This document shows positions 1 to 64,000 of a stretch of 64,000 nucleotides of DNA, one piece after another (the first letter of the stretch is position 1; each line of letters starts with the position of its first letter). The stretch comes from Eledone cirrhosa (lineage: Eukaryota), in contig OZ024747.1 of NCBI GenBank assembly GCA_964016885.1, positions 44,888,001-44,952,000 on the forward strand, in the 5' to 3' direction. A program made the position numbers and the translations under genes. Below the pieces are notes generated by a model. It was not told the origin of the DNA. It saw only the letters and a list, made by a program, of their open reading frames with translations, and did not search any database.

Positions 1-291
1 TCCACAAAATGGTGAATTTTCAGGGTTTTTTTTTCAATTGTATTTGTTGTTATATTTTTGCAAAGGGTCATAAGACTTCTGTATTTGCTCTGAGTAGGGG
101 AGACATTATAATGTTTGGGCCGAAAGGCCTAAACATTATAATGAACTTATATTTGAACTTTATATATTTTTCCCATTAAAAAAAAAAGAAATGGACGAGT
201 TAGCCCCACTTACCTAAAAAAACAAACAAACATTACATCTACCATCTCGTGATAGCAACTTAAAAGTTGAGAAGACACAACAGGCACAATT

Positions 292-533
292 ATGGACACA
301 CAAAAACTAATTACAAACAGAGCATGCAACAATGAGATTAGCAACACCAACAACATGAACAACAGCAACAACAAAACAGCTAAAGAGAACAATGGCAACA
401 ACAACTCCAACAGCAACAACATAATTAAAAACAACAACACCAACTGCAACAACAACAATTACAACACCAACAACAAGAGCAACTTGAAGAAGAATGAAAG
501 CAGCAACGACAACAACAACATCACCAACAACAA
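292..533 (+). repeat. Degenerate (AAC)n low-complexity tract
   Basis: Runs of aac/caa that give Asn-rich or Thr-rich translations. Confidence 0.85.
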
Positions 534-626
534 TACCCTCTCTCCTCCTTTCTGTACATATTGACCCCCAAGCCTTTACCGTGATGTGGAAGGCTGTGCC
601 GGCATATGTGGACGACATCACCGCTG
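494..626 (+). CDS. Candidate coding exon 1 of an unidentified gene (start codon uncertain)
   Basis: Frame MKAATTTTTSPTTIPSLLLSVHIDPQAFTVMWKAVPAYVDDITA runs into the minisatellite; the first GT in the array (627) is phase-compatible with the AG at 5450-5451. Confidence 0.3.
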
Positions 627-3600
627 GTATATGTGGACAACATCACCGCTGGTATATGTGGACAACATCACCGCTGGTATATGTGGACAACATCACTGCT
701 GGTATATGTGGACAACATCACTGCCGGTATATGTGGACAACATCACTGCTGGTATATGTGGACAACATCACTGCTGGTATATGTGGACAACATCACTGTT
801 GGTATATGTGGACAAAATCACTGCCGGTATATGTGGACAACATCACTGTTGGTATATGTGGACAACATCACCGCTGGTATATGTGGACAACATCACTGCT
901 GGTATATGTGGACAACATCACTGCCGGTATATGTGGACAACATCACTGCTGGTATATGTGGACAACATCACCGCTGGTATATGTGGACAACATCACTGCT
1001 GGTATATGTGGACAACATCACTGCCGGTATATGTGGACAACATCACTGTTGGTATATGTGGACAACATCACCGCTGGTATATGTGGACAACATCACTGCT
1101 GGCATATGTGGACGACATCACCGCTGGTATATGTGGACAACACCACTGTTGGTATATGTGGACAACATCAGTGCTGGCATATGTGGACGACATCACCGCT
1201 GGTATATGTGGACAACACCACTGTTGGTATATGTGGACAACATCACTGCTGGCATATGTGGACGACATCACCGCTGGTATATGTGGACAACATCACTGCT
1301 GGTATATGTGGACAACATCACTGTGGTATATGTGGACAACATCACCGCTGGTATATGTGGACGACATCACCGCTGGTATATGTGGACGACATCACCGCTG
1401 GTATATGTGGACAACATCACTGCTGGTATATGTGGACAACATCACCGCTGGTATATGTGGACAACATCACTGCTGGCATATGTGGACAACATCACCGCTG
1501 GTATATCTGGACAACATCACCGCTGGTATATGTGGACAACATCACTGCTGGTATATGTGGACAACATCACCGCTGGTATATGTGGACAACATCACCGCTG
1601 GTATATCTGGACAACATCACTGCTGGTATATGTGGACAACATCACCGCTGGCATATGTGGACAACATCACCGCCGGCATATGTGGACAACATCACCGCTG
1701 GTATATGTGGACAACATCACTGCCGGTATATGTGGACAACATCACCGCTGGCATATGTGGACAACATTACCGCTGGTATATGTGGACAACATCACTGCCG
1801 GTATATGTGGACAACATCACCGCTGGCATATGTGGACAACATCACTGCTGGTATATGTGGACAACATCACTGTTGGTATATGTGGACCACATCACCGCTG
1901 GTATATGTGGACAACATCACCGCTGGTATATGTGGACAACATCACCGCTGGCATATGTGGACAACATCACTGCTGGTATATGTGGACAACATCACTGCCG
2001 GTATATGTGGACAACATCACCGCTGGTATATGTGGACAACATCACCGCTGGCATATGTGGACAACATCACTGCTGGTATATGTGGACAACACCACTGTTG
2101 GTATATGTGGACAACATCATCGCTGGTATATGTGGACAACATCACCACTGGCATATGTGGACAACATCACCGCTGGTATATGTGGACGACATCACCGCTG
2201 GTATATGTGGACAATATCACCGCTGGCATATGTGGACAACATCACTGCTGGTATATGTGGACAACATCACCGCTGGTATATGTGGTCAACATTACTGCTG
2301 GTATATGTGGACAACATCACCGCCAGCATATGTGGACAACATCACCGATGGTATATGTGGACAACATCACTACTGGTATATGTGGACAACATCACCGCTG
2401 GTATATGTGGACAACATCACTGCTGGTATATGTGGACAACATCACTGCTGGCATATGTGGACAACATCACCGCTGGTATATGTGGACGACATCACCGCTG
2501 GTATATGTGGACAATATCACCGCTGGCATATGTGGACAACATCACTGCTGGTATATGTGGACAACATCACCGCTGGTATATGTGGTCAACATTACTGCTG
2601 GTATATGTGGACAATATCACTGCCGGCATTTGTGGACAACATCACTGCTGGTATATGTGGACAACATCACTGCTGTTATATGTGGACAACATCACCGCTG
2701 GTATATGTAGACAACATCACTGCTGGTATATGTGGACAATATCACTGCTGGTATATGTGGACAACATCACTGCTGGTATATGTGGACAACATCACTGCCG
2801 GTATATGTGGACAACATCACCACTGGTATATGTGGACAACATCACCGCTGGTATATGTGGACAACATCACTGCTGGTATATGTGGACAACATCACTGCTG
2901 GTATATGTGGACAATATCACTGCTGGTATATGTGGACAACATCACTGCTGGTATATGTGGACAACATCACTGCTGGCATATGTGGACGACATCACCGCTG
3001 GCATATGTGGACAACATCACTGCTGGTATATGTGGACAACATCACTGCTGGTATATGTGGACAATATCACTGCCGGCATATGTGGACAACATCACTGTTG
3101 GTATATGTGGACAACATCACCGCTGGTATATGTGGACAACATCACCGCTGGTATATGTGGACAACATCACTGCTGGTATATATGGACAACATCACCGCTG
3201 GTATATGTGGACAACATCACTGCTGGTATATGTGGACAACATCACCGCTGGCATATGTGGACAACATCACTGCTGGTATATGTAGACAATATCACTGCTG
3301 GTATATGTGGACCACATCACCGCCAGCATATGTGGACAACATCACTGCTGGTATATGTGGACAACATCACTGCTGGTATATGTGGACAACATCACCGCTG
3401 GTATATGTGGACAACATCACTGCTGGTATATGTAGACAACATTACTGCCTGCATATGTGGACAACATCACTGCTGGTATATGTGGACAACATCACTGCTG
3501 GTATATGTGGACAACATCACTGCTGTTATATGTGGACAACATCACCGCTGGTATATGTAGACAACATCACTGCCGGTATATGTGGACAATATCACTGCTG

Positions 3601-5472
3601 GTATATGTGGACAACATCACTGCTGGTATATGTGGACAACATCACTGCCGGTATATGTGGACAACATCACCACTGGTATATGTGGACAACATCACCGCTG
3701 GTATATGTGGACAACATCACTGCTGGTATATGTGGACAACATCACTGCTGGTATGTGTGGACAATATCACTGCTGGTATATGTGGACAACATCACTGCTG
3801 GTATATGTGGACAACATCACTGCCGGCATATGTGGACGACATCACCGCTGGCATATGTGGACAACATCACTGCTGGTATATGTGGACAACATCACCGCTG
3901 GTATATGTGGACAACATCACTGCTGGTATATGTAGACAATATCACTGCTGGTATATGTGGACCACATCACCGCCAGCATATGTGGACGACATCACCGCTG
4001 GTATATGTGGACAACATCACTGCTGGTATATGTGGACAACATCACCGCTGGTATATGTGGACAACATCACTGCTGGTATATGTGGACAACATCACTGCTG
4101 GTATATGTGGACAACATCACCGCTGGTATATGTGGACAACATCACTGCTGGTATATGTGGACAACATCACCGCTGGTATATGTGGACAACATCACTGCTG
4201 GTATATGTGGACAACATCACCGCTGGTATATGTGGACAACATCACTGCTGGTATATGTGGACAACATCACTGCTGGTATATGTCGACAACATCACCGCTG
4301 GTATATGTGGACAACATCACTGCTGGTATATGTGGACAACATCACTGCTGGTATATGTGGACAACATCACCGCTGGTATATGTGGACAACATCACTGCTG
4401 GTATATGTGGACAACATCACTGCTGGTATATGTGGACAACATCACTGCTGATATATGTGGACAACATCACCGCTGGTATATGTGGACAACATCACTGCTG
4501 ATATATGTGGACAACATCACTGTTGGTATATGTGGACAACATCACCGCTGGCATATGTGGACAACATCACTGCTGGTATATGTAGACAATATCACTGCTG
4601 GTATATGTGGACAACATCACTGCTGATATATGTGGACAACATCACTGCTGGTATATGTGGACAACATCACTGCTGGTATATGTGGACAACATCACTGCTG
4701 GTATATGTGGACAACATCACCGCTGGTATATGTGGACAACATCACTGCTGGTATATGTGGACAACATCACTGCTGGTATATGTGGACAACATCACTGCTG
4801 ATATATGTGGACAACATCACCGCTGGTATATGTGGACAACATCACTGCTGATATATGTGGACAACATCACTGCTGGTATATGTGGACAACATCACTGCTG
4901 GTATATGTGGACAACATCACTGCTGGTATATGTGGACAACATCACTGCTGGCGTATGTGGACAACATCACTGCTGGTATATGTGGACAACATCACCGCTG
5001 GTATATGTGGACAACATCACTGCTGGTATATGTAGACAATATCAGTGCTGGTATATGTGGACAACATCACTGCTGGTATATGTGGACAACATCACCGCTG
5101 GTATATGTGGACAACATTACCGCTGCTATATGTGGACAACATCACTGCTGGTATATGTGGACAATATCACCGCTGGCATATGTGGACAACATCACTGCTG
5201 GTATATGTGGACAACATCACTGCTGGTATATGTGGACAATATCACTGCTGGTATATGTAGACAATATCACTGCTGGTATATGTGGACAACATCACCGCTG
5301 GTATATGTGGACAACATCACCGCTGGTATATGTGGACAATATCACTGCTGGTATATGTAGACAACATCACTGCTGGTATATGTGGACAACATCACTGCTG
5401 GTATATGTAGACAACATCACTGCCTGCATATGTGGACAACATCACCGCCAGCATATGTGGCCAACATCACCG
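598..5472 (+). repeat. 25-bp minisatellite, about 195 copies (consensus GGTATATGTGGACAACATCACYGCT)
   Basis: Continuous 25-bp period; one 24-bp unit near 1321; point-variant units throughout. Confidence 0.99.
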
Positions 5473-5584
5473 TGATGGTGTTAAACACCTCGGAAATCGA
5501 GGTAGTCAGCACCTTCTTGAAGGAATATGAAAGGTTGATGGAAACAAGATTAGACCCTGAAATGTCAGTAAGACTTGCAGCTTG
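5452..5584 (+). CDS. Candidate coding exon 2 (AYVANITVMVLNTSEIEVVSTFLKEYERLMETRLDPEMSVRLAA-W)
   Basis: Protein-like open frame continuing the frame before the array; ends at TG|GTATGT donor (5585), followed by AT-rich and microsatellite sequence. Confidence 0.45.
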
Positions 5585-5816
5585 GTATGTGGATGTTTAC
5601 CTTAAGGCAATACAATCTTTTGTCTATACAAATAATAATCTCAAAAGATCGTGTGTGTGTGTGTGAGAGAGAGAGAGTAGTCCTCTTAGAGGCAAAGGGA
5701 GGACTCTGTGTTAAAGAAGTATTTTGTTATAAATCATTCTAGTTATTCTAGAATTTTAATTTCTTTGAAACTGTAGTTAATTCGACCTAAAATGTGTGTT
5801 TAAATATCAGCTTTAC

Positions 5817-6045
5817 TTAACCCTTTAGCATTTACATTACTCTATATTTACTACTATATTTTCATGGTAAAGGCTTTAACTCATATAATTATCTCACATA
5901 ATATCTAATCTATGAGATTTTGATATTATTTATTTTGACAACAATACCTTAACATAAGTATGAGTGGCTATTTACTGCCAGTTTGAACAGAAAGAGGTGA
6001 GAGAATTTTGGCCAGATATGGCCGGTTTAAATGTTAAAAGGTTAC
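5817..6045. mobile_element. TTAA-flanked piggyBac-type MITE
   Basis: Ends TTAACCCTTTAGCATTTA and TAAATGTTAAAAGGTTA; related copies at 13953 and about 47350. Confidence 0.65.
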
Positions 6046-7500
6046 AATGCTAGTATCGAAAATGTAGGAATCATTACAACTCTAACTAGGAAGGGTTATG
6101 TGGCAAGTGTTAAAAAATCTGTCACAAGTTTCAAATCCTGACCTATGAGCTGATTGACCAATACATTATCAGCCATGCAATCATTTTCCTCCTGTTTTCA
6201 ATCTATAGAAAACTTAAAATCTTTACAATAACTCTGCATTACACTTTTTTCATCAATTATTTGTTGAGTTATTCTACAACATTTTGTTGTTTTCTTGTTC
6301 ACTTTTGTTCTTCTATGTTTCCACATTGTCTCTAACTCTTATCTTGTTGCTGCAAAACAACAGAAATAATATTTCACCAATTTTAAATTAAAGTTACCTT
6401 TGAAATTTACTGTTTCAACATTTCAGACATAGTAAATTATTTTATTGACTGTCTGAAACAGTTATTTTTTTCTGTCTGCTTTTTTTCTTTCTTTGAAATC
6501 AAATTATTTTAATGTAGACAACTGCAAAGAACTTCTTCAGATGGAATTTCTTTGTAGTTGTCAAAAATGCAAAAAGACCTTCGTTCCTCTTTAACTAATG
6601 AGTAATTCAAATAGATTTCATTTGACTTGCGATCATGTATTGAGTGGTGTTGGAGAAAACTAGCAGAGTTGTTAGAGCATTGGGCTGAAGATCTTGCTAA
6701 TCTTTGATCTGGTCCTCTGTGCTCTGAGTTCAAATACAGCCAAAGCCAACTTTACCTTTTATCCTTGCAGAGTTGATAAATTAAAATACCGACCTATGTG
6801 GTGGTTTGGTGAAACCATTAGTTGGATTAGATACTTTGTGATATCTATTCCAACACTCTGCATTCTTAATTCTAATTCCACCTAGTGATTCAAAACCCAC
6901 CAATGGCCAATGCTAATATCCTGATCATACAAGCACAACTGATAATGAACAGCTGCAATACTTGGAAAATAATTATGGTTGTCTGCTACTGAAGTCAAAC
7001 AATGATAATGATGATGATCAAATGGAGTTGCCACTAGGATAGTGTTTGACTAAAATGATTTCTTTATTTATTTACATAACACAACATTACCAGAGTTGTA
7101 CTGTATCAAAGACCAAGTCAGTAACAATTCAGTTCACATAGCTGTAAGCAAGTATGTGCAATGGCTCTATTGCTGCAGAAATATGGGTTTATATTGAGAC
7201 TAGTTCACAGATTGTTAGGGCGGTCAATTGTGGCATCAAGTCCTCTGTATTACTTTTGCTGGATTATTTAGCCCCAGAAGGGATGAAATACAAAACCAAC
7301 TCCACTTCGGCAAGACTAAATACTGAAACTATTCTATCTATTCTGTTCTCCTACTTCACAAACTTTATTTATATATTAGTTGTCTAAACATTGATTTTCA
7401 TCATTGACTCAAAACTACCTTTATTAAAGTGTTCAAATTTAAATTCACATCTTGGATTGAAATAGATAGATAATATTAGATTACAATAGTTAAATATTTG

Positions 7501-7880
7501 TCTTCTCTTCTTCTTCTCCCACTTATTCCTGAGAGGGTCATTGGGACAGAGTCCTCAAACACTCCTTCCAACGGGTCCTGTCAGTAGCAACCGTCTCCAA
7601 CTGATCCAGCTGGATCCCCAGACATGATCAGCCATGCTCATAGATGTTATCCAGCCATCTTGCTCAGGGTCTACCCTTGGGTATCCTGCCAGTTGGTTTT
7701 TGCCTGTATAATCTACCAAGTGATTCTTTCCTGAAACATTCTAACCATATGCTTATAGTATCGGAGAAGTAGCAGCTCTACTTGGAATTACTCTCTGATC
7801 TCTGAGTTATGGACTCTATTGAGTAACCTTACTCCAGAAACCCTTTGGAGGAACCCCATTTTGGCTGCTTGTATTAGTGA
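7501..7880 (-). mobile_element. Decayed RTE-type LINE 3' fragment
   Basis: Minus strand reads KPTGRIPKGRP*ARWLDNI (RTE C-terminal motif) and ends in a GAA-rich tail. Confidence 0.65.
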
Positions 7881-8796
7881 TTAAAACATTTGACTTTTAT
7901 TACCAAGTTGAAAGTTAGTCATTTCATGAAATCCATTGGAATTCTTGATTATGTTGATAATTATAACACAAAGGTATTCTTGTTAGAAATATCGTTGCAA
8001 ACGAATTAAATTGAACCCAATATTTGACAGGTACTTTATTTTATTGGCTGTTAGAAGTTTGAAAGGAAAAATTGATTTCAACAAAATTTAGTCTATGAAT
8101 CAAATTGACAACAGCACTCACAATGTTAAGCTGAGATTCCTGCACTTAACCAAACATTGTGGAAATTCAAGGAAAACTACTTCATTTTGAAGCAATTTTT
8201 TTTTTCATTTTCTCTTCAGATTAATTGGTATTTTAAGAATCTATCTGAATATGAAACTTATAATTATTTATAGATTCTTGGATACATTTGAAAATATATA
8301 ATTTGGGGCGTTATTACATGTCGTTTTTATACAGTAATAATCACATTAATGCAATGCAACAGCATACTTCATTTTAGCACTTTTTACAGCTTACAATCTT
8401 AAATCGATTTCTAATATTGGCATGAGGCCACATATTTTGAGGGAGGGAAGAATTGTGTATGGTAAGCTTATGCATATATAATATGGGGAGTTGTAAAGCT
8501 CCAATCAACTAAGATTATTCATACAGCCAGCAGACAAAACTCCTTCTCGGAGGTGTTTTAAATCTAAAAACAACTAGCGAGGGAGATAACTCTAATGAAA
8601 TCAATTAATATTTGGGAAAAAAAAGACGATGCAGATGAGAGTGGATACTGTCTTTAAAGCCAACTAGTGAAAACAACAGGCATATTTCAGTTTTATTGGA
8701 TCTCCTCAGAGAAGCATAATCTACTTAGTTGGCAAGATTCAGAAGTGATCAATATATGTATTTTTATATATATATATATACATATACATATACATA

Positions 8797-9297
8797 CTAG
8801 CAGTGGTACCCGGCGTTTCACGGGATAAGGTATTTTGGAACCTAATCGTGGAAAAACTGCATGCCTGGACAATATGTAAAGAAAATAAACTGAATACTCT
8901 GATGGCTGGATAATCTAAGATTTTCCTCGATGAAGTAGGAAAAAGGTAGATTTTCACCTAATGCGGGCCCTAGGCCATAAAAAAGTTTGATTTTCTTTGC
9001 TCAGGGTATGAAGAAGAGACTGACTAATACATAGTTACAATTTCAAGGAAATCGGTCTGACGTAACGCCTCAAAACACCCCTAAAAAGCTGGAAAAACGA
9101 AGTTTTTCACCTAATGCTGGCCCTAGGGGATAACAAAGTTGAATTCTTTTTATGTGTATAACACTCCCTGAAATATAAGTAATACACATGTAAAGTTTGA
9201 AAAAGATCGGTTGGGTACTTCTCGGGTTTCTCACACACACACATACACACATACATACATACATCCTTCCTCAGTTTTATATATATACATATATAGA
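8797..9297 (-). mobile_element. Non-autonomous Helitron-like element
   Basis: Minus strand starts A|TCTATAT..ATAAAACTGA, has a (TATG)/(TG) tract and a subterminal hairpin CCCG-TGAAACGC-CGGG, and ends CTAG|T. Confidence 0.75.
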
Positions 9298-9761
9298 TTA
9301 AAATAACAGATTAAAGTTTAAGCAAAGAATCGTTGCTTTCACCCATAACGGGATCTTCTGAAACTAAAAACATGAATCTGTGAACGCAGAAGTAAATATT
9401 TCGAAAAACGTTGCAACCGAAGGAAAACAGGAAGATGATACTTTGGTTCGTGAAGACGTTCCCTGGCAATGAACGGAAAATAGCGAACATAATACGTCAT
9501 CAATATTCGTCAGAAGGTCGTAATGCAGACAGCCAAGCATACAGACAGATATTATAAGAGTGCAACGGAGATGGATAACCGGCGCCTAACACCTATTTAA
9601 CAACAGAAAATTGAAAAATAAAAGCTGCAGTTAATATCTTTAGACCATAAGGAATATATAAATGCAAGTTTGAAGTCAATCGGAGTAGAAATCTGGATTT
9701 GTATAGACTTTGCAAAAATGGGGGGACACACACTCACAGACATCAGTTTTATATATATAGA
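9298..9761 (-). mobile_element. Second Helitron-like 5' segment with no CTAG end of its own
   Basis: Minus strand starts A|TCTATATATATAAAACTGATGTCTGTGAGTGTGTG, the same 5' signature as the element starting at 9297. Confidence 0.55.
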
Positions 9762-9914
9762 TATGTGAGAAAACCCCACAAACCCTCCATCTCAATTCTA
9801 CTTTTGAAAAGCACAAGAACTGCGAAACTGGTAAAGGAACCAAATAAATATATATTTTTTTTAAAAAGACTCTAGTTGCATTTTTGATTTCATCTTTTTT
9901 CCCTATATATATAG

Positions 9915-10163
9915 AGAAATGAGATGATAGGACTGAGGTCCCTATCATTCCACTGCAAAATGGTCGTGGAGGTGCCACGGAAAAAAAGCACCCAGCCCAC
10001 ACTATAAAGTGGATGTGTAGGCGCCATGGAAAAAAAACACCCAGCACTCACTGTAAATGAGGTTGGTGTTAGGAAGGGCATCCAGCTGTAGAAATCAAGC
10101 CAGAATCAGTTCCCATCCCACCCTTGCAAGCAGGGAAAAGTGGACGTAAAATGATGATGATGA
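9915..10163 (+). mobile_element. 3' part of a SINE with an RTE-derived tail
   Basis: GGTGTTAGGAAGGGCATCCAGCTGTAGAAA core; tail CCCTTGCAAGCAGGGAAAAGTGGACGTAAAA(TGA)n matches the RTE end at 35265-35320. Confidence 0.8.
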
Positions 10164-13100
10164 TATATATATATAGAGAGAGAGAAAGAGAGAGAGAAAT
10201 GGAAGGAATGTAGTGCTATTGATTAGGAATATCAATGATTTGGCTGAGGTTGTGTACTTCAGCATACTAAATATACATACAACGAGGTGTATTGATAAAG
10301 TACAGGAATGTAAGTGGGATGCATGTCTGTGGTTCAGCTGGAAGTCAGTGTCTCAGCTGGAAGTCAGTAGCTCTGTTTGAGTACTTATTGGTCTGTGATG
10401 ATGACACATCCAACCCTTGCTAGCAAGGAAACGGATGTTAAATGATGACAACAATAATGATGATGATAATGATGATACAAGTTTATGAATTGCTAAAATA
10501 TATGGGAAAAAAGAGAATAGTTGATTGGAGAAAACCAGTCTATTATCGATACTGCAAATTATGTTATTGATCCCTAAAAGGAAAAATCAAAAGAGGCAAG
10601 ATAAACTGTTATTATGCTATTTAATTAACTGTCTGGTATCTTTATGTCTAAGAGAATAATGATTTTTTCTTTTCTTAATTAAAATACAACTAAGATTGGT
10701 AGATGGTAGAACCATAAAAGTGTTGGGTAAAATTCTGGTTAGTAATTAGTACCTTTTAGGTTTTGAGTTCAAGTGAGTTTAGCTTTTTCTCTTCAATGGG
10801 CTGAGAAAATAAAGCATTTATCAAGTACTGGGATTAATTCATATACCTATAATAGATGCTAGATATGAATGGAATTAAGCTAGAGGAAGCTGAAGAGAAA
10901 ACTTGATTGAAACTTCTTCAATGTTAAAATTTGCAAAGATAAGATGTGAAACTTCAGACAAATTATATATTAACTGGAATTTATTATAGCATTACAATGT
11001 TAAAGACAGCAAATTCAAGAAAAGGCTTGATAAATACTATAAGATTAGTGTGAGAAAACTTATAAGTAGGCTGAAAACACTGATCAAAAACAATTTGGCA
11101 ATCATGGGTTATATCTTTCCATTATAAAACAATGAATCTTTAAGTGAGTTTATAATATGTGTGTCAAAATCATTAAAAGAAATATTGTAATGTCAGCTGA
11201 AACTACAACATAATTTCAGACTTCACTAAAATCATTTCATTTCTCTTTATGTCACATTCACTCTTGGGAGAGGCATAAACATCACACAATCTCATTCCAA
11301 CCCATCTCATTCTATTAGAAACACAAGGTTCTGTATTTAGTTAAAATAGAACAAAGAAAAAACAATATTTTCTATTAATGGAAAAACAAAAACAAATAAA
11401 AAAAAAACAGAATATTTATTCTGCTAGTTTAATATCCGAAATAATAAATGAGCACCATACTTTTTTTTTTTTTTTCTCTTCATGAGGCAGTGTACATCTG
11501 TTGTTGTTGTTATCAATGATGTTGTTGTTGTTTCATCACTTTCACTGTAGAAAACATCAGACAAAGAACGAAACAAACAGAAATCCCCATCACGAATATC
11601 TGAATGAATCTGACAAAAGTTTCCGTGTTACAATATCAGTGATATGACAAAAGTTCTAAAGACGACCAAAAACAATGAATAGACACGCAAAGTGATGATA
11701 CATTTGTTTTCATAGTTTTCTATTTGAAATAAAAAATCACAGCAACCTCTCACTGAAAAAAATATTAGCTTCTAACTGTTTCTTTTTATTTTTATAAATA
11801 TAATTTTCTCATAAAATTTATTCTTTTCATATTTCTTCCCCACATCAAAAAAAAAAAAAAAAAAAAAAATCATTTAAAGGGATTCCCCTCCCCCAACAAT
11901 AGCAAACATGAAAATAAAAGAAGAACAAAAGTACAGTTGGGTGGGAGATGGAGCAGGGTTGTGCTGGTAGAAATTGTATTTTTCTATGTGTTTTCTGAAA
12001 TACAAAATACAACGAAAGTTCATCGGTGGAAATGTTAGATTTTTAGAGTCTGGGTGGCTGAGTGAATAGAACCACTGGATAACCAGCTGAGAAATTTGTT
12101 GTTTCATTGCCTGTCAAAAGAATTATGATATGGCCCTGGCCAAGATACTAAGCATTTGATGTTCAATTCCATCTGCATCTTATAAGGTGCAACAGGAAAC
12201 AGTTAGGCAGGTATGGGCATAACAAGCTGCATGTGGCCCTTTGTATATGGCACACATAATGTCATTCTTATATAAACATAGCATTTTACTAGAATTTAAT
12301 AGAATAATCTTTATGTCAGACTCTAATATAGTTTTATGATGTATGTGGTGTACACTGCTCTACATATACAAGATCTCAGATTTGAACACATTCTGTAGTT
12401 TTTTGTGCAAGTGTTGTTAGCTGAACACCGAGGTATATTAATAGGAATTATTATGGCTCCTTATACTGAAGCAAGAGCAGAGATATTAAGAAAAGAGCAA
12501 ACATGATCAAATCACTTTCTGTACATTATCATTATCATACTGGCATGGGTTGATTTAGACTTTTTGAGGCAGTAGTTTTTGTAGCCAGATCTTTTCTTGA
12601 TGTCACCCTTATGTAGTGTACTTATTTCACTAATCTTCATCCGTAGAACTGCTAAACAAAAGGACATATACAAACAGTACCTTGTATTTTTTTAAAAGCA
12701 GAGTCAATGTAAAGACAGATTCATTTTACTATTTACATCTTCAAGGGGGATGGATTGGAAGAATTGATAGAGTGTTGGATAAAATGCCATTGTAGTAATT
12801 GTTTTGGTTTTTAACTTACTGAGTTCAAATCCCACTATGGTCAAGTTTGCTTTCATTTTTAGGGTTTGATAAAATAAAATACCAGTCAAGTACTAAGGTT
12901 GATATAATTGACTTCCCCGCCTCACAAATTGCAAGCCTTGTGCCTAAATTAGAAATCAATAAGGGTAATAGATTGAAGAATAGGTAGATTGTTGGATAAA
13001 ATGTCATTCCAGTATTTGTTCTGGCTCTGAATTAAAATCCTGCCCTTTCATTCTTCTAGGGTTAATAAAATAAAGTACCAGTTAGGAACTGTGGTTGATT

Positions 13101-13208
13101 TAAGTGATTTTGCCCTTCCAATAAATTTGCTGACCTTGTTCCAAAATTAGAAATTGATATTTACACCTTTGCTACTTTTTGATTTGTTTCGTCTTTGATT
13201 ATCTTCAG

Positions 13209-13398
13209 GTGTCACGTTCTTAGATGTTTACATCGTATTGAACTAGATTCAAACTTGGGATTTACATTTCTAAACTTAATAAGCTGTATATCCTCTAAGC
13301 TGTTGACTGACATACATACAGGAATAAGATACTTGATGATTGGAGATCATATCAAAACATGGAGACCTATCAAAAGATGGTGTAGATGTAAATATTAA
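13209..13398 (+). CDS. Candidate terminal coding exon 3 (W-CHVLRCLHRIELDSNLGFTFLNLISCISSKLLTDIHTGIRYLMIGDHIKTWRPIKRWCRCKY*)
   Basis: Pyrimidine tract plus TTCAG|G acceptor; phase 2 matches the donor at 5585 (TG+G=Trp); AATAAA near 13533. Confidence 0.45.
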
Positions 13399-13665
13399 CA
13401 ACATGTTTCATCTCTAAAGACAAAACTAATAGTTCACAAAATACTGCCAACGATTCAACAATTCAATACTGAAAATAATGATGAAAACACTAAATATTGT
13501 GCCTAAGAATCCTAACTTATTCAAAGGCAATTAATAAAGCACAGAGTTTAACATTTAATGAGGATTTACTAAGCTTGTGACTAACTATGTTGCCTCAGTG
13601 TGAGTGTGTGTCAGTGAAAAACACATATACACCAGTGTGCCTAAATCAGAAACCATTATATTTAT

Positions 13666-13850
13666 GGTGGATTGGCAGTATCGGTAGAGGGTCGGACGCC
13701 ATGCTTTCCAGCATAGTTACGTCCCTTTACGATCTGAGTTCAAATCCCGCCGAGGTTGACTTTGCCTTTCATCCTTACGGGGTCAATAAAATAAAGTACC
13801 AGTAATGAACTGGGCTATTGCTAGCCTTGTGCCTAAAGTAGAAACAATTA
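13666..13850 (+). mobile_element. tRNA-derived SINE with Nin-like central domain
   Basis: A-box TGGCAGTATCGG, B-box GAGTTCAAATCC, core GCCTTTCATCCTTACGGGGTC; many other copies in the window. Confidence 0.85.
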
Positions 13851-13952
13851 TATTTATATATAAATACCATTTGACAGAATTGATTGCAGCTTTACTATCC
13901 ACATGTTATAGTCATTTAGCATTAGATCAATCTTACATGTGCAAACTTATGA

Positions 13953-14153
13953 TTAACTCTTGAGCATTTAAACCAGCTATATCCACCTCTTTCTGTTCAA
14001 ACTGATTGTAACTGGCCACTCATACAGATGTTAACGTATTATTCTCAAAATAAATGATATCAAAGTCTCATAGATTCGATATCATGTAAGATAAAACCTT
14101 TTCTGTGAAAATACAATAGTAAATATAAAGTAATGTAAATGCTAAAGGGTTAA
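13953..14153. mobile_element. TTAA-flanked piggyBac-type MITE
   Basis: TTAACTCTTGAGCATTTA ... TAAATGCTAAAGGGTTAA; inverted homolog of 5817-6045. Confidence 0.7.
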
Positions 14154-15418
14154 GAGTGTTCCATCTCAGACCATCACTCTTTTTATTCAGTGTATCAAGG
14201 ACTTCATTATCCAATATGTCCTGCATGATTTAAAATAGATTTGACTACCATTTCTAGCTAGCTGAGCAGCTGTGTAGAGTCATTTTTATTGTTTTGATCA
14301 TTGTCTACGTGCTTTTGATCATTGTCTACGTGCTTTTGATGTTGTTGATGTTGGTTAACCCTTTGTCAACCTTGATCAAATACATTCTAGATATTGCCAT
14401 CACATTTTTGAGAAGTATGTAGAGCTACACTATCTAAGTTAAGATGGAAAATGTGATTTGGGAGATATTGGCTGCTATTTCCAGCAACTTGAGTGATCAC
14501 ATTAAGGTTTCTTCATTTGCGCTAAAGTTTTAAACTTAGCTCTATGTTGGAGAATATATGTTTCTTCACCAACAAAGGACTCTGTCCCAAACATTAGTAT
14601 TTTTTTATCTCCTCAGACAAAAATATTTTTCTATTTTTGGAATTTTATTGAAATGATTCATTTTTGCCAAACACAGTTTGTGCTATTTTACTTCTCCTTA
14701 AATGCATTTTATTATTTTGTTTCTTCCATCACCAATTTGAGTTCAATTCCCACTTGGTTGAATTGGTGCTTCAATACTCAGAGATCAACCCCCCCCCCCC
14801 CCAACTCAACTCCTGTAATATACTAAGATCAATTTAATCGATTCAATCTCTTGCAAAATTGGCCAGATTGGTATTCAAAGGAAATCAATAATTATTGGTA
14901 GTTCTACTTTAGTTTGAATTTATAAATTATTACTTGCAATATAATGGGAGAAATAAATATTGTCCTATTCCAAAATGTCTCCCAAAACAAATTTTTACGA
15001 TATAGTCACTTATAAATCCAATATTCAATTAATTTGAATCATGTTGTGTTCAAATGACAATAAAGTAAAGTGCAGCTTGAGTTGTTGGAACAAAAGATTA
15101 TAAATAAAATAAAGTCATAACAACAATCAATACATATCAGCCTACAATACTAACATGTAATAATAAGGATTTATAAATTCTGTACAAAGCCACAAATTTT
15201 CGATGGAGGGTGTGGGGTAGGGTTGAGATTTATAGTAAATTGACTGGCACTTATTTCATCAAAGCTTGTAAATATGAATAGAAGACAAAACTGATCGTGG
15301 TTGGATTTGAACTCAGAAGAATGTAAAAAAAAGTGTAACTAAATACTGTGAAAGTTTTTGTCCAATACTTTACAGGCTCTACCGATCTATTGTTCTCAAT
15401 ACTCTAATAATAATAATG

Positions 15419-15453
<35 letters not shown>

Positions 15454-15498
15454 TGTTTCTACTTTTGGCACAAGGCCAGCAATTACCCAGTACATTAC

Positions 15499-16681
15499 AG
15501 GACGTGGGTTAATCCAGTTAGACATTGCATTGAAAACTGCAACAATTGGATTATCTACATATCTAAGGGAATCACATGATTGGATGATCAAACTCGTTTT
15601 GAAACACGAAAGCATCAAAAGATCATATTCCATTACAAAAGATGCACAAAGATACAGTAATGGACTACAAATTTCAGAAGTCCCATTTACTGCTGAAATG
15701 GAAAACACAGAAAAAGCAAAGCAGGTAAAAGTAACTGCAAAGAAAGAACTGCTACAGAAACTGGCTAAGAAATAGCAAGAAAAGCCTCTGTATGGAAAAT
15801 ACCCAGAACGAGCTAACAATCCTGATGTTGACAAAACTTTAACCCATCAGTGGTTGGCATCCTCTGGACTGAAATCGGAGACTGAAGGACTGATTATATC
15901 AGCACAAGATCAGTGTCTGCCAACAAAAAATTACCAAGCCAACATAATAAAAAATGGATGCAGCCCATTATGCCGTGTATGCAAAAAACAACCAGAGACC
16001 ATTGACCATATAATTTCAATGTGCAGTCCTATAGCTCCAACCGAATACCTAAACAGGCATGATAGAGCTGCACAATACATACATTGGAAAATGTGTAAGC
16101 ATTTTGACCTGCCCCATTAAAAGAATTGGTGCGAGCATCAACCACCTCCCATACTTGAAAAAGATCACATCTCAATCTTGTGGAACTTTAGCATCCAAAC
16201 AGACCGAAAAATAGATGCAAATAGACCTGATATAATATTGAAGGACTTTAAAAAGAGGGTACACCTGCTAATTGATATGTCCGTTCCAATAGACAAGAAT
16301 GTATCTATAAAAACATTTGAAAAATTGAGCAAGTATAAGGACCTGGAGATAGAAATTGGAAAAATGTGGAAATTGAGAACTAAAACAATACCAGTGGTTG
16401 TAGGCGCTCTGGGAATGATACCTAAGGGGTCTAATGATTACTTATCGCAAATCCCAGGAAACCCGCATATAGGAGAAATACAAAAGATAGTACTAATGGG
16501 AACTGTCCATATACTAAGGAAGATTCTGTCAATATAAGTACATCACAAGTCTAAACACTAAAGATGCATGTGTGAGTATGTATGTTCTTTCTTGAACATG
16601 GCGGACCTTGTTGTCTCTTGAGGTCACTGGTTGTGACTTGGTGATAACTCGTATGAACATAAAGCAAGATAAATGCAACTG
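15499..16681 (+). mobile_element. 5'-truncated R4/Dong-like RLE non-LTR retrotransposon, family A
   Basis: CCHC knuckle CRVCKKQPETIDHIISMC, RPD..D endonuclease motif, in-frame stops, (TAA)n tail; near-identical to 23865-25050. Confidence 0.92.
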
Positions 16682-16699
16682 TAATAATAATAATAATAA

Positions 16700-17098
16700 T
16701 TGTTTCTACTTTTGGCACAAGGCCAGCGATTACCCAGTACATTACTGGTACTTTATTTTATCGACCCCGTAAGGATGAAAGACAAAGTTAACCTCGGTGG
16801 GATTTGAACTCAGAATGGCAAGGGCCGTAACTCTATGTGTCAAAGCATGGCGTCCGACCCTCTACCGATACTGCCAATCCACGCAATAATAATGGTTTCT
16901 AGTATAGGCCCAAAGCCAGCAATTTGGGGGAGGAGAAAGTCAATTAAATCAACTCCACTACGTTACTGGTACTTTATTTTATCGATCCTGTAAGAATGAA
17001 AGGCAAAACTAACCTCGGTGGGATTTGAATTGAGACCATAACTCTATGCCGCAAAGCATGGTGTTTGATGCTCTACCTATACTGCCAATCCACCACCC
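16700..17098 (-). mobile_element. Two tandem tRNA-derived Nin-like SINEs
   Basis: Reverse complements of the 13666 element at 16700-16884 and about 16893-17098. Confidence 0.85.
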
Positions 17099-17135
<37 letters not shown>

Positions 17136-17526
17136 CTGACCTGGTGGTTTTGGACAAGGTAAAAAGATTGTGCCTGATTGTAAATGTAGCCTGCCCATTT
17201 GACACGAGAGTGCAAGAAAAGGAGAGGGAGAAAATTAACCCATACCAGGACTTAAAGTGGGAGTTAAAAAGGATTTGGAACTGCCATGAAGTCAAGGTCG
17301 TCCCGATTGTCATAGGTGCACTAGGTACTATCTCAAAGAGTTTCCAAGGATGATTAAAGAAGATTAGTCCAGCTCCGCTTTTTGGAACACTTCAAAAGAC
17401 ATGCTTGCTGGGAACAGCAAGAACCCTCCGATACGTCCTGAATGTCTGAGGCTGCAGGTAGCAGCTGGATATTCATTTCAACAAGCTTTCCAGTTAAATA
17501 ACATCAATGACTGAGTCTCAAAGAAC
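17136..17526 (+). mobile_element. R4/Dong-like family B, short 3' fragment
   Basis: DLVVLDK..VACPFD..KINPYQDLKWEL endonuclease region flanked by (TAA)n. Confidence 0.9.
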
Positions 17527-17574
<48 letters not shown>

Positions 17575-17575
<1 letters not shown>

Positions 17576-18824
17576 TGATAAGATCTGAATACATTCGGAG
17601 AGTAAGGAGCGTATTAAAGTCACATCTGAACAGTAGGAATGCCATAAGTGCAGTAAATTCCCGAGCTGTGTCTATTATTAGGTACAGTGCGGGAATTCTG
17701 AGATGGAATGTTGCTGAACAAAAAGAAATGGATAGGAAGACTAGGAAGCTATTGACTATCTACAACATGTTCCACAAGAGGAGTGATGTCGATAGACTCT
17801 ATTTAAGGAGATCTGAAGGTGGAAGAGGTCTTATCAACATAGAGGACTGTGTTCAGATGGAGAAAAACAACCTACACAAATACGTGACTGATAGTAAGGA
17901 GCCAATGCTCAGAACTGTACTGAAGGAGAGGACAATAGACCAGGGGATGTCCAAGGAGGAAATAACAACAAGAAGAAAGAGCAGCCTTCATGAAAAATCC
18001 CTTCATAGTACCTTCTTTGAAAAAACTGAATTCAGAGATCCACAGACATGGAACTGGTTGAAAAGAGGAGACCTTAAAAAGGCTACAGAAGGAATGTTAA
18101 TGGCTGCGCAAGAGCAGGCCCTCAAAGCGAAGTGGTTGAAACACCATATTTACAAGGAGAAGGTTAGCCCACTGTGCAGGATCTGTGGAGAGAGAGAGGA
18201 GACTGTGGCTCACATTGTATCCGAGTGTAAACACCTAGCCCAGACTCACTATAAGGGCTGGAGACATGATGTGATGGGCAGGGTGATCCACTGGCACCTA
18301 TGCAAAGTAAACAATTTACCACATTCTGAGAAGTGGTATGAGCATAAGCCAGAGTCGGTGATAGAAAACGATCAGGTGAAGGTGCTGTGGGATTTTAGTA
18401 TACAGACAGACATGAAACTGGAACACAATAGACCTGACCTAGTGGTTTTGGACAAAGAAAAAAGATTGGGCCTGATTATGGATGTGGCCTGCCCATTCGA
18501 CACGAGAGTGCAAGAAAAGGAGAGGGAGAAAATTAACCGATACCAGGACTTAAAGTGGGTGGTAAAAAGGATTTGGAACTGCCATGAAGTCAAAGTGGTC
18601 CCGATTGTCATAGGCGCACTAGGTACTATCTCAAAAAGTTTCCAGGGATGGTTAAAGAAAATTGGCCCCGCCACGCTTTTTGGAATGTTTCAAAAGGCAT
18701 GCTTGCTGGGAACAGCAAGAACCCTCCGATACGTCCTGAATATCTGAGGCTGCAGGTAGTGGCTTGATATTCATTTCAACAAACTTTCCAGTTAACTAAC
18801 ATCAATGACTGAGACTCAAAGAAC
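17575..18824 (+). mobile_element. R4/Dong-like family B, 5'-truncated, with an open 390-aa C-terminal frame
   Basis: CRICGEREETVAHIVSEC, RHD, RPDLVVLD, DVACP; (TAA)n on both sides. Confidence 0.93.
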
Positions 18825-18855
<31 letters not shown>

Positions 18856-20111
18856 GGTGTTCTGCAAGCAGATGACAACAAGAACAAAAAAATGAAGGAA
18901 TTGATAAGATCTGAGTACATTCGGAGAGTAAGGAGCGTATTAAAATCACACCTGAACAGTAGGAATGCCATAAGTGCAGTAAATTCCCGAGCTGTGTCTA
19001 TTATTAGGAACAGTGCGGAAATTCTGAAATGGAATGTTGCTGATCAAAAAGACATGGATTGGAAAACTAGGAAGCTATTGACTATCTACAACATGTTCCA
19101 CAAGAGGAGTGATGTCGATAGACTCTACTTAAGGAGATCTGAAGGTGGAAGGGGTTTTATCAGCATAGAGGACTGTGTTCAGATGGAGAAAAACAATCTA
19201 CACAAATACGTGACTGACAGTAGGGAGCCAATGCTCAGAATTGTACTGAAGGAGAGAACAATAGACCAGGGGATGTCCAAGGAGGAAGAGCAACCTTCAT
19301 GAAAAATCCATTCATAGTACCTTCTTTGAGAAAACTGAATTTAGAGGTCCACAGACATGGAACTGTTTGAAAAGAGGAGACCTTAAAAAGGCTACAGAAG
19401 GAATGCTAATGGCTGCGCAAGAGCAGCCCCTCAAAACGAAGTGGGTGAAACACCATATTTACAAGGAGGAGGCTAGCCCACTGTAGGATCTGTGGAGAGA
19501 GAGAGGAGACTGAGGCTCACATTGTATCCGAGTGTAAACACCTAGCCCAGACTCACTATAAATGCTGGAGACATGATGGGCAGGGTGATCTACTGGCACC
19601 TATGCAAAGTAAACAATTTACCACATTCTGAGAAGTGGTATGAGCATAAACCAGAGTCGGTGATAGAAAACGATCAGGTGAAGGTGCTGTGGGATTTTAG
19701 GATACAGACGAACAAGAAATTGGAACAGAATAGACCTGACCTGGTGGTTTTGGACAATGAAAAATGATCGTGCCTGATTGTAGATGTAGCCTGCCCATTC
19801 GACACGAGAGTGCAAGAGAAGGAGAGGGAGAAAATTAACCGATACCAGGACTTAAAGTGGGAGGTAAAAAGGATTTGGAACCGCCGATTGTCATAGGCGC
19901 ACTAGGTAATATCTCAAAAAGTTTCCAAGGATGGTTAAAGAAGATTAGTCCAGACCCGCTTTTTGGAACACTTCAAAAGGCATGCTTGCTGGGAAAAGCA
20001 AGAACCCTCCGATAGGTCCTGAATATCTGAGGTTGCTTGCAGGTAGTGGCTTGATATTTATTTCAACAAACTTTCCAATTAAATAACATTAATGACTGAG
20101 ACTCAAAGAAC
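18856..20111 (+). mobile_element. R4/Dong-like family B, 5'-truncated, frameshifted
   Basis: Collinear homolog of 17575-18824 with small deletions and stops. Confidence 0.92.
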
Positions 20112-20150
20112 ACTAATCATAATAATAATAATAATAATAATAATAGAAGA

Positions 20151-21173
20151 CGCACGTGGTAGATAGAGTGTTATGGAATCGCTCCCGTAAGTTTTTGATT
20201 TTTAACATATTTAAAACAATTGTGATATAACAATTCTTAGTACAAATGGGACATAAAGCACCAGGCTGTGCTCTCAGGAAATGAAAACCCATAATATCCT
20301 GTTATATCGCTCAAATATTCAATTTTGTATTATAAATTTTATATTCAAAAAAGAAAATGGTTATAAATGGAAGAAAATCCCCTCTGTCTACACTATATAG
20401 AACAGCCAAATAACAGCAATTTCATCACCACAACAACCTAGATACACCACCTATCCCATCACCCCTCTGTGTACACTAAATACAACAGCCAGATAACGGC
20501 AATTTCACCACCACCACCACCACCAATCCCAGCATAATAATAATAATTACTATTATTGTAACTCAAGTTTACTCAAAATGTTTAATTCAAATATTGAGGA
20601 AATATGTCAACACATATATTAAACATACGCGACAAACCGCATAGATACACAGATCAAACAAACGCATCCTACTACAGTCTATTCAACAAAACTCAGTAAC
20701 GACAATGCCATTACTATAGTCACCGCCGCCACCACTCCATCATTGCTACCAATATCCCATCACCGCCGCCACCACTCCTTCATTGCTACCACCACTATTC
20801 CCCCCACTACCTTCTGTTAACTTAAGAAAGGGGAAGGTGGCGGTATCAGTAGACAAGGGAGAGGCTAGCAAAAGATATAAATAGACTGACTTAGTGACTC
20901 GGTCAAACGTCAACGACTATGGAACTGCTGGCTCCTCCCTTCTCCACCAACAATAGAAAAAGCCCCAGCACCACCACCGACATAGCCAACAACAACAACA
21001 GGCAACTTCAACAAAAAGTATATTATTTTATTAATAATAATTTGATTCTTAAGCCACGCAATGCTCACATTAAGGAACCACTCATGATAATAACAATTTA
21101 AAAAACAACAAAAAAAGAAAACCCGTGACCAAGAAATACCAGGATGGCGGCCGGCGGGCAATAGCTGTGTCTC
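20151..21173. other. Unclassified 1-kb segment, either an insertion or a long 5' UTR, flanked by TAGAAGA direct repeats
   Basis: TAGAAGA at 20144-20150 and 21174-21180; short internal duplications; no coding signal. Confidence 0.35.
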
Positions 21174-24100
21174 TAGAAGAGGACGACCCTTCTAGTCTTG
21201 GTTGACACTCGTCCTAGAAGTGGTAACACGAAATGATTACCCTTGGTGGTTAAGGATAAAACGCGTCAAAATAAAGTAAATGTCAAATGATAAAATCTCA
21301 TACCAGATCGGCCGTCACCCGGGTCAAAAAGGGCCACGTCCCTCAGAGAGGAACCAGACTGGGGTCGAAAAATCAGCTAATGGTTCAAAACTTCCCATCA
21401 CTTCGGAGCTGGAGACCTCCCATAACCGGAATACTCCTACTGTTGGCTCTCCATGCTCACCACCAAGAAATCCAAAGAAAAAGAGAGAAAAATGGTCAAT
21501 GGAAGACAATAAAGAAGACCTTGAGGCTTTCTACACTGCCATGTACTACCCATCAAATAGATTGAATACAGAACAGACATATATCCACTGGAAAAAGAAA
21601 CATCCGAAAACAGAGGCTATATTGATAGTAACAAACTAGCCAATATACAAAGAAATATTGTTAAAAAAAAGTTACTAACTGATATAGAAATTGATCAGAT
21701 CAAGCTATTAGCACAGAGTCAGCGAAGGGAAAATGAAACATGTGTCAGTGAAAACGAGGTAAATTGTAATACTTCGAATCCCACTGACAGCAGAACAAAT
21801 TAAAGAAAGGATCGAAAAAGTGGAGGGAGTACATGTTCAAGATGAAACTCAAAATGAAAACAATGAGATTATAAATGATAAAGAAATGAATGAGAATGAA
21901 CTTGCCAACTTGAAGGATGAAATTATGATCAAATGGATGAAAATGAAAGAATCTGACATGGGAGAACGAGACACTCTCCCTAAGATCCAGAACTCCAAAC
22001 AGAACCAAAAGATAATACACAAGACTAACATAATTCTCAAAAACATTATCATCACAAACAAACTAAACATTACTGATCTAAATCATCTCTATTATGCATC
22101 GGCTAAAGTCACCACTCACTTATGTGGAGTGAAAATGAAAAAACAAAGGAATTCCCACAAGAAATCTACTTGGCAAGAGAACATCAATCGCCAAATAAAC
22201 TTTCTCCAATCTGACATAGAAATTTTAACAAACTACAAAGTAGGTGAACATGTTAAACAAACTAAACTTAGAAAATTGAAAAGAAAATATAGTATAAAAT
22301 CAACAAGTGACATAGACATGCTGATAGAAATAATCAAGCAAAAAGTGTCGGCCAAAGCTGCTCGTATAAGGCGCTTTGAAAAACGATCTAGATTCTATAA
22401 CAAAACGATCTAGATTCTATATGTTCAAAAACAACCAAAGAGACTTCTACAGAAAAATTGGCAAGTCACCAATAACTGCTAAATCAATACCACCCAATGA
22501 GGAAGTGCAAGAATTCTGGGAAAAGATCTAGGCCGAAGAAAAAGTTCATAGTATACATGCCCCGTGGATAGACAGACAAATGAAAGATACAGCTCACCTC
22601 GAGGAACAAACATGGGAAAATATGACAGTTGAACAGTTGCGTTTGGCTCTTAGAAAAACCAGCAAATGGAAATCCTCAGGAAAAGATAAAATACCAAATT
22701 TTTGGATAAATGCCTTCACAGTCTCATGAGCTGTTAGCCCAACTTTACAATGAAATAGTTAAGGAGCCAGAAAAGATACTATCATGGCTAGTTAACGGCA
22801 TTACATTCCTACTTCCGAAGAATGATGAGACAAACAATCCCCAAAATTACAGACCGATAACTTGCTTGACCATAATGTATAAAATTTTAACATCAGTCCT
22901 AACTGAATATACATATGACCACCTGATAACAAATGATCTATTTCCCAATGAGCAGAAAGGGTGTAAACGAGGCTCATATGGCTGTAAAGATCAGCTTTTG
23001 GTTAACCAAACGATATTGGAAGATTGTCATAATAGACACAAAAATCTATCAATTGCTTGGATAGATTATAAAAAAGCATTCGATAGTTTGCCACACAGTT
23101 GGATTGAAAAATGTTTAGAGATTTTCAAAATATCTCCCGTTGTCAGGAGGTTCCTGTCATTCAGTATGAAGACATGGAAAATGACACTCCTTTTGAATGG
23201 TGAAAAAAAATCACTGGAAGCTGGAGAAGTTAATATTAATTGTAGAATTTTTCAGGGTGACTCTTTATCACCGCTTTTATTCTGCATCGCACTTATACCA
23301 TTAAGTAAAATGCTCAATGAAACAAAACATGGATATAAAGTCTATGACAAAACCATTAATCACTTGTTCTACATGGATGACCTGAAACTATTTGCAAAAA
23401 ATGATGAACAATTGCAAGGGTTATTATCCACTGTGAAGCAGTTCAGTGATGACATTAAAATAGAGTTTGGACTAGATAAATGTGCCAAAGCAACATTCAC
23501 CAGAGGAAAGCTGCTGAAAAGTTCAGACATTAATCTTGATCGGGGGAATGTGATAAGAGAACTTGATCAAGAGGAAACTTACAAATATCTAGGTGTTTGT
23601 GAAGGAGACGGAATCAAGCACTCGACAATGAGGGAAAGGATAAAGAAGGAATGTTACTGCAGAGTAAGAGCAATCTTAAGAACGGAATTGAATGCAAGGA
23701 TTGATGCCATAAACACGCTTGCCATACCAGTAGTAACCTACAGTTAAATGTCATCAACTGGTCAAGCACAGAGATCCGTAGGCTCGATACAAAAATTAGA
23801 AAATGCACAGAATGCATCACCCTAAGGCAGATACAGATAGAATATATCTCCCTAGGAAAGAAGGAGGGCGTGGATTAATCCAGTTAGATATTGCATTGAA
23901 AACTGCAACAATTGGATTATGTACATATCTAAGGGAATCACATGATTGGATAATCAAACTCGTTTTGAAACACGAAAGCATCAAAAAATCATACTCCATT
24001 ACAAAAGATGCACAAAGACACAGTAATGGACTATAAATTTCAGAAGTTCCATTTACTGCTGAAATGAAAAACACAGAAAAAGCAAAGCAGGTAAAAGTAA

Positions 24101-25050
24101 CTGCAAAGAAAGAACTGCTACAGAAACTGGCTAAGAAATGGCAAGCAAAGCCTCTGTATGGAAAATACCCAGAAAGAGCTAACAATCCTGATGTTGACAA
24201 AACTTTAACCCATCAGTGGTTGGCATCCTCTGGACTGAAATCGGAGACTGAAGGACTGATTATATCAGCACAAGATCAGTGTCTGCCAACAAAAAATTAC
24301 CAAGCCAACATAATAAAAAATGGATGCAACCCATTAAGCCGTGTATGTAAAAAACAATCAGAGGCCATTGATCATATAATTTCAATGTGCAGTCCTATAG
24401 CTCCAACCGAATACCTAAACAGGCATGACAGAGCAGCACAATACATACATTGGATAATGTGTAAGCATTTTGACCTGCCCCATCAAAAGAATTGGTGGGA
24501 GCATCAACCACCTCCCATACTTGGAAAAGATCAAATCTCAATATTGTGGAACTTTAGCATCCAAACAGACCGAAAAATAGATGCAAATAGACCTGATATA
24601 ATATTGAAGGATTTTAAAAAGAGGGTATGCCTGCTAATTGATATGTCCGTTCCAATAGACAAGAATGTATCTATAAAAACATTTGAAAAATTGAGCAAGT
24701 ATAAGGACCTGGAGATAGAAATTGGAAAAATGTGGAAATTGAGAACTAAAACAATACCAGTGGTTGTAGGTGCTCTAGGAATGATACCTAAGGGGTCTAA
24801 TGATTACTTATCGCAAATCCCAGGAAACCCGCGTATAGGAGAAATACAAAAGATAGTACTAATGGGAACTGCCCATATACTAAGGAAGATTCTGTCAATA
24901 TAAGTACATCACAAGTCTAAACACCTAAAGATGCATGTGTGTGTGTATGTATGTTCTTTCTTGAACATGGCGGACTTTGTTGTCTCTTGAGGTCACTGGT
25001 TGTGACTTGGTGATAACTCATATGAACATAAAGCAAGATAAATGCAACTG
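21174..25050 (+). mobile_element. Near full-length, disrupted R4/Dong-like RLE non-LTR retrotransposon, family A
   Basis: ORF pieces from 21280; RT motifs NYRPITCL, DYKKAFDS, QGDSLSP, YMDD; CCHC and RPD endonuclease at 24064-24903; (TAA)n tail. Confidence 0.95.
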
Positions 25051-25134
25051 TAATAATAATAATAATAATTATTATTATTATTAATATTTCTTTATTATTA
25101 TTATTAATATTTCTTTTATAATAATAATAAACTG

Positions 25135-25415
25135 AGACTGAAGTTAAAGATGAGGTAGTAGGAATAAGATACTGGCCATCAGCACACAGGCTGTTGCAGT
25201 GCTAAGATATAGAACTGGTGTGATATAGTGGAGATGTGATGAACTTAAGGAGCTTGATAGAAAGATCAGGAAAATGATGACACTACAAGGGGCTCTTCAC
25301 CCCAAAGGGAACGTGGACAGCTTGTATCTATCACGATAGAGAAGAGAAATGGTATGAACACCAATAGGAAACGGTGGCTGAAAATGAACAGTATAATATC
25401 TTGTGGGACAAGATC
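25135..25415 (+). mobile_element. Old fragments of a third R4/Dong-like family
   Basis: Reads ELKELDRKIRKMMTLQGALHPKGNVDSLYL and KWYEHQ..ENEQYNILWD. Confidence 0.7.
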
Positions 25416-26623
25416 TTGTGAGTATGTGTGTGTGTGGGTTTGCATAGATGCATAGCAGGCTAATTAATCATTATTTAGCTTGTACTTTTCCGTCTTCTTT
25501 CTTTTTTATTGACCTTGTCTGGATGAATGAATGAATGGAATGTGCTGATGGTCATTGCAGGCTTGTTGAAATCAGAAGGATAAAAGACCAATCTGACCTC
25601 AGTAGGATTTGAATGTAAATAAATATTGGAAGACATTTTATCCATTTTTCCAAATTTACCAAATGTCCCACCCTCACTGATCCTAATTGTTTTCAAACAT
25701 AGTCACAAGACTCATATTTGGAGGAGAAGTGTAGTCAATTATATTGAACCTGGAAAAATGAAAGGTAAAGCCAAAATTAGCAGGATTCTAAAATAAAGTA
25801 TAAAAGGTCATCAGTAAATGATAAAAGAAAACATGAATAAGATAAATGCTTTCCACAATTAGTGCTTCAAGAAAGTCTGTTGTATATTCTAGTCCAACAA
25901 AGTGTGAAACAGGGTGAAATAGTAAAGTCCTTAACCCTTTTGATATCAAACTGTCTTTAACTGTCCTATATTTATCTAAAAACCTCCCAACATTATGTAA
26001 GAACCTGTGTTAATAACAAGAAAGTTGGTTATATTATTAACTACTCAACTTCTTGAAAATTTAAAAAAATTATTTGCAAACCATAGACATTGTCTTTAAT
26101 TAAAAATATGGTAATGAAATAATTAATAAAGAAGAACACACTCAGAATGGACAAAAAACAGAACACCAAAGGTAGAAATAAGATAGAAATCATATGAAAA
26201 GTGGAAACTTTGACAGCTAAGAACACCTGACGTAGCAATGTATCTTGTATGGAGCATGACTCAGAAAGGTTTCTGAAGACGGGTCTAATTTACTGTGAAT
26301 CATTAAAGCCTTATTTCTTAATCAGGAAGAAAAGGATTAATAAATAATCATAGATCTATATAAATGTATGAGTTGAATGCAAAGAGAGATGAAATAAGGA
26401 CGTTAAAAACATTGAGTTTTATAAGACTAGACAAGCTGAATGAAATTTGAATCTGATTAGTTTAGTTGCTTCATCAGAATCAACTAGTAACAACTTCACT
26501 AAATACTTTAGTCATATATTGTTAGTGTTTTGTAAGTCTGAGTTAATATGTTCTTTATTAAGCTTACACATTTCAGCGGTATTTTAACACCTTTAAAAGA
26601 TTAGCAGAGTTCTTTAATGTATG

Positions 26624-26663
<40 letters not shown>

Positions 26664-26844
26664 TGACATCATCACAATTGCTGTCTTTCCCATTATCAAT
26701 GTCATCATTATCACCATCATCATCATCCTTATCACTTAACATTATCATCATTATCTCTATTATTGTCCTTATGAACATGATCATTCTCACATTCCAAAAG
26801 TATGGACTACAGTACTCTAAAAATAGTCATTCTAAGATAATTGC

Positions 26845-27400
26845 ATACATATATATATATATACACACACATATATATATATATACATATATAAATACAC
26901 ACACACACACACGCACACATACATATATATACATACACCTGCATTCTCACATACACATAAAATGCATGCATATACAATATATATATATACACACACATAT
27001 ATATATATATACATATATAAATACACACACACACACACGCACACACATACATATATATACATACACCTGCATTCTCACACACACATAAAATGCATGCATA
27101 TACAATATATATATATACACACATATATATATATATATACATATATAAATACACACACACACACATGCACACACATACATATATATACATACACCTGCAT
27201 TCTCACACACACATAAAATGCATGCATATACAATATATATATATACACACATATATATATATATATATGCATATATAAATACACACATATACACACACAC
27301 ACATGCACACACACAGACACATACATATATATATATACACACACATACATATATACATATGTATGTGTGTGTATATATATATACATATATATATATAAAA
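26845..27400. repeat. Compound (TA)/(CA) microsatellite with about 128-bp higher-order period
   Basis: CACCTGCATTCTCAC..AAAATGCATGCATATACAA recurs near 26936, 27065 and 27193. Confidence 0.9.
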
Positions 27401-27669
27401 CCACATACTTATAAATCTATTTCCATTGCATATTGTAATTTTCATTTAAAAAAAAACATTTTTTTGTTTTTAGTTGATTATTTTCTTTAATTTTATTCAA
27501 TTTTATTTCATTTTGACATGAATTAGGACATTTTATATTTAAATTTAGGAATTTTTCCTTGTCGATTTAAAGTACAACTGTATATTATCTACCTGATCAG
27601 GTCTATTTTCATATGTCCATCATTTTAAATTTCACCATCATCCTGATTATTATTGCTATCTTATTGATC

Positions 27670-27971
27670 ATTATCATCATCATCACCACCACCACCACCA
27701 CAACCACCACCATCATCACCACCACCACCAGCAGCAGTACCATCATCACCACCACCACCACCACCACCACCACCACCACCACCACCATCATCACCACCAC
27801 CACCAGCAGCAGTGCCATCATCACCACCACCACCACCACCATTATTATTATTATTTTTATTATTATTGTTCTTTCTATTACTGCTACAGCAGCAGCTGCC
27901 ACTGCTTACATGCCACCACCACCACCACCACCAACAACAACAACACCACGACCACCACTACCACCACCATC

Positions 27972-28003
<32 letters not shown>

Positions 28004-28073
28004 CAACACCACCGTCACTGCCACCACCACCACCACCAACAACAACAACACCACGACCACCACTACCACCACC

Positions 28074-28105
<32 letters not shown>

Positions 28106-28157
28106 CAACACCACCGTCACTGCCACCACCACCAGCACCACCAACAACAACAACACC

Positions 28158-28189
<32 letters not shown>

Positions 28190-28262
28190 CACCACCGTCA
28201 CTGCCACCACCACCACCAACAACAACAACAACACCACGACCACGACCACCACCACCACCACC

Positions 28263-28293
<31 letters not shown>

Positions 28294-28310
28294 CCACCGT
28301 CAATGCCACC

Positions 28311-28356
<46 letters not shown>

Positions 28357-28448
28357 CCACCACCACCACCACCACCACCACCAACAACAACACCACCGTC
28401 ACTGCCACCACCACCACCACCAACAACAACAACACCACCACCACCACC

Positions 28449-28480
<32 letters not shown>

Positions 28481-28710
28481 CACCACCGTCACTGCCACCA
28501 CTACCACCACCACCACCAACAACAACACTGCCACCACCACCACCACCACCATCACCAACAACAACAACACCGCCGCCACCACCACCACCACCAACAACAA
28601 TAACACCGCCACCACCACCAGCACCAGTACCACCACCACCAACAACAACACCGCCACCGCCACCGCCACCACCACCACCACCACTGCCACCACCACCACC
28701 GCCGCCACCA
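27670..28710. repeat. Compound (CCA)n/(CAA)n trinucleotide array
   Basis: Alternating cca and caa runs with a recurring CACCGTCACTGC anchor. Confidence 0.95.
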
Positions 28711-28906
28711 ATATTATTATTATATCTCTTGTAGTTTCATACTGCAACATTTGGTGCACCTCCACTTTCCTGAGGTATGTGCAGTATTGTGTGGTGCTAT
28801 TTTTTGTGGGGTTGCAGGAATATGGACTCCCTTTGTTAGTCTACTGCATCAGTAATGTATAGTTTATAGTTTCTTTTGTTATTGTATTGGGTGTTTATCT
28901 TGAAAA

Positions 28907-28941
<35 letters not shown>

Positions 28942-29050
28942 TAAACGGAAGAGAAAATGCTGACAAATTGTTCAGTGAAAAATAGTTTAATTAGGAATAA
29001 GTGAGAATTAGTAATAGTATTGGTTAGTATTGAGTTTTGGTTTTAAGTTT

Positions 29051-30364
29051 TGGATAATTACCACAATCAACTCCCACAACGCATCAAAAAAGAATTCGTG
29101 ATAGAGGGACTCAAATTTATCTTGGAGAACAATTACTTCGTTTTCTATAACAAACCCTACAGGCAGAAATCTGGGACCGCTATGGGAACGAAAACAGCCC
29201 CCACTTATGCCAACCTAGTCATGGGATACCTGGAAATCACCCTCTACACTAAAGTCCTAAACAAATTTGTAAACACTCTCCACTTACACATAGAAAGGAA
29301 CTGGAAGCGATATCTAGATGACTGCTTCATCCTTTGGCACGAAAACATCGAGAAACTTAAAGAATTTCACACCCTTATAAATGGGCTCAACACGAATATT
29401 AACTTCACGATGGAATACAGCGATCAACAACTCCCCTTCCTCGACATCCTCATTAAGATCTATAACAAAAAATAGAAACAGACATATACTACAAGCCCAC
29501 AGACTCCAAGCAATATCTTCCTTTCAACTCTTGCCACCCTAGACACGTTAAAATTAATATTCCCTACAACTTAGCCAAGAGAATCTGTACTATAGTCTCC
29601 AATAAAAACACCAGCTACTTACGGCTACAAGAACTAAAGGATACACTCATAGGCAGAGACTACCCTGCATCACTAATTGACAATGGAATCCAACGTGCCC
29701 TAAAACTCAGTACCTTAGACACCCTAAAGTAAATCAACCGAAACTAAAAGCTCTTCCATACATCTCCACACACAACCCCCTCAACAATGAGGCCTTTGAC
29801 ACCATCCTCCAGAACATCCCTGTGTTGAAAAAGGACCATAGAATGAATCAAATCCTACGAACACACGATATCATAAAGAGCAAAAGACAATCTAAGTCAA
29901 TGAAAAACATCCTAACACATGCCAAAGTACTGCCAACCACAACAACGAAACCCACAGTAAAAAAATGCGATAGACCCAACTGTGGCATTTGCATCAACCT
30001 AATAGAGGGTTCGGAATTCTATTTCAAAGAAGGACAACGTTTTATAGTAAAACACAATTTCACATGCGCATCAAAAAATCTAATATATGTATTAACTTGC
30101 TCAGGTTGTCGAGAACAATACATAGGCCAGACCAAAAACAGCCTCCGCCAATGCATAACTGTCCATAGATCCCAAATTAAAATACGGGAATACAGGAAAA
30201 TACCACTGAGTGAACACATTGATATCTGTGCCGCCCAAAATCATCCCAACTTCAGAATCTTTCCCCTCTACAAATTTAAAGATAATGCCACCCACATCCA
30301 GCGCATCAGCAAGGAATCTTACTTTATTAACAAATACGGACCCCGTCTAAACACTTCTCCCTAA
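29051..30364 (+). pseudogene. Disrupted PLE RT and GIY-YIG endonuclease ORF
   Basis: GTAMGTKTAPTYANL, RYLDD, LPFLD, YYKPTD..CHP, Cys linker CDRPNCGIC, IYVLTCSGCREQYIGQT; stop at 29473-29475 and a later frameshift. Confidence 0.92.
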
Positions 30365-30579
30365 GACGAATCCACAACATACACACGTCAACATACATAC
30401 CTACATCAGCACACATCTCTACCCACATATAAACACAATGACATACGTAAACACACATGTTCTATGGTGCAACACAAATATACACAAATTTTCATACCTT
30501 TTGATGTCTATAGATATAAACGTGCCGACACACACACATACATAAACGCACACATGCATTGCACACTGATGGGCACATA

Positions 30580-30850
30580 CATATTTGTGCACAGGTGTTC
30601 CAATACGGCAAAGCCTAATGAATTCCCCTTGCAGTACGTACAATCTGGACACACTCCAGATACATATTTGTACACAAGTATACAATTTCTGGACACACTC
30701 CAGATACATGTGTACAATTTGTGCACAAGTATACAATTTGTGCGCAGGTATACAATTTCTGGACACACTCCAGATACATATTTGTGCACAGGTATTCCAA
30801 TACGGCAAGGCCTAATGGATCCCCTTGCAGTACGTACAATCTGGACACAC
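30580..30850 (+). repeat. Internal duplications in the PLE 3' region
   Basis: CTGGACACACTCCAGATACAT three times; CCAATACGGCAA..CCCCTTGCAGTACGTACAATCTGG twice. Confidence 0.85.
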
Positions 30851-31008
30851 ACACACACACTCACACACACCTTGGTATTATGCCAATACTATATATCATT
30901 TCACACCTTTTATTATCAAGGTTTTTGATGTTCTATTGAGAGAATCGATTTTACTGAACATATCGAATAATGTACACCATTTTACCAGAAAAAAATACTG
31001 GTCCACCC

Positions 31009-31056
<48 letters not shown>

Positions 31057-31415
31057 TCTCACACACACACACACATATATACACACACATATACATACGC
31101 GTACATTAACATACAAAAAGACATATACACACACACTTCTCCGTATAAGACAAGAGCTGAAAAATATCTTTTAACATGTTAAAATATCCCCCACACACTG
31201 ACAGACACATTCCTACTGACCATCCCTCTACCACGAATTACTCTGCTACACACACACACACTTGTCTTAATAGGCATTTGAACAGTCAACAGGCTGCGGT
31301 TCGCACACACATCCCTGCTGACCATTATCACAACAACGAACCTCTTTACTACTACTACACACACACATATTTGTTGTGAAAGACTTATTTCTCAGTCAGC
31401 CGACACAAACCTACA

Positions 31416-31553
31416 TTTGGCGCAAAATTAATTGTTTACATTCACATGACCTCTACCAACCAATCAAAATTGTTTTGACCACAAGAATTTTTGCAACACG
31501 AATTGGCGCAAAACTTATTTTAATACCGCTGGAGCCACTTTTTTAACATAAAA
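31416..31553 (+). promoter_or_regulatory. Putative pLTR promoter motifs
   Basis: TTGGCGCAAAA twice (E2F-like), TCACATGAC E-box, CCAAT at 31460 and CATAAAA, all upstream of the HHR-like motif. Confidence 0.35.
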
Positions 31554-31618
31554 ACAGGTAGAATTCCCAAAACTAATCAGATCAGAGCAAACATCACGGA
31601 CGCTCTATCTCAAAATTA

Positions 31619-31654
31619 TTTTTGAAAAGCATTAGAAATGCGCAACCGGTAAAA
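31619..31654 (+). ncRNA. Minimal type I hammerhead-like motif (U3:A8 core, A13C change)
   Basis: ttt-TTGAAAA-gcatt aga aatgc-GCA-ACCGGT-A-aaa. Confidence 0.55.
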
Positions 31655-31803
31655 CTTAAAACCCCAAAACTGAATACTAACCAATACTATTACTAATTCT
31701 CACTTATTCCTAATTAAACTATTTTTCACTGTGAACAATTTGTCAGCATTTTCTATTCCGTTTACCAATATATAATAACTTGTGTGTTACACCTCTATTC
31801 TTT

Positions 31804-31894
<91 letters not shown>

Positions 31895-32190
31895 TCATCA
31901 TCACCATCATTACCGTTTTACATCCATTCTTCCATTCTAACATGGGTTAGACAGGTTGTCCTGTCGTGGGCAGTGTCCGGTTGGCTGACCTTGTCATATA
32001 TATGTATATATAAATAAATAAATACATATACATATAAATATATATATATATATATATATATGCAAAGTTTTATTTAAATTGTTGGGTTACAACGAGTAAA
32101 TATTTATAACTGATATAAAAGCACTCAACAAGTATTTGGAGTATATTTACGATATTAAATAAATGGAAACTATATTTATAAAACCATATT

Positions 32191-32256
32191 TATTTCATTA
32201 TATATATTTCAGGGATATCATATTAAAAATATGGTATGCCTTCATCAGACAAAATA
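32191..32256 (-). ncRNA. Type I hammerhead ribozyme
   Basis: tattttgt-CTGATGA-aggcataccatatt ttt aatatgatatccct-GAA-ATATATAT-A-atgaaata. Confidence 0.75.
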
Positions 32257-32618
32257 CAATATAAACAGTCTTATAAATAGATAGATTTGACATACCTTAC
32301 AGCTTCAACTTCCATTTAAAAAGTTGATTTGGTAGTGAAAAATGTTAGGGACAGTTATAAAAAGAAAGAAAGAAAGAAAACGAAGAAAAAGAAAAAATGC
32401 ATTCAACGAAAAACAGAGAGAGAGAGATATAGAGAGATAGCTGTTTTCTCTCCTAACCACATATATCTCTCTCTACCTTAATACTAGAACTAAATAAATA
32501 AATAAATAAATAAATATATCATTGATACGTCATTCAACTGGTGACCAACTACCTATTTTCTTTCTCCCTATCTCTATCTATATCTATCTCTCTCTATTTT
32601 TTTATTCTCTCTCTCTCT

Positions 32619-32663
<45 letters not shown>

Positions 32664-32914
32664 CCCTTTGTGTTTTTTCTCTCTCTATCTATCTCTCTCT
32701 GTGTTTTTTCTTTACATGAATTTCTTCTCTCTATCTATCTCTCTATATCTATCTCTCTCTGTTTTTCGTTGCATGCATTTCCTCTTTTTCTTCGCTTTCT
32801 TTCTTTCTTTTTATAACTGTCCCTAACATTTTTCACTACCAAATCAACTTTTTAAATGGAAGTTGAAGCTGTAAGGTATGTCAAATCTATCTATTTATAA
32901 GACTGTTTATATTG

Positions 32915-32980
32915 TATTTTGTCTGATGAAGGCATACCATATTTTTAATATGATATCTCTGAAATATATATAATGAAATA
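32915..32980 (+). ncRNA. Type I hammerhead ribozyme
   Basis: Same motif on the plus strand; 8-bp stem I with two G-U pairs, long stem II, palindromic stem III. Confidence 0.72.
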
Positions 32981-33020
32981 AATATGGTTTTATAAATATA
33001 GTTTCCATTTATTTAATATC

Positions 33021-33091
<71 letters not shown>

Positions 33092-33095
<4 letters not shown>

Positions 33096-35322
33096 AAGAC
33101 GATTTAGAGACGTATGACAGATAATAACTGGAATTTCTTACGTGACAACTTGCTGCAGGCTACTGATGAAACCTGTGGCTGGAGCAGAGCTCCAACCAGA
33201 CAGAGAGTGACCTGGTGGTGGAACAGCACAGTAGATAAGGGTATTAGAGACAAAAGACTAGCATGGAAGGCGTGGAAAAAGGGTGGGAGTAGGGAAGAAT
33301 ATACAGCCACTAAGAGAGAAGATAGATGTCAGGTGTACTTAGCACGCAGGGAGGCAGAGAGTAGGAGGTTTGCCAATGTTCTGCGACGGGAAGATCAGAG
33401 GCGTGCGGTGTTCCATATTGCAAGGCAGTGTGTCAATGCAAATCAGGATGTTGTTGGAGATAAATGTATCCGGGATGATGCCGGTGTACTTAGTGTCACG
33501 AATGACCAGAAAAAGGAGGCCTGGAAATGTCATTATGAGAGACTGATGAATGTAGAGAACGAATGGGAGAGAGAGAAATTACCCTTGGTAGATCCGACAG
33601 AGGGACCAGCTATTGAGATTGACGAATATAGGGTCCAAGAGGCGATTAGGGAAATGAAAAATGGTAAGGCGGCCGGACCATCGGGAATAGTTGCTGAGAT
33701 GCTGAAGGCATCAGGGGACGTAGGCACTAAACTGGTTGCACGCATCATCAATCAGGCTATATATGGTGGTGTCGTACCCAAAGACTGGTGCAGCAGTATT
33801 CTCATAAATTGCTACAAAGGTAAAGGGGATGCTTTGGAGAGGAGCAATTATAGGGGTATAAAACTGATAGATCAGGTTATGAAAGTGGCAGAAAGGATAT
33901 TAGCACAACTAATTAGAGAAAGGGTCAACTAGATGAGATGCAGTTTGGTTTTGTGCCTGGGAAGAGTACCACAGATGCCCTCTTCTTGGTGAGACAATTG
34001 CAAGAGAGGTTCTTAGAGAAGAATAAGCCACTATACTTAGCCTTTGTTGACCTAGAGAAGACCTTTGATAGGGTACCCCGATCTGTCATCTGGTGGTCCC
34101 TAAGGAAGCTAGGTGTTGAGGAATGGCTTGTGAGGACAGTGCAAACTTTGTACAGAGGTACTCTCAGTAAAGTCAGGGTAGGAATGGAGTTTAGTGAGGA
34201 ATTCCAGATACAAGTAGGTATACATCAGGGTCAGTCCTCAGCCCACTCTTGTTCATTATAGTCCTCCAAGCCATAACAGAGGAGTTTAAGACTGGCTGTC
34301 CATGGGAACTTCTCTATGCTGACGATCTGGTTCTTATAGAAGAATTAGTAGAGGAGCTAGAGAATAAATTCTGGCTATGGAAACAACAGTTGGAAGCAAG
34401 AAGACTGAGAGTGAATCTAGCTAAGACAAAAGTGTTGATGAGTAGAAAAGAGGACAAAACCCTGATTCCGTCAGGGAAATGGCCATGTTCGATATGCAGA
34501 AAAGGAACTGGCATAAATTCTATAAATTGCACACAATGCAGATCCGGGCTACACAAGAGATGTAGCGGGATAGCAGGCAAACTAACAGGTAGGGAGAAAT
34601 ATGTATGCAGTAGATGTACAGGGAAATTAGACAGAAGAAGTCGCACTGATGGACACATTTTTCAAATGCAAGAGGGCGCTATAGAAGTGGTGGATAGCTT
34701 CCAGTACCTAGGAGATCAGATTAGCATGGGAGGAGGGTGTTCTGAGGCCATAGCATCTAGAATAAGGATGGGTTGGAAGAAGTTTAGGGAGCTGCTTCCT
34801 CTGTTGACGAAGAAGGGTTTCTCCCTGCGTACGAAAGGCCGGTTGTATGATGCCTGTGTGAGGAGCGCGATGCTGCATGGTAGTGAGACATGGGCAGCAA
34901 CTGCAGAGGATATGTGATGGCTGGAGAGAAATGAGGCAAGCATGCTCCGTTGGATGTGTAGTGTAAATGTGCGTGAACGACCCAGCATAAATGTGTTGAG
35001 AGAGAAACTGTGTCTGAGAGGGATAGAATGTAGTGTACGGGAGAAGAGACTGAGGTGGTATGGACATGTGATGCGCATGGAGGATGACCGATGGGTGAAG
35101 AAGTGCCAGGAATTGCCAGTTGAAGGAAGACGTGGTAGAGGTAGACCACGAAAAACATGGGCAGAGGTGGTTAGAACAGACCCCAGATCATTGAAGCTCA
35201 CGGTGGAGATGACGAGGGACCGTGACGAGTGGAGAGATGCTGTGCTGAATAAGACCCGTCCCACCCTTGCAAGCAGGGAAAAGCGGACGTAAAATGATAA
35301 TGATGATGATGATGATGATGAT
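33092..35322 (+). mobile_element. 5'-truncated, frameshifted RTE LINE
   Basis: NYRGIKL, QFGF, DLEKTFD, LYADD, GSETW, RLRWYGHV, GRGRPRKTW; (GAT)n tail. Confidence 0.95.
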
Positions 35323-35324
35323 AA

Positions 35325-35679
35325 GGGATAACAAAATATCGTTATAGGTAATCCAGTTAGAGGTTGTGAATACTCAGTATTGTGGATAGTTTTAGCGTAC
35401 GGCGTTGTTTGACTCAACAAGAGGTTTCCGTAGTAAATAAATATAATTCCTATGTAAATTTATCTTGGAGTAATAATATTGAAAGAGTGAAGAATAACAT
35501 GGTCAACAGTACAAAAGAGTCCTTTCTGATGATCTGGTTAAGCTGACATCGTATTTAAAATTGAGTGGCACAGTTTCAAGTGTTCAGCAATTTTTAAACA
35601 ACTTAATCAGTGAAACAATTGTTAAGACTGTAAATAAAACCCTTTTTTGTACTGTTGACCATGTTATTTTTCACTCTTT

Positions 35680-35685
<6 letters not shown>
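35325..35685. mobile_element. Fold-back pLTR-like remnant
   Basis: 35476-35518 is an inverted copy of about 35643-35685; HHR in between; homologous to 43022-43260. Confidence 0.7.
35523..35626 (+). ncRNA. Type I hammerhead motif with weak stem I
   Basis: ttt-CTGATGA-t ctggttaag...cttaatcag t-GAA-ACAATTGT-T-aag. Confidence 0.6.
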
Positions 35686-35715
<30 letters not shown>

Positions 35716-35717
<2 letters not shown>

Positions 35718-37350
35718 CACAGTTGATTAGGGACCGGGTGAAACTAGATGAGGTGCAATTTGGGTTTGTGCCAAGAAGAGGCACCACTGATGCCGTCTTC
35801 CTTGTGAGGCAGTTACAGGAAAAGTACCTAGCTAAAAGTAAGCCACTCTACATGGCATTCGTCGATCTCGAGAAAGCCTTTGACAGAGTTCCACATGCTA
35901 TCATCTGGTGGGCTCTTAGAAAACTAGGAGTAGATGAATGGCTTGTGAAAGCTGTACAAGCCATGTATAGGGGAGCAGTCAGCAAAGTTAGGATTAGCAC
36001 TGAGTATAGCGAGGAATTTAGCATACAGGTCGGTGTCCACCAGGGCTTTGTTCTTAGCTCTCCCTTGTTCATCAAAGTCCTGCAGGCAATAATGGAGGAG
36101 TTTAAGACCAGATGCTCATGGGAACTCCTGTATGCAGATGACCTCGCACTTATAGCTGAATCTATGGTAGAACTAGAGAAGAAATTCCAAACTTGGAAGC
36201 AGGGACTAGAAAGAAAGGGTCTCAAAGTCAATCTGACAAAGAATAAGGTCCTTGTAAGTAGACGAGAAAACAGAACACAGATCCCCTCAGGGAAATGGCC
36301 TTGCTCAGTATGTAGGAAAGGTGTAGGTAGGAACTCCATTCTCTGCCCCAAATGCAAACAATGGGTACACAAGAGATGTAGCGGGATCTCCGGAAGCTTA
36401 ACTAAGAATGTAGGCTTCACATGTAGCAGCTGTGCTGGGACAGCAAGCAGCAAACAGCCACAGGAAACAAGTACCACCAAACTCTGGGAGGGTTCTGTAG
36501 AAACAGTAGACAGCTTCTGCTATCTAGGTGACCGAATTAGCAGTGGAGGTGGGTGTTCGGAAAGTACAATAACTAGGGTAAGAACGGGATGGAAGAAGTT
36601 CAGGGAGTTACTGCCACTGCTAGCTGCAAAAGGCTTTTCCCTCAAAATGAAAGGCAGACTGTATGATGCATGTATCCGAACAGCAATGTTACATGGTAGT
36701 GAGACCTGGGCGATGAAGGTGGCAGACTTATGTAGATTAGAAAGAAACAAAGCCTGCATGCTCCGATGGATGTGTAATAGTAATATATGCGAATGGCAAA
36801 GCATAAATCAATTGAGAGAGAGACTGAGCATAAAAGGAATCAAACGCTGTGTGCAGGAGAGGCGATTTCGTTGGTATGGACATGTGATGCGTATGAAGGA
36901 TGACAGCTGCATAAAAAGGTGCAGAGTACTAGAAGTCAATGGAAACCGTGGAGTGGGGAAACCCAAGAAGATCTGGGATGAGGTGATAAAAGCCGACCTT
37001 ACCCAATTGCAACTCTCAGAGGTGATGACACACGACCGTGACCGCTGGCATCACACAGTAATGCAGAACCCGACCCCCCACGGGTACAAACCACAGCTGA
37101 AGCATATAGACAATATGCCCCCACACCCTCCCACTGTAAAGTGGTCGTGGAGGTGCCACGGAAAAAAAGCACCCACCACCCACTGTAAATGAGGTTGGTG
37201 TCAGGAAGGGCATCCAGCTGTAGAAATCAAGCCAGAATCAGTTCCCGTATGAGCAAGACATAGTTAGTCGACCAGACACTGCCCACAACAGGACAACCTG
37301 TCTAACCCATGCTACTGTGGAAGAATGGACGTAAAACGGTGATGATGATG
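35716..37350 (+). mobile_element. 5'-truncated RTE LINE, second subfamily, ending in a SINE-shared 3' region
   Basis: Open frame with QFGF, DLEKAFD, GVHQG, LYADD, GSETW, RWYGHV; 37130-37350 matches the SINE body and ends in (GAT)n. Confidence 0.95.
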
Positions 37351-37589
37351 ATATATATGTATATATATATATAATGTCACTGGTGCCAAGTCATATCACC
37401 CATTGCCTTTCCCTCAGACAACATCGGTGACATGGGGAGGGGAGTCTGGTATGCAAGGTCGACTGCTGATTTTCCACAAACAACTTTGCACCTAGAAAGT
37501 TCCCTTCTAAGTCAGGGGAACTTTCAAAGTGCAAATCCTATGGTCAATTGTGACCGAAGGGGGGTCTTTACTCTACCCTATATGTATTT

Positions 37590-37819
37590 TTTTTTGGAAC
37601 GATCCACTTTCATCAAATCGGACCGAGGAAACAATGTTTCCGTTGGTCATTCCAATTGCTAATACTATCTATCGGTCACAACTCCAGGTAGAAGGAGCAA
37701 CGTGAAATAAAGTGTCTTGCTCAAGGTGTGTTTGGGATTAACGCATCACCCGGTCCGGGAATCAAACTGACAACCTCCCGATTGCGAATCCAATTCCTAA
37801 CCACTCAGCCCCGTGCCTT
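37590..37819 (-). mobile_element. tRNA-derived SINE 5' part
   Basis: Minus strand GGCTGAGTGGTTAGG A-box, GTTTGATTCC B-box-like, TTGAGCAAGACACTTT core; similar to 38645-38758. Confidence 0.7.
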
Positions 37820-37826
37820 TAATATA

Positions 37827-38410
37827 TTGGGATTCGAAACCGATCGGTAAAGGTAACTATAGTAGGTAAAGTCAATTTTTTAAAATTTATTTTGAAACTT
37901 TTTCATTATTTGCTAAACCTTGTTTATATATGTTCTGGCTCATTAATTTATTAACCTGCCATTGAACCACATTGGCATTTGGTTGGACAATACATGCGTC
38001 CCTTAGCGCCTTGTGCATGAAGGAACACATATCCTATTATTACTATTATCCTCTATTGTTGAGAAGCAAATTTGGTCGTTCCGACTGCTGCTAGTGATAG
38101 TTGCGGCCGGTTGACCTACCTCCCTCTGCCTCTATCTTTACTTCGGCCCTTGAAAAAATTGATTCCACTTCATTCACTCTCATCTCGGGAACAGTTTTGG
38201 ATAGCGCTAGTTCGTAATTTAAATTCAAGAATTTTGTATTCTTCGAATGAAAAGAACCTTCTGACGAGAATCTTTCTTTGCAACGAAGGCCGTATGGCCT
38301 CCGTTTATTTTTGGGATTCGAAACCGATCGGTAAAGGTAACTATAGTAGGTAAAGTCAATTTTTTAAAATTTGTTTTGAAACTTTTTCATTATTTGCTAA
38401 ACCTTGTTTA
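37827..38410 (+). mobile_element. Retrozyme-like element: 484-bp unit, about 1.2 tandem copies
   Basis: 37827-37926 is repeated at 38311-38410; carries an HHR; non-coding; TA-rich flanks. Confidence 0.8.
38256..38338 (+). ncRNA. Canonical type I hammerhead ribozyme
   Basis: acctt-CTGACGA-gaatc...gattc-GAA-ACCGATCGGT-A-aaggt; predicted cut after A38333. Confidence 0.9.
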
Positions 38411-38426
38411 TATATATATATATATC

Positions 38427-38758
38427 ATCACCATCATCATCATTTTAAGTCCGCTATTCCCTGCTTGCAAGGGTGGGACGGGAACTGATTCTGGGTTGAT
38501 TTCTACAGCTGGATGCCCTTCCTAACACCAACCTCATTTACAGTGCGTGTTGGGTGCTTTTTTGCCGTGGCGCCTCCACGACCACTTTGCAGAGGAATGA
38601 TAGGGACCCCAGTCCTATCATCTAATTTCTACAGCTGAGTAAACTGGAGCAATGTGAAATAAAGTGTCTTGCTCAAGGACACAACACATCACCCGTTCTG
38701 AGAATTGAACTCACAACCTTTCGATTGCAAGCCCAATGCTCTAACCACTACGTGCCTT
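38427..38758 (-). mobile_element. Full-length tRNA-derived SINE with RTE tail
   Basis: tRNA-like head, TTGAGCAAGACAC core, AGGAAGGGCATCCAGC, RTE-like end with (GAT)n. Confidence 0.85.
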
Positions 38759-38771
38759 CATATTCATATAC

Positions 38772-38920
<149 letters not shown>

Positions 38921-39157
38921 ATATTTAGAAACACACAGATACATGCGGACACACACATATATACATGAATGCATCCGCACCCAACTGTGAGTTAAGGGTG
39001 CTAACTTCACCGATGTTGCTCAATGAATGACTGGGACAGACCAATTCAGTTGAACTAGACTGAACCAGTATCAGAGTTAAAAATACATTATGAAGAGAGA
39101 AGAAACATTTAGATATAATTAGTAATAAAATGTATCATACCTAAACTGCTCCTAAAT

Positions 39158-39247
39158 TCCTCGACTACGTAGTTTCGTGGCATAAACAAAAACAATATAT
39201 CATAAAGATATAGAGTCCTTGCGAGGTCTGCCGACTTATCAAGAGGA
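39158..39247 (-). ncRNA. Type I hammerhead ribozyme, U3:A8 variant
   Basis: Reverse complement of 40091-40180. Confidence 0.82.
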
Positions 39248-40090
39248 TACCTCATTTTACTAGTCTCAAGAACGCGTCTACACGACGTGAGAAAGAATCC
39301 CAAAAGGCGGAGGGGGAGATAGTCACGCGATATAACGGTCGAGAAACAGAGCTAAGCCTCTTATAACCCCGAAGAAAATACCACGGAGGCGGAGGGGGTA
39401 TTTATATCGAGGCCGTAGAAGAGGTGGTGAAGAAGGCGAGAAGTATGAGTAATGGAAGCTTTCCAGCTGTCCCCACACTTCAAAGATTGCTCGACCAGAG
39501 GGAGTTATTAACAATATATTTAGAAACACACAGATACATGCGGACACACACATATATACATGAATGCATCCGCACCCAACTGTGAGTTAAGGGTGCCAAC
39601 TTCACCGATGTTGCTCAATGAATGACTGGGACAGACCAATTCAGTTGAACTAGACTGAACCAGTATCAGAGTTAAAAATACATTATGAAGAGAGAAGAAA
39701 CATTTAGATATAATTAGTAATAAAATGTATCATACCTAAACTGCTCCTTAACTCACAGTTGGGTGCGGATGCATTCATGTATATATGTGTGTGTCCGCAT
39801 GTATCTGTGTGTTTCTAAATATATTGTTAATAACTCCCTCTGGTCGAGCAATCTTTGAAGTGTGGGGACAGCTGGAAAGCTTCCATTACTCATACTTCTC
39901 GCCTTCTTCACCACCTCTTCTACGGCCTCGATATAAATACCCCCTCCGCCTCCGTGGTATTTTCTTCGGGGTTATAAGAGGCTTAGCTCTGTTTCTCGAC
40001 CGTTATATCGCGTGACTATCTCCCCCTCCGCCTTCTGGGATTCTTTCTCACGTCGTGTAGACGCGTTCTTGAGACTAGTAAAATGAGGTA

Positions 40091-40180
40091 TCCTCTTGAT
40101 AAGTCGGCAGACCTCGCAAGGACTCTATATCTTTATGATATATTGTTTTTGTTTATGCCACGAAACTACGTAGTCGAGGA
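40091..40180 (+). ncRNA. Type I hammerhead ribozyme, U3:A8 variant
   Basis: tcctc-TTGATAA-gt(c)ggca...tgccac-GAA-ACTACGTAGT-C-gagga; predicted GUC cut after 40175. Confidence 0.82.
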
Positions 40181-40685
40181 ATTTAGGAGCAGTTTAGGTA
40201 TGATACATTTTATTACTAATTATATCTAAATGTTTCTTCTCTCTTCATAATGTATTTTTAACTCTGATACTGGTTCAGTCTAGTTCAACTGAATTGGTCT
40301 GTCCCAGTCATTCATTGAGCAACATCGGTGAAGTTAGCACCCTTAACTCACAGTTGGGTGCGGATGCATTCATGTATATATGTGTGTGTCCGCATGTATC
40401 TGTGTGTTTCTAAATATATTGTTAATAACTCCCTCTGGTCGAGCAATCTTTGAAGTGTGGGGACAGCTGGAAAGCTTCCATTACTCATACTTCTCGCTTT
40501 CTTCACCACCTCTTCTACGGCCTCGATATAAATACCCCCTCCGCCTCCGTGGTATTTTCTTCGGGGTTATAAGAGGCTTAGCTCTGTTTCTCGACCGTTA
40601 TATCGCGTGACTATCTCCCCCTCCGCCTTTTGGGATTCTTTCTCACGTCGTATAGACGCGTTCTTGAGACTAGTAAAATGAGCTA

Positions 40686-40775
40686 TCCTCTTGATAAGTC
40701 GGCAGACCTCGCAAGGACTCTATATCTTTATGATATATTGTTTTTGTTTATGCCACGAAACTACGTAGTCGAGGA
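40686..40775 (+). ncRNA. Type I hammerhead ribozyme, U3:A8 variant
   Basis: Identical motif, offset +595. Confidence 0.82.
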
Positions 40776-41280
40776 ATTTAGGAGCAGTTTAGGTATGATA
40801 CATTTTATTACTAATTATATCTAAATGTTTCTTCTCTCTTCATAATGTATTTTTAACTCTGATACTGGTTCAGTCTAGTTCAACTGAATTGGTCTGTCCC
40901 AGTCATTCATTGAGCAACATCGGTGAAGTTAGCACCCTTAACTCACAGTTGGGTGCGGATGCATTCATGTATATATGTGTGTGTCCGCATGTATCTGTGT
41001 GTTTCTAAATATATTGTTAATAACTCCCTCTGGTAGAGCAATCTTTGAAGTGTGGGGACAGCTGGAAAGCTTCCATTACTCATACTTCTCGCCTTCTTCA
41101 CCACCTCTTCTACGGCCTCGATATAAATACCCCCTCCGCCTCCGTGGTATTTTCTTCGGGGTTATAAGAGGCTTAGCTCTGTTTCTCGACCGTTATATCG
41201 CGTGACTATCTCCCCCTCCGCCTTTTGGGATTCTTTCTCACGTCGTGTAGACGCGTTCTTGAGACTAGTAAAATGAGGTA

Positions 41281-41370
41281 TCCTCTTGATAAGTCGGCAG
41301 ACCTCGCAAGGACTCTATATCTTTATGATATATTGTTTTTGTTTATGCCACGAAACTACGTAGTCGAGGA
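41281..41370 (+). ncRNA. Type I hammerhead ribozyme, U3:A8 variant
   Basis: Identical motif, offset +1190. Confidence 0.82.
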
Positions 41371-41875
41371 ATTTAGGAGCAGTTTAGGTATGATACATTT
41401 TATTACTAATTATATCTAAATGTTTCTTCTCTCTTCATAATGTATTTTTAACTCTGATACTGGTTCAGTCTAGTTCAACTGAATTGGTCTGTCCCAGTCA
41501 TTCATTGAGCAACATCGGTGAAGTTAGCACCCTTAACTCACAGTTGGGTGCGGATGCATTCATGTATATATGTGTGTGTCCGCATGTATCTGTGTGTTTC
41601 TAAATATATTGTTAATAACTCCCTCTGGTCGAGCAATCTTTGAAGTGTGGGGACAGCTGGAAAGCTTCCATTACTCATACTTCTCGCCTTCTTCACCACC
41701 TCTTCTACGGCCTCGATATAAATACCCCCTCCGCCTCCGTGGTATTTTCTTCGGGGTTATAAGAGGCTTAGCTCTGTTTCTCGACCGTTATATCGCGTGA
41801 CTATCTCCCCCTCCGCCTTTTGGGATTCTTTCTCACGTCGTGTAGACGCGTTCTTGAGACTAGTAAAATGAGGTA

Positions 41876-41965
41876 TCCTCTTGATAAGTCGGCAGACCTC
41901 GCAAGGACTCTATATCTTTATGATATATTGTTTTTGTTTATGCCACGAAACTACGTAGTCGAGGA
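41876..41965 (+). ncRNA. Type I hammerhead ribozyme, U3:A8 variant
   Basis: Identical motif, offset +1785. Confidence 0.82.
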
Positions 41966-42030
41966 ATTTAGGAGCAGTTTAGGTATGATTTTATTACTAA
42001 TTATATCTAAATGTTTCTTCTCTCTTCATA

Positions 42031-42141
<111 letters not shown>

Positions 42142-42189
42142 AACACACAATATATTAACAAATGGAAACTATATTTATAAAACCATATT

Positions 42190-42255
42190 TATTTTATTAT
42201 ACATATTTCAAGGGCCAGCAAGTCAAATTATGGTGCGCTTTCATCAGATAAAATA
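42190..42255 (-). ncRNA. Type I hammerhead motif in a diverged relative of the 32-kb element (about 42150-42386)
   Basis: tattttat-CTGATGA-aag...ctt-GAA-ATATGTAT-A-ataaaata; perfect 8-bp stem I. Confidence 0.68.
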
Positions 42256-42382
42256 CAATACAGATTAGTTTTATAAATAAATATTGACATACCCTGAAAA
42301 AAGACAACCTTAACGGTTGCTTTATATCAGTTATAAAAATATATTTAAGCTTGTTGTATCCCAACAAATTAAATATAACCTC

Positions 42383-42439
<57 letters not shown>

Positions 42440-43021
42440 ACATGTGAGAATCCCAAACTATAAAATAACTGTAATAATAGTTGAGAAAATTGGATAAATA
42501 AACCCTTGAGAAGGAAAAATGTGATTAGAGGTGCATTTGAGTGATCAAACCCTGTATCTCTCAAATACCATGTGAGTGCATTACTTTTATGCTAAGGGGT
42601 GACTAACACCTTTTCCCCACTATTTTAGGATGTTAGGGGCTAGGGCATAGTTGGAAGTAAACAAACCTTATAAATTTTTGAAGCATTAGACATTTTAAAT
42701 TTGAAAATTTTGAAATGCAAGGATCCTAAATATAGAAAATAAGTCTAATAGTAGTCGATCACTATAGATAATAATTGAAAAAATAATCAGTCAATTACTC
42801 TTAGACATGGAAAAAAGTGGCCTGAAGTGGCTTTGAGAAATTTCATATTTATATATATATATATATATCATCATCATCATCATCACTTAAGGTCCACCTT
42901 CCACGCTAGCATGGGTGGACGGTTTTGTCCCATTTGAGGCAAGATTGGTTGGGAAACCGGGTCTTGCTTGTACAGAACTGTTTCTGGCAGGTTTTCTGTG
43001 GCTGGATGCCATAAATATATA

Positions 43022-43310
43022 TGGGATAACAAGTTATCGTTATAGGTAATCCAGTTAAAGGTTGTGAGTACTCTGCGCCGTGGATAGTTTTAATGTACGG
43101 CTTTCTTTGACTCAACAAGATGTTTCCATAGTTAGGCAGCGAGTTCGCAGTAATTCCTATGCAGGTTATACTTGGAGTAATAATAGTGAAAGAATGAAGA
43201 GTAACATGGTTGGCTGTACAACAAGGGGCTTTATTTTAGGTATTAACAATTGTTTCATTGATCAGATGAGTCTAGAGGCCGCTAATGGCTCGAAGTTGCG
43301 TCACTCGATC
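43022..43310 (-). mobile_element. pLTR-like remnant homologous to 35325-35685
   Basis: Shared GGGATAACAA..TCGTTATAGGTAATCCAGTT..TTGACTCAACAAGA; keeps GAAACAATTGTT on the minus strand. Confidence 0.7.
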
Positions 43311-43780
43311 TCCAAGACATTATTTACCTCTGGTCACCACATAAATATAAAAATAATTCACTTGAGGCAAGACTTATATAGAAAAATAGTGTATAATTAA
43401 AACAATAACATCAATAATAAAACATATATGGTAAATAGGTAGAGAAGTTACAGATGAAAAAAGTAAAAGATAAGATAGAGTACATTAAAAAAGTAAGAAC
43501 ATGTATATATAGAAGAGAGAGAGATAGAGAGTAAGTAGAATCAAAGCCAATGTTATGGCATATGTAAAAACTTTATTGGCATATTACAGTTGTTTTGATA
43601 TTGAAACAATTGTAATATGACAATGAAGGTTGTACATATGCTACAACATTGGCTTTGATTCTATTTACTCTATATACACACCTTAACTCTGGCATAAAAA
43701 ACAATTTGAGACATACCTTGTAAGAGCATTGAGTGCTTCGAACAGTGTGCCACATGGAACTGTAGTTGCACCCCTAACTA

Positions 43781-43826
<46 letters not shown>

Positions 43827-43880
43827 ATATATATTTACATACACATTGCACATATACACATCTATATATATATAAAAAAT

Positions 43881-44069
43881 AATTGTTTCTACTTTAGGCA
43901 CAAGGCCAGCAATTACCCAGTGCATTACTGGTACTTTATTTTATCGACCCCGTAAGGATGAAAAGCAAAGTCAACCTCGGCGGGATTTGAACTCAGATCG
44001 TAAATGGACGTAACTATGCTGGAAACCATGGCGTCCGACCCTCTACTGATACTGCCAATCCACCGCCCT
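43881..44069 (-). mobile_element. tRNA-derived Nin-like SINE
   Basis: Full-length reverse complement of the 13666 family. Confidence 0.88.
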
Positions 44070-44384
44070 TATATATATAAAAATAATGATTTCTTTCTTT
44101 CATCTATTTTTCCAATGTATAATATAACCAACTAGGAAATTTCAAAATCAGTTATGTTTTCCATAACGACAGTACTATATTCTATAACTATAACTATTCA
44201 ATATGATTAATTCTTTTCATTATTAAATGTAATTCAGTTTGAAATACTAAATTATATTTGTATATCTTTGGCATAACAACAAACAGTTTGTATGCGTGAG
44301 ATCATGTTACTTCTGGTTAGTAGTAGATTGGTTGTAGAAATGATAGAATTCTGGACTAACCAACCTTTCATTATTTAGTTAGAA

Positions 44385-44577
44385 GGTCGGTGAATTGGCA
44401 GTATCGGTAGAGGGTCGGACGCCATGCTTTGCAGCATAGAGTTACGTCCCTTTACAGTCTCAGTTCAAATCCCGCCGAGGTTAACTCTGCCTTTCATCCT
44501 TACGGGGGTCGATAAAATAAAGTACCAGTAATGCACTGGGTAATTGCTGGCCTTGTGCCTAAAGTAGAAACAATTAT
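44385..44577 (+). mobile_element. tRNA-derived Nin-like SINE
   Basis: A and B boxes, core and tail as at 13666. Confidence 0.88.
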
Positions 44578-44749
44578 TTAGTTAGATTCTTTTAAGTTCT
44601 GTCCTTCAGCCTTCTGGACTTAGAAAAATAAGTTTTCAATCAGAAACCTAAGTCAATTAAATCCATAAATCCATACCACTACACCCCCCCCCCTCTCTGC
44701 AAATGTGAGGCCTTAGGTTAAAAACTATTAACATTACTATTATTGTTGT

Positions 44750-45240
44750 TATTTCTGTTGTTGGACAAAATACTTTGTGGTAGTTTGTCATGAATCTTTT
44801 TGTTCTGAGTTCAAATCCTAGCAAGGTCAAATTTGTCTGTCATCTTTTTGAGGTCAATGATATAAACTACCAGTCGAGTTCTGAATTGATTTCACTTGTC
44901 CGACCACAAAATTGCTGGCCTTGTGCCTAAATAAGAAAACAGTAGAGTGTCAGACACCATGTTTTGCAGTATAGAGTTATGGCCTTTTATGTTCTGAGTT
45001 CAAATCTTGCCAAGGTTAGCTTTGCCTTTCATCCTTACGAGGTCAATAAAATAAAGCACCAGTAATGCACTGGGGTCGATTTAATAGACTTTTCCCTTCC
45101 CCCAAGCTGTTGGTCTTGTGCCTATAATAGAAATCATAACTTTGCCTTTCATCCTTACGGGGGTCGATAAAATAAAGTACCAGTAATGCACTGGATATTT
45201 GCTGGCCTTGTGCCAAAAGTAGAAACAATTATTATTATTA
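44750..45240 (+). mobile_element. Stack of three partial Nin-like SINEs
   Basis: Repeated GAGTTCAAATC, GCCTTTCATCC and GGCCTTGTGCC blocks. Confidence 0.75.
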
Positions 45241-47071
45241 GTAAAGTCTGTTGAGTGTGTCAGTCAATTGGTAGAATTTATTGAACCTCAGATAACGTTT
45301 TTTGGCAGTTTTTCTGGATCTTTGCATTCTAAGTTGAAATCCCACTTTTATGGAGTTGATATATATAAAGTAGCAGTCAAATAATAAGGTGAATTTAAAC
45401 AGCTAACTCCTTTCTTCAAATCCTATATTGTCTCCATTTGATTGCCAAACACTGTAACCGCTAGTCTCTCACCACATTTACCTTTAGTGTTGCAGTGCCT
45501 TTACTAGTGGACAAGGTTTTGTTAATGATTCTTGACATTCTGAGTTCAAATGTTGCCAAATTCACTTTGCCTTCCATTCTTCTGAGTTTGATATAATAAA
45601 GTACCAATCAAATACTGAACCCAACCAATCTTGCTTCAAGTGGGACACCTCCCGTCTAACCCATGCTAGCGTGGAAGATGGACGATAAACGAAGATGATG
45701 ATGATGATGAACAGAATTATAATAGAAGTCAATGTGAATAATATTAACTAGTAACCATTGTTTTTAATCTTTAATAATAAACAAATGGTTGAGAGGAGGC
45801 TTCATTAATGTCAAAGACATGAGATTCTCCCTATTGATGGTACCATGGTAAAATGCAATCTGTAGAGTGCAAAACAGATATAAGTAAGATGCAACTTTCC
45901 AGCCTATCTGAGAGTAACTCTGATTAAATACTGACCCTATATGTGATGATTCATCCAAGCAAGGAAAAATGGACATTAATAGATGATGTTGTTGATGATG
46001 ATGAATGGATGATTTGTAACATTGAAACAAGACCGTATATTTACTAAAAAGTGTGGATTTAACTGCCCCCCATATTTGACTGATACTTATTTTATTGAAT
46101 GTGTAGAAATCTCTTGGCTAATAGAAAACAAAACAGTGCCGGTGAAAGGTTAGAAGCTATACCAACCTCTCAGCTGCTTGTCATATTGATATGCTAACTT
46201 CCCTCTTTGATAGATCCTCCATCAATATCAAACACGAGCATTCAGTTGTTCAATTAGATAAACTACATATTTGTTAAATTAACATGTAAATGGCTGAGTA
46301 TTCCACAGACTTATTTATCCTAATATAAATAACTAACTCAAATGAAACAGATTATCTATGATGGTAGCTAACACTTTCACACAGCACAAATGAAACATTG
46401 CTGATTATAAACATAGAAAGCAGTATGAAGATCAACAGATGAGAATGGATTTGTGGATCGCATATTGGCCTACAAAGTTTCAGGTGGGTTCATAAGACCC
46501 TAAGAGTTTGAAACTTTGAATCTCATGATTGTAAAGCAAATTCATTAACCACTCAGCTATATTTGTATCCACTTGAACTTTATAAATATTTAGCATTGTA
46601 CTAAAGTGTTTAATGATATACAATGTATTTGAAATCATTAATTATTACTTCTTCATGTCACCTTAATCAAACTAGATCAATGAATACAATCAGATATTAA
46701 AATGACATGAAACATTATAATACATGATTTAATATGAGTGTTAATAACAAGAGAAAATCACAGATATCGTTTATAAAATTTATTAATTTAAAGAAAAAAG
46801 AAATGCCATAAAATTCACACCATTATGTTATCTCTAAATAAATGATAATCAATAGTAATAAGGTATTCATGATCACATGACTAAATCATGTGATTGATTC
46901 AATTAAGAAAACAAAACAAACTTAATGACTTTACACACTTATTACATGTTTAAAATTCAGAGAAATTGTTTTGTTTAATTAAATTATTTGCAAACAAATT
47001 TAATGTACCCACGACCACATGATTTAGTCATGTGGTACAATCAAATTAGAAATATAGGTGACTTTGCTCTT

Positions 47072-47278
47072 TTAACTCTTAACATTCTATAATGATTTAG
47101 CAAAAAAATTTAAATATGAATTTGGTTTCTAAATTAAAATGTTTACAGATCATTTTGAAATATTCAGTTTTAGAGTAAAGACTTTCATTTTTAATGTGAT
47201 ACAGTTATAGTGCTGTTTATAGTTTTCAAGAACGTTTTGCTGATGTGCTTTTGTGTAGTACATGATATTAAGAGTTAA
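47072..47278. mobile_element. Old TTAA-flanked MITE
   Basis: TTAACTCTTAA ... TTAAGAGTTAA. Confidence 0.45.
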
Positions 47279-47350
47279 AAATGTCTAAAATTTAGAGAAA
47301 TCATTTTCATTCAGTTCTCTGCAAGAAACAAAAACAAAAAAAAAACACTT

Positions 47351-47547
47351 AAACTGGCCATATCCACCCAGAATTCTCTCATCCCTTTCTGTTAAAACCA
47401 GCCCTAACTAACCACTCATACCAATGATAAATTATTGTTCTCAAAATAAATAATATTAAAATTTCATAGCTTCAATATTATGAGATAAAGGATTTACCAC
47501 AAAAATACAATAGTAAATATAGAGTGATGTAAATGGTAAAGGGTTAA
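47351..47547. mobile_element. piggyBac-type MITE copy with left end eroded
   Basis: Collinear with 13965-14153; ends TAAATGGTAAAGGGTTAA. Confidence 0.65.
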
Positions 47548-48515
47548 CTAGCACAGTTTTTCAGATAGTGTTGGCAGTTGGTTGGCAATAATGCTGGCCA
47601 ACTGACAAACACTATCTGAAAAACTGTAGCCAATTAAGAAATCATTATCCATTGCTGTCTAAACAAATACATTATGTTCATTACCAAAGGTGACATTATA
47701 ATAGTTTCTGATTTAGGCACAAGGCCAGCAATTACCCCAGTACATTACTGGTACTTTATTTTATCGACCCCGTAAAGATGAAAGGCAAAGTTAACCTCGG
47801 CGGGAATAATAATAATTGTTTCTACTTTAGGCATAAGGCCAACAATTTTGAAGGGGAAAGTCGATTAAATCAACCCCAGTGCATTACTGGTACTTTATTT
47901 TATCAACCCCAGTGCATTACTGGTACTTTATTTTATCAACCCTCAGTGGGATTTGATCTCAGAGTGTAAAGGGGTGTAACTCTATGTCGCAAAGCATATT
48001 GTCTGATGCTCGACTGATAATGCCATTCTATGGTGACATTATAATGTCAGGATTTAAGTTTACCTGAATTAATTAAACAATACGAGTTTTCCTGTGCCAT
48101 CAATATTGATAGAAATAACATTGAATATATTTAATTTTTAGAGTTCAGGATTAGTATGCCATATATCCCATGATTACAGGATATATGAACAATCATACAA
48201 AATGGGAAATTTGTGTTTTGAGAAATTCATGGTTTACATAAGGGAGTGTTGATTACTGGCATATGGAAGTAATTAAAGATAGGAATGATGTTTTACTAAT
48301 TTCTAGGATATAATTACATAAATGTTTAGCATTTATGTACAAATGACATACAGGATTAAATGTATGAGTAACTTTGGAGAAATAACTATTTACAGAGACA
48401 AATGTATAATTAGAATCCTGGACCTTGTGATTGGAAAGAGAACTTATTGTAGCTACATGACAGATACAGACTGTATTGTGTGTATGTGTGTGCAAATTTT
48501 AAAGATATATATATA

Positions 48516-48614
48516 CAGGGTGTCCCCCCAAAATGTATACACACTTTGACTACCTGTACAGGCAATATTTATTAGAATGCTGTTGAAGTCTGTATACATT
48601 TTTGGGACTCCCTG
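48516..48614. mobile_element. Tc1/mariner-type MITE
   Basis: TIRs CAGGGTGTCCCCCAAAATGTATACA and TGTATACATTTTTGGGACTCCCTG, in a TA context. Confidence 0.75.
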
Positions 48615-48615
48615 C

Positions 48616-48648
<33 letters not shown>

Positions 48649-49329
48649 TGCACACATAAATATATGTGTGTGTGGGTGTGTGTGTAAAGAATATACAAAT
48701 ACTCAGGGCATATTGTTATGCTTGACAAAGATTATTATACAGTGAGTAGTAAGACAATTATTTTATTATTAATTTAGTCTTAGGGCAGTGGATAGGCAGA
48801 ATCTTTAGAGAATCAAATGAAATGCTTTGCAGCATTTATGCTGGTTATTTATGTTCTGAGTTCAAATTCCACTAAGGTCAACGCTATCGTTTATTCTTCC
48901 AAGGTTGATAAAATAAAGTACTAGTCAAGTATTGGGTCGATTTAATCTAATTTAACTGCTTCCAACACAAAAATTGCTGGGCTTGTGTCAAAATTAGAAC
49001 CCATCATTAACTTAGTCTAAGGAAGGTCACTAAAATAAATTTCCAGTCAAGTACTGGGGTTGACTTAAATAACTTTGCCCTTCATACAAGGAAGAGGTTC
49101 TGAAGTCATACCCTTTGCAAATTGAGTTCTGAGTTTATATCCCCAAAAATCCAAATTTTCCTTTCATCTTTCTGGAATAAAGAGTGTTGTACCAGTGTAC
49201 CAGTGTTCCCTCTTATATCTGTTGTGAATAGAACTACAACTGTTGTATATGCTAGTATTTCTAACAATATAAACTACAACCAAACAAGGGCAGTGAATTG
49301 GCAATGTTGTTAGAGTACCCACCAGATTT

Positions 49330-49580
49330 CTCTATGTCAAAAGTAGAGGAGTTTGATTTTAGCTAGGTACACTTATCCTGCAGTTGCCTCACAAGAAAGA
49401 GAGCCTCTGTGGTACTTCTTCCTGGGACAAATCTGAACTGCATCCCATGTAGTTTAATTTGATCCCTAATCAGTTGTACAATGATACTTTCTGTAACTTT
49501 CATGATCTAGTCCATCAATTTTATGCCTCAGTGTTTCTCCCTGTCGAGGGCATCACCCTTGCCCTTGTAGCAATTGTGAT
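49330..49580 (-). mobile_element. Decayed RTE RT fragment
   Basis: Minus strand CYKGKGDALD..GIKLMD*IMKV..QLIRDQIKLHGMQFRFVPGRSTTEALFLVRQLQ. Confidence 0.85.
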
Positions 49581-49995
49581 GCCAGTCATTGGGTATAGCG
49601 CCATTTTGTATAACTTGGTTTACAATGTGGGTGGAGCTATTTTTATCTTCTTGAGATAGTATGTATGTATAAATGGACGTGTAACTCCTAATGGGTACTT
49701 TAAACCTGGTAGAGCTCCTCCTCTCTACAGAGATGGAGAGAGTGCGAGAAGTATCAACTCCAGTACTAGACTGGTACTTTGTTTATCTACCTCAAATGGA
49801 TGAAAGGCAAAGTTGACATCAATGGGATTTAGTATAGAGAGCCATAACAAACACCACAAACCAATGCTCTCTCTATATATACATGTGTGTATGTATATAT
49901 ACACACACATATGTTTATGCATATTTCTATATATACATACACACACACTCCTATATTAGATACACAGGAATAATATATTTTTATCTTCTTGAGAT

Positions 49996-50026
<31 letters not shown>

Positions 50027-51689
50027 TCAAATGTATAACTCTTGAGATGGCTTGCAGTCATTGCTAGTTATTGTAAAAGACTACTGAAGAATGATTCACA
50101 TAAGTATTTGTAGTATGTATTCTTATCATCTTTGTTTCTTATTAATGTGATATTTCAAGAGTTGGAGCCACCCCCCATATCTTTATTTCGAGGTCACATC
50201 TCACCTTTTGTCACCCAATAGATATTCTTCAGTAGAAGAGGTGAAATTTCTAGTGTCAATCCCCAACTAAACTTCATAAAATACCTCCACACATCTTCTA
50301 ACTAACTGATGTCAGAAAGACAAAAACAAAATTTACTTTCAGTAACAAATTGATGCTGATCTTCACTTCTTTTAGTCAGTTATTAACTCTTTTATTTTGT
50401 TGTTTTTTTTCTTCTTCTTTTTTTTTATTATTTTGTTTTGGTTTGTGGTTTACTATGATGCTACGATGCTCCATCACAACTTTGTAATAATGGCTAGTTT
50501 GGAACCCATATCAGGGAAACACACATACACACCATAAAACAAACAAAAAAATGTTTGTAATGTTTGTATTATATTACTAAGCTACACTTGGATGCCGACT
50601 AGATTCTATCGGCACATGCTGAGATCTGTTCGTAGTATTTTGTAGGTAAGTATGCAGTGACAAGGTGATAATATCATATTAAGAAATTACACATCGGGAG
50701 GTATCTTATTTAATAAGTACACTGAAGAGTTTTATATATATGATTACATTGATATTACATTGAATAGACACATATATCAAGAGAGTGATATTATAGTTCT
50801 GGGATTAATACCCTCCAGACCAACCAAATAAATCTGTAAAGCCACTACACACCTCCCTTTCCTTTTCTCTCTACAGAATCATATTTGTTTAGTGTGTAAA
50901 GCGAAGCTTGAAAGACAAGATGATAATATTGATTAAACACATGGGTTGATACAAGCAATATTAAGTAAACACATAAAAGGAAATGATAATTTATATTGAG
51001 TCAACATACCCCAAAGGTGACAGTCTTTAAGTTAAGTAGACAGAGAAGTAAGTCTTATTGTATTGTCACAGACAAGAAGAGAAGACAGTATTGTTTTTGG
51101 GTGGCAAATGAATAGTGGAGCAACATTAGCAAATATTGGAAGATGTCGCAAGTTTATTGACTTTATGAAAAGGAAGAATACTATGTCACTTTACACTTCT
51201 CCTTACACACACACGCACACACACACACATATACACATACACATACACACACACACACTTATATGTTAACATACATATACACATAAATTGAAATAAAGTT
51301 AAAAAAGCAGATAATCATAGTTTTAATAAACTTATTAAATTGAAAATACATCTGAGGTGTTTTAGAAATAACTTTTAATAAAACCTTTACATAACCACGA
51401 GTTTAGAATAAGTTGGCTATATACCTACTTGTCATAACTAAAAGGGTTGGTGTCAGGAAGAGCAACTGGCTGGAAAACATTGCCTCAAAAAGTCTTGTCC
51501 AACCCATGCCAGCATGGAAAAGTTGATATAAAAATGATGATGATAATGATGATGACTGCTATATGAGTAAAGAAATATATTATTGCCGAGTGTATTAAGG
51601 TTTTTTATAGTCAGAATATTTCTGGAATAAATATCTAAATAAATACAGCTCAACTTGAATCTGGATGATAACATACATATTCATATTTG

Positions 51690-52035
51690 TATGCATTTTG
51701 GGCAAATTAATTGCAACAAACTTTGAAAACTAAGAAAAATCAGTTTTTCAGAAATGTTTAATACGAATAAGATTCATACTCTCACATTAATGTATGATAT
51801 GGCCTCCTTGGCTCTTATGAAGTATTTTGATGCATTCTTGCATCAGATCAACTAATGTTGAGCAGTGTTGGAGGCTTCAAGGTGGAGTGTCCTCTATTAG
51901 ACTTGAATTTGAGCCTCAGTTAGCTTCACCAATGATGTGCAGTTCACAACATCATTGCTTACAAATAGACTATACATTTTCAATTTTCAGGAGTTTCCAG
52001 GCCACTCCAGTATGCATAGTTTCATTCCCATAAGT
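51690..52035 (-). mobile_element. Possible Tc1-like transposase C-terminal remnant
   Basis: Minus strand LVDLMQECIKILHKSQGGHIIH* resembles the Tc1 terminal LVxSMPxR..KGGxTKY motif. Confidence 0.4.
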
Positions 52036-52185
52036 TATATGTATGTAAAATAAAACTTATACTTTGCTCATGTTTGACCATTCTTTAAAATGGCTGACTG
52101 AATATGCATGTGTGCTTTTTTTCTCATTTTTGTCTGCCTCTTCCTCTTCTCATTCTTTATCTTTCGTCTTCTATTTCTTATTCTA

Positions 52186-52221
52186 TCTTCTGATGAAGGA
52201 CTAGTGTTTGAAGCGTCAAGA
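52186..52221 (+). ncRNA. Degenerate minimal hammerhead
   Basis: tctt-CTGATGA-aggactagtgttt-GAA-GCGT-C-aaga; A15.1 replaced by G, weak stem II. Confidence 0.5.
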
Positions 52222-52315
52222 CTCTTTTCCTGTTTTTTTTAAGCATAAAACTAATATATTTCTTCAATCTGCTGTGCCATTTGCTTTGTTATTTTTGTTT
52301 ACTTTTCACAAACAG

Positions 52316-52356
<41 letters not shown>

Positions 52357-52608
52357 CGGCAACCAGGCAATGAAACATATGTAAATGCTAGAAATAGACC
52401 CTACTGTACTGCTTATCTGTGTTAATCGTCTTTTTACCTATTGTAACTACTCCAAGGACTACTGACTATTGAACAATCAAAGGACAAACCTCCAATCAAC
52501 CTATTGATGTAAACATCTTGTTGAGTCAATCACCACTGTGTGCTGAAACAGTTCTCATTATAGGCTACTCTAACCCTGAAATAAGTTAACCTGAAAATGA
52601 TATCTCGT
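52357..52608 (+). mobile_element. pLTR-like 3' remnant in (TA)n
   Basis: Has the HHR 3' half GAA-ACATATGT-A (52372) near its start; CATCTTGTTGAGTCAA is shared with the 43-kb element. Confidence 0.55.
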
Positions 52609-53914
52609 ATATATATATATATATATATATAATTTAACGACTGTTTTCCCTGCTGGTATATATATAATTGTTTTCAATATGTGATAACCTGAAACACACA
52701 CAAACAACCCAATAAATAAATCTCAGAAAAACAATAAACAAGAAATAGTTCTTAATTTTGATTTAAAGCTTGAAAAAACAAACAAAACGTGCAAACATAT
52801 AATAAAGAAAATTTTTAAAATAAATAAATAAATAGTATAGGAAAATGAATAAAATAAATAATAAAGGGGAAAAGCAGAAAATTATGTTTATAACTTTTAA
52901 GTAAACAAGGCCATTCATAAATAATATGAGCATTCAATAATGACTTCTCTTTGGTTTTTGTTATACTGTTTCGGTGGTGTGCCATTTTTTTTCTCCAGTC
53001 ATTTGTTTTTGGCATCAAGTTCTAAGAGACTTGCTAATTTGATTGACATAAAAGCCAGTTGTGCTCTCAAGCAATGAAAATAACTGTAAAGAGTTACAAG
53101 TGATCAAAGTATATATACATATACATACATACACACACATACATATACATATATATACAAATATATATATATATATATACTATATATATATATATACTAT
53201 ATACATATATATTTCTCTTTCCCCCTCTTTGTCTTTTTCTATCTATCTATTCTCTATCCCCACTACTGAGTTGTTCATTGATAATGCTGAAACACCAGGC
53301 ATTGCATAAAAAAAAAAAAAGACAACCCTCCTTCTCATAAAAAAGCCAATAGGAAAACAACAATAACAACAACAGCAGCAAACAAATATAATAAACAGAG
53401 AAAATAAACACTAAATAAATAAGGTAAATCAGTTGGCTCTCATACTGTGTATGTGTTCACAAGCCATGCTTCTTTTCCCATCACACACCAGAGATGTTAC
53501 AGTGTTGATTAATTTATCATCTGCAACTCCAAATTAAGTTTAAAAACAAAGACAAACCAAATAACAAACAAAAGCAAGAGAGATAACTCAGACATGGTAC
53601 ACAAACATTTTTGTTTGTTTCTTCTTTAGATTTTCAATTTATTTATGTTTTTAATTTAGTTTAATTTAATTTAATTTAATTTTAGTTTTATTTCATTTTA
53701 TTTATTCTTATTTATATTTTGATCTAATTAAATACAGCAAACAAATTAACCAGTTGGTGGGAGTGGGAGGTGGTGTGGAGCAGAAGGTGGAGCTTGAGGT
53801 GGAGTTGGAGTGGAATGAGATGCATGTGTTTTGTTATATACTAGGTGTTATCAAACTTTAAAAGATATACGTACAGTCACATATGCAAGCACACATGCAC
53901 CCCCCTCTCTCTCC

Positions 53915-54236
<322 letters not shown>

Positions 54237-54805
54237 GGAAGGAAAGGAACATTTCTTTTGGTTTAGTATTTACTAAAAGAAAAAAAAAATCACTAGAAAG
54301 TTAAGAATCAATGAGAAGCCATTTTAAGAGAAAACCGGTTTTCTAAAGAACAGAAAATTTTGTTCCTTGATGTTGATGAGAATGGATTAAGCTCATCTGA
54401 GGTGAGAAGTGGGTAGCAGGTGGGACATACATTTACAAACAGCAATAGTAATAAGAACAACAACAGTATCAACAACAACAAAAACAACAACAACAACAAC
54501 AGAAAAAGCAACAACAACAACAAAAGCATAGAAATGTTAATAGCACCCCCACTGTGATTGTTTATAAACTTTAAATATTGAAGATCACATTTCAAAAATA
54601 AAAAGTGAGAGGAGGAAACGAATTGTCATTTTGAGAATTATAATTGTTGTCACTATGGACATAGTTTTAATGATTAATGTAAACTATTAACTAGGAACCA
54701 TCATCATTATCATTACCATCATTATAGCCAACTTCCTCATCCTTTTCATCATCGTCACCATATTAATTGTCACCACAATCGCCAATAGCATCATTGTCAG
54801 TATTA

Positions 54806-54994
54806 TTGTTTCTACTTTTGGCACAAGGCCAGCAATTAAACCAGTGCATTACTGGTACTTTATTTTATCGACCCCCGTAAGGATGAAAGGCAAAGTTAAC
54901 CTCGGCGGGATTTGAACTCAGACCGTAAAGAGACGTAACCATGCTGGAAAGCATGGCGTCAAACCCTCTACCGATACTGCCAATTCACCGCCCT
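54806..54994 (-). mobile_element. tRNA-derived Nin-like SINE
   Basis: Full-length reverse complement copy. Confidence 0.88.
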
Positions 54995-55286
54995 TTGTCA
55001 ATATTATTGACATTAAAATCATTATCATCAAACCATCCTCTTCTTCAAATTCATCTGCCAGCTTAATCATTTTCCTTGATGTTGTCTGCCACCTAATTCA
55101 CACCACCATCACTATTTTTCTACCTATACGTTCTGTACAATTCTGCTAGATGTTTGATAGGTGTGTTAAACAGTAATTGTTTGCATATTTTGAATCTATT
55201 TCATTGTATCCTCTTTAACCTCCTACACCTACTTACACCTAGCCCCAAGGTTTACAACATTGTATGTATATATATGTATGTATGTA

Positions 55287-55683
55287 TCTCTTTCTCTTAA
55301 TTTCAAATACATTTCTGACTGGCCATCTTCCTGGTGGGAAGGTTATTAAAGAAAAGAAATTGTCATCCCTTGAATTGCAAGAACGTTTTGCAACTTTTGA
55401 AGGTGCCAGCTATCGCAGCCATTTGTAGTCTACAAATTAGGGAGCTGTGCTCTTTGTCCACAAATTCAAGTTCAGTCATACTTTGGTCCAAGCAGACTGG
55501 TATATAACCTGTAGCTACATTAATGATGGATATAAAGCTGAAGATATATCTTGGATAATGGATCTGCAAACTCCTCCTCAATGGTTCATAAATGTCCTCC
55601 TCCTCCTGTACTTTTCTTACAATGTTGACATCAAGTGGGCAGCTGATCTCTACAACAGAGCACGTTTTAAATGTGTGATCCCA
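55287..55683 (-). mobile_element. 3' fragment of an RLE-type non-LTR retrotransposon in (TACA)n
   Basis: VVEISCPLDVNI..EEEDIYEPL..LQMAAIAGTFKSCK; short 3' UTR; (TACA)n on both sides. Confidence 0.75.
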
Positions 55684-55789
55684 AATGTATGTATGTACAT
55701 ATATATGTGTGGTCTCATATATATGTATGTATGTATGTACATATGTATAAAAATAAATCTGCAAGTCAATTTCTGGTCTTAAAAAGATG

Positions 55790-55983
55790 ATATTCCACAA
55801 ACTGACCCAATCAATCCACTAGAAGACACATCTTTTTTTTGTCACATTTGCTGCAGACTATGTAAATATAAAGCTGGACTTAAAGGCAACCTGACAAGTC
55901 ATGAATGGACGTTTGGAGATGGTGACTGTTGATGGAGGTGCATTGAGAGATGGCAATCATCTGCAAAGATGAAGCAATCACCA
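55790..55983 (+). mobile_element. RTE-like 3' end
   Basis: CHICCRLCKYKAGLKGNLTSH zinc-finger-like terminus followed by a (TATG)n tail. Confidence 0.5.
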
Positions 55984-56155
55984 TGTATGCATGTATGTAT
56001 ATATATATGTACGTATGTATATATTTATGTATGCCTGGCTGTCTGCATACAGTTATGAATGTATATATGTATGTATGTATGCATGTATGTATGTTTGTAT
56101 GTATGTATGTATGTATGTTTGTATGTATGTATGTATGTATGTATGTATGTATGTT

Positions 56156-56482
56156 ATCTCTTTCTCTTAATTTCGAGTATATTTTTTTGACCGACCACCT
56201 TCCTGGTGGCAAGGTTGTAAAAGAATAGAAATTGTCATCCCTTGAATTGCAAGAATGTTTTGCAAATTTTGAAGGTGCCAGCTATCGCAGCCATTTGTAG
56301 ACTATGAATTAGGGAGCTGCGCTCTTTGTCCGCAAATCCAAGTTCAGTCATACTTTGGTCCAAACGGGTTGGTATATAACCCGTAACTCCAATAATGATG
56401 GGTATGAAGCTAAAGGTGTATCTTGGATACTGGATTTGCAAACTCCTCTTCAATGGTCCGTAGATGTCCTCCTTCTCCTGCA
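56156..56482 (-). mobile_element. Second, shorter copy of the (TACA)n-associated RLE element
   Basis: QEKEDIYGPL..FIPIIIGVTG..LQMAAIAGTFKICK; collinear with 55287-55610. Confidence 0.8.
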
Positions 56483-56507
56483 TGTATGTATGTATGTATG
56501 TATGTAT

Positions 56508-57081
56508 CCCAGTACAACCTGTCCCATGGTCGGGTCGTTGGCGACTAAACTGGTAACCCCACCAAGGTTTCTTGGTGAGGAGGGTGACTTTGGACATCCT
56601 GCAGGACTAAAAACAAAACCTGTCAAAGGGCAAAGGAGCTCTTAAGAGTTAATGGCCATCCAAAATCACCGGGAGAGATGACCCCTTAGGCTTTGTCAAG
56701 GCAGAATTCTAGGAGAAAGAAAATTCTGATATAACACCTGCAACCCTGACGGTATCCAATGATGTTGACTTGTTCTTCTTTTTGGTATATATCATCTTCG
56801 TTAAGAGAGTGGGACTGGCTTTGTGCAGTGCCTTTGCTCACTATAAAAGCTTCATGGCACAGGCATTGCTTTATATCTGGAGATCTCTCTGCACTTGTCG
56901 TCACATGGTACCATGGGCCCAGCACTATGTGTCAGTAATTGTCACAAGTGTAGTGTTTGTACCAGAGTTTTCAAGTCACTGGCTGGACTAAAAAGTCACA
57001 CTCGTTCAGTGCATCGGTAGGGGTTCTCCTACGTGGATATAAAGTAGTGGCCATACTCGAAAACGAGTTGGCAGCCATCAT
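56508..57081 (+). mobile_element. Internally deleted (bipartite) non-autonomous RTE-like element
   Basis: RTE 5' UTR-like motif TCTAGGAGAAAGAAAATTCTGA near 56708; C2H2 end CSVCTRVFKSLAGLKSHTRSVH; (TATG)n flanks. Confidence 0.55.
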
Positions 57082-59416
57082 GTATGTATGTTTGTATGTA
57101 TGTACCTGTAACTCTTTATAGAATTGCAGGGAAACCATACAACATGTCTTGGGCCCATTAAACTCCTCTCTGAGTTGGAACACAGTCAATTTCTTAGAAA
57201 GGGAAGGAGAGTGAGAATGAGAAATTGAGAGAGAGAGGAAGTGAGAAAGAATCAACTCAATTACTGATCTGATATTATATTTATTGACCTTGAAAAGATG
57301 AAAGACAAAGTTGATATCAGCAGGATTTGAACTTAGATCCTAAAGTATTCACTCCAGTATTCTAACAACTCTGTTAATTCACTGCAATTACTTGTTCTTC
57401 ACGGCATAGGGTTACGCTCCTTTACGTTCTGAGTTCAAATCTTGCTGAGGTTAGCTTTGCCTTTCATCCTTATGGGATTAATGAAATAAAGAACCAATAA
57501 GGTACTGGGGTCGATTTAATTGATTTTAACCTCTCACCAAATTGCTGGCCTTGTGCCTATAATAGAAATCATTACTTATTCTTAGGACCAGGTGCAGTTT
57601 TATGTGGTTTGGTATCAAAAGGATTGTTATTGGTTTTGTGATTTTTTGGAAAATCACAGAAAAAGTTCCATAACAAATTAAGATTGGTAACCAGTACTCT
57701 TGAATTAGCTGGTTAAAAATCTCTAACCACAAAATACAGCTAACTAAAAATATGAAATTTGACATGATTTTTGTCCTAGATCGAACTTGTTTGTAACTTT
57801 GATCTCGCATTAATGAAACATCTTTACCCTTTGACATCACTACCACAACCACTGCTGTTGCCCCACCATCATCATCAGTTCTACCACTACAACTGTTGCC
57901 ACTGCCACTATTATCACCACAACACTAATGAAGGCACCTCTACCTGGTTGCCCAGCATGCTAGTCATAACAGTAAAAACTGCTTCAAATATTACTGGATA
58001 TCTTTAAAAAATTGAATCATCCAGAGTTGAACTTCTGATACATTAAAATGAATTATATATTATACACCAAGATGGTCAATTTGGCTGAGGCAATAAAGCA
58101 TTGGCTATTTTTTCTGGCTTTCTGTGTTCTGAGTTCAACTCTTGCTGCAGTCCACTTTGCCCTTCTTTTTTTTTGGTGGTGGTGGTGGTGGGGGGGGGGG
58201 GGGTCAATAATGAAAGTACCAGTCCAATGCTGGTGAAGCCCTCTCTTCTTACAGCTGTCATATCCTGAATGTACATCTGGATCAAGAGAGGAAGGCCTGA
58301 GAAGGTGTCTGCATCTGTGCCCTTAAAAACCCTTAATGAAAACATGGTACACATGTAATACTCGGTTGTGAGTGACAGCCATAGGTAGATATTATAAGTT
58401 TATGTTTCAACCAGTAATAACTTAGGAGAAGGGTTTGAACACTGAAGGGCTGGCTTAAAGCACTGAATACTCTGACACAAGTAAGTACTGTATACAACTA
58501 TAAACAATTTTGGTTGACTTAGATGCCTAACATCCCTCACTTGCAATAACTTCTTCATATTCTTACTGTGTGTATCCCACTATTTATTGGTCTTAAAGGG
58601 ATGAAAGGTAAAGTTGACAGCAGGATTTGAACACTAATAGACAATAACAGGGATGAGTGATGGGGAGAGGGACTGATGGATGTCAATACAAAGTGGCCTG
58701 GGGAGAGGGAGTGATGGTTAGCAACAAAGAGAGGGTGTAAGGTATTTGGATATGAAATAAATCTGATGTAATGCTTCATACTTAACTGTTATGATGGGGA
58801 GAGAGAAGCAGAGTGATAAAGTTGATGGCAAGGGGATGCAAATTGAATATAGCGAGCTTTAATGACATCCCTAATTGCTTTATTTTTTTGAAAATTTTTC
58901 AAAAAAATTCTACTAATTCACCTATTCCTGACAACTAAATCTCTGCACTGTATTGGAATTTACAACTCTAGAATTGCTGTTTGAAGAATATATATCACCC
59001 ACTTGGTTATATTTTATTCTTGCCCTCCTCGCCTAGCTTTTAAAGAGAAACTAAGTGACCTCCCCCCATAAAATAAAACAGCAAAATAAATTAAAAAATA
59101 ACCACATTTGATTTCAAAACTCAGCTTCAAACTAATACTGCAGTTTTCTTCATTAACAACGAGATAATTGCAATGTCAAAGTCATTAACTAAATAAGTAT
59201 TTGCTTGCTAGGGGTTTTATTAGTATTTTATGACCAATTCTAATTGATATTGGCAGTGAATTGTTTTGGTACTGAAAACCGTTTTTATTTTTATTTTTAG
59301 TAAATATCTTTATTTCTTTTATTCCTTTATATTTTTATTTTTTGGCTAACCTATACTGCTCAATGCTTCAAGGTGTGTGTAAGTAGGTATGCATATATAT
59401 AATTGTATATAAATGT

Positions 59417-59461
<45 letters not shown>

Positions 59462-59481
59462 GACTTTCACTCAATACATTC

Positions 59482-59679
<198 letters not shown>

Positions 59680-60173
59680 ATATATATATAAACACATGCA
59701 TATATAAGTATGTATGTATATCTTATTTTATCTTTTACAACTTAAACATCAGTTACCTTCTCATTCTCAAGTGTATGTTTGTATGTGCAAATAATTTACA
59801 CATAAAACATACACTCGCTTTCTCTATTATGGTTTTATGTTTATATGTATTTGTAAATATATATATATGTATATCTGAGTACGCATATATGTACATGTAT
59901 TTATATGTCATGTGCCAAAGACATGACAACCTCCCAAGTGTTGGTGCCATGACAAAATACATTCATATATCTAGGAGGTTAGTGAAAACCCATCCAAACC
60001 TTACTAGCAGGGAAAGCAGACGTTAAATGCTAATGCTTTCCCTACTAGTAAGGTTTGGACGAATTTTCACTGACCTCCTAGATATATGAGTGCATTATAT
60101 ATATAGATATGTCCCAAGCCTCTGATACGATCAACACTATAAACACAGAGCTGGCATATCTAAGAACTGACTA

Positions 60174-60229
60174 ACTGCCTGATGAAGTCATAGCCATTCA
60201 ATGGCTATCATCGAAATATATATAGCAGT
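60174..60229 (+). ncRNA. Type I hammerhead ribozyme
   Basis: actgc-CTGATGA-agtc atagccat tca atggctat catc-GAA-ATATATAT-A-gcagt; stem II base is imperfect. Confidence 0.78.
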
Positions 60230-60269
60230 AAATAAAGGATTATGAGTTCATTCAATTGACTTATGTTTC

Positions 60270-60317
<48 letters not shown>

Positions 60318-60393
60318 CAAAGGAAATGTGGTAAGGAACCAGGTGGACCATAACGCACCAAAGTACTCAATACTTGGGGTAGTAGAGTGGGTA

Positions 60394-60504
60394 ATAGGAA
60401 CCAGTAAGACCCCGACGGCTGAGCTCAAGCCGTTTCGACGGCTAATTCTGTCCAGAATTAGCCGTCGAAACGGCTTGAGCTCAGCCGTCGAGGTCTTACT
60501 GGTT

Positions 60505-60509
<5 letters not shown>
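60394..60509. repeat. 57-bp-arm palindrome containing an HHR 3' half
   Basis: Arms 60394-60450 and 60453-60509 with one mismatch; GAA-ACGGCT-tgagctc-AGCCGT-C. Confidence 0.9.
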
Positions 60510-60556
<47 letters not shown>

Positions 60557-61433
60557 AAAGAATAGAGGTGTATATATATTCATTTTCGACAGACATGCAT
60601 ATGCTTATTGTATAATGGAATATATTTATTCACTGATATAAATGTGAATAGACTTTCCCAAGATATTGCTTTTGTTATAGAACTGCTGAGAGTTAAAATT
60701 GACCATTGAAGGTTCAACAATTTTTGTCCTGCCACTGCTCACTGCTTAGTTTCACATCAAACCTTTAGTCCCCCTTTCTTGTAAAATAAACAGAGTCATG
60801 GTAGGCTATGGATGCAGCAGGCATATTTGTGTGGTTAAGAACTTTGTTTTGCAAGAAGATAATTTTTGATGTGATCACACTAGAAAGCATTTCAGGTGCT
60901 TTCTTCTGTAGCACTGGGTTGACTCAATTTAACAATGCAATCAAGCCCTTGGTGGGGTGGAGGCTTTAACAGTGTAGGTAAAGAGCTGTTAACTCCTGAT
61001 GGAGTCATAGGGGCACCATTTTGGCTACAGTATGTCTTTGTCATTTTAAATCTGGCAGAGAGAGAGAGTCAACTCCAAAACTGGTTTTGTACTTTGTTTT
61101 ACCAAGCTTGAAAGGATGAAAGGCAAAGCTGACCTCAGCAGAATTTGAACACAGTGTAAAGGAAGCCAGGACAAATACTAAAGCAGTTTTTATTCCAGTA
61201 TCCTAATAACTCTGCCAATTTGTTGCCTTCATGTTTAGTTGAGAATGTATAGGAAAAAGAGCTGCATGAATAGATAAGATAAATGTGTTGCTTCAAGTTC
61301 CTTTATGATTAAAAATTCACTGTGTCCAGCATGGCCACAGCTCATGGACTAAAACAGGTAAAAAAACAAAAAAGAACAAAGAACAAAAACGAATAACATC
61401 AAATCATTAATGATTTTTTAAATCTTTAAATAA

Positions 61434-61647
61434 TGGTTTCTGATTTAGGCACGAGGCCAACAACTTTTTGTGAGGGGAAATTGATTAAATTGATCCCAGT
61501 GTGTTACTGGTACTTTATTTTATCAATCCCGTAAGGATGAAAGGCAAAGTTAACCTTGATGGGGTTTGAACTCAGAACGTAAAGGGCTGTAACTATATGC
61601 TGTAAAGCATGTTGTCTGATGCTTTACTTATACTGCTGATCCACCAC
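61434..61647 (-). mobile_element. tRNA-derived Nin-like SINE
   Basis: Reverse complement copy, long-tail variant. Confidence 0.8.
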
Positions 61648-61920
61648 ATTTTATCTTTAAATAATAATAGAAGTGGGTTTTATCCCTTATTTATGTAAAG
61701 TAAAGAGTTGAAAATTAAATCCAAGATTAATAATCATATCGCAAAAACACAGCAAATACTCTTCCTTCATAAATAATGAAGTTTGTGAGTTCAATGGTCA
61801 GTTATTGAAACAATAATATTGTAAATAATTCATATATAAGACTGTTGTATGTTCAATCCCCAAAATTGGGAAATAAAGTGTTAAAAATTAAATATGAGAA
61901 TAACCGTCATATTACAAATA

Positions 61921-62110
61921 ATTGTTTCTACGTTAGGCACAAGGCCAGCAATTACCCAGTGTATTACTGGTACTTTATTTTATCGACCCCGTAAGGATGA
62001 AAGGCAAAGTTAACCTCGGCGAGATTTGAACTCAGAATGGCAAGGGCTGTAACTCTGTGCGTCAAAGCATGGCGTCCGACCCTCTACCGATACTGCCAAT
62101 CCACCGCCTT
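61921..62110 (-). mobile_element. tRNA-derived Nin-like SINE
   Basis: Full-length reverse complement copy. Confidence 0.88.
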
Positions 62111-64000
62111 AAGCACCGTCATATTACAAATAATAAATACATAAACATGAAAGATGTAAATTCATCCCCTAGGAAATTGGAAGTATAGTGCTGAAAGTTA
62201 AATATTAGAGAAAGAATTCTGTTGCAATTAATACATAATATAAAGCAAAGAGAGCAGCTTGAATATTTAAAAAGCAGGGATATATTTGAATAATGTTATT
62301 AATCATTCATATCTTTCTAATGAACTAAATACCTTCTGCTTATCTTCTTAGTCATATATCACTATGTGACATCACAAATCTTTAACATCTTTGCCATTTA
62401 TATGATACTACTTAAAAGTTTAGTCTCAGAATATTAAAAGTTTACAAGACTGACCTCAAGAGGGTGAAAGTAGAATCACACTAACAACTCTACTAATCTC
62501 AAGATATGCATGAAAGTTGTGCGTTTTATTTCTAGTTACTGTGTGTATAGAGCTAAAAATTAAATCTATGATTTCTATTCATATGGCTAAAAATGCATAA
62601 AGAGGAAGTTTGTAAGTTCAATTCTGAGTTAAATGTGAAGTATAGGGTTGAAAATTAAGTGAAAAGGAAACTAATACTGCCAATAATACATAAGTTGAAT
62701 TTTACTTGAGTGATGGTAAATTGTAAAAGTAAAACTCCACCATTACAGCTTCTACTGAAAGAATATAAATATTCTTTATTTATGGAGTAACATTTAAATC
62801 TGAATGAAACATAATTCCACAAGCTGTTTATAAGCAGTTATTATGAACTCATGTCTCTTACTATTTAAAAGTACAAAAGTCTTTTATTCAATGCTTAACA
62901 AAAATTAAATATTCTCTTGTGTTTAGAAATAGAAATTTTATGTTTAATTTATAATATAAAACCAAGTGCGAAGTAGTCAATGTGTATATATGTAAAGTTT
63001 GTTAAATATATATAATATAAATGATGAAAATAAACAATTACTTTTATGTTCAACATATATGCAAACATAAAAAGCAAATTGCAACCAATCATAAACTAAA
63101 CATTTGTCTATTTACATTTGAGCATGTAAAAGCAAACAATAGTATCATCTATATAGTTAGATACTGGAAAAAATCGAATATTTAATGACAATGAAAATAT
63201 GTGGCAATTTGTGATTATGTGTGAGTTCTGTAACATTAAAAAACGGTAGTTTTACTTTTGTAACATTGTGGAGTTAGCTATTTCTAACACTTTGAGAGCA
63301 CACAATAATTAAAGAAATAAAATAAAGACAGTATGGATATGGGCGAAAGTTTAGCAAGTAACGAAAGAAATTTTGTCACCTAGAAAAATGTCTGTTTTTC
63401 TAATTCTCAGAAAATGTCTCTGCAGTCAGTGTATTATTTTAGATATTGTCTTAGAGATGCTGGGTGATATTGAATCTTGGTTTAAGGTTCCAACCTGTAA
63501 GTCAGAATGAATCAGTTCTCAAAAGAACTAAATAAACAGTCATATTCCTACATTGGCTGACAAGAACTGGAAAAGCATTCAACTCATCTTAATCAGTAAA
63601 GTTCTTAGAAAAACTTGTGTATTTGTATATCAGCTGGCAGGACCAGTTCTAACAAAACCTGGATGTGCAAATTGCAGTCAAAGATTGGAGATATGAAATT
63701 GGTAAACATAGGTTCTGGTGAAAAATATTTTGTTCTTATAACATAACGGGATTGAATGTGAGACACTGAATGAAAACTTTGTGGTAGTTTGGCTATTGTT
63801 GACTAGTCCAAATTTGCCACAGGAGTGTGTTTCAAAAACTGTCAATCTGGTCTAAGAAAATTTGATGTCACAACTAATGAAATTCAAATTTAAAACATAG
63901 ATAATAGACTGATAGTGTTGGGGCCGAGGCGTTTTTCACAAAGAAGAAAGTTTAATCCTTAGTGAACTAAGAAGGAGAGGGTTAAAAACTAAATATGTGA

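What the first reader, a model, noticed from the sequence alone, without database searches (positions are those of the whole stretch)
28939..31807. PLE whose inverted terminal copy starts at its predicted hammerhead cut site
Seen: the pLTR motif ttt-TTGAAAA-gcatt/aatgc-GCA-ACCGGT-A|aaac predicts a cut after 31651. The inverted piece at the 5' end (28939-29051) corresponds to sequence beginning at 31651/31652. The core has the same U3:A8 swap as the 595-bp array. Inference: a genomic footprint of ribozyme cleavage defining the template end, which makes this Neptune-type family a candidate mobiliser of the nearby retrozymes. This copy's GCA (for GAA) probably inactivates it.
Basis: partly seen in the sequence, partly recalled or inferred. 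Interest (0 to 1): 0.7.

Follow-up and report, generated by a model that had tools for sequence, protein, structure and literature searches.

The report
Penelope copy, ribozyme coincidence mostly chance
This is an ordinary broken copy of an abundant Penelope-type jumping gene: most short copies begin about 72 bases upstream at a likely transcription start, not at the predicted ribozyme cut, the whole family carries the same core change that likely cripples the ribozyme, and only a small excess of ends at the cut site, clearest in a sister family with an intact core, hints that such ribozymes may sometimes cut in the cell.

Summary
Observation real, interpretation mostly not. 28932-29051 is the reverse complement of 31651-31774, and the hammerhead-like motif is homologous to an intact minimal hammerhead in a sister PLE family (family C). 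But GCA is not this copy's lesion: 30 of 30 close copies and 98 of 100 listed copies of the larger subfamily carry it. Of 90 tail-less ends, none breaks at 31650-31653, whereas 35 break at 31573-31589, about 30 nt below a TATA-like box. Family C does the same (40 of 84). The fixed end (31774) is the published PLE tail boundary. Genome-wide junction counts show only a minor excess at the cut nucleotide: about 4-5-fold over two control sites in family C, 2-5-fold in this subfamily, none in subfamily B. RT stalling at helix III would look alike. The 595-bp retrozyme has PLE-type ends and the U3:A8 core, but no sequence link to this family, and its 5' ends are scattered. Earlier scan notes on other genomes describe similar patterns. 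Verdict: new member of a known kind; chance junction about 80%.

The parts
28908..28938 (.). (TA)n target, left
   Evidence: sequence
28932..29051 (-). Inverted, tail-less, 5'-truncated pLTR piece (reverse complement of 31651-31774); 1-nt microhomology at 29051
29052..30364 (+). 5'-truncated, broken PLE ORF: RT core (YLDD at 29311), in-frame stop at 29473, frame breaks, C-x4-C-x2-C linker at 29966, GIY-YIG endonuclease. About 2.3 kb of 5' ORF seen in longer copies is missing.
30365..31400 (+). 3' UTR with (CA)n microsatellites and short internal repeats
31417..31553 (+). Likely promoter: TTGGCGC at 31417 and 31503, CCAATCA at 31460, CATAAAA at 31547 (TATAAAA at the aligned place in family C). 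Factor names (E2F, CCAAT box, TATA) are recalled, not tested.
31573..31589 (+). Dominant 5' breakpoint of the family (mode 31580, at a GATC palindrome); inferred transcription start near 31578-31579
31619..31655 (+). Minimal type I hammerhead-like motif: U3:A8 core, family-wide C at position 13 (31643), 3-bp A-U stem I, predicted cut after 31651
31775..31810 (+). PLE 'tail' (about 32-36 nt), present on the direct arm only; continues into the ORF 5' end in tandem copies
31807..31892 (.). (TA)n target, right

Best explanation
This is a dead, 5'-truncated insertion of a high-copy Neptune-type Penelope-like element whose template RNA most likely starts at a TATA/initiator promoter near 31578-31579, and whose short inverted arm likely stopped at 31651/2 through an ordinary premature-truncation junction rather than ribozyme cleavage. 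Shown: insertion into (TA)n; two fixed 3' ends (31774 for the inverted arm, about 31810 for the direct arm); a main 5' end at 31573-31589 with fold-backs centred on the GATC palindrome; C at core position 13 throughout the family. Inferred, following PMC11167929: the endonuclease nicks both strands of (TA)n and RT starts at two internal RNA sites. The two cDNAs then join head to head wherever they stop, most often at the RNA 5' end, otherwise scattered with a preference for A-runs. The hammerhead is predicted to be crippled in this family (C13, 3-bp A-U stem I, competing hairpin), yet the family expanded to thousands of copies, so cleavage is likely dispensable.
For: Breakpoints: 35 of 90 tail-less ends at 31573-31589, 0 at 31650-31653 and 3 at 31644-31659, against a background of about 0.12% per base. 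Genome-wide non-native-prefix matches: 817 at 31580 (perfect palindromes count twice) versus 40 (subfamily B) and 35 (subfamily A; 17 of 30 checked were true junctions) at 31652. Subfamily B, hand tally of the first 100 of 281 rows: about 15 junctions in the cut-site A-run versus 25 in the identical run 8 nt downstream. Family C starts at the aligned site in 40 of 84 ends, with TATAAAA about 30 nt upstream. Core C13 is family-wide. RNAfold gives the hammerhead stems for C but a competing hairpin for A and B. A13 changes cost 10-100-fold in activity (PMC4075628). Tail, inverted copy, junction palindrome and TATA+Inr are published for PLEs (PMC3846280 and PMC8557442 passages). In the anole PLE, HHR mutants insert normally in vitro and no RNA reads end at the cut site (PMC11167929).
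Against: Subfamily A, to which this copy belongs, has a local excess at the cut site. About 20 junctions at 31652 (17 of 30 checked, of 35) versus 4 of 24 at the same-context site 31659; hand tally gives 28 versus 10 for the two A-runs (p=0.005; 32 versus 16, p=0.03, with flanking bases). Stems I and II each show one compensatory pair change between A and C, so the fold was under selection in this lineage at some time. The transcription start is inferred from DNA alone.
Confidence: 0.78

Rival explanations
1. The C13 hammerhead still cleaves at a low rate, perhaps helped by the element's protein. A minority (about 1-2%) of templates are 3' cleavage products, and this copy's inverted arm is one of them.
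For: Exact match of this junction to the predicted site. 2-5-fold local excess in subfamily A. 4-5-fold excess in family C with an intact core: about 90 estimated junctions at the cut versus about 17 and 24 at two control sites. Compensatory stem changes. PMC11167929 reports protein-assisted cleavage of a PLE hammerhead.
Against: No excess in subfamily B, which has the same core and is more numerous. C13 breaks a conserved core position; a search for 'A13C' with hammerhead terms returned no paper. Neighbouring A-runs differ about 2-fold from context alone. Predicted misfolding.
Confidence: 0.14
2. The small excess at the cut nucleotide is real but comes from reverse transcriptase pausing at the 3' foot of the self-complementary ACCGGU helix, or from end-joining bias at the step from AT-rich to GC-rich sequence, not from cleavage. 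This could apply to this copy and to family C.
For: The palindrome is shared by A, B and C and pairs between two RNA molecules in the dimer fold of all three. A stall would end the cDNA within 1 nt of the cut site. Family C has a (TA)n tract just downstream that supplies microhomology.
Against: Subfamily B has the palindrome but no excess. In family C the excess is at one position: 13 of about 51 loci at position 0 in the hand tally.
Confidence: 0.08

Closest known systems
Canonical endonuclease-positive Penelope-like elements of the Neptune/Nematis type (PMC8557442 passages; Adineta Pen2a_Av, PMC3846280 passages)
   Same: RT followed by a CX2-5CxxC linker and C-terminal GIY-YIG; partial tandems forming pLTRs; inverted 5'-truncated copy; 30-40-nt one-sided tail; palindrome at the inverted junction; TATA plus initiator in the pLTR; microsatellite targets
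   Different: Very high copy number with fold-back mini-copies; the hammerhead lies upstream of the ORF start and carries a fixed C13
Minimal hammerheads of metazoan PLE pLTRs, including the U3-A8 variant of Schistosoma Cercyon (PMC4209133, parts 1-2 of 4)
   Same: Type I topology, palindromic minimal helix III, U3:A8 covariation, G10.1-C11.1 pair
   Different: C instead of A at position 13; no bulged base between positions 9 and 10.1; stems of only 3 and 4-5 bp
Anolis Poseidon PAc (PMC11167929, parts 1-2 of 4)
   Same: Two internal RT start sites that explain the tail; AT-rich targets; hammerhead apparently dispensable
   Different: Different clade; intact C3:G8 core overlapping the start codon
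Animal non-LTR retrozymes as PLE derivatives (bioRxiv 10.64898/2026.07.22.740005, part 1 of 5 and passages)
   Same: The neighbouring 595-bp array has a type I hammerhead, tandem units and PLE-like ends
   Different: No pLTR homology to this family or to family C was found

Membership tests
EN+ Penelope-like element | RT with C-terminal GIY-YIG endonuclease in one ORF | tested here: met
   Pfam RVT_1 (E 2e-4, below its cut-off) and GIY-YIG (E 8e-5, above its cut-off); long open frames in other copies. This copy is broken.
EN+ Penelope-like element | Partial tandem forming a pLTR; inverted 5'-truncated copy | tested here: met
   L092, L100, L102, L103 and L107 run from the tail into the ORF; inverted arms
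EN+ Penelope-like element | 30-40-nt optional tail | tested here: met
   Ends at 31774 versus about 31810; 4,041 exact tail-less ends next to (TA)6
Neptune clade | CX2-5CxxC linker before the endonuclease; microsatellite targeting | tested here: met
   C-x4-C-x2-C at 29966; (TA)n flanks. The linker is shared with Nematis and Naiad.
Neptune clade | RT phylogeny with reference Neptune elements | not tested
   No reference sequences were fetched; 'Neptune-type' rests on the linker motif and domain order
Minimal type I hammerhead (PLE type) | C3:G8 or U3:A8 pair, U4 G5 A6 N7, A9, stems I and II, palindromic helix III, UH site | tested here: met
   two compensatory pair changes versus family C
Minimal type I hammerhead (PLE type) | G12 A13 A14 A15.1 | tested here: not met
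   GCAA in 208 of 217 motif copies, GAAA in none; family C has GAAA in 75 of 80
Minimal type I hammerhead (PLE type) | Self-cleavage at the predicted site | not testable with these tools
   Only the indirect junction counts; inconclusive for this family
Mobiliser of the 595-bp retrozyme | Shared pLTR sequence or shared RT-start signal | tested here: not met
   blastn with word size 7 gives only microsatellite or short AT-rich matches; spacing of the two 3' ends is about 165 nt versus about 35 nt
Mobiliser of the 595-bp retrozyme | Same target and insertion architecture | tested here: met
   (TA)n flanks, head-to-head inversions, two fixed 3' ends in 68 of 74 ends; shared equally with family C

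The most novel reading that the evidence does not exclude
Thousands of genomic PLE copies record in-cell hammerhead cleavage as a minor, single-nucleotide peak of 5' junctions (about 1% of ends in family C). The sister lineage studied here fixed an A13-to-C core change across more than 6,000 copies while keeping compensated stems and a weaker peak, so C13 is a natural, protein-assisted active hammerhead variant. The pair of families would then be a natural experiment on what PLE hammerheads do.
Probability: 0.2. Interest if true: 0.62.

Novelty: new member of a known kind. Interest (0 to 1): 0.3.

Why it matters
Whether PLE hammerheads cut the transposition template in cells is open: activity is low in vitro (PMC4209133), and it is dispensable with no matching RNA ends in the one reconstituted system (PMC11167929). 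This genome offers two sister families with one promoter layout, one with an intact core and one with a fixed C13. Both put most 5' ends at the inferred transcription start and both are abundant, which supports dispensability. The small cut-site excess in family C is a cheap, testable lead. The single copy flagged adds little by itself.

Tried and rejected
Rfam scan of the window at E<=1: no hammerhead family hit, only microsatellite-driven microRNA matches. Sequencing runs: no RNA holder listed; contigs of two runs of unknown kind gave no usable joints; neither is evidence either way. A 5' splice donor at 31649 with a branch-point-like motif at 31675 was considered: no RNA to test it, the G-T-A is already explained by the hammerhead, and no acceptor I tried by eye puts the ATG at 31638 in frame with the ORF; left open. 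A retrozyme cut-site footprint seemed present at first (6 of 26 5' ends within +3 to +19) but did not hold in the larger set (6 of 72 within 0 to +24, 3.0 expected, p=0.08); rejected. Patterns for starts at 31651 itself gave 12 and 34 matches, the latter mostly point mutants and slippage variants on inspection of 30; the control at about 31667 gave 10. The family C control at -7 (67 matches) is dominated, judged from the listed prefixes, by duplication variants and palindromic fold-backs, so it was not used for the ratio. The apparent pile at -5 to +5 in the automatic histogram is partly an artefact of cheap gaps in the AT tract and was not used. An extra cap-derived G at start-site junctions (lead from note e1-9960851) was looked for by eye and not seen consistently. 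No earlier scan notes near this place.

Full report
Observation. The inverted piece is real: 28932-29051 is the reverse complement of 31651-31774 at 95% identity. The last base, T29051, is also the native base before the direct arm in the 5 other copies shown, so the piece begins at 31651 or 31652. The direct arm is a 5'-truncated, broken PLE ORF with RT (YLDD at 29311), a C-x4-C-x2-C linker at 29966 and a GIY-YIG domain, followed by a 3' UTR and pLTR, all inside (TA)n. Longer copies show about 2.3 kb more ORF upstream and tandem junctions in which the tail runs into the ORF start.

The family. The genome (G000, 3.0 Gb) holds 4,041 exact tail-less ends next to (TA)6. I took the first 90 listed on contig C1: 16 resemble the window copy (subfamily A) and 74 a related subfamily B, which has 6,243 exact matches over the motif. 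The fixed end of inverted arms is 31774, about 32-36 nt short of the direct arm's end. This is the published PLE tail (PMC3846280 and PMC8557442 passages), explained by two internal RT start sites (PMC11167929, parts 1-2 of 4).

Is the motif a hammerhead? By homology, yes. A sister family C (14,614 matches; 51-53% protein identity in RT and endonuclease at L260; a stub at window 9763-9907) aligns across the promoter and the motif. It has the same U3:A8 core and ACCGGT palindrome, but GAAA in 75 of 80 copies. Between A and C, one pair in stem II and one in stem I change on both sides. A descriptor with position 13 free finds the motif and nothing in 20 of 20 shuffles; among the 21 motif groups it listed from fetched DNA only A/B lacks GAAA. 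U3:A8 is a known natural variant (PMC4209133; PMC3088659 section 8).

Is GCA this copy's lesion? No. It is in 30 of 30 close copies, 98 of the first 100 B matches and 208 of 217 motif copies, none with GAAA. PMC4075628 (part 1 of 2) states that A13 mutations inhibit 10-100-fold. RNAfold gives C the hammerhead stems but gives A and B a competing hairpin over the core. A paper search for A13C with hammerhead terms found nothing; searches listed no paper whose title or abstract start describes such a family. Figures and supplements of these papers were not seen and could hold further core variants.

Where do templates end? Of 90 tail-less ends, 57 stop within 31440-31774; 35 lie at 31573-31589 (13 at 31580), none at 31650-31653, and 3 at 31644-31659. 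Many are perfect fold-backs on the GATC at 31580-31583, but others abut (TA)n or foreign DNA, so the site behaves as an RNA end and not only as a microhomology trap. Genome-wide, a non-native-prefix pattern gives 817 matches at 31580 (palindromes count twice) against 40 and 35 at 31652. CATAAAA sits at 31547, about 30 nt upstream; family C has TATAAAA at the aligned place and starts at the aligned site in 40 of 84 ends. I infer a transcription start near 31578-31579. TATA plus initiator and a junction palindrome are described for rotifer PLE pLTRs.

Is there any cut-site signal? A small one. Family C: 113 matches at the cut, 24 of 30 checked being true junctions, against 45 (11 of 30) at -16 and 52 (14 of 30) at -9. 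That is about 90 versus 17 and 24, with similar survival of the exact words; it is roughly 1% of ends. In my hand tally of the first 100 rows, 13 of about 51 loci start exactly at the cut over 23 positions. Subfamily A: about 20 junctions at 31652 versus 4 at the same-context 31659; the hand tally of the first 100 of 138 rows, after dropping rows with native upstream sequence, duplications and internal deletions, gives 28 versus 10 for the two A-runs (p=0.005; p=0.03 with flanking bases). That filter passes (TA)n flanks unevenly by parity. Subfamily B goes the other way: about 15 at the cut-site run versus 25 at the identical run 8 nt downstream (first 100 of 281 rows, same exclusions; one search agrees). 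So context alone moves these counts about 2-fold, the A signal is marginal, and the C signal is firmer. DNA cannot separate cleavage from an RT stall at the foot of helix III, which would fall within one base. This copy belongs to a class of a few dozen such junctions; I put the chance that it is a cleavage product at about 15%.

Retrozyme link. The 595-bp array has a type I hammerhead with U3:A8 and intact GAAA and 7,458 motif matches genome-wide. It inserts like a PLE: (TA)n flanks, head-to-head arms, and two fixed 3' ends, 37 at +75 to +80 and 31 at +243 to +249 from the cut, of 74. Its 72 5' ends are scattered. It has no homology to family A or C beyond microsatellites and short AT-rich matches. 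Mobilisation by some TA-targeting PLE is likely, and PLE origin of such retrozymes is argued in bioRxiv 10.64898/2026.07.22.740005 (part 1 of 5 and passages), but nothing singles out this family.

Verdict. An ordinary new member of a known class. The headline inference fails both of its own tests; what remains is a family-wide C13 core and a modest cut-site excess that is best seen in the sister family. Scan notes on other genomes report related patterns; they are unchecked leads and did not set the score.

Noticed in passing
window 9763-9907 (+); L214, L260: Stub of sister PLE family C, which has an intact U3:A8/GAAA minimal hammerhead, a canonical TATA box, a tail of about 60 nt, over 14,000 matches and a minor peak of 5' junctions at the predicted cut site.
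   Followed up: yes
window 38911-42034: 595-bp retrozyme array with head-to-head arms in (TA)n; two fixed 3' ends about 165 nt apart, like a long PLE tail; 5' ends scattered.
   Followed up: yes
window 37827-38415 (+); L234, L459, L521: A second retrozyme-like repeat (unit about 484 bp, 1.2 units here) with a C3:G8 hammerhead at 38261; its stem I and GUA cut site match those of family C, so it may be a closer PLE derivative than the 595-bp array.
   Followed up: partly
L089, L128, L131, L134, L145, L151, L154, L170: Many independent ~440-bp perfect hairpin insertions made only of the pLTR from 31580 on, centred on GATC, with the tail on one arm.
   Followed up: partly
window 31417-31466, 31503-31509, 31621-31626: Two TTGGCGC motifs, a CCAAT box and TTTGAA near the inferred start resemble a cell-cycle-regulated promoter (recalled consensus, untested); TTTGAA overlaps the hammerhead core.
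   Followed up: no
window 31638-31652, 31649, 31675-31681: A four-codon upstream ORF and a possible splice donor overlap the hammerhead; branch-point-like motifs follow.
   Followed up: partly
L091, L093, L264, L315, L357, L375, L417, L438, L463, L471: At least ten further hammerhead families with canonical cores turned up in flanking DNA.
   Followed up: no
window 597-5470: 25-bp satellite, 195 copies.
   Followed up: no
window 15311-25000, 33100-37200: Fragments of RT-encoding ORFs that look like non-LTR retrotransposons (by eye).
   Followed up: no
window 59514-59648, 60232-60629, 32142-33029: Long inverted repeats, some built from microsatellites.
   Followed up: no
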